A stretch of 64,000 nt of DNA from Phyllosticta citribraziliensis (lineage: Eukaryota), in NCBI RefSeq assembly GCF_038025025.1, contig NW_027117338.1:1302001-1366000 (forward strand). The letters are read 5' to 3'. Below the pieces are notes generated by a model. That model did no database searches. It had not been told where the DNA came from and saw nothing but the letters and a program-made list of their open reading frames with translations. Each line of letters opens with the position of its first letter. Position 1 is the first letter of the stretch. Of the stretch, positions 1 to 64,000 are shown in pieces. Both the position numbers and the translations under genes were made by a program.

Positions 1-379
1 AAACAAGTCACTTAGGCCTATAGTAAATATTATAAAGATATAGAAAGTAGACTAATTAGTTTACTATCTATCCTTATATAAATACTATTAATCTTAACTT
101 CTACTCTCTAGTCTCTCCTTTTTACTACTTATTCCCTACTATCCTCTTCTTTAATTTCTACCCTTTACTTCTTTCCTTTTCCCTTCTTCTTATTATAATA
201 GTCGTTATATAAGACCATCTCCTCTAGATCTTCTAGCTTATTAGGTAGGATGTCCTACTTAGCTAAAGCCTAATTAGTTTAATCCTCTAACCTAGCTTAG
301 TAGTATAAGTTCTAGAACTCCTCTATATAAATTTCGTCTTTATACCTCTTATAATAAGCAGGCGGCTTAGTACCCTTTA

Positions 380-570
380 AGTTACTTATAGTGTAGTTAA
401 GGTTACCTATACCCTAAAGGCAGTTGGCGTAGCGGCCCTATAAGAAACTAGGCAGGTAGTAATAACTAATAAATACGCAAGTATTAGTATTATTATAATA
501 CTTAGTGTAGCTAATAGGGTTGTTAATTCTAGTATACTAGATAAGAAAAGTATTATATAAGCTGGCTTAA
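380..570 (-). pseudogene. RIP-degraded Cys-rich domain resembling DUF3716
   Basis: The minus strand reads NTFLI*YTR...SYTKY...VFISY...LPSFL*GRYANCL*G...NYT. Reversing RIP gives NAFLIQYTG...CxxC...F..C...GRCANCLWG...C, the Cys spacing I recall for fungal DUF3716. Reconstruction by eye. Confidence 0.5.
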
Positions 571-1848
571 GTTTTAACTAATAAGTAGTTAAATTGCTAA
601 GTAGAAACTATAATATATAAGTAAGGTATACTATTACCTAAGGCCAAGATGCGCTTAGCGCGCTCTTATACTTTAGAACTACTAAGGTGCGCCTATATAG
701 TTAGTTAGATAAGAATCCCTTATATTAGTAAGATAAACTTACTTATGCGACACTCTCTATATTCTTATAAGGGATGTAAAGTATTAACTTAAAGTCCTAC
801 TTAATAGGCGCCTTATTAGAGCTAACTAGTAATGCCGCAACGCGAATCTTACTATTAATGCTATTATATAAAGTAGTAGGTAGTAAGTACTTAGCTGCTA
901 GAACCTAATAAGCTGTAGGATTATAATAATAGTATATATAAGTAGGCTCTTTACCTTCTTCCTCTAAAACAGGCTGCGTAATAGTAAACCGGTAGCGATG
1001 TGGCGTAATAGGCTGGTTAGTAGTAGGCTATATAGCTATAAATAATAAACCTCGCGCGATAACTAATAATGCTGATTAAGTAGAACCTAATACTATAGTA
1101 TACTATAAGTAAAGTAATAAGCCTATAGCTGTTCCTAGCTAAATAAGTAAAGCCTAGCCTAACTAAGTCTTTATATAAGTGTCCTCCTCTATAATTATAT
1201 TAGTTAGTAAGATGGGACGACGAAGTAGTAAAACCTAGATATATAATGCTACTTAATAGCCTAGATAATAATTAGTAATAGTTAGAGATAGAATTAAAGT
1301 TTACTTATTTTAGGACTCTATATAATAGTCCTTATAGATACTACTAGCTAAAACAGCTCCCTAAGTAAGCAGCGACTATAATAGATCGCGAACGATACTG
1401 TATAATAATAACTTAATACTATAACTCTTATATAATAGTAATAAGTCCTAATAGACTAGACTATAATAAGTAGTAGACGCATTAAGCGCACGGCGGCTAG
1501 GAATGTCTGCTTTACTATTAGTAGGGTATAAATTATTTAAATTATTAGAACCTTTACGCGTAATAGTTAGTTTACTAGATTATAGCTAAATTAGACTAGG
1601 ATAACAACGTACTTTAATAGGGAGCTTTAGATATAGCTAAGCAAGATAGCGACCTTCTATAGGTCGCGCAGTAAAAGAAATAGTAATAGAAAGAGATAGT
1701 ATAGTAGTAGACCTAGACTAATAATTATACTATATATATAGAACACTTAAATTGCTAAATTACTACTATTATATATTATAAGTCTGCGCCTATATAAGCG
1801 CCTATAGCTGCTAATTCCTATAATTTCAGCTTCTCTTTAGGGGGGGCA

Positions 1849-2043
1849 TGTTACGATAGGCGTATATATACCTATATAAGTACTAGGGCCAGTATAGATA
1901 AACCTAGCATTATATAGTTATAGGAAGTATAAGCCTCACCTTAAGTAGCAGCCCGCTATAGCTTAGGCTAAAACCTACAGGCTGGCACTAGCTACTACAG
2001 CCTAGTACTAGCTACTATAGCCTTAGGAAGATACCACATAACA
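1849..2043 (+). repeat. LTR (~195 bp), 3' LTR of the left-edge element
   Basis: TGTTACG...CATAACA termini, preceded by a PPT; its partner LTR is not in the window. Confidence 0.7.
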
Positions 2044-5000
2044 GCCTATTAATACCTTACCTTTATAACTTACCTAATAATAACTAAGGACCCTTATATA
2101 AAGGACAAGAGGTAGAATAGTATAAAGGAAGGACTAGGAAATATATAGGTAGCAAGTATCTTTTATATTTTATTCTTTTAACTTATTAGATTTAATTAAG
2201 ATATATATATATTCTCTAGCAGTTTACCTTTAGCCCTTACCTATATAATAAGAAATCTACAAGTTATAATAGTTATTACCTTTACTATAACTTTACCTTC
2301 CCTTCCTTCCTTATTATCTAGTAGTTTAGGCTTTACTGCCGCCTCATCTTCTATACTAGCTAAGCAGGCTAAGGCTAAAGAAGAGGTAGACCTAACTATA
2401 AATAATAGTAAGTTTAGTATCCCTTTAAAGAACATCTAGCTACTTAAAGGCCCTACTAACTAGGTAACCTTTAAGATAATAGTTAAGATAAGGCTTAGTC
2501 TATTCTATTATACCTATCTACTTAAGGACGAGCTGAAAAATGCTACTAATTATAAGAAGGATATATATATTATCTACTAGTTTATAATAATTATTACGCT
2601 TCCTATTATAATAGTACTATAGGGGCATACCAGTTTAGCTTACTCTATATAGTAGAAGCTTTATAATATATATAATACTAAGGGTATCCTCTTTAAGGCT
2701 AATATTATTAAGGACTTTATCTTCTATTAATATAGTAATTTTATAATAGTAAAGGAATTCTATAATGCCCTATATAAATAAAGGCAAGCCTATATTAGCT
2801 ATATCTAATAGCAAGTTAAGGACTAGATTCTCTATATTCTACTCCTAGAAAACTTATAGGATAACATTCCTATCTAGTATATAACTTAGTATATAAATTA
2901 GTATAATAAGAAGGAGATATCTAAGTTTAAGGATCTCTTCTATACTATAACTAATAAGATTAAATATACTAGTAAGAATAGTACTATAGCTCTTACTATT
3001 TATACTAGTTAGTAGTCTACTAAGCAGTCTAAGTCTAACCATGCTACCTATAATTACTATAGAAAGAAGGGGCATATTAAGGCTAAGTATAGCTATCTTT
3101 ATCTTAAACACCATCCCACCTATTAGAAGCTAGTATTAGGGGTATTCTACATACTAGATAATTAAGTCTCTAAACTACTAATAGTAGTAATAGTAATAAT
3201 AATATTAATAACTAACCCTCTAGTATAAGGTGTAAACTACTTTACCACCCTACACCTATATCTAGCTTTAATAAAGGATAAATAGATTATTAATACTAGG
3301 GCTAATACCTACTATATACTAAATTTAACTAAGCTAATAAACTACTTATAGTTTACGCAGCTAGTCTAGGTATATAGTTTAGGTATAGTAATAGCTATTA
3401 GCTATAGTAATACTATACTCTACTATCCTATAAATAGTATAGTTAACACTCTTATAATAGAGGGTATTCTATATATTCTAGTACTAATAGTTAGTCTTAT
3501 CTTAGCTTTAAAACTTAAGTAGAAGGGACTATACCTAGATTAGCTTACCTCTATATTATAAATATAAAACTATAGAACAGCTATTATAGCTTACCCTAAT
3601 AGTTTAGGGGTAAACATTCTAATAGTTATTAATAATAATTATATAGTATAAGTATTTACTATAGTGACTCCTCCTATAGTAATATATAAGATATAGTACT
3701 AGTAATTAGGGTATATCTATACTAGTATACTTAATAAGCTCTAGTACTAGGGATAACTTATTATTACTAGTAACTAAGACTTCTATTATAAATCCTGCTA
3801 TATAGCTAAGTCCTACTAGATGGTGTTATATAAACTAATACCTTAAGTAGACGCGCCCTTTAGACGCGTCTATATTAATATATTTAGACTACTTATAGTT
3901 AGCTATAATAGCTGCTATTAGGGGGTGGTATTTATAGATAACTACTTATATCTATAATACTTATTAGTTATAAAGACTAAGGGCAACGCCTTTAATAGTA
4001 TTTAAAACTTTAGTAAATAGACTAAAACCTAGTTCTAATATAAGATCTAAGCCCTCTAAATAGATAATAGCATGGAGTTTAGCAGCTAAAAGCTACTAGT
4101 ATAGGTAAAGATAGAGGGTATTAAGGTTAAAAAGATAGTACTATACTTACCTAAGTAAAATAGTATTAGTAAGTTATCTATATACCTTATTACTAGTATG
4201 GCCCGCTCTATAAGTATCGCGTTAAATATGCCTTAATTATTATAGATAGAAGCCTATTAATATATAGTATATCTTCTTAACTATCTTCCTACTTACGCAC
4301 TTAATAGCAAGATACTAGTTGACGTTTTTAATAATGCTATTAGTAGGTATAAGGATGTCTAGTTACTAGTACTAGTCTTTAGTATTACTATATATACTTA
4401 TATCCTAGCTAAGAAGCGTCTTAAGAGCGCTAAATTTAATATAAGAGTAGAGAAAGGATAGTTTATTAGCTATAACTATAAGTATATCTTCTAGATATAT
4501 CTCCCTTAAATAAACTAGGTTATCTATACTTAGGATGTACATTTTAGACCTCCTTAGTAGCTAGACTTAATAGCTACTATAAATAATATAGAAGATAGAA
4601 AAGTTAAGAATAGTAATAATAAGATACTTATTATACATCTTATATTAAAAACGGTTTAAGACGCTCTTAAAGGCAATGCTAAAGCAATCTATAATATAGT
4701 AGAATAAGCAATTAAAGTAATAGAGAGGTCTAATATAGGTAGTATAGATATTAGTAGTAGAGGTAAGGAGGACGTATTTATAGATATTATACTATTAGTA
4801 GATAAAATAGATTAGATTAACGTCTCTCTAGCTAATAAATATACTAGATCTAATAATTTAGTACTTACTAATCTAACTTTAACCCTACTACTGCCCTTAC
4901 TATCTCTATTACCTATACCTACTCTACTACTAATAGCACCATTACGATACCCTTAGTAGATTTATACTAAGATATAATTCTTTAATAAGAAATATAGTTT

Positions 5001-6128
5001 AGATAATGCTTAACCTCCTTAACTATCTACTTACTATATATATACCTTTACTACTATAGAAAATACTACTTATTACTAATAAGATGCCATCCCTACTAAT
5101 AAGGTTCTACCTTACTTATAGTATAAGGCCCTTATAGGGCTAAAATCTATCTATTAGAGACCCTCTATAGATAAGTAGATATAGGAGTTAACTAATACTA
5201 GTACCTTTAAAGAGACTAACTACCTATTAGATAGCTCTTAGGTACTACTACTATAATAGGTCTAGGTCTATAAGCTTAATAAGCTAGGTAAGAAGGTTAT
5301 CTATAAGAGCTGCATTATGGTTTTAGGTAATCTTTAATATAAGGGATTTAATATATCTAAAGTATTATTACTAGTTATTATATTTCCTACTTTTATACTA
5401 TTTTTAGTAATTAATATCTATTATTACCTATTTTATAAGTAAGGGGATATTAAGACAGCCTTCCTTAATATACTACTAAAAGACCTAGTCTATACCTATA
5501 TGCCTCCTAGATACTAGGTCCTATAATAAGTTTAGCGTCTCTAAAGAGCCTTATATAGCTTATACTAGTTACTACTTACTTAGTTTTAGTGCCTCTATAA
5601 TTTCTTATACTACCTAGGTTTCTGCTCTCTCCCTTTAGAACCCTATATTATAAGATACTAGGATAAGCTTATATTTATCCTTATCTATATTAATAATCTC
5701 TATATTGCTGCTAAAACTAAGTCTAAAGTTAATAAAATTATCTTGCTACTTAATACTAAGATCTACTTTAAAGATATAGGCTAACTATATTACTTCCTTA
5801 GTCTTTATATTAATTAATATATAAATAGTATAATTATACTATTCTAAGGTAGATATATTTAAAACGTTCTTATATAGTTTAGTATAAGTAATACCGCGCG
5901 CGTCCTTATACTAATAGATTCCTATAAATTATATGCGTATAATAGTAAGAATAACCTAGACTATTAATAGCTTTATAGTAAGATTGTTAGCTTACTTATA
6001 TAGTGCGTAATAAGATGCTACCTAGCTATTCTTTTCCCTACTACTTGTCTCTTATAATATACCTATAACCTATTAAATAAATACCTTACTGCTGCTTACT
6101 AAGTCCTTTAATACTTATAGGGCGTACG

Positions 6129-6301
6129 TGTTATAAGTTTAGTTAGGACATCTTTTTTTAAATAAGGATTATATTATTATTATCTCTATCTTAGCCCTAG
6201 GGCCCTACTTATTCTTATCTACTTACTTATACTGCTAAGCCTACTAGCTGGTGCCTGCCTTGCTTATCTAAGGCGTCCCTAACTATCTATAGACTATAAT
6301 A
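6129..6301 (-). repeat. gypsy 3' LTR (173 bp)
   Basis: Direct repeat of 17738-17910; begins TGTTATAAG on the plus strand; 11 differences by eye, all transitions. Confidence 0.95.
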
Positions 6302-9300
6302 GTAGTAGCTAAAAATAAAGGAGTTATCCTTAACTTAGAATTTACTATCCTCCTCTACCTATTAAGAAACGTCCCCTTTTTAGGATAAGAAAGGAAAGAA
6401 AAGGAAGTAAAGAAAGAAAGAAAGAAATAAGTCTATACTAGGATATATTTAGTTACTAGCCTCTCTATCCTTATCTATATTAGACTAGTCCTTACTGCCC
6501 ATCCTATTATTATTATAAGGCAGGGCTAATAGTAGGATAAGCAGGTTCTTCTATATATTAGTACTATAACTGCTTTTATCTTCTCCTAATATGGGTATAT
6601 AACGCATAATAGTGCCTATATCTATATAGAAATCAGGGTGCATATATCTACTAGGAATATAGCTTATAAACTAGTTAGTAAACCCTATATTAGTACCTAG
6701 AAATTGCTCTACTAGGCTATCTACGTCCTATAGCATGTACAGCATAAGCAGCTATAAAGCAAGTAGTCTGGCAATCTATAGGTGTTTTAGGGGGTTATTA
6801 TTAATATACTAGATTAGGCGGCTTAATCCTATATAGAAAGTAAGGTTATTAACTACTATATTAGAGATAAACTTATTAGGGATGATTCCTCTAATAATAA
6901 GGCATATAGCTTAGTAAGGTTCTATTATAAGGAGCATAGCTATTAGGTTAGTATAGTAGTAGAGACAGCCTACTTTACCTAGGTTAGGATATTAATAGAT
7001 TATATAGTTTACTAAGTATTCTAGAGAAGCGGCTTTAATAGTATTAGTAATATTACTATAGTTAGTAGGATTATTATTAGGGATTAAAGGGTCTTTTATA
7101 CTAGTACTAGAACTAATATTATTATTATTATTATTAGGTTCGCCTAGAAGTAGCTTATCCTAAGTTATAAGTAGGGCGTCATCGGCGTCTACTATAAATA
7201 TAGCATGGTTAGGGTAGTCTAGGTAAACCTATAGTATAAGCTTATCTAGGCCTTTAGGTTTCTTATCCTATAATAATATCTCTCTATTAGGAGGGGGCAT
7301 ACCTTAAAGTATCTCTATAAGCTCTACTTTATTATTATTAATAGGATAGTTATATTAGTACTAACCTACTCCTACTCTAGAAGTGTAAAACTTAGTACCT
7401 ATAGACCACTTATTTCTACTTTTTATAAGGGTAGTAGTAAATATATAGATCTCTACTAGTAGCATGTTGCCTCTTATTGCGCAGTCTATTATAATAGTAT
7501 AGTGGCCCTGCCCGTTCTATATTTCTTACTTATAAAGGCGCTGCTTTATACCCTTAGAGACTAGGATGTCCTTATATATAGAGAAAAGCAGTCTATTATA
7601 ACTATAAATAGTAAGGCCTCCTATTACCTAGGGGTGCGTCTTATTAATATTAGGGTTACTAGGCTCCTTCCTACTAATATACTTATTATAGCCTTCCCTA
7701 CTAATAAGTCTATACTACTTTATAAGTATTATATACTAGATTTCGCCGTCCTTATCTTAGTAGTATAAGGCCTATCTATTAGGGTAATAATATAGGTTTA
7801 GTCCTCTATCTTTATAGTAAAACAGCTAGATTTAGTAGAGGTTGTAGAACTTAAGATCTATTATTACTTAGTAAGCTAAGTAGTAGAGGGCCCCTATTAT
7901 TATAGAGGATAGGCTTATACTAGATAGGGGAAGGTACTAATCTTTAATAAATATACCTAAAATATAGTTAATAATAGGAAAGTTACTAGTATCTATAAGG
8001 AATATAGTGTCCTAGTCCTATTTATACTCTATAAAAGTCTTAGGGTTATAGAATAGATAGTATATACTTTCCTTTAGGAACGACTAGTTACCTATTTTAC
8101 CTTAGGGACTAACTACTACTAGTTTATCTAGTATAATATTAGGCGCGCCCCTTAGTTTCTTTAATTATATAGTAATATTTAGTATACTAGTAGCCTTCCC
8201 TATTTTCTTTATCTTCTATAGTATAGCTGGTCCTTTAGGGTCCGCCCTTTCTTTTCTCTACCTTAGTATTAGGGTGTCTAGGAATTCCTTTCCTAAATCT
8301 ATATTATTATTAGGAACTTAGGGCACGTGTTAAATTATAGCTATAATAATTTTATTAGCGTTATAAGAAGTATTAGTAAGTTAGTAGGTTTACTTTCTAA
8401 TAGTAGAATTCTAGGCCTATAGGTCTATATTAGTAACGTCTGCTATTTTATAGCTCACCTTAACCTATAGAGTTGCTCTAATTATACTAAAATTAGGAGG
8501 CATCTATATTAGGTAAGAAGCTAGTATTCTTATACTAAGAAGGCTCGCGGCTAGATTAGGGGTAAGACTAGATTAAGGTGTAGTTTCTAGTAAGAAGGTA
8601 GGCTTCTACTATCTCTTATCCTTAGTATCCTCCTCTAATTCCTTAGTAGTGAAGTACTTATACTTATTACTATAATTAGTATTATACTCCCTTATATATA
8701 TGTCTAGTATACTACTATCTTTATTATCTTAGTAGAAGCTATAGGTCTAGTATCTTAAGCCTCTAGCCCCTAATATGCTGCATCCTTATATAGTTATAGA
8801 TAGCGCGTTTATTATTAGTATATCTACTATTAGTATTATAGTACTATTATATAGGATAGTATTAAAGAAGTCTGCTATCTCTTTATTATTAGTAACTTAG
8901 TTTAGCGCGTCCTGTTATAAATACTTACTAGTATTAGGAGAAAAGCGGTTGTTCTATACTTCTAGTCTAGGGATAGTGTTATTTTACTTAAGGGTAGGTA
9001 TGCTATTACTAGTAGTAGGGGTGTTATTTAGTATTATATTTACTAGGACCGCGCCCGTATTAGGTGCTATATTATTAGGTGCTATGTTATATAAAAGGTC
9101 CTGCTATTCTTATAGGCTAGTAATAGCTATTAGGGTGGTACTAGTAAGTCTATTCCTATTATAGTCTAAAGGCCAACTATGTTAGTCTCTTAGGCGGCTT
9201 ATATATTCGCATTATAGGTAAGGTTATATAGTAAGGTTAGTATAGGGTTATAAGTTAATATTCTATAGACCCTAATATTAATTAGGTACTTATACTATAG

Positions 9301-12300
9301 CTAGTACTAGTTGCCCTACTAATACACGGTCCTCTTCTTACTTAGTAATACTTAAGCATGTAAAATGTTTTTAGTAGTAATATTCTTATAGGCCTTCCTT
9401 TACTAGGAGGTGCTTAGGCGCGCCTTATTAGCTCCTTCTATAAGGTAGGTGCTAACTTAGTACTTTTCTCTAGTAGCTTAGGGTTTCTTCTCCTTATTCT
9501 TTATACCTAGTAGACGACCTTACTGCTTTAGTACTATAGGGATAACTATTTCTAGTAGTATATATAGCAGTTTATTATATAATGGCCTGCCCTATAGTAG
9601 TTTATTATATACCTTAATAGGTAGTAGCTTAACTATATTGTTATTTTCCTCTAGGTCCTTAGGTACTATAGTAGTATATTAAGGCGGTCCTAGTTTCTAT
9701 TAGGGCCTATACTAGTCTAGCTTTACTATTATCTCCTTATTTATCCTTATATTATATTCTCTAATAAGATCTATCGCCCCCTCTAAGTTATTTAAGTTGT
9801 ACTATACTTAATACTATAGCCCCTAGCCTTTCTAGTTAACTAAGTATTATAGTTTCCTAGTCCTATAATGTTTGCGTCTATCTACTAAGCGTAAGATTTT
9901 ATACTTAGGTGCTAGCTTATTAGTGTTAATAATAGGTCCTAGCTCTAATATAGTATTATACTTAAAAGGGTTAGGGCCGTCCTTTTCCTTTTTTAATTAG
10001 GAGATATTAATAACTAGATAAATCCTTAAACTACTAGGGATGGCTAGTTTATAGGCCTATATACTAACTACTTATATTACTTTATAAGGTCCTATATGCG
10101 TGTTCTAGAGTTTCTATAGTAGGTTACTATATACCTTATAACTATAGTATAACTATAGATACACCTTGTCCCCTAGTTTAAATTAGACTAGATAGTGCTT
10201 GCCGTTGTATTACTCCTTTTATACTACTACTATAAAAGTAAGGGCTTCTTAGGCTTTAGTATAGTAGTCTAAATAGAGGGTTTTTAAGTCTATATCCTTA
10301 GTAGATTCTATCTAGTTATACCCGTCATCCTATAGGTTAAATCTATATAAGATTTTATAGGGGGTACATCCTATTAAGGCATTTTAGGAAGAATTTATAG
10401 TCCCCTAGATATAAGAGAGAGCGTCTACCTAACTCTAATTAGGGTTAGCTATAATAAAGAAGTATAGAGCAATCTCTACTATCTAGTTAGTATACTTACT
10501 TTATCTATCTATCTAGGGATAGTAAGTAGTAGCAGTATTTAGATCGATTTTTATTATCTTAAAAACGCCACTTATAAATCGCCCTAGCTAATAGGAGTCC
10601 TAGTCTATAATTATAATAGAAGGTAGACCCTATCTATATCTATAGAGTTCTTTAAACTATAAACCTCCCTAATTACCTATAGTCTAGGTCTCTTAACTAG
10701 GAATTAGTAAGATTACTTTAGAAAATTTATAGATTATAGTTAGAAGTATGTTAAAACCCCCTTTACTATATATAGGCAGCTTAGTAATAAAATCAATATA
10801 TATAGTAAAGAAGGGGACCTTTACTACTATAATAGGGACTATTAACCTATTAGGTTTATATTAAGGTATTTAGTTAATATAACAGTTAGGATAGTAATTA
10901 ATATACACCTATACCTACTAGTATAGGTGCCTTATATAGTAGTAAGTATAAATATAATCCACGTATTAGTCTACGCCTTAATAGAAATGCTAATTATATG
11001 CTTATTTAAATACTACTTACTTATAGCTTTAGGAAATATATAGTCATTCTTACTAGTCTCCTAAGTGGTCTATAAAGTAGATCAGCCCTTTCTATAGGAA
11101 GAAGTATAAACTAGGGACTAGTCCTTTATAGGGGTCCTTATTTTCTTCTATATCCCTAAGGGGAATAGGCTCTATAGTAGTAATAGGGGCCGGCATTACT
11201 ATAGGTATAGGGTTTATACTAGTAGGTCGCTCTATAGTTATTATAGGGTTTACTAGCCTATAGTTATATTCCTACTGCTGCTTAAGGGCCCGCTTTAAAA
11301 TATAGAGTACCTTTACCTATTATATATTAGTACTATACACTATATAGAGCTCTTACTTAAATCTATTAGAGAGCTCTACTAATACTATATAGAAGTAAGT
11401 AGTAGCGTCGCTACCTTCTAAGGTATACTAAACTAGGTCCTCATTATTAGGGAATTCTATAGTATTAAGGGTGTTATCTATATCTATAGTTGCCTTAGAT
11501 AGTAATTAGCTTAGTATATTAGAGATAATATAGTTCCTCCCTAGCTAGTATTATACCTTTAATAGATACTAGCTTAGGTATTAGCTTATATATATTAGAT
11601 ATAGGTTTAGCTACTCTGTAGATTAGGAGTTTCTAAAGTATAGCTATTATATAATAGTAGTAACTACTAAATAGTTAGTAAATACCTAAGTATCCTTAGA
11701 GGCCTATATTAGTATTTATAATTTCTTAACCGCCTAAATAACTCCTATTATCTTAAGCTTAGTAGTCTAGTATCTCATCTCAGCTCCTAAAAGGTACTAG
11801 GATAGGAAGGCTATTAGCTTAATAGACTACTTTAAGAAGTCCTTAGCCTTCTTAAGCTAATTTATAGTAGGGTTTTTGCCCTCTATATTCTCTATATTTA
11901 TAGTAGGAGTCTAGTCTTCTATAACCAGTTTAGGATCGCCTTTTATATAGTAGGCTATTATACTAAAACCTAACTCTTTACTAGTATCCACATCGATAAA
12001 GAGGGGTCTCTCAGGCATATAGTAAAAACACTATTATATTTTATAAAGGGTCGTTTATATAGCCTTAAATAATACTACTAGTACTAGGGAGTCTAGTAGT
12101 ACCTATACTACTATATATTAGCAGCGCGCTTATTTATCTTTAGGAGCGCTTTATAATAGCACAGTCTTTATAGCTTCTAGTAGTTCTACTAGTTACGCGT
12201 AGTAGGGATAGTTATCCTGTAGCTAGCTAGTAAGCCCTATAAAGGTTTCTAGTTCTTAGAGGGTCCTTAGGAATTTAAGGTCTTTTAGAGCTTAGATCTT

Positions 12301-15300
12301 AGCTTCTAATATTATAATACTAAACCTAGATACCTACTATTCTAATAGTATAATAGATAGGTATCCTAACTAGGACTTCTTAGTGCTTAGGCTTATATTT
12401 ATACTATTAAGGATAGTAAATACCTTTTTAAGGTAATCTAGGTATTCTTCTAATATTTTAGAGAAAATAGTAATATTATTAATATATATTTATATAAAAG
12501 TATAGTAGTCCTAAAGAAGAGTGTCATACTGCTATTATATATACTATATAGAGTTATAGTATCCTATTAGGGCTATATTTAACTATTTAGCGCCCTAGTA
12601 GGTAAGTATAATTAGCTTATATTAGTTATTAGGATAGATCTGCTACTAATAGAAGAAAGAGATAGTATCTACTACTAAGATATAGAGATAGCCCTAGATA
12701 TTAGAGATAATATTAGTAGCTAGAGAGAGTAGCTATAAGTCCTTCTTACTAATAGTATTAAGGGCTTATATATCTATAACTACTTATCCTTTCTACTTTA
12801 GGGTCCTATTCTCTCTAGGGACCAGCTTCTATACTATAAATATAGAGAAGCTAAGATAAGTATCTCTATATACCTATTCTGCTTTTCCTTATTTATATAT
12901 AGGGTTAAGTATAGCATCTTAGAATTTATAGTCCCTTTAGGACGCGGGGTATAGTCTTTAATATTTAAAATATTTATACTAGCCTAGGACTAATAGTATC
13001 CTTATCTAATCCTTTTTAGAAACCTTAATAAATCCCTTTTAATTATAGAAAAGATCTTAAAACTAATCTACTAGTTTCTAGTATAGTAACTAGACCTTAG
13101 GGGTCCTAAATATAGCAATGCCGTTATTAAGCTTGGCCTCCTCTATAATAGGGATAGTAGGGTTTAAACTAGCTAGGCTATATTCTATATCTATAAGGCG
13201 GTACACCCTATTAAATTCTATAGTAATAATACTACCCAGCCGCGCATTCTAGGAGATTATAAGAGGCCAATCTAAGTTATTTCTAGTAATAATCTAGTTT
13301 ATATCTATACTAGTAACTATAGTATAAAGGGTACCCCCCTTTTATAGAAAGGGTATAAGATGCGCGGTTTTATTAGGATAGAACTTATATACTTAGTAAG
13401 GGAGGTCTAGTTCTAGGATTTTAACAAGTAGCTTTACCTAGAACTATAGGGGTATTATTATATTCCTTATAGTACGCATATATTAGTAGATAGGAGTAGA
13501 AAATAGCTTAGTTATTATACTAGTATTTAGTCCCTTAGGCCCTATATATAGCCATACTACTTAGTTCTAACTAATATTAATAATTACCCCTTTAGGATAT
13601 AGGAGGTTATTCCCTATAAGTAGGGGGATATTTAACTTATTAGTTACCTAAGTATAGTAGGAAAGAAAGCTAAGAGCCCATCCTACCTTAGTTTATCTAG
13701 GTAAGTAAAGGGGAAGTATTATATAGTTAGTATATTCTATCTTATATCTTACTCTAGTAATAATTATAGGTTTCTTAAGTATTATTACCCTAATATTAGG
13801 GAGCTTTTCCTTTAAAAATATTCTATTTACTATTAAGGATAAGGCACCTATATTAAGATACCTAATATCTACTATTCCTATAGGGGTCAGCCTAAAACTA
13901 ATCTCTATTAATTAATATTTAGAAAATAGAGGTAGATCGTCCCCTATACTAAGTCCTATAAAGGCTATAGATAACTCTAAGATTAGTACCTTTAGTTCTA
14001 TATTAGATATAGCCTTATCCTTTATCTTCCTATATTCGCTATTAACCATATTAAACCCTAATATAGTAAGGTAGACTATTTAGCAACGGCATCTCTAACT
14101 AAGTATAGGAGCACCTTGCCTATAGCGCTATATTACCTATACTATAAGGCTAAGAGGAAAGATCAACGCCTACTAGAGGGCTATAACTACTAGAGTAAGG
14201 ACATACTAAGAGGGGATAATATATTACTTAGTTCTATTATCCTAATAGCTTTTAGGTACTAGTTACCTACTAATTAGATAGTACTCTATTTAGATCCTAA
14301 ATTCTTAAGCAGCCTAATACTTACTTAGTTTAAACTATATTTAAAACCGTTATCCCTTAGGTACTAGTATAACTTATATTTAGAAGGGAAGCTTATCTAG
14401 TAGCCGTTATATACTTTCTAGAGATTAAGTACTATTATATTACTACTAGGAGTATAGTTAAAAGCATTATCCTAGGTAAGTATATATCTATACTAGGAGT
14501 AGTAGTTAGCTCCTATTATAATTATAGGCTTACTATTATTTAACTATAGCTTCTCCTTATTAGTTATAGGGGTCTCTATACTAGCATCTTTATTACTTTT
14601 AGTATCTTTACTTTTCTTATTACTATCCTTATACTCACTTTTAGAGCCATCCTAGGCATAGTATTACGTGCGTATAGTAGGTTTATAGTTATAGTTATAG
14701 TCGCGGTTATAATAATCCTTAGGCTTTAAGTAGGACCTAGAACTAGACCCTTTTAGGTTAGGAGTAGGGAGTGCACCCTACTTAGAATAGGTCACCTATT
14801 TTATATTACTTAGTCCCCTAGTACTTATATCGTACTAGGATGCCAAGCGCGCTCTATTAGATTAATTAAAAGGCTAGCTAGTAGTCTATATTAAAGCGCG
14901 TCCCTAATTCTAGCCCTTAGGGAAGAATGCCTTACTAGTAGTAGTTATATTAAAATATTAGGATAGGCGTTCTTAAGTCTACTAGTAACTCTTAATATTC
15001 TTAATAAATGCTTAGACCGTAGTGTTCGCTATAGGTTTAGGGATCTACTACTAGAAGTAAGAGTTAATATATATATAGGTATTAGCTAACTAATTATATA
15101 TAGTAGGGAAACCAGCAGCTTATCCTAGATATATATAGGTAATAATAAAGTCCCTTATACTTTTAATATAGACCTCTAGGAGCCTAAAGCATACTCTATT
15201 TAGCGCTTTAATAGCTTTATATCATGTTATACTAAAGTCTTTATATAGTAGTAAAGTCTAATTATTAATACTATATCTAGTATATATAAAAGCTTAGTCT

Positions 15301-17737
15301 TCCTCTATAAGTTAGGAGGCGTACTATATATTTAATAATCCTTTTAGGCACTTCTATAGGTTAGTATAGATTAGATCTGCTCTATAGGTAGTATAAGCTA
15401 TTAAGGCGCTATTAATAAACTGCTCTATAGTATAGTATAAGACCTTCCCTTATTTAGTTATACTACCTCTATAGCTAATATCTTCTTCTAATAGATTAGG
15501 GTTAAAGTAACTAATATTATCTAGGTAGAAATACTAGGTTATTCTTCTAGTATATAGTCCTAATACCTAGTTATACTCCTTATTATTACCTATACCCTAT
15601 AGGGGAATAAACTAAAAGGTAGTAGACTATTTATCCTCTTCCCTATCCCTAAAGGGAGGGGAGCTTAATAGGAGTAGCTCCTCTATCTTATACTAGATAT
15701 ACCTTTCCTAGTATCTCTATCTCTAGTTTTTACTAGAGAAATAGTTTCCCTCCTATAACTATAGTAGTCTTAGTACCACTTAGCCTCCGCCTCGGGGCGC
15801 GCTTATTTTAAGTATAGATAGGTATATACTAAGCTTCTTAAGTTACTTATTAACCCCCTTATTTATTATAGTAAGGTTTATTATCTATACTTTCTATTAT
15901 TTAGAGAATATATCTTAGAGCATATCTAGCTTTACTCCTAAAGATTCTAGGGTTATAGCAGGCTACTAGATCTCCTTAGTCTGGTCTATAGCACTATACT
16001 AGTCGCGTGTATGTAGCAGTGTTGTATTATATAGGGGCGGCTAGTTATAGTATATATACCTTAGGGGAGGATTCTAGTTTCCTAGTAGCTATTAGTAGGA
16101 GAAAGGAAGACCACTATATAGGTATTAGCTAAAACCTAGACCTGTACTACTCTAGAAAATATTAGGTAGTTAACTAAAGGGTTAGTAAGAGCAGCCTTAA
16201 GGAAGCCTATAGCTAGGTAGGAAGGGAGGTTATCTAAACTAGCCTTTATAAGTATAGCTGGTATCTTTACTAAAATTTAGTAGAATATGGCAGTTTTTAA
16301 AATTATTATCTATAGAAGAATAAGGACTCTATAGATTATATTCTAGTTTATTATCTATAGGTAGGCTGCTAGTATAGGTAACTAGCTACTTTCCTTTAGA
16401 AGGTTTTAGTTAGGAAGTATAAGGGGGCGTTACCTACTTATCTTAGAGCTAGTATAGCCTTATACTTATATATATCTATAACTAGAGTTATTAATAGGTG
16501 CGTATAGAAGTAGAGTAATATAAAGAAGATGAGCATCCTTAAGTTAGTATAGGTATTAGTAAAATAGGTCGTTAAGGCTCTATAGATAGTATAGGTTATA
16601 GATAAATTAATATGTAGTATAGAGATTTTAATTAAGGTCGTCTATAAAGTAAGGTAATAGGTGTTTATACCTAAGAAGAGGGTAGATCTACTAAGTAGAT
16701 AATTAGTCGGCCCTTTCCCTATCTAGGTATAGTATAGCCTCTAGTAGGAGGAGTAGGTCCTAATAGTTCCTAGGTTAACCCTAGTATAACTTCTAGGGTA
16801 ATTATAGCAGGTCCTAAAGGTAACTAGGGTGCTATCTTAGCTTATAGCTAGGGAGGCGCTTTAAGGACTATACCTAGAGCTAATACCTCTAGTATAGTAA
16901 GATGTCCTAGTATAGTTAGAGAAAGGTACTAGAATAGATTATATAGGGACTAGGACACTCTTAAGCCTATACTTATATTATATTAGCCTGGCTCCTTACG
17001 CGGCGTAGTTAGGACCGGGTTTAGTAGTAAACCTACTATATTAGTAGATATTAGTATGCTTAGTATTATAGTCCTTATACCCTTAGCTAGAGCCTCTTCT
17101 ATATGTTCCTATTCTATAACTACTAGGCAATTCTCTAGGAATAATTTAGTATAGGCGGTATTAACTCGTTTTAAGGCTTACTAGAAGGCAGCCTGGTTTA
17201 TACCTCCTATAGAATCCTAATATACTAGATAATCTAGGCACCTTTAAGATGCCTTAGCTTAATAAGTAGACACTCCTATACTACCTAGGGGCTTAAATAT
17301 TTCTATAAGAAGGTTAATATAAGTCCTTACTACTAGGGTAATCTATTTAAGCCGTTACTTATATTTGCTATAATAAAGGAAGGCCTTAAGCTACTAGGTA
17401 GATAGTATATCCTCTTCTAAAACTAATATAGTAAACTTATTATTTAGGGACCATATTATAGACGGTTCCTTATACTAGTACTAAGTATTAAAGGGAGGAG
17501 TAAGCGTAGTAGAAGTAAGGGTCCTACTATAATAATACTAGTACTAGGTTATATAAGAAGGGAGATCCTTACTAGGCGCTATATAGAAGTGTATTATTAG
17601 CTGTTTTAAGGAGATTTTCCTAGGTTTTAGTAGAAGTAGACTTATAGTATTTATATATTAGTAGTAATAAAGGTCCTAGACGTAGGGGGGACGCTATAGT
17701 AAAAGGAAGTACTATAGTACTTTTAGCTACTAAATAA

Positions 17738-17910
17738 TATTATAAGTTTAGTTAGGATGTCTTTTTTTAAGTAAGGATTATATTATTATTATCTCTATCT
17801 TAGCCCTAGGGCCCTACTTATTCTTATCTGCTTACTTATACTACTAAGCCTACTAGCTAGTACCTGCCTTGCTTATCTAAGGCGTCCCTAACTATCTGCG
17901 GACTATAATA
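17738..17910 (-). repeat. gypsy 5' LTR (173 bp)
   Basis: Direct repeat of 6129-6301, followed by TSD GTACG. Confidence 0.95.
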
Positions 17911-19181
17911 GTACGCGATTATAGAATTATTCTATGCCCTAGTAATAATAGTACTCTTAGCTTATAAATCTATATAGATGCTGCTTTTACTAATAATCTA
18001 GATACTTATTAGTCCTTATTAGGCTATATTGTTATGGCTTTAGGTAGTTTACTATATATAAAGAGTAGGAGATAGAAGCTTATTAGTATATCTATAATAG
18101 AAGCTAAGTTTATTAACCTTACTCCTACTATTAAATAAGCTATCTAGATGACTTAAGTTCTTACTAAAATAGGTTATAAGGGCTCTAATACTTAACTAAT
18201 CTAGCTCTATAATAATAATAAGAACGCCGTCTAATTTGCTAATAGTATAGAGTTTAATACTACTATAAAACACATTAATCTATACTACTAGTATATTAAG
18301 TAGGTAGTTATAGATAGAACTATAACCGTCTCTTATATCTCTACTAATAAGATAATTATGGATGGGCTTACTAAAGTATTAGTAATAGTTAAGCACCGCT
18401 GCTTTTATGACCTTATTAGGTATAGACTAATATAGTAAGTTTTCTATTTAGTTAATATGACTACTTATATATCTACTCTACTATGACTGTCTCTTTTCTC
18501 GTCCTAGGGGGTGTGTTGGTGGTCCTATATAACAATACTAAGCAGTCTCCTGTCGCGTCGTCTTAGCTGCAGTTTGCCTGGATGACTGTAGCTTGTCCGG
18601 ATGATGACTTGCTGCTTCAGTTAAGATGCGCTTGTCTGTCGGCTTTACACATCTTAATAAGTTTAGGACTCGTCGGCAGTTGGCACCAGCTACTGCTCCC
18701 CCTAGTAGTTTCAGCAGTATATAGATAGCTCTTAGAGTAGCCTTAAATGGAGTCTTCAGTTCTCTCATCTTACTTCGTCAGTTGTGGGTAGTATAAGATG
18801 CAAGCCGCGTGCATTGTACTTGACTGATGCAGACCAGGTTCTTTGTTACGTACTAAAGCATTTGCTTGGATCGCCGTGTGAAGCTAAGGCGTGTTAAAGT
18901 CTGGCCAAGTCATGCACGCATTTTTTGGAGCGTGGCCGCTCTTCGTGTGAAAGAGCGGCTTGATGGTCCCTTAAAGGGAAGCCAGCTTGATGGAAACATG
19001 GCGAATCACGCCTGGAAAGGCGTGTAAGAGGCATTTAAAGGGTGTGGGATGCACTCTAACCAAGGCCTTCCTATCGCCCTTCCGTACGCTCTTCCATCCC
19101 CTATTCTCTGCCATTTTCTCCTGTCTGGGTGCCTTTTCCCTCTTTAACCTACCCAATCATTGAATACGCCAGATCAACAAC

Positions 19182-19769
19182 ATGCCTGGTCGTCCATGGC
19201 CTATCGAGGATAAGAATCGGGTATGCCAAATGCGTTTGTGCCGTGACTCTGAAACTGGCTGACAAATGTGCCAGCTCTTACTAGGTATTGTCAAAGTCAC
19301 GAAATTCAAGTTGAGTGACGGATACTGTAAGAAACTCGAAAAATTCATGGGCAATAGTAAGTACTGTCCTTCCTTGGACTTGACGACTTTTCTGACAATC
19401 TGCATAGGATATACTCCCAACGCAATTTACAAACAGCTGGCAAAGATACTCTCGGATGCCGAAAAGTCTGGATTGCTTTGCGAAGAAGATGGCGATCGGA
19501 TGCTAGTTAGCCCGAAGAGGAAAGCATCGCCCCGAAGGGTGAAGACTAAGAAAATCAAGGTGGAAAAGTCAAGTGATAATGAGTCCTTGGATTCGCCTCC
19601 TATTGGCGATAGCACGATGCCTGATGCTTCGCCGCCGCGTCGTCTGCCGGAGCGGGCCAAGCGGGCCTCTATTTCCTACAGAGAACTTGCAGGTGACACC
19701 GAGGGCTCCTCGGACACCGACTCTGTCAAGCTTCGGTCGAATGTGTTAGAGGATTGCGACGAAGTGTAG
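19182..19769 (+). CDS. Small Myb/SANT-like domain protein, paralog A (~160 aa)
   Basis: Exons 19182-19220, 19275-19356, 19408-19769; introns GTATGC..CTGAC..CAG and GTAAGT..CTGAC..TAG. Product MPGRPWPIEDKNRLLLGIVKVTKFKLSDGYCKKLEKFMGNRYTPNAIYKQLAKIL... plus basic tail (SPKRKASPRR, IKVE). Confidence 0.8.
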
Positions 19770-20495
19770 ATCTTGATATTGTCTTCAAATCAAGTCGCTA
19801 CTTTCGAACAAGAAGTCTGAAAGATGCTCCATGAGCTGTGGCGCTTGGGTGGACGAATGCTCCTGGTCTGTAGGTGACCGCTCGGTTGAATGCTTCTTGT
19901 CTGAAGAGGAGTACGTGTTCCCTTCCGAAAATTACGGTCTGGACTATTCAAATGAATGTGGTTAGGTTGTTCCCAGCTTGTAACCTGACACCAAATTGAA
20001 ATGTTTGCAAGCTGCCACTTGTGTACATGTGATGATCCCAAGATCCCAAGGCCGGAGCTGACCAAGATGAAAAGGCTTCTCGGAGACGGAATGTTCCAAC
20101 AAGGTCTGCAAAAAGTTGACCATGGTTGAGATTTGCTCCATAAAGTTCGAGTTCGGTTCGAATGCCACCTGGATGATTCTTCTACCCATCCTGGTCCTGG
20201 ATTAAGTGAGTGACGGCAAAGAATACCTTCACTGCACCTGATTCATGGACGTATAGTGATAGTTCACTGCAGCCGGAGCCATGTCAGGGCGGCTTGATGC
20301 GAAAGAGAACGACTCAATGGTGGCCTGTTAGAATGTCAACTTCGTAGGGCGGTGGTGATAAGGTTCCAACGCTCTCCGTGGCCATTTAACACACGTGTCC
20401 CTTTGAGCGTGGCTCTGCTCCTGACAGTTCCAATCCTCTAGTCGTCAGCGAACATCCTCAAAACAGTCTCCAAAACTGTACCAGTGTACTCCACC

Positions 20496-21092
20496 ATGCC
20501 GAGCTGGCGCGCCCAGGATAAAGCGGAGCTTCTCCAGCACACCGTTGACCTGGCCCGAGTCACAATGACAAAGGGGTTTTACCATGAGATTTCGAAAAGA
20601 ATGGGAGGTCGTAAGTGAAGCCCCTGATTGCAGCTGCAGTACTACCGTTGAGAATGTTGCTCTGATACTTGCAAAGGATTCTCACCGGAAGGAATCCGGC
20701 AGCAATTCATCAAAATGCACAAAGAGTACAAAGGTGGATCTTTGAAAACCGAAGAACGCGTCAATCCACCGAAGTCATCGCCGGCAAAGGGGACGTCTCC
20801 CGTCCGGGGAGGAGGAAAAAGAAAAAGAGATGCGTCGAATCTGACGCCGTCTCCAAGCCCCACTGGAGAGAAGATGAAGACACTGATCAGGTCTCTCCCT
20901 CCGCGAAAGTGTCCTAGGAAGTCGTACATCGAGTCGGACATCGACGGGTCCGTCACAGAAAGCGACACGGGTAAGAAGCCTTCCAAGTCCAAGTCAAAGG
21001 CGAGGATGAATGGCTTCAGTGCCGACATGCTGGACAAGATCAAGTATGAGGACGAGGAAATGGAATTTGAAATTGACGGCGTTCCCTCCTAA
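20496..21092 (+). CDS. Small Myb/SANT-like domain protein, paralog B (~176 aa)
   Basis: Good start context CCACCATG; exons 20496-20610, 20677-21092; intron GTAAGT..CTGAT..AAG joins in frame to ORF 20715-21092. Product MPSWRAQDKAELLQHTVDLARVTMTKGFYHEISKRMGGRFSPEGIRQQFIKMHK... Confidence 0.8.
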
Positions 21093-22214
21093 GCCAGACA
21101 GACCGTGCAGACTGTCAACCCACGACACGGAAATCCATGTCGCTCGCTCGCTGAGAGGGATGGCGTTGGCGTTTTGATTGCTTGCTGCTTTTGAAGTAAT
21201 AATGCCGCCCAAATTGTGTGGCAATTGATGGTAGCTTGGAGGTGATGGATGGTCTTTCCCCTTTGCCTTGGCGGTTCAAACCAGAAATCGAGAAGTCGTT
21301 GCTTTGCGACCTGGCTCTATTGCGCCCGTGACGTCCGATGCTTCCCATTCTGGCGAGGCAAAGCACATCGAGATCCCGGAGTCGTAGAATCTGCTCGTCG
21401 GAAGTGATGCTAGCGAGTCCATACCAAATCTGCTCCCGTGTGTCACCAGTGTCCTCTCTTTAGCAACCTTACTCATAGTCTGACCTACCTGAGTAAATGC
21501 TGGCATTCCAGGGATAGGAGGTTGGGGTCGAAGATATTGAAACACTTCGACCTTAGCTCCGGGCCAGGTGGGCTTGGAACCAAGTACGAATGTGGAAAGG
21601 TGAAAGTTTATGCATGTGCGGGTCGGCCGGAATTGTTACTTGGCATACCATGCCACTCCAACACCATAGAGCTTACATGTGCTCAGGTATTGCTAGCTTG
21701 GGCTATGGTAAGTTTGAAGTTAGGAAGCCTCCTTTGCCGCGGAGACTGACACTTACATTGGTTGGAAGCGCGGGGGAACCAAATCTGATGTTATTTCTAC
21801 AAACCTTCGACTGTAGGAACGTCGGAGACCAACGCCAGCGACAATCTAGAACCAAGCCGGGCATATTTTGGGTAAGCAGGAACAGCTTCCGGTTGTGTTT
21901 GGGCACCGCAGATAGAGCTCCGGGCTCTGTGAGAGGCAGAACGAGCAAGAAACGGACTAGGGCCGAAGTAAAGGTTCGATGTCTGTTCGTTCAAACGTGT
22001 CTGAGTTGTCTGGACTGCGTCAACCCGACGCAATCCCAAATGGACCATGACTGGTGAGCTGCTGTGGAGGGCGGAGTGGGCGCATTAGCTCCCAATATTT
22101 ATTGGTGTTTGGTCCTCTTGGAGAAAAGTCTGCCCTTCTTGACATCCGACCGTTCGACACCGCATACGCTGTTCCGTAAAGTATCCTCGCAGGTTTAGAC
22201 TTGAAGCTGTCAAA

Positions 22215-22869
22215 ATGCCTAGAGGCTCCACTTGGACAATTGAAGACGACTTCCTTGTATGCTCTTGTCCAGCTGTTGATCTCCAGAAGCAGAAACTGAT
22301 CGAGGCTGCAGCTGCTTCTCGAAGTCATGGGGATATCCGGAGTGAAAGCTGGCAAAGCCATATTTACAGAAGTCTCAAAGCGCCTGCCTGGACAAAGTGA
22401 GTCAATCTCGACAGTTCTTTCTTTCCCCGAACTCAACCCCGGGAGAAGTGTCCGGGACTATGAAGACCTCACGCCAGACTCTAATTTCTGTGCAGGGACC
22501 CCGAAGGCCGTCGACCATCGATGGCAGTACTTGAACTCAAAGTACAAGAACGGAAAATTGACCAACAAGTCGGCGAGCAGCCCCCCAAGTGTCACAACGA
22601 CGCCGAAGACTCTGAAGAGATCTTCTCCGCTTAAGGGGAAGGGGAAAAAAGTCGCCTTTTCTCAGAGCACCACTCCGGGATCATCTCCCGCTCCGAGTGA
22701 CGATGGGTTGGCCATTGAAGGGACTTCACTGTCCCCTCAGCGTTCTTCCACAAGGAAGGCGGCAAGGAAGAATTATGCCGAATTCGACATGTGCGAGTCC
22801 GATGAGAATGATGATGACGGCACAGGAGAGACTGTGTTTGAGGATGTTGAGATCAAGACTGAGGTGTAG
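22215..22869 (+). CDS. Small Myb/SANT-like domain protein, paralog C (~166 aa)
   Basis: Exons 22215-22256, 22312-22396, 22496-22869; introns GTATGC..CTGAT..CAG and GTGAGT..CTAAT..CAG. Product MPRGSTWTIEDDFLLLLEVMGISGVKAGKAIFTEVSKRLPGQRTPKAVDHRWQYL... fits the Myb repeat pattern WT.EED..L...LPGRT......RW..L. Confidence 0.85.
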
Positions 22870-25653
22870 AGTGACGAGCGTGTGTACGTGTCTTTTCCGG
22901 CACGACGCTTGAATGCTCCTGAACCCCTGGCCAAAAATAGCCTGGGGTTGACTTGAATGCTTCCCGTCTCTTTTCCGGCGTTTCTGGCTTTCCATCCTTC
23001 CCCTCTTTCTGTGTCTAGGGCCGGGAACAAAGCTGTGTGCGGCTTGCCCTCCTTCTCGTGGCGATGAGGCTGGCAGTGTATTCCCCACCCTTCCCCATTT
23101 TCTCTGGTCTTCAATCTTTGACCGAGCCTCTTTTGTCGACTCTCCTTTGTGGTCTGGAGTTTTCCCTTCGCAGCCTCACCCGAAGCACACCATTTTCAAT
23201 GGCCCAGTTGCAGTCGTGTGCGACACGAATGCTTGCTCCTGGCTCGCTCACTCTCTTGCCTTTTCAGACCCGGAAGCGTTATGGCGTACTGGCTTCAGTT
23301 GGGAACCAAGTTGTCTATGGTAGCGATATGTTGTTTCTTTTTCTCCTACTTGTCTTGTGGCGTGTCGGTTCCGCTTGAGCGTCCAAATTGTCCGTAGTGG
23401 AAACCAGATTGTTTGCCCGCGACCCTGCTGTCTGTTTCATTTCCTGATTGATTCTCCTCGACGCTCCCTCGCCCTTCCGTGATCGTTTCTGGAGACGCCG
23501 GCGGCGTGCGGATCTTGGCCTCAGAAAGCCAAATTGGCCGCAGGCTTGCACCAAATGGACGTCGTCATGATCTCGATGGATTGCGGTGATTGTGATTGTG
23601 ATTGTGAATGAGACGCGTTCTGAGTCAAGTCGTGCTTTCTTCTCTGTAGTCCTACCGTAGTACGCATCGCGATGTTATCAGTTGTTGCACATCTTTTGTG
23701 CAGTCGTGGTCGGTCAAAGCTAATTTGAAAGTTTGACCCCTGCCGCTGGGTCCATCTGACTCGTGAAAAAGAAATATCGCCGCTTGCACCTGGGTTGTAA
23801 GGACGACCAGGTGGTGAAAAGCTTGTGACTAATACAGTCTTGCAAGGTAGGATGGATGGAAATGTTTCCGCGAAAAGCCGCGGCTAGGAGCGAGTCAGTA
23901 GGTATATAGATGACAATTAGAACATATTTTCCCCTCCGTTCCTTCCTTCTTCCTCTCCCATCTCTGAATTTCATTGTACAATCATAGCTCACCTTTAGAA
24001 ATATTTCTGTGGTGATCCTAAGTCATCTTTACCATATGATACCAGAATCCTGAAGGCGCTTCCGGGTGTGAAGTGGACTATGCTGCTAAGGTGGTATTTT
24101 GAATCCCCTGATTACCCCTGGAAGACTGAACGCACAGTGCTTTCGCAGTGGCTCTTCCAAACAGGTGAAACGCACACCATTTTCGACTTGAGCGGAGGTG
24201 TTGCCTGAGAATCTACTGTGGGTGTGATAAGTAGCTATCTTCAATTTCAGCCGAAGTCTTAACAGTCTCGAATCCTGCTGTAGAGGTCAACGATCCCGTC
24301 GCGAGAATGCATGTAAGTCTGGAACTGCATCGTCGACAAGGGGCGCGAACGGGGTGTTTATAAGCAGGTGGAGCCGGATTCGATGAGTCTGGGCAGAAAA
24401 CGAGGTTCAGATGCCTAGGGCGTCCTCTTTCCACGAGTCTTTCCTTGATGGTCAGTTCCAAGTGCCGACGCATTGCTATGGGTCGATGGAATGGGTGGTG
24501 AGACCCTTGGAGTCTCCTCCCAGCCAACAGCGTTCTGCGAGCGCAGGCATATTAGCAATTCTCGGATTGGATTTGAGAAGAGCACGTTCGACACGCGCAC
24601 TATTGCCTCAGACTCACGACAGAATCAAAGGGTGACCCAGACGCTCCAACCCTACGTTCTCTCGCTGGCAAGCACACGTAGTCCCAGCCGCCGTCCTGTT
24701 CGGGCATTGGGAATGGTGGACCCGCCAGCAACGCAGTCAGACTTGTGCGGTTGTTCTGCATTTCCGCGTCTGACGGGTCCCAACTCGAGGCCGCGCTGCG
24801 CGAACATTTGACATGGCGGGTCCACTCTTGTCTGCTGGAGCACTCCTGCCAGCTGTGATTTTTCTCACCTTGGCAGGAAATTGGATGCCGCTCATGTGGG
24901 AACGGGACTGTACAGCGGCGAGGACGAGGTATCTGCGCCATCGCGGACTTCATGTTGGATGCGAAAAGGCTTTCGGGCTCCCGTGAGCTCTTTCATCTTG
25001 TTTGAGGTTGTCTTGCCCACCGCGCCCAAGTTCAGACGGCCGGACTGCCGCTTCCTCGTATCCTTCTCGCGTTTATAATTAGCATATTGATGTGTTAAAA
25101 AGAGATCATGTCCCTAACTTGAAAGGATTGTACCAATGTTCACGGGATGTTCTGAAGAGGCTATTGCTGTGGTTAAGCAGCAGTCAGGGAGCTGACAGGT
25201 CAAGGGTCGTCAAGACATTAGCATACTTTTGGCGGACTCCTTGCAAGAATGTGTGACGTAACTGGGTAGTGCCGGTCTGGTAGCCGTGTGGGTATCGAGT
25301 AGGTATCGAGCGGCAGGCCGCCTCCCATTCGCCTGGATTTTTCCTGCACAGGGTGGTAGTGTTGTGCTTGTAGGTGATTGCTCGGGAGGTAGGTTCAACG
25401 GGTCAGGCCTTGCCTGCAATGCTCAGCAGCGCCGAGCACAGGGCGGGTGCTGCCAGCTGTGACGCCGAGCTGGGCGTGGGCTATAACTTGGTGGTCACCT
25501 CGTTACCTCCACCTCCCCTCACAACCTCTACCCCGTTACCTTTCTGCCCCATCAACCATTCCACCTCCACCTCGCACCCGTCTGCCAAATTCCTCGAGCC
25601 AAAGCTCTGCTCTTCGACAAGTTCTCAAACTTCCACGCGCTCCAACCGCCAGA

Positions 25654-26313
25654 ATGAAGCTGTATGTCAAAGCCCATCGTTTTGCCCTTCACTGAGCTTA
25701 CCTCCTGCGCAGCTGGTCACCTGAAGACGAGGCTCGCGTATTTGCGTGCGTCCTTGCTCTCAAGGACATCAAGCTGTCGAAGGATGATTGCAACGAAATT
25801 TCCAAGATGATGAACGGAGGTAAGTCGCTTACCCTCAGCTTGACTTGTGCCTACACCCGAGCCTTCTCTTCGACTTTCTCACCTTTGCGCCTCTACCGGA
25901 TGCGCTCGTCTCTCTGAGTCTCTAAAGAATGCTGATTTCCTACCCCAGACTTCTCCGGTGAGGCGATCCGTCAGCGCATCACGAAGAAGATCAAGAAGTC
26001 GTTCGAGGGCGCCAGTCCCAAGAAGGAGCTTCAGGTCGAGGTCAGTCTGGACTCTTCCCGTCCACCACACAATTTGGCTAATTTGACGGGGAACCAGACG
26101 GCCAGCCCTGGCAAGAAGTCCAAAGGCGCCGATCTGAAGAAGACGAAGACTGTTGGTGCCAAGAAGCGCGGCGCCAGTGCCTTGAAGAACGACGCCGGCG
26201 ACGACGAGGTTGATGAGGAGGCGGATCTTCCATCCAAGAAGGTCAAGACCGAGCCGAAGATCAAGGAGGACATCGTTGACTTCAACGGTTTCTTTGACCC
26301 TTACGCCAACTAG
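25654..26313 (+). CDS. Small Myb/SANT-like domain protein, paralog D (~140 aa)
   Basis: Exons 25654-25661, 25713-25819, 25949-26040, 26098-26313 with GTATGT/GTAAGT/GTCAGT donors and CAG acceptors (intron 3 is in frame and could be retained). Product MKLWSPEDEARVFACVLALKDIKLSKDDCNEISKMMNGDFSGEAIRQRITKKIKK...SPKK...VKTEPKIKED; strong C/G-ending codon bias. Confidence 0.85.
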
Positions 26314-28449
26314 GCGGCTCTCTCGCCCTCAGCATCCCTGCGGCTTCTTTTTTCTTCTCTGGCTGCCCATCATCTTCGCCATTGGCATGTCACCTTTTGG
26401 TTTCTTCTTCCTGGACAAACGACAAGCGCGATGGAGCAAGGAAAGTTGGCGAGTGGATAGCAGAAAACGGCCTGGGGATACGATGGTGTCTGTCTTTCGG
26501 CGGAAGTGTCCTGCCCTTCCCTTTCATATTCGAGGATTGCCACAATCACATTGGCAGTCTAGAAGTCGGTGGTAATTCTTGGTCGAAGGAAACCAAATTG
26601 CATGGAATAATCAGGTCTCTTGTGACGTGCCTGTGTCAAGCTGGTATTGTGGCGGATGCGTGTTGTTTGCGAAAGACTGTCTCAAGTCTTTGTCGACTAG
26701 CTCTTGCTCATTCTGTTCATTCTGGTGTTGCTGACACAATGTTCCAGTACCATCACCAAGTGGTGAGCTGCTGAGTGTCGAAAGAAATGATCCTCCCTGG
26801 GCAACGTGTCTGCGGTTGTGAACGACTGCTCCCAGAGCGCTGCCTGGCAGAGAACGACGAGAAACCTGCTGCAATCGAGCTGCCGAGATTCGCGATCGCC
26901 ACGGAAGCGGTAGATGAAGAGTTGGAGTTGGGGTGACGTGATTAGGTGCTCTAGCTAGACTACCTATGTACGGCATGTACGCGACGTGATGTGGCTCACG
27001 CGTCCATTCTAGACATGGTCCAGCGTGGTTCCTAAATCTGGAAGCTTAAGCGAAGGCCTGACGTCATTGTCCAAACAGACGGACGGGGCCAAAGAAGGCA
27101 GCAATCTAGGAGACATCCAACCACGGCACCCGTTGATGGCCAAATGGAATCCGGCTGATCTGTCTCTGCTCGCGAATACGACTTGTGGGATTGACCAGGG
27201 ATACAACGGTTTCCATGGGGAGAATGTCTGGCTTGGGTTCGGGTAGCAGAGGAGCAAGCCCCTGATCGCGATTGCAAGGACCGGGCTACGGTGATGCAGT
27301 GGAGTTCAAGGCGAACGAGGTGCGGATGATTGTACCGGCACCGACAAGCGTTCAGCCTCAGATGAAACTCCTGAATGAGGCACGTGTCCGGAATGAAACA
27401 AGGGAGCAAGTGGTAAATACATGGCGGATGTCTACGACAGCTATTTGGCGATGGCACAATGGACTGTAGAGTAGATATCTCCTCTCCGTCGTCTCCAGCA
27501 AAAGGCTCGGCGGGTCTGGGGAGCTGCCCGATGCGCAACCCTGTTTTGGTGCCCCAGACGTGATGTCAGCCGCGGGTTGGGGTTCAGGGACATGGCCCTG
27601 ATGGCGTAACCAGACCCTGTGACACCCAGACAGCAGACATGCGGTGGAAGAGTGGCGGTACTTGTGCGATGAGAGCGCTGAGACAAATGGCACGAATGAG
27701 AATCACGAAAAGATGTTGGGCATGGCCAACAGGTGGCAGCCCAGCGGGAGGGAAGCGGGAGGCGGCATCCAGATCCGGCTCCGGATCCTCCTTGGTGTTT
27801 GGCAGGGGTAGGTGGAGGGCGAGCATGGATGGGGCTGTAGGGCTGCTGAGGTGTTGGTGCGATGGATGTCCAGTTGATGATGTACGAGGTGGAGCACCAC
27901 GTCGAAGGCACGTCATGTGTCTGTGGCGGCCGTTGAGGATGGAAACCTCACGGAGCCTGGAGCCGGATGGCCATTGTCGTTGGGTATTGCCGTTGCCATC
28001 AATTGCCATCGAGCGCACCGTCATCGCTGGTTAGCCCGTTTGGTAGGTCAAATTAAATTGCCTTGGCGACCGGACACGCCCGCGCTCCTGTGTTTGGACT
28101 AAGCTACCCTAACGTTCCAAACTTGGGCAGCTCCGAAATCAACCCTCATCACGGCCATTTCGCTCTGCCATTGTTCATGGCCCTCTAGACGACGACCGCA
28201 ATCGACGCTGCAATTGTAAGTGCCACCTCTCAGTCCACGCTGCCCGCCTGAAACGCGAGTTTCAACTTTCAGCGGCGCACGAGCGCACTGCCCACGCAGC
28301 ATCATTAGGGCACCTCCCGCCTCCAGCCCGCCGCGCCGCCTTCGACATCCTACTCACCACCTCACCCCTCTGCCCGCGAGGCATGCCCGCTTGATTTCCT
28401 CATCCCTACGCTATCCCTTTCCAGCCTCGTTTGACTGACCATCTCAGCC

Positions 28450-30489
28450 ATGTCCTCACCAGCTCCTAGTAGTGGCGCTGGAGGCGTACGCAACCTCCGT
28501 GCCATGTTCGAGAAATCAAACCCTACTCCTGACTCCCCTGAAGCCGGCTCCCGCGGCCGCTCTTACTCCCCCGTCGGCAGCGTTCGCAGTCGCGACTCAA
28601 GCGCGCGCAACACCTCCAGAATCCGCGCCAGCTTCGTCTCCGTCGAGGGCGTCGACCCCATCGCCCGCATGGCTCAAATGACCCAATCCACAATGAGTCC
28701 CACCTCGCATCCGGGCGACTTTGAGCCCCCTCAGGACATTCCTGCCAACGATGCTCACCCAGAAGGAAGCACCGCTGCTCATCGTCGCGGGAGCATGAGC
28801 CTGGACCCTAACAGGGATTCGGAAGTGCTTGAAGAAGTCAGGCAATCTGTCACGCAAGAAGTGAGGGAACGCCGAGCCTCTCTGCAAGTCGACGAGGTCG
28901 TACCTGAGCAGGCCGTTGCCCCCAGCACCCTCAACACACCTTTTCCCGAAATCAAGGAGGATGAGGCCATGGGAAGCTTCGTAGACAACGAGGACAACAA
29001 ATTGCAAGATTCCAAGTTGTCCAATGCTCCGGGTCCGAAGCAGGAAGCTACCCAGGAGAATGCCAACAACGCTGTCGCCGAAGCTGCCAAAAATCTCCGA
29101 AAGGTTGAGCTTGCAGCTCACGAGCACCCGCGCACCGAAAGCGACACGGCCATTGAAGACAAGCCCGCGTCCATGGCGCACAACGCACAAGCCAGAAGCG
29201 AACCGGCCGCTCTCATCGATCTCTCTGAAGACTTTACGGACCGGAGCGGTGCAGCTCATCCGACCACGAACGATGATATCACGGCGCCCAAGCCTCTTGA
29301 GGCTGAAGATGTCCAGAACAAGCGTCAGGAAGACCCGACGTCTGTGTCGGAGGAGAAACCCGAGCCATTGGTTGAGTTCGCGGAGGTCAAAGGCACTCCT
29401 GTGGAGGACAATGCCGAGATCGCCGTGGAAGAAGCCGCTCCGCCTGCCGTGGAGGAGACGGCCGAACCCCCTGCAGAGGAAAAGGTTGAGGCTGTTCCCG
29501 CCCAAGAGGCGTCAAATGGCGAAGCTGCGCCTGAACATGAGGAGCAGCCCGCGCCCCAGGAGAAGCCCGCAGAGTCAGTGCCAGACTCACCCAAGAAATC
29601 TCCTACCCCTGTGCCAACTGAGACGCCCGCGTCGTCCATCACGTCGCCCAAGTCGACTTCTTCCAAGACTGCCGCTGCTCCAGCCGAACAGCCCACGAAG
29701 AAGACGTCCAGACATTCGCTCCAGTCAACGACCTCTAGCGCCACAACCGGAGCGAAGCCGCGCTCGTCTTCTAGATCTGCCGCAGAGAAAAAGACCGCCC
29801 AGACTGCCGGTACTGCCAAGCCGAGGCCGAAATCCCCGACCCGTCCCGCTAAGGTACCGTCTCGCCTCACGCAGCCAACGGCGGCTTCGGCAATCAAACG
29901 CGACGAGGACAAGAAGGCTACGTCATCGACCACTGCGCGCAAGCCTGCGACCACTGTTCCTCGCGCGCCCGCTGTCGCATCCAAGACGACCACCGCGGCC
30001 GCTGCCAAGAAACCCGCTACGTCGCGCCCCCCGCCCGCCTCGTCCAGCTCAACCAAGCGCCCCGAATCGCGCACCTCCCGTACTAGCGTTGGAGGCAAGG
30101 CTCCTGATGACTTCCTGGCCCGCATGATGCGGCCTACAGCCGCGTCTGCGAGCAAGACCCACGAAAAGACAGACGTCAAGTCTCCTCCCCGCCGCAACCC
30201 TGTCCCCAAGCCCAAGCAAGCCAACGGTGAAGCGTCCAAGGTCAAGAGAAAGGTTGTAGAAGGCGCTGAAAAGGCCAAGGACAAGGCTGCGGCTGTCGTT
30301 GGCAAGAAAGAACCAGAAACAAGCGCGAAACTGGAGCCCTCGGCTCCCATTGACGACAAAGCTGAAGCAGATGCCCCTGCAGACAGCGGCGCGGGGGAGG
30401 GGTCCGAGACACCTGTGCCGAACCACGGCGAGGACAGCACCTCGATGACCCAGACCCCTGCCGGCCTCGAGGGCGGCGTTATCCGGTAA
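28450..30489 (+). CDS. Low-complexity protein (679 aa): acidic middle, basic S/T/P/K-rich C-terminus; possibly cytoskeleton-associated
   Basis: Long ORF with fungal codon bias; N-terminal GGVRNLRAMFE; two related motifs SRLTQPTAAS and ARMMRPTAAS. Function is inference only. Confidence 0.85.
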   Translation: MSSPAPSSGAGGVRNLRAMFEKSNPTPDSPEAGSRGRSYSPVGSVRSRDSSARNTSRIRASFVSVEGVDPIARMAQMTQSTMSPTSHPGDFEPPQDIPANDAHPEGSTAAHRRGSMSLDPNRDSEVLEEVRQSVTQEVRERRASLQVDEVVPEQAVAPSTLNTPFPEIKEDEAMGSFVDNEDNKLQDSKLSNAPGPKQEATQENANNAVAEAAKNLRKVELAAHEHPRTESDTAIEDKPASMAHNAQARSEPAALIDLSEDFTDRSGAAHPTTNDDITAPKPLEAEDVQNKRQEDPTSVSEEKPEPLVEFAEVKGTPVEDNAEIAVEEAAPPAVEETAEPPAEEKVEAVPAQEASNGEAAPEHEEQPAPQEKPAESVPDSPKKSPTPVPTETPASSITSPKSTSSKTAAAPAEQPTKKTSRHSLQSTTSSATTGAKPRSSSRSAAEKKTAQTAGTAKPRPKSPTRPAKVPSRLTQPTAASAIKRDEDKKATSSTTARKPATTVPRAPAVASKTTTAAAAKKPATSRPPPASSSSTKRPESRTSRTSVGGKAPDDFLARMMRPTAASASKTHEKTDVKSPPRRNPVPKPKQANGEASKVKRKVVEGAEKAKDKAAAVVGKKEPETSAKLEPSAPIDDKAEADAPADSGAGEGSETPVPNHGEDSTSMTQTPAGLEGGVIR

Positions 30490-32104
30490 GGCAGACGAGC
30501 TTGGCCAGCCCTGAGTAGCTGATAGCGGTTGTGAGCAAAAAGGTCAAAATCATCAATTTCGCATGGGCAGCTGCCGCTGCAGTTGCAGGATCATCATTGC
30601 AACTGCTGCAGCAGCAATCATGGCAGCAGCAACACAATGTCACCATCGGCCGTGGCCGCACCCACCAGGAACCATCTTCCTCTACGATCCACCACTCCAT
30701 CGCGGCCCTACCGCGCATCTTCATCGTTAGAGCCGGCGTCGTCGCCTTCAACAACAACAACAACACCTCGAACCAACACCACTACCGCCACCTCTGTAAC
30801 CACATCAACTTTTCCAGACAGCGATGGCTCTACCATTAGCAGCATCGACAGTGTCATGCTTGGCCGTCATACTCCAACGATTCAAAATCTCCACAGCAGT
30901 GGCAGTGGTGGAGGCGATTCGCAACAGCGCAAATCTGGCCGCATCTCAAACTTGATATCAATGTTTGAAGGGCGATGAAGCGGACTGTGGCATCTCGTCT
31001 CTCCGCTTCACACGTTGCCGACTCAGCAGCAGTTGTTGTTCTTGCCGATATTCCCCGTCGGTCCGTTTGGTGGTTGGCTTCCATGTTGTTGGCTGGTTCC
31101 GTGGTGGTGCTGTCGTCGCTGGTCGTCGTCGCTTCCCCCAAGCACCTTCTACCCCTTTTTTCGCTCATCATACCCCTGTTGGCTACTTTGCGCCGCTCAT
31201 GCTCTTGCACACATGTACTCTTTCACTCTTCATCCCACGTCACAACTGGCGCCGGATATCCCCAATCACATCACCTTCTGTCGCTGTTTAAAACCCCCTG
31301 TAGTAGTCCTTGTAGTCAGTAGTATCCCGATTGATCCAAATCCCCCCAGTAAACGCGAAAGAAAGCGCGGTCCGAAATTCTCTTTTTCACTTCTTCTCTG
31401 TCGTTGTCGAAGCGAAGCGTTGAGCGTGTGGGCGTTCGCTTTACCCACTTTCCTCCCTTTGTCCTGCGAGCAGCGCTGTCGCAGATTGAGCGAGAATGTC
31501 TACGTTGTGCGTTGTGTGTTGCTAACTCCCTGCTACCGTCGCTTTTTGTGTTGGAGCCCCCGATAGACCTGCCTTCATCTTCTCGCCTTTCTTTTGAAAC
31601 GGCTGGCTTGTTGGCTGCACGGCTGCGTCGTGTGTATACTACAGTAGGCAAATTGGCACGTGGAATGCGATGGCTGATGGTGTAAAAATATTAGTGGTTG
31701 TAATGAAGAGATGTTGACCTGCGGCTTTATCCGTGGCTCTTGCGCCCTTTTCTTACGCCTCTCTTTACTTGGTCAGTGTATAGTCAAGGTTGTGGAATGT
31801 GGCATTGATTTGTCGGAAGACTCGTCGAGAAGCAGAGGAAAGCAAATCCATTGTACATCGTACCCAAGCCAACGCCCCCATCCCTCAACCTTCCCATACG
31901 TACACAAGTCCTTGTCATCATACGCCGTGCATCCAATCCATTCGTTCATCCACGTATTCGTCATCGTTGTTGTCATCTGTCTTTGTGTCTTTAGTCTCTG
32001 ATGATTTACTCTGCATAATCATAGCAGCACCCCAAATGTTCAAACGCCCCAAATGCCAAAAGCAAAATGCGAAGCCATATGGCAAAGAAGAAAGGCCCAA
32101 CATC

Positions 32105-33775
32105 TCAAACGACGGTCAAAGTGCTGACGGCGTCGTTCTTCAAGACCTCGAAAATGAGGCCCGGGAAGCCGTAAATTTCGCTGATGCCAAACGAGTTGTC
32201 CATGGCGGCGCTGGCCGCATCGGAGACGCCGACGCCTCCTGCGCCGACGCCACCCTTTTTGCTGCGCGACTGCACCGGCGATGCCGTCGCCTCCTCGAAG
32301 CCGCCGAGGAGCTCGCAGCTGCTGCCGGGGCTGTCGCCCCACCCCCGATTCAGCACCATGCCGCGCTGCATGGAGCGCTCTTCCTCGTCTGTGTTGCAGT
32401 ATGATTTGAAGGCCTCGAGGAGGCGGCCCTTGCAGTCGGCAAACGGCATTTCGGATGTCAACGGCTCCTTGTACAGTTCTGTAGGTACGTGTTCGAGGAC
32501 CCAGCGCGACCGTCGGTGTCTGTTGAAAGGGTAGGATCCGGGCACGTTGCCGTGGAAGATGACTTTCGTGGCTACTAGGTTATTTTCAGAGGGCGGCCAG
32601 TCTGCGGGGACATCGCGCGTTGGGTGGGTAGAGGTTGGCGAGGGCGCGGAGATGGCTGTGGGAGTGGAGATGAGGATGTCGAAGCCATGGTTGAAGTAGT
32701 TGTAAAAGTGCTCTGGTGACGCGTCGTTGGCGTCGAGGTATGTCTTGGAATTATCGTCTTCGGAGCCTTCTGACTCCTCGCGCTCGGAGCCAGTGTACGA
32801 CATGTTCTCTTCGTTTTCTGACGACTCTCCGTCAGCGTAGGGGATCGAGGCCTGACTGCTGGCGAGTCCGTTGAGACTTTGTCTCTTCCCGTGGATAGCT
32901 AGGCGGTTGTCATTCTTGCGGTATATGGCGTCTGGGGGCCCTAGTTCAGTTACAAGTTCTTGTGGAGTCGTCTCGCTGAGGTTGATCCAAAAGGGCGGGC
33001 TTGAGCGCCTTATGAGCTCGATCCTGCCCTCACCGTAGATCTTGACCAACTCAACCTCGTCCGCAACATTCGCCTTGCTTGCCAACTCCAGAGATCTTGG
33101 ATTTACAGGCGCCTGGGTGAATAAAGCTCCGCGAGCTTTCGGCCAGGACTCGCCGTGAAAGATGGCCATTGAGGTGGCAGGCGCAGTCGCGTGCGATGAG
33201 AGCAAAGACACAAAATCCTTGTCGGGAGACCACTCTGAGGCTTGCAAAGGAAAGTTGAAGGCAATCCCAGGGTATGACAAAACATAGGTTCCGACCCCAT
33301 TTGCCTGATCTTCAGCCGGCGGTATGTACTCGCCCGCGTATGTTGGTCCAAGAAGCCGGTCGTAGACGTGGCGGAACCTAGGACCAGTGGGACCTGCGCG
33401 CACCCCCAGAGTTCCTCCCAACTCTCCAATCTTCACAACCTCGATGTTCTTGTAGCTTAGCCGGGTCTTGCTAAAGTCGGTCACTTCGATCAAACGCAGG
33501 CGCTGGTCCGGGCCGTCGAAGCGGAGGCGGAGGCCATTTTCGGGCAAGGACAGGACCACGGGAATCTTGACAGGGTATTTCGGGTCAAATGTAAGCTGCA
33601 TCTTGGGGTAGAGAGACGGCTGGGCTTTGACGCGGGTCAAGATGTCGTGAAGGGAGGCTCCGAGGACTACCACATGTCAGCCGCAGTCGCACAAAGCGAG
33701 GAAGACGGTACACAGACCCATAAAGCCCAAGGAGCGTCCGGGGAGGATGGCAGTTGATGGTGGCGGGCTGGTCAT
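32105..33775 (-). CDS. UPF0183 / PHAF1 (C16orf70-like) family protein
   Basis: Exon 1 33775-33718 (MTSPPPSTAILPGRSLGFM), intron 33717-33667, exon 2 to 32105; motifs GLRLRFDGPDQRLRLIEV, FYNYFNHGFDIL, HGNVPGSYPFN. Confidence 0.85.
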
Positions 33776-34256
33776 GGTCGAGGTCAACCACCCAGCGTGG
33801 AGATGGGCAGCTGGGGAGAGAGGATGGGCAGTGAGATGGGGAAGACGACGAGTCGGTGGCTGGACCCTGAGGCCCCGCAGCCGGTTAGAGGTCAAACACG
33901 TGTGGTGTCCACGCGGTGGATTTCAGTGTTGGCGGGCAGCAGCTGAGCACAGAAACGGAAGAGGTACGATGTAGCAGACACGACGGGCATTTTCGCCTTT
34001 GAGTGGACGACGAGTAAACCAATGATGACGTCCGTTGGCTCTGGATGGGGAACCCGTGAGCATTGGTCTCCAGCTCCCGTCAGATGGATCAGATTGCAGC
34101 AGGGGTCTGTATCGATAAGCGGCCCAGCTCCGGATTGGTGCTAGCTCGAGCGGAGGTCCGTCGTTTGTTTACAGCCAGCGGCGCCAAAACAATTGCCTCG
34201 ACTCCCCACCAACTCCCGCCAACCCCCAGTCACCATCTCCACCACCATCATCCACA

Positions 34257-37200
34257 ATGGCAGGTCCTCCAAGACCTGGCCTGCCCGCGAGCAGAATTGG
34301 CTCAATGCGCCCGCCCCAGAACCGCCCTGTCGACCTTCGCCGTCGCGCTGCCACTCCGGTCCTTAACAGTGGCCGCGTTTCGCCCGCAGAGTCCGTCGCA
34401 TCCGTCGCGACCTCTGCCACCAACCGATCTCCCGTGTCGCGCAAGCGCAAAGAACGAGAATTCGAATCAAGCTCCGACACCAACATCAATGTCGTCGTCC
34501 GCTGTAGGGGCCGCAACGATAGGGAAGTCCGCGAAAACAGCGGCGTTGTCGTGTCCACCAATGGCGCCAAGGGCAACAGCGTCGAACTGTCCATGGGACC
34601 CAACGCTCTCAGCAACAAGACATACTCTTTCGACAAGGTCTTTTCGCCGGCCGCGGACCAGGTAATGGTCTTTGACGAAGTCGTTGCGCCTATCTTGAAT
34701 GACGTACGTGGACAGCCAAAAGACGTCTTCGACCACAAACTGACGACAACAGGTTCTCGACGGCTTCAACTGCACGATTTTCGCCTACGGACAGACTGGA
34801 ACCGGAAAGACGTATACAATGTCAGGAGATATTACCGATATGCTACCGCTCCCGGACGCCGCCGGTATCGTCCCTCGCGTTCTGCACGCATTGTTCGACA
34901 AGCTCGAGAGCAACGACCACGAAAACTCGGTCAAGTGCTCATTCATCGAATTGTACAACGAGGAACTCCGCGACCTCCTTGCCGCCGATGACAACGTCAA
35001 ATTGAAGCTGTACGAGGACAACAGCAAAAAGGGCCACTCGTCAACCATCGTCCAAGGAATGGAGGAGTCGCACATCAATAATGCCACCAAGGGAATCCAA
35101 CTGCTGCGAAATGGCAGCCACAAGCGCCAAGTAGCGGCCACCAAGTGCAACGATCTCAGCTCCCGTAGTCATACGGTCTTTACCATTACCGTATACATGA
35201 AGCGCACTTCGGACACGGGCGAGGATTTCGTAAGCGCTGGAAAATTGAACCTTGTCGACTTGGCGGGCAGCGAAAACATTCAGCGCAGTGGAGCAGAAAA
35301 CAAGCGCGCCGCTGAAGCTGGCCTGATCAACAAGTCTCTGCTGACTTTGGGCCGTGTCATCAACGCGCTGGTGGAGAAGAGCTCACACATTCCTTACCGC
35401 GAGTCGAAATTGACCAGGCTACTGCAAGATTCATTAGGAGGGCGTACAAAGACCTGCATCATCGCTACGCTCTCTCCGGCAAAGAGCAATCTCGAGGAGA
35501 CCATCTCTACGTTGGATTATGCCTTCCGCGCCAAGAACATCCGGAATAAGCCCCAGACGAATCAAATGGTCTCGAAAAAGACTTTGTTTAAAGAATTTAC
35601 GTCGGAAATCGAGAGACTCAAAATGGAGCTGATTGCGACGCGGCAGAGGAATGGTGTGTATCTCGCCCAGGAGCAATATGAGGAAATGACCACCGAGAGC
35701 GAGTCTCGAAGAATTTTGGCCGAGGAGCAAAAGGACAAAATTGAGACCATGGAGAACAACTTGCGCAACAAGGTCCAGGAGCTGTTCAACTTGACGACAT
35801 CCATGAGCACTCTGAAGAAGGACCACGAGGCCGCAAAGACTGCGCTGGAAGGAACCCAGAGCATCCTTGAGAAAACTGAGGTCGTTTTGGAGCACACACG
35901 GAATACACTCGCGGAGGAGACCGAGTTCCGAAAAGCCCACGCTAAAACGGAGGAGCAGCTTGCCAACATTGGGAGGGATCTCATTTCGACTTTGGGCTCA
36001 ACCACATCCGACATTGGCGGACTGCGTTCTAAGCTGCGCAGAAGGTCAGACCTCCACTCGACGAATCGCAGGCAGTGGGGCTCCACTCAGCAACAGGTAT
36101 CTGGTACGACGCGCCTGGTTGAAGACCGCATCTCCGATTTTCAAGACCAGCAACAGGACCTCATGGCTGTGCTTACACGCAGGATGAAGAGCTTTGTGGA
36201 GGACGAGCTGCAGAACCTTGGTTCTTCTCAGACTCTGCTCCAGGAAAAGATGCAGGCTTTCGAGGAGTCGAGGAAAGAGGTCAACGATCAAACGGCAACT
36301 TCGCGGGACGACATGAACGAGGTACTGGAAGAAATCAAAGGCCTGAGAGAAGACGTCAAGTCAAAGGTTGGCTCGAGTCTGAACGATCTGTCCGCTGCTG
36401 CGGAGCGCATCTCTGCCGGAATTGTGACAGAACTTGAAGGCTTCCATACCCAGCTGCACGCGTCGTATGCGTCGCTGGGGCGTGACTTCAAGACTACGTT
36501 TGACGACCTCATCAAGCAGCTCAACGAGCAGCAGGGTGAGGTCGATTCTCTGAGAAAGCAAATCTCTGAAGCCAACCTCGAGGTCTTGAGGGCCAACCGC
36601 GCGACGCAGTCCAGCTTGGTCAGTGTGATTGAAGAGGAAAAGCTAAAGGCGGCTGCTGAGAAGGAGGCACTACTGGCCCAGATGACTGCGCTCATCAATA
36701 ACAACTCTACATCGCAAGAGCAGCGCATTGCGGAGCGCATTGCAAGCGTTTCCCAGAGCATTGACTCTGCCAACACTGGCTTAGAGACCGCAAACCAGTC
36801 CTACGGCGAGGGCATGGACGCTTGGTCTGGCAAGGCCTCCGAACTGATCAGTGGAGTTGTCAAGTCTCGCGAAAATGTCAAGACCAAGATCAAGGCCGAC
36901 TTTGCTGCTGCCAATGAACATACCGACTCTCTCCGCCAGACGACTGCCTCTGTGCACGAGTCCACAGTCAAGATTGTCGACGATCAAATGGCCAACATGG
37001 ACAGCCAACTCCATTCGTTTGACGAGATTGTTGACCGTCTTCGTGCCCGTAACGAAGCACACCACACCAGCCACACCGAATCTCTGTCCGCGCTCGCAAC
37101 AACTGTCCAGACCTCGTACTCCAGCATCGGAGACCACTTCAACACTTCCTTCTCGCGCGTTCAAGACCTTGGAACTGACATGGAAGCCAAGACTGCCATC

Positions 37201-37959
37201 TTGCAGGCCACTTTGCCGACTCTTGCGGAAGACGCCGAAATCCGTGGTCCTCTGCGGACTCTTCGCACAGAAGTCGAGAACCAGGCTCTGCAAGAATACA
37301 CTCCGACGGGCGAAACCCCCCAAGTCAAGAAGTACCAGTACCCCACCAAGCTGCCTCGCACGGATTCACAGGATGTTTTCCTCGCCAAAATTCGGGGTCA
37401 ATACACTGAGACTAGCCCGGCTGTCCCCTCCGAAGCACCGTCCGCTGCCGCTTCTCCGCTGAGAAGTCCAAACAAGACGGTGATCTACACCGACGCAACA
37501 CCCTCAAACGATACTTCGGACATTTCCACCACGATGGTCAACACGACCTTTGCCGCATCTACAAACAAGGCGGCACGCCCCGACAGTTCGACGTCCGACA
37601 TGTCGCTCCGCGAACTCGACCCCAACACGACGGCTTCAGCACAGCAACAGACGATCGAGTGTGCCTCGGCGCCCGCCACAGTGAGTCTGAGCATTGCATC
37701 ACCCACTCTCGCTGCTGCTTCCGATCCCTCCTCCACTGCCGCTTCCTCTGCTGCTGGCGCCCATTCTTTGCCCCAGCTAAAGCGCAAGGACAGCGAAAAC
37801 AGGAGCGAGAGCAAGTTGCCCACCAAGAAGAAAGCCACGCGCATGACGGTCGCCGGCGTTGATCACGAGAACCTGCCGCCTGCCGGCGCTGACTTTAGCA
37901 AGAGTGTTGGTGTTGGTAGCACGGGCAGGAGGCTGCGAAGCCATGGCACCGGCTCGTAA
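34257..37959 (+). CDS. bimC: Kinesin-5 (BimC/Eg5/Cin8 family) mitotic motor, ~1217 aa
   Basis: Exons 34257-34703 and 34753-37959; NINVVVRCR, P-loop GQTGTGKT, SSRSH, LVDLAGSE, HIPYRESKLTRLLQDSLGG, long coiled coil, BimC box YTPTGETP. Confidence 0.97.
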
Positions 37960-38817
37960 AAACGGAAAGGAATGGCCACCTTCGGTCAACGGCGTTTGAG
38001 TCGAGTCTTTTTTCTTGATGATCTTGATGCGCGTCTAGGGCTAGACCTTTTGCAGCTTCGGCGTTGGATGTTGGATGGATGGCTGGTCCACGTTGTTGAT
38101 ATGTTCGCGTGGTGGTCCTGAGCTTGTTCTTAGACCACTGGTAAACACTCGTCGCCGCTTTCTCTTCTTCCTTCCTTTGTTCGTGCGTCTTTGTCCTATC
38201 CGTTGGTTTGACAGCGGTGGTGGCAGAGGAAGAGCCTTGGCTTTTGCGGCCAGGAGTTTGGTGTAGATGCTTTCACACTTGTGTATATCTTAGTCTCTTT
38301 TTGGGAGTGGGGGAGTTTGGGGCGGTGGGCCGAGCGCAGCCGGAGGGTTTCCTAATTCTTGAATATGATTTTCACTTCGTGCTTTTGGCCGACCATCTCT
38401 TTCAAGTGGTTGGTCCTCTAGGCGCTAAACGCGGCCAGGTCAGTGAGGGCATGGGGGGGAGAGCGGCTACTCGACGTAGCGGATCTCTCGTTTGCCTGTC
38501 TCATTCAGGTTGTGCATTGTTCACGAGATAAAGGTTGCCTTGATATCTTCTCCGCAGGCCTTTCTTGCTGCTCGCAGCTCCATCCCTTTCAAGCTGCTTG
38601 CCTCGATTAATCCACGCTCGCCCTCACGCGGCATCTGGGTTTCTGCCTAGGTATCTTGTGCAGCCTTTCCTTCCCGCAGAACCACCTGCCTCGCCGCTTT
38701 TTCAAGTCCCCTTCCCTTTTGCCAGGAGTAGTAGCCCCTCTGGCAGACGCTCCCGGGGAAGCTGAATGCTTCAATACCCACCACCCGAGAAACAGAACCC
38801 AGCTCCAAACCCACCGC

Positions 38818-39663
38818 TCACGGCATCTCCGCGCCCGAGTCATGACGCTCATCCTCCTCATAGTCCAGCCCACGGCGACCACCACTCCTGCCAGCGCCAG
38901 CGCCAGCGCCGCCGCCGACGATGCGGTCGGTAGTATCCACCTTCCCAACCTCTCGGGGTGCCTCGTCAACCTCGACTCCAAACAGCCACTTGACCTCATT
39001 CCATCGCGAAAGCAGCCACAGAACTTGTCTCCCGAGCCGCAGCCGCTCGCTCCCTGCCGCCGTCCTGGCAGCAAGCATGTCACCGGGCACGCTGCCAGGC
39101 ACGCCGTCCCCGTCGCAGCTAGGTGCACTGCCAAACACGTCTTCAGACGCAGAGGCGTCCAGCGATCCCGCCAGCTCGGCGCGAAAGACGGCTTTGAGCA
39201 GCTCGACGGCTTCGAAGTGGAGGCGTTGGCATTTGTGCATTAGAGTCGTGGTAGTGCCCTTGTTGTTGTCGGTGTTGCTATATGCAGTAGTGGTGGTGGC
39301 GGGAGTGGTGTGGGAAGAAAAGGCCGAATAGAGGCGCGGCCAGAGGACAGAAATCTCGCGCGTCACCGTGAAGAGGTGGGATGTGCAGGCCTGTACGAAT
39401 GCTTCCTTATCACCTGCCAGGAAGGAGGGGGAAGGAGAAGGAGAAGGAGGAGGAGGAGGCGTGGTTTTGGATGTGGTGGGTGTGGGTGTGGGTGTGGAGG
39501 GGAAAGCGATGGTTGTGCTTTGGCCCGTGGTGATTGTGGTGGGTCGCATGTTCCTGTTGATGCTACCGTCATCGTCCGAGGCAGGTGTGAGGAGGAAGTT
39601 TGGGAGCGGGCGCATGTTGATGCTCTGCTGTCGTGGTGTCATGGGCGTCTTGTTGTTGTCCAT
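38818..39663 (-). CDS. Hypothetical protein (281 aa)
   Basis: ATG-initiated ORF with P/T low-complexity N-terminus and helical-looking segments (FVQACTSHLFTVTREISVLW, LGRQVLWLLSRWNEVKWLFG); no family recognised. Confidence 0.5.
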   Translation of the reverse strand: MDNNKTPMTPRQQSINMRPLPNFLLTPASDDDGSINRNMRPTTITTGQSTTIAFPSTPTPTPTTSKTTPPPPPSPSPSPSFLAGDKEAFVQACTSHLFTVTREISVLWPRLYSAFSSHTTPATTTTAYSNTDNNKGTTTTLMHKCQRLHFEAVELLKAVFRAELAGSLDASASEDVFGSAPSCDGDGVPGSVPGDMLAARTAAGSERLRLGRQVLWLLSRWNEVKWLFGVEVDEAPREVGKVDTTDRIVGGGAGAGAGRSGGRRGLDYEEDERHDSGAEMP

Positions 39664-40426
39664 GGTGGATAAAACCTGATGTGAGGACCGCTGGTTTTTA
39701 TGATGTCGCCCTATGACGCGTCAATCAGTTCACTCAGCCAACTTTGGTAGACGTTACAGTCTTGCCGGTTTACTGACGTGTTCTGTGTGTAAGTTGCGGG
39801 TGCCAGTAGGTCAAGTCCCTCGCGCTAGTCGTGTATGTTGAAGAAGGATGTAGGGCTGGGGAGGAGTGGAGCCAGGTTGATATAAGAAAGAGAGGAAAGA
39901 GGGATGTCATGGATGGGCATATGACTGTTCACATGGCGCCGGCGCGGTGAGGTGACTGTTGGCAGGCAAGTACTGGAACTGTCGTCGGTCGACTGGTGCT
40001 GCTGCCATTTAAATGTAATGTAGGTGGTCAGTTTTATTCCAGGCTTGCCGCGTGGTGCTACTGCATTGATGGACGCGCATCTTCACGAGACAATGGTGTC
40101 TGTGGGGGACGACTGCTCCCTGGCCTCTGTACTGGACACGTTGATATGGGAAGACTTGGAGGTAGAAAGCACGAATATTGGTGATGTTGACAGACTGCTC
40201 AAAGGTTGGTAACTTGAGTGAATCATCCCTTGAGCCCAAAATTCTCATTTGAAGTGGCTGCTACCTGGCCCGGTTGTTACTCGGCTCGAGTCCCGTTTGT
40301 AGTCAATCTTCCAGTCGTTTCATAGTTCCTGGCTATGCTTACCCGTACGACAAGGCTTTTGAAAGGACATTTTCGACACTTTTCTCTTGACTTTTTTTCT
40401 TTCTGTTTCGAGAACAAGGCGATAAT

Positions 40427-40848
40427 TCACGACACGGCAACAAAAGCTGTCAGAGCCTTGGTGACATCACCATCATGGGCCTTGAGCAGCTCGGTGGCCT
40501 TTGGCTTGGTCAACTCCAGGTGATTGACCTGCAAAGACGCAGTTAGCATGGATCTGCAGCAGGACTCCCTGACTCGAAACTCACCAGCAAAGAGACGTCG
40601 GCCTGATCGACCTTGACGACCTTCTTCACCACGTTCTTGGGCGTTGTGTTGTCGCTGACGTCTAGATTCTTCATTGCCTTTCCCAGCGCCTCAGCATCGA
40701 CATCCTTCTTCGCAGCAGCATCATCGTCGTTTTGATTGGCATCAAGCTTGGACATGGCAGCTGCGGCCTTGCGATCTTCTGCAGCGACGGGAGCAGCCGG
40801 GGTCTGGGCGCCTTCGTGGACACCTGCTGGTCGCGGTTCCTCAGCCAT
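40427..40848 (-). CDS. HYPK-like protein with C-terminal UBA-like domain (~121 aa)
   Basis: Exons 40848-40585 and 40528-40427; intron GTGAGT..CTAAC..CAG; C-terminus VKVDQADVSLLVNHLELTKPKATELLKAHDGDVTKAL is typical of HYPK. Confidence 0.85.
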
Positions 40849-40924
40849 TGCGAGTAGACGAGGTCAAAACAAGGCGCCGATGCGGAATGGTGTTGTTGAT
40901 GGTCCGGGAGGAGTGGCTGGTGGG

Positions 40925-40955
40925 TGGAGCTTGGAGCTTGGAGCTTGGAGCTTGG
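40925..40955. repeat. (TGGAGCT)4 heptamer tandem repeat upstream of the HYPK-like gene
   Basis: Direct reading of the sequence. Confidence 0.9.
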
Positions 40956-41389
40956 GACAAGGAGCGGACGCGGCCCGCGACGCCAGGCGTTGGTCTCCCG
41001 GTCGACTTTCTCACCACTCACTGTATAGCCCTTGCCAGCTGTTTGAGCCGCATTACCTATTGCTCGTTCCACGACGACTGCTCTCCCTCTTTTGGCCCAA
41101 GATCCTTCTCCAACATCCAGTCGACGCCACAGTCCTCAGCCTCCATCACCGACGGGGCTGGCAGGAATCTCCCGTCGCCTTCGGTTTCATACCTTGGCCC
41201 CAAGTCGCCCGGTCAAGCATTCCTGAGACGGCCTCGGAGGACTAGTCGCCAGAAAAGGTACCGTGGTTGATAGCTTCCGTAGCCTCTTCCATTTTCCCCT
41301 ACCTAGTTAAAGAGATGCGTCTTCCTTTGCTGCCTCCTCCAACATGTCAACACTCCGAACAACCCCTCGCGTCGCCAAGCATCCTCGCC

Positions 41390-41396
41390 TGAGTCA
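41390..41396. promoter_or_regulatory. Gcn4/CpcA-type element TGAGTCA
   Basis: Exact TGASTCA ~375 bp upstream of the DAHP synthase ATG; fungal amino-acid biosynthesis genes are typical cross-pathway-control targets. A 7-mer can occur by chance. Confidence 0.45.
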
Positions 41397-41398
41397 CC

Positions 41399-41726
41399 AT
41401 GTCTGCCAATTGCATTTCCGCCTGTGCCATCCCCTTCGCCTTCGTCGTCTTGATGCTTCTCGTTTGGCAAAAGATGCAACAGGAGCGTGCTCAATACGAG
41501 GCCCTGCATCCGTCGGAAAAGGTCGTGGCGCTCACTGTCATCCAGGCGGCTCGCTTGCGAGAGGAACAAGTCGGCTTTGAACTCTCGGTAATCCAATGCC
41601 TCTCGTCGTCCTTTGTCTTCACATCACCTGACATCGCAATAGGACTCCAAGACTCCAGACCCTCCCCAGGGAAAACCGAGACACACACGTGTGGACTCTG
41701 CCTCGACAAGCTGTGCCGACTACTAG
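41399..41726 (+). CDS. Putative small single-TM protein or spliced uORF (~90 aa)
   Basis: CACCATG start; hydrophobic segment CAIPFAFVVLMLLVW; candidate intron 41588-41642 (GTAATC..CTGAC..TAG); stop at 41726. Confidence 0.35.
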
Positions 41727-41769
41727 CGCAGCTCACAACAGATCACCACGCCCACAAACCCTGTACAAA

Positions 41770-43337
41770 ATGTCCTCGGCCATCATGCACCGCGCGGCTC
41801 TCAATGGCGTCTCAAACGATGAGTCGTCAAGCTCTGGCGAATGGAGCCCTTCATGTATGTCAATACTTGAAGACCACACGCACACCACTGACGCTTCCCA
41901 GCCTGGCGCACGAAGCCCATTGTGCAAGCAATAGAATACCCAAACCCCAGCCAACTTGCTCCCGCACTCTCTCAACTTCAGAATCTACCTCCGATGGTGA
42001 CACCAACCGAAATCGTCAAGCTTCGACAGCACCTCCGCCGCGTTGCTCTGGGCGAGGCCTTTTTGTTGCAAGGCGGCGACTGTGCCGAGCTCTTTTCGTA
42101 CTGCTCAGACGGCCCCATCGACGCCAAAATCAAGCTGCTGCTTCAGATGTCGTTGGTTCTGATTTGGGGTGCAAACAAGCCCGTTGTACGCATTGCGCGC
42201 ATGGCTGGTCAGTACGCAAAGCCTCGGTCGAGTGCCATGGAAACACTGCCGGACGGCTCGAAAATTCACAGCTTTCGCGGAGACATCCTGAACGGTTTTG
42301 ACCGCGAGGAGCGCGAGCCCAATCCTGGACGTCTAGTCCAAGCGTACTTTCACTCCGCTGCCACTCTGAACTTTCTGCGCGCTCAGCTCTCCAGCGGCAT
42401 AGCGGATCTACACAATCCCATGGACTGGGGACTCGGCCACGTCCGCGACGAAAAGCTCCAGACACAATACACAAAGATCGTCAACTCCATTACTGAATCT
42501 CTCCGCTTCATGCGCACCATTGGCGCCGACACAGCGGGTCAGCTCGAGACCGTCGAACTCTTCACGAGCCATGAAGGCCTTGTGCTGGAATACGAAGAAG
42601 CCCTGACCCGTCGGCTGCCGCGACCCAAGAGCGAAGACCGCTCAGGAAGCGCGGGTCCAGCACTTGACGATGGCAAGGCTTGGTACAACACTTCGGCCCA
42701 CTTCCTCTGGATCGGCGACCGCACTCGGCAACTGACCCACGGCCACGTTGAGTACTTTCGCGGTATTGAGAACCCAATCGGCATCAAGGTTGGGCCTAGC
42801 ATGGCGAGCGACGAGCTTGTCCGGCTGCTTGACATTGTCAACCCGAACAAGGATATCGGCAAGGTGACGCTGATTACGCGGTACGGCGAAGGCAAGGTTG
42901 AGGACTTACTTCCTGGACATATCGAGGCCGTCAGACAGAGCGGTCACGTCGTTGTTTGGCAATGCGATCCCATGCATGGGTAATTCAACTCTCGGGCTTA
43001 CCAAGGCTTTCACGAAGACAGAACATTGACTGACGATACCCGTCACAGCAACACTCTCTCTACCCCAACAGGCATAAAAACACGTCGCTTCTCGTCCATC
43101 TTATCCGAAGTCTCGTCTGCCCTGCGCATCCACCAGCTTCATGGTTCTTTCCTCGGTGGCGTGCACCTTGAGCTCACGGGCGACGCCGTCACCGAGTGTC
43201 TGGGCGGCAGCGAAGGCCTGGCCGAGCAGGACTTGAGCCTTAACTACACGACGTACTGCGACCCGCGCCTGAACGAGAAGCAGGCGTTGGAGCTGGCGTT
43301 CTTGGTCGCTGGGTTCTATCGTGGAGAAAGCGTGTGA
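41770..43337 (+). CDS. Class II DAHP synthase (3-deoxy-7-phosphoheptulonate synthase)
   Basis: Exons 41770-41854, 41902-42979, 43049-43337; WSPSSWR, LLQGGDCAE, RMAGQYAKPRS, WIGDRTRQ, CDPMHGNT, GGVHLELTG, CDPRLN. Confidence 0.96.
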
Positions 43338-43681
43338 GAGGGGCAGCACCATGGCAAGTCCGGGACGGGGAAGATCGAGGGATGCATAAGGTCGGTTGCA
43401 GGATAGCAAAAGGAGCATTTGGCTTGCTGAAAAAAGCTCGAATTTGATTTTACATGTCCATTTTTGACTCATCGAGCCTTATGATGTGATATCTCCGTGT
43501 TCGTCGTGATCATCCACGCCATGTTCTCGGCCTTGCCTCAATCTTACAAGAGTAACAAAAGCCCAACCCTTTTGATTCGTATCATCTTTTGGCCATTTTG
43601 ACCATGCGTATATCATCGCCCGTAATCTTCCAAAAAGGGCTCAATTTTCTCGCTCACGCCTCTTCATCCAAACCTTACAGT

Positions 43682-45403
43682 TTAGGTCTGCAGCGGACCG
43701 ACGCCGCCCATGGTGACGGTCTTGGTAACGACGTACTCGTCAACACCCAAGTGGCTTCCCTCGCGACCAAAGCCGCTCTCCTTGACGCCACCAAACGGCG
43801 CAGCGGGGTCCGAGATCAAGCCCGTGTTGACGCCGACCATGCCGACCTCGAGGGCCTCGGCGACGCGGTAGCAGCGCTGAACGTCCTTGCTGAAGAAGTA
43901 GCCGGCGAGGCCGACCTCGGTGCTGTTTGCGAGGCGGACGACGTCGGCCTCGGTGTCGAAGGAGAAGAGGCCGGCGACGGGGCCGAACGTCTCCTCCTGC
44001 GCCAGCTGCATGTCGACCGTCATGTCGCGCAGCACGGTGGGGGCGAAGAAGTTGGCGCCGAGGTCGGGCAGGCGCTGGCCGCCGATGAGCACCGTGGCGC
44101 CCTGCTTGACGGCGTCGGTGACGTGCGACTCGACCTTGGACACGGCGCGGTCGTGGATGAGCGGGCCGTGGGTGGTGCCGGCTTCGTAGCCGCCGCCGAC
44201 CTTGAACGACTCGACCTTTTTGGCAAACGCCGCCGCGAACGCCTCGTAGATGCCGCGCTGCACGTAGATGCGGTTGGCGCACACGCACGTCTGGCCCGAG
44301 CTGCGGAACTTGGAGGCGATGGCGCCGGCGACGGCCGTGTCGAGGTCGGCGTCGTCGAAGACGATGAAGGGCGCGTTGCCGCCCAGCTCGAACGAGAGCT
44401 TCTTGAGCGTCGCCGACGATTGCTTCATCAGCAGCTTGCCGACGTTGGTGCTGCCGGTAAAGGACACCTTCTTGACTATGGGCGACGAGGTGATGGCCTC
44501 GCCGACTTCGGGCGTGTTCTTGAGCGCCGTGACGAAGTTGACGACGCCCTTGGGAATGCCGGCGCGGTGAGCCAGCTCAGCCAGAGCGGCTGCCGTGAGG
44601 GGGGTCTCTCCTGGAGATTTGGCCACGACTGTGCAGCCGGCGGCGAGCGCTGGGCCAATCTTGCGGGTGATCATGGCGGCGGGGAAATTCCATCTGAACG
44701 CACGTCAGGGGTTGCTCTCCTCAAGGGGTTGCTCGACTGCTCGAGCTGCTGAGCCTTGACTCACGGCGTAATCAGACCACAAACACCAACGGGCTCCTTG
44801 ATAGTAAAGATGCGGTTTCCGGCAACGCTGGCGGGAATGGTCGTGCCATAGATGCGCGGAGCTTCTTCAGAAAACCATTCGAAAAAATTGGCCGCATACG
44901 TGACTTCGCCCTTGGCATCCGCAATGGGCTTCCCGTTCTCCCAGGTGATGAGCTTGGCGAGATCTTCGGCATTTTCAGCCATCAGATCGTACCACTTGCG
45001 CAGCATGCGGGAGCGCTCGCGGCCGGTGAGCTTGCGGAAAGCCGGCAGAGCAGCGGCGGCGGCATCAATGGCCTTTCGCGTGTCGGCGGCGTCCATCTCG
45101 GGCTGTGTGGCAATCACCTCGTGGGACGAGGGGTCCGTGACTTCGAACGTCTTTCCAGACGCGGCGCCAACCCACTCGCCATTGACATAGGAGAGGGTCT
45201 TGAGCAGCGACTTGTCGCTGAGCTGTAGCACGCAAAGAGCGTCAGTCAATGAGGCCGTTGGTCTGGGCGTCAAGGTGGAGGCGGGGTACCGGAGGAACAG
45301 TGTGACCCATGGCGTATGTTCTCGAGAAGAGGCGGGGAGCAAGGCGAGGCTGGAAGTTTGCGCGGGTTACTGATCTGGCTGCAAGAGACAGGACGGGCCG
45401 CAT
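43682..45403 (-). CDS. UGA2: Succinate-semialdehyde dehydrogenase (ALDH5 / GabD-like)
   Basis: Exons 45403-45290, 45222-44765, 44693-43682; ITPWNFP, SFTGST, ELGGNAP, GQTCVC, EETFGP, PFGGVKESGFGREG. Confidence 0.93.
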
Positions 45404-45971
45404 AATGAGTGAAAGAGGAGCGTCGTCAAGACGTCACCCGGCGGTGGGAGAGGGCCGGCTTTACGTGGATGGCTCGAGGCTTGAGGCGGGGACGCGGGCG
45501 GGCAGATGGACTGACAAGCCGAAGACCGATGGCTCGAGGCGGGATGCGCAGCTTATATGCCGTCAGTCGTCAATGCTATCGTGAAAGAGCACAGGTAGAG
45601 CGTCAAGAGCGGCGCAAGCGTCAATGGCGGTCTCGTCCGAGTCCCTGGTGGGGTTCTTTCGGTGGCGCTATCGGCGATACTCTGTTCCAACTTCATCTCT
45701 CTCCACCTCCCCAGGTTGATGTCGCATCGCGCCATTATTTGTACTCGCCAAGGCTGCAAGGCTCCCGAGAAAAAAGTTGTCCAGTTCTCGTTTTTCGCTG
45801 TCACCTCAAAGAAAAAGCATGGCCGGAGAAAACAAAGGAGAATTCCAATTTGATGTTTACAGAAACCCCTGGGAAACGCCGGAAGTTCTAGACAAACCAC
45901 ACCAAGCAGTCGAGAGAAGAGCCATTTAGCAAATGCTCCATCAAAGGAGCAGCTGGAAACACGATCTCAAG

Positions 45972-47426
45972 CTAAGCTCGCAGTCTTTCCTCATGCCTCC
46001 TTTTAGCTTCAAAGTCCACCATGAATGCTTCAATTGTGACGTCGAGCATGACGATCATTCCGCCAACAACAATAACAATGGGGACGACTGTGAGCGGGAA
46101 GGTTTCCAGGAAGAAGTCTGAAATGCATTCAAGCAGGACCGGGATCCAGTATTCCAACACCATGACCTCGATATAGGCCACACAGTAGCATACGAAGGAG
46201 GCGAGGACCAAGAAGGTTTCCAGAAAGAAGTCTGCGAGGCATTCAAGCAGGGCCGGGATCCAGTGTTCAGTCACGGATATCTCGATATAGGCCACATAGT
46301 AGCACACTAAGTAGGCGACGACCGGTATATAAGACCTACAGACTCTGATGAAGTCGATACAGTGATCAATCAGGACCGGTACGTTGTCCAAGCAGGCCCT
46401 GGCAAAGTCCGCTAACAAGGAAACCAGGGCTGCCATGTAGAAGAATACCTCATAGTAATGCCACTTTCGGTTCACGACCAATCTCACTCCTCTCATGAGA
46501 GTACGGTATGCCCCTATCAGGAGGGCTTTAATGTACCAGTAGCACTTCCGCGCTGAGGTCTGGAGCTGTCGGCATCGGCCCACAACGCCCCTTCCTGTCA
46601 TTCTCGGGAGCCTTTTGACGAGCCGGTAGATTTTCCATCTAAGGCGGTGGAATGAAAGAAGACGTTTGGCGCCGGCACAGCCGAATACTCTGTAGAGGCG
46701 CGTAAGTCGGTGCCAGAGCCAGTTGCAACAAAAGACCAGTAACCAGGGCGCATCCTGGGCTGCTGCGTTGGCGAGTGACAGCGAAGACCATAGACACACG
46801 CCCCAGAGAAAGTCTTGGGACGTGCTTTTGGCGAAGCTGCGCAAGTTCTTGCGTTCATTTCGTATAGGTTTGGCAGTTGGGGAAGCAGCGACGAAGGCGT
46901 TTTGTAAACTCTGGCGGAGCTCGCATTGCGCAAGGTCCTGATGGCTGAAAGAGTGGCTTGTTGATAGTAGTCCTGCGCCGTTTCGAAGATGTGATGTTGC
47001 ACTGCGCTTGGGATGGACCAATTGAGCGTCGCATTGGTGGATATGTTGAGATGAAACTCTTTGAACGGCCGTAGCGCCTCCAATTTCAACATTGACAATA
47101 GATGACCGGCGCTCTTGTGGCAGAGCTGCATCACCTGTGATTTGAATTTGCCAATATCCATTGTCGAAGGGTGTGTGACTGGGAGCAGTCGTGTGACCGC
47201 AAATGAGTGTAGGCGTATTGAAGAAAGAATTTTGAACGGTTGTATAGCTGCCTTCAATATGTATCTTACTGGCGAATGGGTGAGCCTCTTCGAGCGCAAC
47301 TCTTGCGCCTTTTGCTCCATGATCAAGGCCTGTTTGATATTGGTGACGAAGGCAGGAGGTAAATTGTAAACAATGGGCGCGGGCCAAACGAGAGACATTG
47401 GATACAGGTGAGTCGGTGACGGACAA
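45972..47426 (-). CDS. Unrecognised ORF with hydrophobic C-terminus; exon structure uncertain
   Basis: 484-aa ORF overlapped on the same strand by a 290-aa ORF (46598-47470); contains an in-frame 38-aa duplication; no family recognised. Confidence 0.4.
   Translation of the reverse strand: MSVTDSPVSNVSRLARAHCLQFTSCLRHQYQTGLDHGAKGARVALEEAHPFASKIHIEGSYTTVQNSFFNTPTLICGHTTAPSHTPFDNGYWQIQITGDAALPQERRSSIVNVEIGGATAVQRVSSQHIHQCDAQLVHPKRSATSHLRNGAGLLSTSHSFSHQDLAQCELRQSLQNAFVAASPTAKPIRNERKNLRSFAKSTSQDFLWGVCLWSSLSLANAAAQDAPWLLVFCCNWLWHRLTRLYRVFGCAGAKRLLSFHRLRWKIYRLVKRLPRMTGRGVVGRCRQLQTSARKCYWYIKALLIGAYRTLMRGVRLVVNRKWHYYEVFFYMAALVSLLADFARACLDNVPVLIDHCIDFIRVCRSYIPVVAYLVCYYVAYIEISVTEHWIPALLECLADFFLETFLVLASFVCYCVAYIEVMVLEYWIPVLLECISDFFLETFPLTVVPIVIVVGGMIVMLDVTIEAFMVDFEAKRRHEERLRA
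46098..46323. repeat. 114-bp diverged tandem duplication (2 copies)
   Basis: GAAGGTTTCCAG at 46098 and 46212; the minus strand encodes VCYYVAYIE...WIPALLECLADFFLETF and VCYCVAYIE...WIPVLLECISDFFLETF. Confidence 0.9.
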
Positions 47427-48292
47427 TGAGGGCCTTGGCGAAGGTTAGCTCTGTATATCATGTGAAGCACTTGTTTGGAAGATCGATGTAGACATGAGGG
47501 GAAAACATACCATCCAGATCAAGACAGAAAGAAATCGGCTGAGAATAATGTACTGGGGCACCTGCTGTGTCCTCCACTCTGATATCGGTTTGTCCATAAG
47601 TTGTTTCGTCCAGTCGTCCGACCAGAGCAAGTCGGAAGCAGCTGGTTGAACGTCAGCTTGGGCAAATCAAAGGACTCTGGGTGCCAGTGTTCCAAGTCTC
47701 ATCTGCTTACATCGCAACACTGGGTCGGATGCATCTGATCTTTGGGCTGGCTGAAAAGGCGAAGTTCTCGCTCAAAGTGCTAAACCCGTAGTAGCGTGAT
47801 GGTCGTGGAAGACCTGGTACGGCCTGACATGCGACCAGCAGCGAAAAGAGAACGAATATATGAGTGGTCTTCATGATGCCAGACTATAGTTTGATACCTG
47901 CAGAGGCAAAGTGAGATGAGTTCAAGGCGCAAAGCCGGTGGGAAATGTAAAAGTGCAGCTCGGCTTGAGGAGTAGCTTCCCTGGTGACCTTGATACCGGG
48001 CAACACAAATTGCCGGCGTAGAGAAGGAACTCATGGCACGATTCGCGCTCGGCTTGAACGATCCCTAGCTGCCAATCAGGTCAACAACAGCATGAATCTC
48101 GAGAGAGCATGAATTCCTTAGATCGCACAGGTTCAGGATCTTGGATACACTGAGAATGAACTAGGACTGGCAGGTCGTGCCAGAAGTACATTGAATTCGT
48201 CGTGATCAATCAGACGAGCGAGACTGTGCTGTAGTAGTACATGGATGGTGAGCCTTGCGGTCGACGTAACCCTATGCCACCACTCCAGACCT

Positions 48293-49258
48293 TTAAATCT
48301 TGCCACCAGTAAGTTCCTCCGCAATCTTGTGGATGCGAGCACGAGTCGCGACAGTCATGTCGTCTTTGACGGCTCTCTGGGTTCGCAGACCAAGCATTTG
48401 AGAAACGCTCCGTGGTGCATCCTTGGCCCAGATGCTGCGACCAAAGGTTGCTCCGCCTCCGCCGTAGAAGTCTGCTGGGTGTTCCTCCGTACCGAATGCC
48501 TCGTCGATTTTGCTGACAAGCTGCTCCTCAGTCACTATAAATTCCCGGGCATGCATGTAGAGCGTATGAAGCTGATCGTTTCTCTCCGCAGCTTTTCCCT
48601 TCCGTTTCAATGCCGCATTCCTTCTGTGGCGCTTCGCCTCCCCCGGCGAACGGGTTTTGGTACTGTGTTCGCCGTTCATCAAGTCCCTGACGGCCTTGGT
48701 GACACTCGTTTTTGTCAACTGCTCGTCCAATGGCTCCGGAGCACTCAGGAGGGCGCGCTGCTCTGCTTGCCGTGTAGCTCCACGCGTAGCCCACTTCAAG
48801 TCTGACCTCTCCTTGCGCAAGTGGAGCTTTTCGATTCCGGCTTTCAGACTCCTTCGACGGATCTTTGCCATTTTTGCCTTGTATTTGGTTTTGAGCACAT
48901 GGTCGCCGATTGTGATGGGTTCCCGCGCTGGTTCTCGCGTTGCTGATGCAATGAACTCTTCGCTGTGCTTGGGCCTTTCGCTTCGGTTGACGAAAATATC
49001 GCGGGGGACAGGCAATGCGCCCTTGATTATCGGTGCCTTCGTTGCCTTGAGTTGCTTTTGCGCGGGGATATCGATGTACCTAGGCGACTCGGGAGGGATT
49101 TGAGAGGTGGCCGTAGGAGTCTCCGGTTTGGCGTCTGCTTCGTCGGGATTTGCGTGACGAGTCGCGGAGGATGTAAAGGCACGACGCGGGAAGGTGGAGG
49201 CGCATGATGAGCATCGATATGCGAGAGAAGTAAACGCACGAGGCTGAGGAGGAGGCAT
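48293..49258 (-). CDS. Mitochondrion-targeted basic protein, probably mitoribosomal small-subunit protein (mS26-like)
   Basis: Arg/Ser-rich presequence (RRAFTSSATRH), IPPESPRYIDIP, KGALPVPRDIF, LHTLYMHAREFIVTEEQL. Family assignment is from memory and unverified. Confidence 0.7.
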   Translation of the reverse strand: MPPPQPRAFTSLAYRCSSCASTFPRRAFTSSATRHANPDEADAKPETPTATSQIPPESPRYIDIPAQKQLKATKAPIIKGALPVPRDIFVNRSERPKHSEEFIASATREPAREPITIGDHVLKTKYKAKMAKIRRRSLKAGIEKLHLRKERSDLKWATRGATRQAEQRALLSAPEPLDEQLTKTSVTKAVRDLMNGEHSTKTRSPGEAKRHRRNAALKRKGKAAERNDQLHTLYMHAREFIVTEEQLVSKIDEAFGTEEHPADFYGGGGATFGRSIWAKDAPRSVSQMLGLRTQRAVKDDMTVATRARIHKIAEELTGGKI

Positions 49259-49580
49259 TGTGAGCCGTGTGCACTCGGGAGTGTCCTCGAATGCTTTGGG
49301 ACAATTGAATATGGTGGTCGCAGCTCGGGCGGGATTGGAAAAGTCGGCTGATCCCCGGCCACCCGCGAAATCTTGGCACCAGCGCCCGCTGCAAAAAAAG
49401 ATGGTGATCCTCGCCTGCGTCCCATCCTCCTACACTTTTTCACATTTTCTCTCTCCTCAACACCAACACCCTCTACTGCTCTTGATTGCCTCTCACCCTC
49501 CTTCATACTAGCGACCACATCACCATCACAGATATCCGCACTGTAAACGTCTAGCGACGAGCGCATAGCGCCTCTTCATC

Positions 49581-51778
49581 ATGGGTACCGGAAAGAAGGA
49601 AGCGACCAGAAAGGTGCGGCAGGGGAAGACGAGCGATGGCATGGCCAATGTCAAAGTTAAGGGCGAGAACTTCTATCGGTTTGCTCGCATCTCCCACCTC
49701 TGAAGTGTACGTGTCGCTGATCATCAACGTAGTACTGGAAAGCAGGCCAAGTTGCTCAACATGTACAAGGACGGCAAGCCGCAAAGGAACGCAAATGGCG
49801 ACATTACCAAGGCCGCCTCCTACCAGTCGAGAGATGTACCCAACGCACGCATCGAGCCGAACAGGAAGTGGTTTACCAACTCCCGCGTCATCAGCCAGGA
49901 CTCACTGGCGGCTTTCCGCAACGCCATGGCGGAAAAGGCATCCGATCCCTACTCAGTCCTTCTCAAGTCCAATAAGCTTCCCATGTCCTTGATTAGGGAC
50001 AACAGCGACACCAAGAATGGAATCAAGCAACACCAGGCCAAGATGGCCATTGGGCAAGAGCCGTTCAGCGATACCTTTGGCCCCAAGTCCCAGAGGAAAC
50101 GTGTGAAGCTCGGCGTCTCCAGTATCGAGGATCTTGCAGGAGACGCCGACAAGTCGCACGACAGCTATCTCGATCGCCTGGAGCAAAAGCAGCTTCTGAG
50201 TGGCAACTCGGGTGCGGGCGGCGAAGAAGATGGTTTCGACATGGGAAATGCTTCAATAGCAAAAGAAGCCATCTTTTCAAAAGGCCAGAGCAAGAGGATT
50301 TGGAACGAGTTGTACAAGGTCATTGACTCTTCAGATGTCATCATCCACGTCCTGGACGCCAGAGACCCTCTTGGTACAAGATGCCGGTCTGTGGAGAAGT
50401 ACATGAAAGAGGAGGCACCACACAAGCATCTCATCTTTGTGCTCAACAAGTGTGATCTTGTACCCACAAAGATTGCGGTAAGTCGAATTTTTTCTTCTGC
50501 TTCTCCCTCAAGTCGTTACGACTTCCGAATTGCTTCGCAATTCCCATCGCTAAGTCAAGGCGCCACCCTGCACTCGTTGCAAATTTTCCATGGGTAGATG
50601 TCTGTTACAGCTTTGGGAAATCAATCTCGTCCCGCCGCTTCTGGCCGTTATGGTTTTGAAGTAGGTCGCTCTCCGTCTTGGGGTATGGCCAAAAGGGTCT
50701 GAGAACGATTCGTCTGAGTTGAGGACCGTCTCACCTCGGTGGCTTTTATGGCGGTCCTCTTAGTTACGTTTCATACATGACATGATCTTCAGTTGCTCAT
50801 CAACAATGTGGTCATGACGCTGATTCGATATAGGCCGCTTGGGTGCGCTACCTCTCCAAGGAATACCCAACCCTCGCCTTCCATGCTTCAATCAACAACA
50901 GCTTTGGCAAGGGCTCCCTCATCTCTCTCCTCCGTCAATTCTCTGCCCTCCATTCAAACAGAAAGCAAATTTCCGTCGGAATGATTGGCTACCCCAACAC
51001 GGGCAAATCCTCCATCATCAACACACTCCGCAAGAAAAAGGTCTGCACTACCGCACCCATCCCTGGCGAGACAAAGGTGTGGCAATACGTCACGCTGATG
51101 AAGCGCATCTACCTCATCGACTGCCCCGGTATCGTGCCTCCCAACGCCAACGATACCGACGCGGACCTGCTGCTCCGCGGTGTCGTCCGCATCGAGAGGA
51201 CCGAGAACCCGGAACAGTACGTCGCGGCGGCGCTGAAAAAGTGCAAGAAGCAGCACATCGAGCGCACGTACGAGATCCAGGGCTTCGAAAACGCGACCGA
51301 CTTCCTCGAGCAGCTCGCCCGCAAGGGAGGCCGGCTGCTCAAGGGCGGCGAGGCCGACCTGGACGGCGTCGCCAAGATGGTGCTCAACGACTTCCTCCGC
51401 GGCAAGCTGCCGTGGTACACGCCGCTGCCGTCGATCGAGGACGAGGTGTCCGGCAAGATCGAAGGCCGTGAGGGCCGGTATGGCGAGATGCCGCAGAAGA
51501 AGCGGAAGAGGGAGGATGCGGCCGAAACCGTTAGCAATGCTCCCACCGAGGCTGCCAACATCGACGAGGAGGACGATGATGACGACGACGACGATGACTT
51601 TGAAGACTTCGACGAAGACGACGGCTCTGATTCCGACGACTCGGATGAAGCAGAGGGCGACGCCGAGACGTTGGTCGCCGACGAGGGATCTGACGAGGAC
51701 GACGACGAGGCCGTCGAGGCGGACCTGGCCCAGATATCCGAGGCGCTGTCGCAGGCGCGGAAGAAGCGGAAAACTTGA
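49581..51778 (+). CDS. NOG2: Nucleolar GTPase Nog2 (pre-60S maturation)
   Basis: Exons 49581-49678, 49733-50477, 50834-51778; MGTGKKE..., KGENFYR, circularly permuted GTPase motifs [22 protein letters not shown]; acidic tail. Confidence 0.97.
50541..50780 (+). ncRNA. snR191: Intronic box H/ACA snoRNA, snR191/U19 homolog
   Basis: In the 356-nt NOG2 intron 2 (yeast NOG2 intron hosts snR191). Hairpin 1 has guides AGTCA (50553) and GTTAC (50604), then H box AAATCA 50618-50623. Last hairpin has stem GAGGACCGTC/GGCGGTCCTC with guides GAGTT and TAGTTAC, then ACA at 50775-50777. Guides complement the LSU rRNA helix-69 sequence GUAACUAUGACUC. Confidence 0.85.
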
Positions 51779-52964
51779 GCGAGGAAGGAACCGGAAGAAG
51801 GAAAAAAAGTAGAAGATGATGGTTTCTGGCAGGCATGGCGTGACCCGTACATTAGCAACTTAACCATATGATACCCCCTCAATGTTCATCATGTCTGGCT
51901 ACCTGGATGGCTGGCGTTTCGATCTCACACGTCGCGTCTTGCTCAGTGAATTGACTGCCGAGTCTTCGTCGATGTGAGTGCACCCATTCGTCTATCCGTT
52001 TTACCCTACCCACATGACGCTCACACGCGTGCAAATCGCCAAAGTATTGATCATTTGAATGCTTCCTCATTGTTCATGTATCCAACCCTGTCCTATGCTA
52101 CGCTATGCTATCCCATGCCATCCCACCCCACCAGCTGCCCAGCTGCCCACATCCGTCTCCATCCACATATCAACAGCCCAATGACGCAAAGCAACAGGCA
52201 GCAGCAGCGCCAACATGAAACCCCATGGCACAGGAAAAGAAAAGAAGGAAACGAAAAAGATGAAAAACCGCCGCGACTTGCCTTGTCAACCGGGAAGACA
52301 GACAAGGCAGGCAAGCAGGGGATTGCCAGCAGCTGACGAGAGCTGCCAAACTCCGACACTCCGGTTCCGTTGCAAGGATTGCGATGGTGATGATGAGGGC
52401 GCGTGTATCGTATGTCGAGAAGTGTGGGTTGACGAGGAGGATTCGGAGAAGAGTAAAAGCGTTCGAATGCGTGTGATGATAATGCATGTGGTGGTAAAGA
52501 AGCAAGCATGCAAGCCCATCCCCCTTGCTCCCTCTCAGCGCAGCGTGGCCCAAGGCACGAAAAAGAGAAAAGGAAGCAGATAAAAGCGTGCCTCCTCCAC
52601 GACTGCGTCCAAGCCCAAATGTGTATTTCATGCATCCACCCGCCGTCTTGATGTGTCCCGCCAATCTTTCCAAGGCGCCAAAAGTTGCTTTAGTGTCGAT
52701 GCGGACAAAAGAAGTAAAGATGCCGCCGGTAGGAAAAGGGGAATTAAAATGAAAAGATTCCGAAGGAAATCCAGGCGTTGGCCGGATGAGAACGTCTTTG
52801 AGAGTTAAAGAGCGGGACGAAGAAGAGGATGAGAATGACCCGCCCCAAAGGTCCTTTTTTGGTCTCCTGTTATATGCATTCAATTCGTGTAACCCAGATG
52901 AGGTGGACAAAAGAAAGGAAGTGTGTCATCGTGTCGTGTCTGTAAAATGGAAATCCTCTCAAAG

Positions 52965-55560
52965 CTATTGGCCCACCTCGGTCTCAGGTGGGAGTTCGCC
53001 GAGGTTGCCGGTCTTTTTTCTGAAGCCATTCGGAAGGAGTTTTTGGAGACTTCGCTTGCGCCGGAGAAGCATGCCCCTGGTGCCGCTAATGTCGATTTGA
53101 AGTCCGCTGGCGCTCTCCCGTCGCTTGCCGACGTTGGGGCGATTCTTGTTCGATTGCGGTGACTGTTGCGGCTGCTGCTCCTCCGCCTTTGTGCCAGAAA
53201 GCGAAGACTTGGAAGACCTGTGAAACAAACGTTTGTAGACCCTCTCGGGTTCGCTCGGCTGCGTCGTAACAGAAACCGTCTTTGTCATTGCAAGGTGTGT
53301 CGAGGACTGCGAGCGGAAGGAAGACAAGCCAATATTTGGTGTCGAGGGTTGAGAGACCGAAGGAAATAATTGAGAGTGTGACATGGGACGATCCATCGAG
53401 GGCGGTGAGTCGATGGAGGAGAGCGAAGCGCAGTCGTCGTCGCTGTCGGAGCTGACAAGGTCATCCTCGGTAGCAGACGAAATGGCCTCGTTGGCCGGTA
53501 CTTGGAGAAGGGCAGGATCGCTGGAACGCGGTGCGTGGAAGTTGGGTATCGGCAGCCTGCGACTGGGTCTAACCTGCTGCAGAGACCGGCGGCCGCGGAG
53601 CTCTTCGCTCAAACGACCAGCCTGGTCCAAACCACCGCTCCTTGTCGTCTGGTGGCGTCCTCTCGGCCTGGGCCGTCGGCCACGGCCGGATTCCGAGTGT
53701 GAAGATGATGGCCGGCCCATGACATTTATGCGAAGGTCGACTTGACTGGGGCTAAAAACGACGCGAGCACGCAGCGCTTGCACCGCATTGTCGAGGGCCA
53801 GCTCAATGGCGCAATGGTTCTGTACCCGGCTTAACTTGGGCCAGGTTGCTCTCTCGCCGCAAATGAGAGCCTGTTGCATAAACTCGGGTGAAGGGTTGCT
53901 CAGAATTTTGGGGAATTGTGAGTATGAGATGGCAGGAAAGATGGTAATATCGCCCGAGTACCGCTGTGAGAGAATCGAGCGGGCTTTGGTGCAGTAGTTT
54001 GGCATGAATCCCATTTCGGCCAGCGCGTGAAGTCTGTACTGCGCCTCACCTTTGGCGAGGTTTGCCAGACTGTGCAGCCAATTTGGGCCAGATGCAAAAG
54101 CCGACGTGGCTGAAAGGGTCTCGGCCGGGTTGGCGCCTTCCTCCTTTTCCAGGAACGGAACGACGTGGGGATTGACTTGCGAGACGATGAAATGATTGAC
54201 GTTGAACATTTCGGCGAGACGAGTGATGGGGAGGTCGTTGTCGACTGAGCCATCGATCCATCTTTGCGGAGAGGGGTCCCACGGGACGATTTCATTGGTT
54301 GCTGGATCTTTGGCCTGGAGGGATGCAGCAGAGAAGACGAGAGGTACGGAGCAGGAGGCGGCGCTAGAGCTGTCAGAAGATGTAACGACAGGAGAATGTT
54401 CAGTACTTACACAGCCGACCAGATGAGCACGTTTGGTGCCGTAATGTAGTTGAGCAGCCGGGGCACTTCAAAAGCACTTGCGCTTGACACGGTAATATTG
54501 AGAATTCTCCGGGTCCGATTGTAGGATTCCTGAAATGTCAGGTCGCCGAGCAGGTTGCGGATGACCCTGGTCAAATGGCCAATGTCGAAGAGGGCGCCGT
54601 ATTTGAGGAACCTGGCGACCTTGGTCAAAACCCCGCCTTCGCCCTCCTTTTCAAACACGTCGAGTTCGCCGTAGCAGAATTCTTCCAGGATGCGCTCCAT
54701 TTCCGAGTCGGCCTTGGTGCAGAGCACGGCGCAGACGATACTGCCGGCAGAGGCACCAGAGACGATGCGCGGAAGCATGTGATTCTCCCACAGACTCTTG
54801 ACAACGCCAATGTGGTTCATTCCAAATGTGCCTCCACCAGAGAGCAACAGCGCGCTACGGCCAAATGATTGGCGCGTGGCAAGCAGCTGTTCCAGAACAT
54901 GGCGCGGATCCAGACTGCTGTCGCCTTGTTTCTCGGTGACATCGAGCAGCGACGTCAGGGTGGCCTTGGCCGAGTCAATGTAGCGGTCGATCAAAGTCTT
55001 TGTTCCGACATGCGAGTGTTTGTACAGGCGCAGGTCGCCCATGCCTCCAAGGCCTCTGGTCAGGGTTGTGCGGATAAGGAAAAGCATGCGCTGGACGTCG
55101 CAGTTGATGCGGGCCTCGTCGAGTTGCTTGCAGCGGGCCTCGACGAGCTCGTAGTTGTATTCAAGAGACTCTCGCTCATTTTTCCACGTGTTGTTGCCCT
55201 CGATTTCGTCTAGCTCAGCAGCGGCGGCGCGCCAGTCGTCGAAGTTGTCGGCCTAGGGTGGACGTGATGGTTAGTTTTAGATCGAATCATGGCGGGAGCA
55301 CCAACATTTTGCATGCGCAGATAGAGAATCTGCCTCCGCTCGCTGGTGGCCGGGTCGGACTTGACATGGTCGTGGTCGGGACGGTGGAGAGCGGTGTTGA
55401 CAAAACTCTCAACAGCGGCGGCGGGATCCTTGACGAGATGGACCAAGGGAGAGAAGATGCCGCCGGAGGAGGAGGAGGAGCGCGACTTTTTGTTCAAGCG
55501 GGCGTCGTCTTTGGCATGTTGATATCTGCTGGGCAGGAAGGCGTCTTGGAGGAAGGACAT
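52965..55560 (-). CDS. Patatin-domain triacylglycerol lipase (Tgl4/Tgl5-like)
   Basis: Exons 55560-55306, 55252-54411, 54363-52965; SGGGTFG, nucleophile GASAG, WIDGS, FNVNHFIVSQVNPH. Confidence 0.93.
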
Positions 55561-55892
55561 CTGCAAGACGCAGCCATAGACGAGGGGCGGAGTCGAGGAT
55601 TGGAGGACAGCCCGCAGGCTCGTGACAGACAGACAGGTCAGCAAGGAAGGAAAGTGTGGGGTAGCGGATTGCGGAGGTGTGGAGAGAGCGGAGCAGAGCA
55701 ACGGGTTTTATTAGGGATGGAGAGGAGGCCGAAATGAGAAGCGAATATGGGGTATGGGCGGTGAATGGGGACCTGATGGGGGTGTCACGCGCTGCAGTTG
55801 GGCTGGCCCGGGCAGGCGCGTGAGACAGCCATCTTTAAAGCCCGCCAGAGCACACTAGATCGACGCCATGGGAGCTGTCATATGTCTGTCTA

Positions 55893-55918
55893 CTCTCTCT
55901 CTCTCTCTCTCTCTCTCT
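55893..55918. repeat. (CT)13 microsatellite
   Basis: Direct reading. Confidence 0.9.
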
Positions 55919-58589
55919 GCACTTCGTCATCTGCACGCCCCTCGCTGCTGTGCCCCGACTCGGCATTCTCCCATTCGACCTCGTCCGCCTGCATCTGCAC
56001 TAGGGCTTTGCCGTCAGGAACCACTCTCTCTCTCCCTTGTGACGAAGCCCACTTCGAAACGCTCACGTCCATACCAGCACCCATGCAGCTAAGCTCTCCC
56101 GCTTGCTCGACTGACGAGTGCCACAAATACGCCTCACCAAAGCTTTCTGCTGTCTGCTGTCGCTTTCACGTGTCTGTTTGGGCGTCAACAGACTCGGTTG
56201 GATTCAACAGAATCTGCCACGCTGCGAAGGTAAGCTTCGATGCTGACTTTCTTTGTTCCCTGTCGAATCGCCAGTCGTTTTTATTTTTATTTTTATTTTT
56301 TCCATTTTTGCCCCCTTTCTCTACTCTCTCCTTCTCTCCACCGTCCTCTCCCACTTGGCTGTATGCATCCATCCCATCGACGCAGCGCCAGAGTGGTGCC
56401 TTCTGCTGGCACGGCAACTGGGTGCTTCTTCGCCCGGCTCCCGCCCTCCACCCGCTTCGCTTCGACTGCCGACTCCTGCCCGCCACTCCCTCTTTGTCCA
56501 CGTCCTGTCCGCCCTGCTTTTCCTCCTCGCATCGCATCCATCTCCATTTGGGCCCTGGCCTGCCGCACCATGCCTCGGCCTTTTCCTCACCTCCCGTTCC
56601 GCCATTGACCGGGGAGGCTGGGGGCCTACAGCGGAATGCATCGACTCAGCGGTGCCACATATCCAGGCCCTCTTTACCGCTTCATCATATGTGTGGGGTT
56701 GCCTCCATGTCACCATTATGACGTTTGCCCTTCGAGACCCTTCGAGCCACTGCCCGCAAACTCAATTCGACTCGTCAGCCAAGACCTGAGCATTGGGAAG
56801 CTAACATCACAAACTGACGTGCCTAGAAGCTGTCAAACATCCCGTGACGCCAACTCAAGTCGGACCATCCCATCCACCTGCACCGCCGTACTTCGGTCTC
56901 CCCTCTCTGCCGTTTCCGACTTGCCCTCTGTGTCGTCGAACTCTGTCGTGCGTTCGGCATTCTCAGGAGCTGGTGTCAATCCATTCGATGCAGGGCGAAA
57001 GACTGAAATCCACACACCGCACCAGTCAGTCGCATGCGACCACCCCGCTATCGCGGAAGGATTACGACTAGTCAGCACAACCGACCGCCCATGTCTCATT
57101 GTTTAGTTGCCCAGAATACGCCCTCGTGTTGCTATCGAGTGCCCAAAGGATCTTTTGACGCGGAAAAAGGAGCGAAAAGGTGACGTGGTCTACGATGAGA
57201 GGTACCGGCCTTGGGATCCGATTCCAAAACACAAACTGCCGCTCTCAAGCCGTGCCTGCCACCATGTACATCCTGCAGGTTAAGAAGGAACCCAAACTTT
57301 GATAACATGTCGCAACGCGGGAGTATCCGCCCCTCCACATTGGATGACGACCCGAGCAAAGGAAACAAATGAACAGAGTCTAGGTCGCACGAAGCGTTTC
57401 AGTCGGCCAATCACCGCCTGGCGACAGCAGCAAATCGGCCAGTTACGCGGCCACAGCTTTTCTCAACAAAAGCCTCCGATACCGTTACAGCTCCGCGAGG
57501 TGCCGCTTTTCAGATCATCCCAACCACGGAGCTACGTCTGCAACCGTCGATTGTGAGCTGACTTTGACCTTACCGTGCGCTTTTGTTGAGACGACGTGGC
57601 TGCTGGATTGCCTCTCCCTGAGTGGTCTGATGGTGGACCACCGGAAATGTTGAACCAGAAACAAAGACCTGCCAGCCAACGGGGCAGCGGGAAAGACGAC
57701 AGGAAAAGAAGGTATACCCTTACGCAAACTGACAGCCGTCCTCGCATTTCCAAAGCACTCCAAGCTGTCTCGAAGGGGGAGAAGACGGAGTCTACGTCAG
57801 CCGAAACGACCTGCATGCCCGTCGCAAACCTTGGTAATCCTTCCCGCTCAACCAATACCCCTGACAACCAACCTTCTCGATCCTGCGACCCCCTTCCTGT
57901 CCACGTCGAAGCAAAACACGAGTAACAGATTGCGTCCGCCGTGCCAACCACCACGACTTTGACGCTCGATGTTGGAACGGCGGCAGCTGCTGCACTCGAT
58001 CGAAAATCAAGATTTCTCGAACAATCGCATTCTCCACCATCGAGATCTTGCTGCTGCTGCTGCCAAGAGCCAGGTAGATTTTCCTTTTTACGTTGCAGCC
58101 TGCTTCTGCGCGTCTGGCATTCAAACGAAACCAGCTCTCCTCTCGCTTCTTTGAATGCTGCATCGCAGCACATCCATACAACCTTCCAGAGCACTGGTGA
58201 AAATGTTTTTGCAAACGACCGAGCCACATGGTCGGGCAGATTCTTATTCCTCAATTGCATGTTGTTGCTTGCTTGCTCGGGAATGTATCTTTCATCTGCA
58301 AATTCGCATCTTGCTGCAGCCTGCCAGCTTGACCCCACCGTCATTGCCAAACCTTGAAACGCAGCATTCAGAAACCTACACCTTGTTTACTTGCGCTCGC
58401 GCATCCGCTTTTCCGCCACGCTTTCAGCCACGCGATGGACTTCGTCCTTCGTACAGAGGAGAATAGCAGCGCGCCCTCTCTTTCTCTCCCTTGTCATATC
58501 CCTTTGTGCAGTCACACCCACAAGCGGCGCGTGGGCTAGGCACGACGAAGAGTTTAGTCGCAGCAGCCACGTGGTGGGACATCGTGGGG

Positions 58590-58617
58590 TGGCATGGCAT
58601 GGCATGGCATGGCATGG
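58590..58617. repeat. (TGGCA)5 microsatellite
   Basis: Direct reading. Confidence 0.9.
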
Positions 58618-59014
58618 GCACTACAAAGTGCCGGTGCAGTGGCAACTTGCCACTCAATAGTCTCATAGATGTTCATTCCACTGCGGAGCGTGGGGTGTGG
58701 ATTCAGATGGCTTGGTTGGGTGGGATAGTGTTAGGTAGAAGACTTTCGTCTGCGAACCGTGGGTTGTTGTACAGGAGCTTGATGATAGAGATTAAGATGA
58801 TTTGCTGCATTCGTAACTGTATATGTGTGTATATGCATGTGCACAAGAGGCTCGTGTATGCCATCGCGCTGCTGCTATGTGATGCTGCTTAGATGATGCC
58901 AATCCACCTCTTCCTCACCCGCACTCAACTCTTCGCAGAATCCCCAAACAATCCCGGCCGGCTTCTTCCACAACCCCATCTCCTCATCCCTTCGCCACCA
59001 CTGGCGCTTTCCCC

Positions 59015-60745
59015 TCACTCACCATCGTCCCCCCCATTCCTGCCCTTCCCTCCATGCAGCTCATCCCACTCCTCATTCCACTCGACCACCTGTCCCACCA
59101 TGCCCTCCATCGTCCCCCACACGCCCTTATACCCCAGCCCGCCCTCGCCCTGCGGCCGCCTAGCCAGCTCATCGCCATAATCCAAATGCACGCTGCTGAT
59201 GCCGAACAGCGCGGGCTGCAGCAGCACGGGCAAGCCGCCGAGCGGCGGGAGCAGCGTTAGCAGCGCATCGCCCGCCAGACGCGACGGTGTCGCTTTGGAC
59301 GCGCGCAGCCGGTTGGCCAGCGGCTGCACGGCGAAGTGGTGGAGGAGCGCGTACAGCTCGATGAGGTATGAGAGGAGGAAGGGGATGATGGGCGCAACGG
59401 GGAAGAAGCGCATCGGCGAGTGCACGAGCGTCAGGTGCAGCCGGTGCAGGTCGTAGAAGCGGATGGGCGGCGTGGGGTCGACGATGGTGAAGGCCTGCCC
59501 GCCGAGGTCGTGGTGCGTGGTGTCGTCGGTTTTGGCATTCCGGCGTTGATGCTGTGGTTCCGCACCGTCCGACGCCTCCTCCTGATCTGGCTGAGCCGGT
59601 TTGCCATCTTGGTCGACCCTTTTGTCTTCGCTGTCGGCCGCCTCTTTCTTGCCCTCCTTCTTCTCCGCAGGCGTGATCAGGACCTGCTCGTACAACAGAT
59701 GTGCCAACGCCACATTCCCCGTATACACAAAATTGTTGATGATGTGGCCCAACCAGTCTGGGCCACCTCCAGTGCGCAAATACGCGCCAACAGTGTTATC
59801 AAAGCGGGACCCATACACGCCGCTGGCGGGTCTGATGCAGCCAGTCCTGAAGCCGGCATCGCGGTCGTCTGCCGCGCGCACCAGCGCCTCAGCGCGCGCC
59901 TTGCTCTCCGGATAGTTGCCGTAGTAGCCGCCGTGCGGACGGCGCAGATCGTAGTCGGCGTCCGTCAGGCGCTGGTAGTAGCCGACGGGCCAGCGGCGCC
60001 AGGGCGCGAGCCAGAACTTGACGGGGCGGATGGCGATGGAGCCCGAGGACGTGGCGACGAAGACGTCAGCGCCGGCCTCGCGCGCCGCGTCCAGGACGTA
60101 TGCGGTTCCCGTCTCGTTGACTTGCGACGAGAGCGGGAGCAGCGACGCCTTGCGCTCTGAGACGCGGATCACTGCTGCCGTGTGGAAAACGGTTAGGGGC
60201 AGATCGGCTGCGTGGGATGGCCACGGGAGCGAAAAGGCCTTGTTGACGGACTCCTTGCTCCCGACGTCGACCGCGACGAAGTGCGCGCGAGACAGGTCGC
60301 GGGCGCGGCGAACGCTTCCCGCGACCTTTGGGGTGGGCGCGCGGATGTCGAGGATGCGGACCAGAGCTGGGTCTTCACCGCGGAGCAGTAGCTGCTGGAC
60401 AATGGCGCCGCCTACGAGGCCTGTCGAGTCTGCGTCAGTTGGAGCTTTGAGTTCGCGAGTCGTCTATCACGTACCGGTTCCCCCGGTCACAATATAGCGT
60501 CGGTTCTGCTTTGGGGGCAGATGTGGCGTCACGTCTATTGGATTCTCCTTCAACTCGTCGTACGTCTTCCGCAGCTCTTCCTCAGTCCATGGCTTTACCG
60601 CCACGCGCTCCACCACCTCGGGAGTGCCTCCAAGACCGTGGTTAACATGGCAGAGATACAAGAAAATAAGCAGCCCAGCAACGGTCAGGATTGCGGACGA
60701 CGGAGAGGCAGGAAGGAGCGCGCCAGACAGGTCAAGGAGATGCAT
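59015..60745 (-). CDS. 3-beta-hydroxysteroid dehydrogenase / Erg26-like extended SDR with N-terminal membrane anchor
   Basis: Exons 60745-60475 and 60420-59015; Rossmann TGGTGLVG formed across the intron, VFHTAA, ATSSGS, catalytic YPESK, IRPASGVYG. Confidence 0.88.
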
Positions 60746-62076
60746 GGCCGGGCCTGTCTGGGGTGGACGCGCAGAGGATAAGAGAGGTTGCGGCGGGCTT
60801 TTCTACAGTCGAGCACCTGAGACGTCACAGTGCTGCAGGGATCAAGGGACATCGGTTGTTGCATCGCCAGAGGCGCCGTTGCTGCTGCCCACGCTAGCCA
60901 AGAAGGGTCCCTCGAGCCAGCTTGGTGGATGGCATTCCGTGCCGCTTGCTTCGGAGCGGGAGCGGCTACAGCAGGATGCCGTTTTGAGGCGTCCATGTCT
61001 GTCTATTGCGTATTCGAAGAGAGAATACAACACTCTTGCAGGTCTGGTAGGTACGAAGCCAGGAGCATTTTGGTAAAAAGGTATCAGGTCCCTGTGCAGA
61101 TCAGCTGTCTCAAGACTGCAGCTCAGCATGGCCAGCGGCATGCCACTGCTTCGTGATAAGCGGTCTCGTGAAGCAAACCACAGGCCGTCAAAGATGCGAC
61201 ACCGGAGTAGGCAGGAGCGTAGCCTCTTTCTCTCCGGTACCCATTCTCGATGTGCCGTAGCGCGGGGGTCTATTGTTGTGAAAATTCGGGGGGAGAGGAA
61301 CGGCCTGTGGCTTAGGCGAGCACGCCGGCTCTTGGGAGCTTAGAGACCGGAGGCACATTTGGCAGATTCGTCCAGTGTATTCGCCCGGTGGACTTGGCCA
61401 GATGTTTTAGACTGGCTGCATGGACACGGTGAGGTCGGCCGTCGTCGTGCGACTGTCCTGGACGTTGTGCTCGATTTCGGCTGCGAAGCGAGCAACCTGT
61501 TGGACCAGGGTCCCCGCTGTCCTCGATTTGATTCAGGACCAAGCGAGGGACTTCATGCAAGCTTGACGTCTCCCACGCTACCTCTATAGACGCCCAGAAG
61601 TTTGACTGAATGCAAGGAGCATTCGCTTATTCTTCCAGATGACGCTAGGAAGCTGTGCCAAATTTGAGCGAATTCCTTCACTCGGCTTCTTTGAACAGTT
61701 TAAAAGACACAGATTGGAGAAGTAAAATACATATATACAATGAATACAACTCAAGTGACAAGAGCGACAGGAAGAAAGAAATTTCAAGTCTCAAACTTGA
61801 ATATAAAGTCGAAAAGGAAACTCGTGGCAGGTGAATCTAGCAAAGCCGTCTGTCCCATGAGCGACGTGGGAAACAAGGGGACAGGAAACCCCGAAAACCT
61901 GCGAAACCGACCAAAACCCCACCCAAATTCCCTATTGACGACAGAAATCAAAGAAGAAAAGCTTGTACATGGTATCAAGATAGGTCATCCACAGCATGCC
62001 ATATCTCCTTCTCCTCCATCATCCCAAGTCCGCGGGTACACTAAAGCCACCACACTGTTCTCTGCTCCTCCTGGCT

Positions 62077-64000
62077 TCATTCAGACTTGTGACCGCTGCC
62101 AGACCTGCCCTGGACAACGAGCACGCTGGCCTTGACGCCCTCGTCGCGCACGACCGTCTCAGCCATCACGCCCAAGCAGCGCTGTGCCTCGACGTTGGCG
62201 TTGGTCTTTGCGCAGCCCTCGCGACCCAGGACACCGCTGCTGCCCATGCTGCGACCGACAACGATGAGGTCGCCGGCGTTGCGTGCATTGCGGCCCATCT
62301 CGGAACGCGCACGCTCAATGGCGGAGCCGAGCGGTGTCGAGGTAGTGTCGGTTTCGAAGGCGACGCGCTCGGCGAGGTCGACGGGAATGCTTTGACGCAG
62401 CGACGCGAAGAAGGCTGCGTCGCGTTCTGGCGCAGGGACAGAGACGGTGGTCGTGAGAGCTTGCTTGCTCGCTGTCGGAGTGTTGTGCGATGAGCTGACG
62501 CCTGACTCTGAGGAGGGCAGATCAAAGTATCCGTCGGGGGCTTTAAAGTGCACAATGGTAGCTGTTACATCCGGGTGCTCGACAAGCTGGAGTACAAGTC
62601 GCAGGGCAGCGCGGTCATCAGCACCACCAAAGAATGGGAGGAAGACGTGGTGTGAGCGGGACGCGGAGGGGGCTGTCGTTGGGTTCTTGTCTACGTTTGA
62701 GCGTATGGAGTGCGCCGAGAGGCGTCGTGCAAGCTTGCGGCGTTCAAACGGTGCGGAGCCGCCGAAACCATTGTTGATGAAGACTGCAGCGTTGCAGGTG
62801 GAGCTGTTGAGGACGGTAGAGACAAAGGCACTGTAGGTGTCGGCAGATAGCTTGTGTTGGACTGCGTCGTCGGAAATGACGGTCAGCTCCGACATGTTGC
62901 CTGTCTCGCTCCATGGGAGAATGATGAGGTCGGAAGCGTTGTCTCCAGCTCTCGAGACCAAGACGTCCGAGAAGGAACTCTCGGGGACGACGTCCACTTC
63001 ACCGGATATGGCCAAATTGTTGAGGTAGCCGAACGTGCGGAAAGTGTTGACGACGGGATCGTGCTGGCCGAACTCATCGGTCTCAGACACCTTCATGACG
63101 GTGGAGGTACGCTCAGTCAGCTCAAGCAGCCTCACACCGTGTGCCTTGATTGGCCTTTGTGGGAGGGGAGCCTCCTCAGCTTCAGCGACGGGAGCCAACT
63201 TGAGCGGATGGACCATCTTCTTGCCAAAATTGGGCTGCCCGCCAAAGAGCGAGACGAAGGGCAAAAGAGCAGACATGTTGTCGAGGCGGAGGTAGACCAG
63301 AATCCGCTGAACCTTGGAGGCCTCGAGCTTCTCGTAGGCAAGGCTGTCACTCCCATCGTCCTTGTCGCCAGACTTGACGGGAGCACCAGTGTCCCAGTCG
63401 ATCTCGCCGCGCTTCCAGGCATCCAGCTTCTTCTGATACCAAGGAGGGTACAGCCACATGGTCAGGGGGGTAGTCATGAAGGTCGTAATCAAGGCCATGA
63501 CGACAAAGATCGTAAAAGTCCGCTGGCTAAGAATCTTGGCCTGCAGTCCAATGTTCTGCAAAAGTTAGCATCATCGCTGAACCTCGACTGTTCAAGTGGC
63601 TCACCAGCACAATCAACTCCACCAAGCCCTTGCAACTCATCAGGGAGCCGATGGTCAAACTCTCCCGCCAGACCAAACCACAGCAACGTGCGGCCAGAGA
63701 AGCACCGACGAACTTTCCGAAAAAGGCAACCGCAATGACACCAATCACGTAGCCCCAAGTTAGGCCAGTGTCGAGCAGACCGAGATTGGTGTTGAGGCCA
63801 GAGAGCGCAAAGTAAAGCGGGAGGAATAGTGCGCTGACGATATCCTCAATCTTTTCTGTCACCTTGATCGCGAAGCCGCCCTCGTGAGGGCATATCAGCC
63901 CAACCATGAAGGCACCGAAAATGGGATGGACTCCGATGATACCGGTAAAAAAGGCAGAGGCCAATGTCAAAAGCAACGTGACGACAATGACGAATTCGCT
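62077..64000 (-). CDS. KHA1: K+/H+ antiporter Kha1-like (CPA2), 5' part beyond the window
   Basis: [50 protein letters not shown] (intron 63604-63556), [15 protein letters not shown]-terminal [12 protein letters not shown]. Confidence 0.92.

Follow-up and report, generated by a model that had tools for sequence, protein, structure and literature searches.

Four diverged small paralogs with a Myb-like N-terminal domain in Phyllosticta citribraziliensis belong to a widespread, uncharacterised ascomycete protein family

Myb repeats are defined by a core of three Trp or other aromatic residues at regular spacing. Small single-repeat MYBs of plants act as adaptors or competitive inhibitors, and S/TPKK motifs are known from the basic tails of linker-histone-like and HMG-like proteins. 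The locus described here lies in a window (the whole stretch of DNA analysed) of 64 kb from Phyllosticta citribraziliensis. It holds four co-oriented small genes, A to D, which encode proteins of 160, 176, 166 and 140 aa once eight introns are removed. The genes, their introns (W+n denotes the codon counted from the first Trp) and two pairs of short motifs are as follows.

19182..19769, + strand: gene A, 160 aa; exons 19182-19220, 19275-19356 and 19408-19769
19221-19274 and 19357-19407, + strand: introns of gene A, in phase 0 after W+7 and in phase 1 in codon W+35
19855..19899, + strand: two GAATGCTYC-type motifs, 33 nt apart, about 90-120 nt past the gene A stop
20496..21092, + strand: gene B, 176 aa; exons 20496-20610 and 20677-21092
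20611-20676, + strand: sole intron of gene B, in phase 1 in codon W+35
22215..22869, + strand: gene C, 166 aa; exons 22215-22256, 22312-22396 and 22496-22869
22257-22311 and 22397-22495, + strand: introns of gene C, in phase 0 after W+7 and in phase 1 in codon W+36
22911..22966, + strand: two GAATGCTYC-type motifs, 44 nt apart, about 40-90 nt past the gene C stop
25654..26313, + strand: gene D, 140 aa; exons 25654-25661, 25713-25819, 25949-26040 and 26098-26313
25662-25712, 25820-25948 and 26041-26097, + strand: introns of gene D, in phase 2, in phase 1 in codon W+35, and in phase 0

The start codons, eight introns and common motif given in the first-pass annotation were all found in place, apart from one minor correction. 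The same holds for its intron phases: a phase-1 intron interrupts codon W+36 in C and codon W+35 in the other three genes, and the phase-0 intron after W+7 occurs in A and C only. All eight introns are of the GT..AG type and 51-129 nt long; that at 22397-22495 in gene C has 99 nt, is in frame and contains no stop. Another donor for gene B, GTCGTA at 20608, was rejected because GTAAGT at 20611 is the better one and is the donor of the annotated protein P0001. The gene B orthologs P0002 and P0003 have the same junction residues as gene B.

In the RNA contigs of run X1, four of the eight predicted introns were observed as exact GT..AG joints, namely both introns of gene A and introns 2 and 3 of gene D, while the other four had no joint. 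X1 depth is close to nil around the gene B intron and intron 1 of gene D; it is zero over part of gene B, and no B joint is listed. For the two introns of gene C no joint is listed in X1 despite a depth of about 11-12 there, so the RNA gives the splicing of gene C no confirmation.

The genes had been described as hidden and as likely missed or fragmented by annotation. This description does not stand, since NCBI already holds the same spliced models, with D truncated, as hypothetical proteins of this species. P0004 differs from the gene A product at 4 of 160 residues and P0001 from the gene B product at 1 of 176; P0007 is identical to the gene C product (166/166 residues). P0008 corresponds to the first 110 of the 140 aa of gene D with no mismatch, and the C-terminal end of the 140-aa model resembles the end of the ortholog P0010.

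An N-terminal domain of some 55 aa, split by introns in the genes, is common to the four products. From the first Trp they align without a gap over at least 42 residues, as had been claimed, and the helix-3 strings quoted earlier (NAIYKQL, EGIRQQF, KAVDHRW and EAIRQRI) were recovered unchanged. In blastp comparisons of the spliced products, the E-values were 1.2e-9 for A-B, 5.9e-7 for A-C, 3.9e-6 for A-D, 2.8e-15 for B-C, 5.1e-12 for B-D and 1.0e-4 for C-D, the A-D and C-D alignments covering the domain only. Identity among the paralogs is about 27-31% across the aligned stretches. Comparison of the ortholog sets by hhalign gave probabilities of 96% for B-C (E 2.3e-9), 89% for A-D (E 2.7e-6), 23% for A-C (E 9e-4) and 12% for D-C (E 2.3e-3). 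The likeness of the four exceeds chance, and A to D are paralogs with a common intron-split N-terminal domain. A six-frame scan of the 64 kb with an HMM found nothing below E=1 beyond the four loci; as the HMM was built with A-D included, the scan informs only on the absence of more copies. In the quick free tree, C stands apart from A, B and D (SH-aLRT 91%), and there is no star. A single clade of all 13 Phyllosticta rows was not rejected (p-AU 0.78), and constraining the tree to one Phyllosticta clade improved lnL by 26.7 relative to the quick free tree.

The earlier suggestion of an old family is borne out by conserved linkage, with adjacent or near-adjacent copies in P. capitalensis and Macrophomina phaseolina. 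The P. capitalensis model P0134 is a fusion of P0133 and most of P0009, the entries KAK8253108, KAK8253111 and KAK8253112 lie close together, and MPH_07345 and MPH_07346 of Macrophomina are adjacent. Orthologs are retained in at least four other Phyllosticta species. The cluster is conserved within Phyllosticta, and Macrophomina has an adjacent pair. Identity to P. citricarpa is 53-54% for B and 48-49% for C. For orthologs of A-C, identities of domain versus tail were 85 vs 90%, 75 vs 83%, 53 vs 54% and 49 vs 48%; only in D is the domain better kept (75-80% vs 38-59% in the tail). In A-C the domain is no better conserved than the tail, which is unusual for a sequence-specific DNA reader.

What kind of domain is this? 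Copy C had been assigned to the Myb/SANT repeat, and it does match PF13921 (Myb_DNA-bind_6) over residues 7-66 with 24.3 bits against a cutoff of 22.9, across both splice junctions. Its PF00249 score (18.1 bits, E 0.0029) is under the cutoff of 24.4. Copies A, B and D alone passed no Pfam cutoff: A had no family at E<=10, the sole row for B was GeBP-like_DBD (E 0.1), and the top row for D was also GeBP-like_DBD (E 0.008, 17.3 bits against a cutoff of 29.5). Their homology to C runs through blastp and hhalign. The domain starts almost at the initiator Met (M-P-x-x-W). All four proteins have the first Trp. At the second position they carry I, L or V, and at the third only C has W, the residue there being F in B, L in A and I in D. 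The three-Trp pattern of the Myb repeat is therefore lacking, the second and third Trp being absent from A, B and D. Myb_DNA-bind_8 (PF22980) gave no row at E<=10 for P0001-P0005, P0007 and P0008, and Pfam AT_hook had no match in the four window proteins. Two UniRef names were also rejected: no Clr5 row appeared at E<=10 for P0001-P0003 (P0003 carries the Clr5 name), and no Pfam linker-histone row at E<=10 for P0004 or P0005 (the latter named 'H15 domain-containing'). A profile search of the PDB returned nine rows at E<=10, of which only MYB3 (E 0.47 for 3zqc) and two sequence rows for the CHD1 SANT region (E 1.3 and 1.4) align with the domain, none significantly. The nearest Atlas clusters are ascomycete and named 'Myb-like'.

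AF2 gave confident three-helix bundles for A and B. The helices lie at residues 8-22, 28-37 and 44-61 in A (block-mean pLDDT 87-96 over residues 11-60) and at 6-20, 26-35 and 42-57 in B (86-97 over residues 1-50; 10-residue blocks in both), and helix 3 packs on helices 1 and 2 in both models. Beyond about residue 60 the block-mean pLDDT falls to 48-68. In gene A, the Myb-like three-helix domain of about residues 6-61 is followed by a tail that is basic and carries S/TPxK motifs, and the protein ends in an acidic stretch. The models thus predict a three-helix fold with disordered tails for A and B. The weak Foldseek rows, none at E<=0.001, include the ARR1 and GT-1 DNA-binding domains, and VIA-align reached a best Z of 3.9, with homeodomains (Z 3.0-3.5, rmsd 2.2-3.2, 45-48 residues) scattered among unrelated helical proteins. 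Neither Foldseek nor VIA-align singled out Myb/SANT.

The cluster is not a local oddity, for its family counts 129 representative clusters (E<=1e-3). The profile of the copies found 129 representative proteins at that threshold and 12 at E<=1e-10, mostly 105-230 aa long, and most of the 129 matches begin at residue 1. All but one of the looked-up representatives with an organism name are from ascomycetes, and some members are automatically named 'Myb-like domain-containing' or 'AT hook motif protein'. A Pfam scan of 105 members (E<=0.01) found PF00249 in 11, PF22980 in 5, PF13921 in 4 and PF13837 in 3; the recurrent families are Myb types only, each other family occurring once. Homology to Myb is thereby shown for C as well as for the whole family.

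The tail motifs are enriched. S/TPxK-type motifs occur in 91 of 104 members (shuffle mean 32.8, sd 4.5, max 45) and in all four window proteins. psi-K-x-[ED] occurs in the last 40 residues of 85 of 104 members (shuffle mean 21.1, sd 3.7, max 32); in the window it is found there in B, C and D, and in A solely at residue 90. The family layout has three parts: an N-terminal Myb/SANT-like domain, a disordered basic middle with S/T-P-x-K/R, and an acidic end, usually with psi-K-x-E/D. Framework residues and tail motifs are conserved over the 104-105 members. A to D share the domain at the extreme N-terminus, the size of about 105-230 aa, the disordered S/TPxK tail and, except for A, the terminal psi-K-x-E/D. 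The net charge of the domain is +7 in A, +6 in B, +4 in C and +2 in D. A to D have already been annotated, and the ascomycete family of very small Myb-like proteins to which they belong is large and uncharacterised.

We favor, with some confidence, the view that A to D are four old, strongly diverged paralogs of this widespread family and would function as nuclear proteins bound to DNA or chromatin. Contact would be made by helix 3 of the helical domain, whose net charge is basic (+2 to +7), and the SPKK-like basic tail would contribute nuclear import and unspecific affinity for DNA. Phosphorylation of the S/TP sites might regulate the proteins, as might SUMOylation of the psi-K-x-E near the C-terminus. 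Local duplication in an ancestor within Botryosphaeriales is the probable origin of the copies, which would then have drifted along their whole length. The differences in helix 3 may, as had been suggested, reflect diversified DNA specificity.

A possible though less probable alternative is that the domain is a SANT-like or other protein-binding three-helix module, not a DNA reader, and that the proteins are adaptors or competitive inhibitors on histone tails or larger regulators, much like the small single-repeat MYBs of plants, the charged tail carrying the regulation. Each protein has a single repeat without the full R2R3 pair of DNA-binding Myb proteins, only the first Trp survives, conservation of helix 3 among A-C orthologs does not exceed that of the rest, and of the two weak PDB matches to the domain one is the CHD1 SANT region; all of these would suit such a module. 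Histone-binding SANT domains are acidic, however, whereas the window domains are net basic (+2 to +7), the tails bear SPKK-like basic motifs, and 'AT hook motif protein' is the source name of some family members.

The family might be an unstudied, mainly ascomycete class of minimal chromatin proteins, combining a degenerate Myb-like bundle, an H1-like S/TPKK tail and a C-terminal SUMO-consensus site, with the Phyllosticta copies as specialised readers or boundary factors. We consider this unlikely. If true, four linked, fast-diverging copies beside an 18-kb RIP-degraded block would serve different AT-rich or repeat sequences.

The cluster has as its neighbour an AT-rich block of 18 kb whose dinucleotide bias is RIP-like. 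The position of this block would fit an improbable explanation, that A to D are fast-drifting duplicates with little or no present function, transcribed and spliced under weak constraint and kept mainly by chance beside the block. The low ortholog identity of B and C, equal in domain and tail, and the paralog identity of only about 27-31% also agree with this. The four reading frames are intact with canonical introns, however, the coding regions show no RIP-like bias (TpA/ApT 0.39-0.70), orthologs persist in at least four other Phyllosticta species, and framework residues and tail motifs are conserved over 104-105 family members. Hardly credible is a relic of a transposon-borne Myb/SANT-like protein, such as that of the Harbinger type, the array being due to mobile-element activity: the adjoining block and the sub-threshold rows GeBP-like_DBD and Myb_DNA-bind_4, of the Myb/SANT-like group, would fit it, but neither a transposase nor terminal repeats were found near A-D, 18800-26800 contains only two short direct-repeat families, the intergenic ORFs tested had no Pfam match, and the small-protein family is stable, with its architecture conserved in many fungi.

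The outcome corrects the reading of the locus, in that A to D are not overlooked genes, and touches no long-standing open question. The useful new points are at the family level, namely the common architecture and the adjacent copies recurring in Botryosphaeriales. Characterisation of one member would give a functional lead for many ascomycete 'hypothetical proteins'.

Among known systems, the single-repeat Myb/SANT-like domains (PF13921, PF00249, PF22980) share with the window proteins a domain of three helices and about 50-55 aa, with W-x3-(D/E) at its start and T/S-P-x-A-(I/V)-x-x-R in helix 3. Unlike them, the window domain keeps only the first Trp across the copies, with A, B and D below cutoff, and lies right at the N-terminal end of a very small protein, the remainder of which is predicted to be disordered. 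Homeodomain-like folds (Meis2 3k2a, Ubx/Exd 4cyc) are among the lowest-rmsd, low-Z superpositions on the A and B models, at values within noise for small helical domains (Z 3.4-3.5, rmsd 2.2-2.8, 45-48 residues); the window proteins have neither sequence similarity to homeodomains nor a Pfam homeodomain row. Linker-histone-like and HMG-like tails resemble the basic tails of the window proteins, which are rich in S/T-P-x-K/R, but the AF2 model of gene A has three helices and no strands or wing, unlike the winged helix of linker histones. Small ascomycete proteins automatically named Myb-like or AT hook, such as those of Macrophomina phaseolina (MPH_07346) and Botryosphaeria dothidea (KAF4308273) and entries of Paecilomyces variotii and Diplodia seriata, have the same family, size, architecture and tail motifs; the searches made found no characterised member among them. 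They differ from the window in copy arrangement: Macrophomina has two adjacent copies, whereas four are linked in the window.

The exon borders of the four small genes, A to D, were located by splice sites, and the exons were joined by their coordinates and then translated. The splice models confirmed four co-oriented genes at the starts proposed in the first-pass annotation:

19182-19220, 19275-19356 and 19408-19769, plus strand: gene A, 160 aa
20496-20610 and 20677-21092, plus strand: gene B, 176 aa
22215-22256, 22312-22396 and 22496-22869, plus strand: gene C, 166 aa
25654-25661, 25713-25819, 25949-26040 and 26098-26313, plus strand: gene D, 140 aa

All eight introns have GT..AG ends and sizes of 51-129 nt. 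For gene B, a donor GTCGTA at 20608 was rejected as inferior to the GTAAGT located 3 nt downstream, which is used by the matching NCBI protein P0001 and adds one Arg. The intron positions described earlier were also recovered. A phase-1 intron lies just before helix 3, at the 35th codon after the first Trp (W+35) in A, B and D and at W+36 in C, and a phase-0 intron after W+7 is found only in A and C. Two introns of D are private to that gene. In A intron 2 (19357-19407), C intron 2 (22397-22495) and D intron 3 (26041-26097), the length is a multiple of three and there is no in-frame stop codon, so that retention of these introns would yield longer proteins; for C intron 2, the product would gain 33 residues between helices 2 and 3. 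C intron 2 is read straight through by the database ORF call P0006 (180 aa).

The array had been expected to be hidden, and likely missed or fragmented by annotation. This expectation was not borne out. When the large exons were used as queries, NCBI entries for Phyllosticta citribraziliensis that are spliced in the same way were recovered, all named 'hypothetical' or 'uncharacterized'. P0004 differs from A by 4 mismatches in 160 residues, P0001 differs from B by 1 in 176, and P0007 is identical to C. The exception is D, the NCBI model of which is truncated: P0008, labelled partial, corresponds to residues 1-110 of D. The frame of D (26098-26313) is open beyond the end of P0008, to 140 aa, and the resulting terminus resembles that of the P. 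citriasiana ortholog P0010. Pfam searches with six fragments, single exons or ORFs reading through introns, found no family, because the domain is too split.

The predicted splicing was compared with the contigs of sequencing runs. None of the runs listed is recorded as RNA, and the cDNA label of run X1 is a guess of the tool; X1 behaves as cDNA, since its contigs carry exon-exon joints. It contains 41% of the sampled words from the region. The contigs of X1 exactly skip both introns of A and introns 2 and 3 of D, each with GT..AG ends, and four of the eight predicted junctions were thereby observed, the rest having no joint. The depth of X1 is almost none over part of B and around D intron 1. 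For the introns of C, no X1 joint was listed at a summed depth over C of about 11-12, so that the splicing of C is without RNA confirmation, and the X1 contigs over C may run through the intron. The splice model of C is supported otherwise, by its identity to P0007, by the junction residues, which are kept in the C ortholog P0011, and by the Pfam Myb match of C, which crosses both exon junctions. A second run, X2, consists of unspliced DNA from a relative with 90-95% likeness, and covers B, D and exon 3 of A.

Joints of X1 with CT..AC ends on the forward strand were found at two places:

about 20421-20481, minus strand: intron
about 21693-21756, minus strand: intron

These joints indicate spliced transcripts in the antisense direction in the A-B and B-C intervals. 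The former intron stretch ends 15 nt upstream of the ATG of B. No convincing ORF was found in these transcripts, and the ORFs tried had no Pfam match. In the 2.8 kb spacer between C and D, X1 contigs lie over much of the length (22838-24864), i.e. the spacer is transcribed; the ORFs tried in this part likewise had no Pfam match.

The paralogy of the four genes, proposed from a common pattern, was supported by both blastp and profile-profile comparison. The W-x3-D pattern quoted earlier is exact, and the gapless alignment from the Trp onward, described as 42 residues long, extends over more than 42 residues in all four proteins. Pairwise blastp of the spliced products gave E values from 2.8e-15 (B-C) to 1.0e-4 (C-D), with the A-D and C-D alignments covering the N-terminal domain alone. 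In profile-profile comparison of small ortholog sets, B and C matched with a probability of 96% (E 2.3e-9) over 130 columns, including a second common tail motif of the type R-K-x-x-R-K-x-Y-x-E; the probabilities were 89% for A-D, 23% for A-C and 12% for D-C. In these comparisons, B is the hub connecting the other copies. A six-frame HMM scan of the whole 64 kb found only the four loci and nothing further at E<1; since the profile includes the four copies, the scan is informative only on the absence of more copies.

Copy C matches the Myb/SANT repeat, as had been stated. Its score against Pfam Myb_DNA-bind_6 is 24.3 bits, above the cutoff of 22.9 (E 3.7e-5, residues 7-66), and its match to PF00249 is below threshold. 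For gene A, Pfam gave nothing at E<=10, and the only Pfam matches of B and D are sub-threshold ones to GeBP-like_DBD. Of the classical three Trp residues, the first is kept in all copies and the third also in C. A and B orthologs bear the UniRef names 'H15 domain-containing' (P0005) and 'Clr5 domain-containing' (P0003), respectively, neither of which was reproduced by Pfam. A PDB sequence search with a seven-sequence profile gave no matches at E<=10. In a profile search of the PDB, 9 rows had E<=10; of these, only MYB3 (E 0.47) and the SANT region of CHD1 (E 1.3-1.4) were aligned to the domain, neither significantly.

The three-helix fold predicted for the spliced N-termini agrees with AlphaFold2 models of A and B built from 107-sequence alignments. 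The helices comprise residues 8-22, 28-37 and 44-61 in A and 6-20, 26-35 and 42-57 in B. Block-mean pLDDT values of the two domains are 86-97, and the tails are of low confidence. Foldseek against the PDB found nothing at E<=0.001 for either model. In the wide VIA-align search, Z did not exceed 3.9; homeodomains (rmsd 2.2-3.2, 45-48 residues) stood amid many unrelated helical rows, and no Myb/SANT chain was among the 50 matches listed for either model. The structure searches thus place the fold of A and B no finer than a three-helix bundle. We regard the assignment as a divergent, Myb/SANT-like single repeat as secure for C and at the level of the whole family; A, B and D would be Myb/SANT-like through their homology to C, not by their own scores.

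The claim that the copies are old and linked is upheld by linked relatives in P. capitalensis and Macrophomina. In P. capitalensis, P0134 (356 aa) is a head-to-tail fusion of the B-like P0133 and most of the family member P0009, and three members have accessions no more than five numbers apart. Co-oriented neighbours therefore exist in P. capitalensis too. In each of two assemblies of Macrophomina phaseolina, two members carry consecutive locus tags (MPH_07345 and MPH_07346). The consecutive JGI protein ids of the B- and C-type proteins of P. citricarpa are weak evidence of the same kind.

The free domain tree, built from 109 rows and 76 columns, leaves most branches unresolved (7 of the 105 inner branches are starred), and its topology separates C from the other three copies. 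A single clade of all 13 Phyllosticta rows was not rejected by the AU test (p-AU 0.78), and the constrained tree exceeds the quick free one by 26.7 lnL units. The twice-repeated motif of the GAATGCTYC type, with copies 33-44 nt apart, was found as follows:

19855-19899: two copies after the stop codon of A
22911-22966: two copies after the stop codon of C

The pairs lie 40-120 nt past the stop codons, and no such pair follows B or D. Over the whole window the motif has 9 matches where 2.0 would be expected, and none of 100 shuffles gave as many as 9. It could represent either an element of the 3'UTR or the remnant of a duplication of A and C. Since the phase-0 intron and the repeated motif are common to both, there are hints that A and C are the closer pair. 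On the simplest account, the cluster probably arose by local duplication in an ancestor belonging to the Botryosphaeriales.

Identity between orthologs is 85-90% for A in both domain and tail (P. citrichinensis), 75-83% (P. citrichinensis) and 53-54% (P. citricarpa) for B, and 48-49% (P. citricarpa) for C. In D, the identity is 75-80% in the domain versus 38-59% in the tail. Except in D, therefore, the domain is kept no better than the tail, which argues against a strongly constrained, sequence-specific reader. The diversified DNA specificity proposed for the copies is a conjecture.

The tails carry common short motifs that are absent from the first-pass description. Of 104 members, 91 have motifs of the S/T-P-x-K/R type (shuffled tails, 32.8 +/- 4.5, max 45), and 85 have psi-K-x-E/D in the last 40 residues (shuffled tails, 21.1 +/- 3.7, max 32). 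These may correspond to CDK/MAPK-type or SPKK sites and to the SUMO consensus, respectively. S/TPxK-type motifs are present in all of A-D; psi-K-x-E/D lies near the ends of B, C and D and is only internal in A. The net charges of A, B, C and D are +7, +6, +4 and +2 in the domain and +5, +11, +11 and +2 in the middle of the tail. The last 30 residues carry -6, -6 and -12 in A, B and C, and are near neutral (-1) in D.

The cluster lies beside an AT-rich block of 18 kb (1-18000, GC 0.31), which ends about 1 kb upstream of gene A; gene-dense DNA with GC 0.50-0.56 begins at about 18 kb. The block has no ORF of at least 130 codons. Its TpA/ApT is 1.87 and its (CpA+TpG)/(ApC+GpT) is 0.22; judged by RIP index thresholds, this dinucleotide bias appears RIP-like, as in RIP-degraded repeats. 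Such a bias is absent from the coding regions of A-D. Housekeeping genes are located downstream of the cluster:

32108-33676, minus strand: PHAF1 (E 1e-49)
34744-37956, plus strand: kinesin motor (E 4e-98)
41892-42980, plus strand: class II DAHP synthase (E 7e-151)

The wider family was defined by searching 1.84 billion representatives with a profile of seven Phyllosticta sequences. The profile matched 129 proteins at E<=1e-3, 12 of them at E<=1e-10, and nearly all are 105-230 aa long and aligned from residue 1. Judging from the organism names, the 30 representatives looked up span Dothideomycetes, Eurotiomycetes, Leotiomycetes and lichen-associated lineages. They are mostly 'hypothetical' or 'uncharacterized' by name, and include one plant protein, P0017 of Drosera rotundifolia. 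'Myb-like domain-containing protein' is used in Macrophomina, Botryosphaeria and Talaromyces and 'AT hook motif protein' in Diplodia seriata and Paecilomyces variotii; the name 'ctr9' on one representative is evidently mis-transferred. Some long proteins have 5-7 matched stretches (Phlyctema, 539 aa; Coleophoma, 509 aa; the plant P0017, 1182 aa), and P0028 and P0044 from Leotiomycetes are two of these; they are either domain arrays within one protein or fused gene models.

Literature searches, in which the matches listed for the broader queries were judged by title and the start of the abstract, found no publication on the family or on PF22980/Myb_DNA-bind_8, and 'AT hook motif protein' with Aspergillus gave no match. 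Judging from these searches and the database names, the family is uncharacterised. When 105 members were individually scanned against Pfam (E<=0.01), Myb types alone came up more than once (PF00249 in 11, PF22980 in 5, PF13921 in 4 and PF13837 in 3), each other family being found once. The genes A-D, already annotated, are additional members of this widespread, uncharacterised family of small Myb-like proteins.
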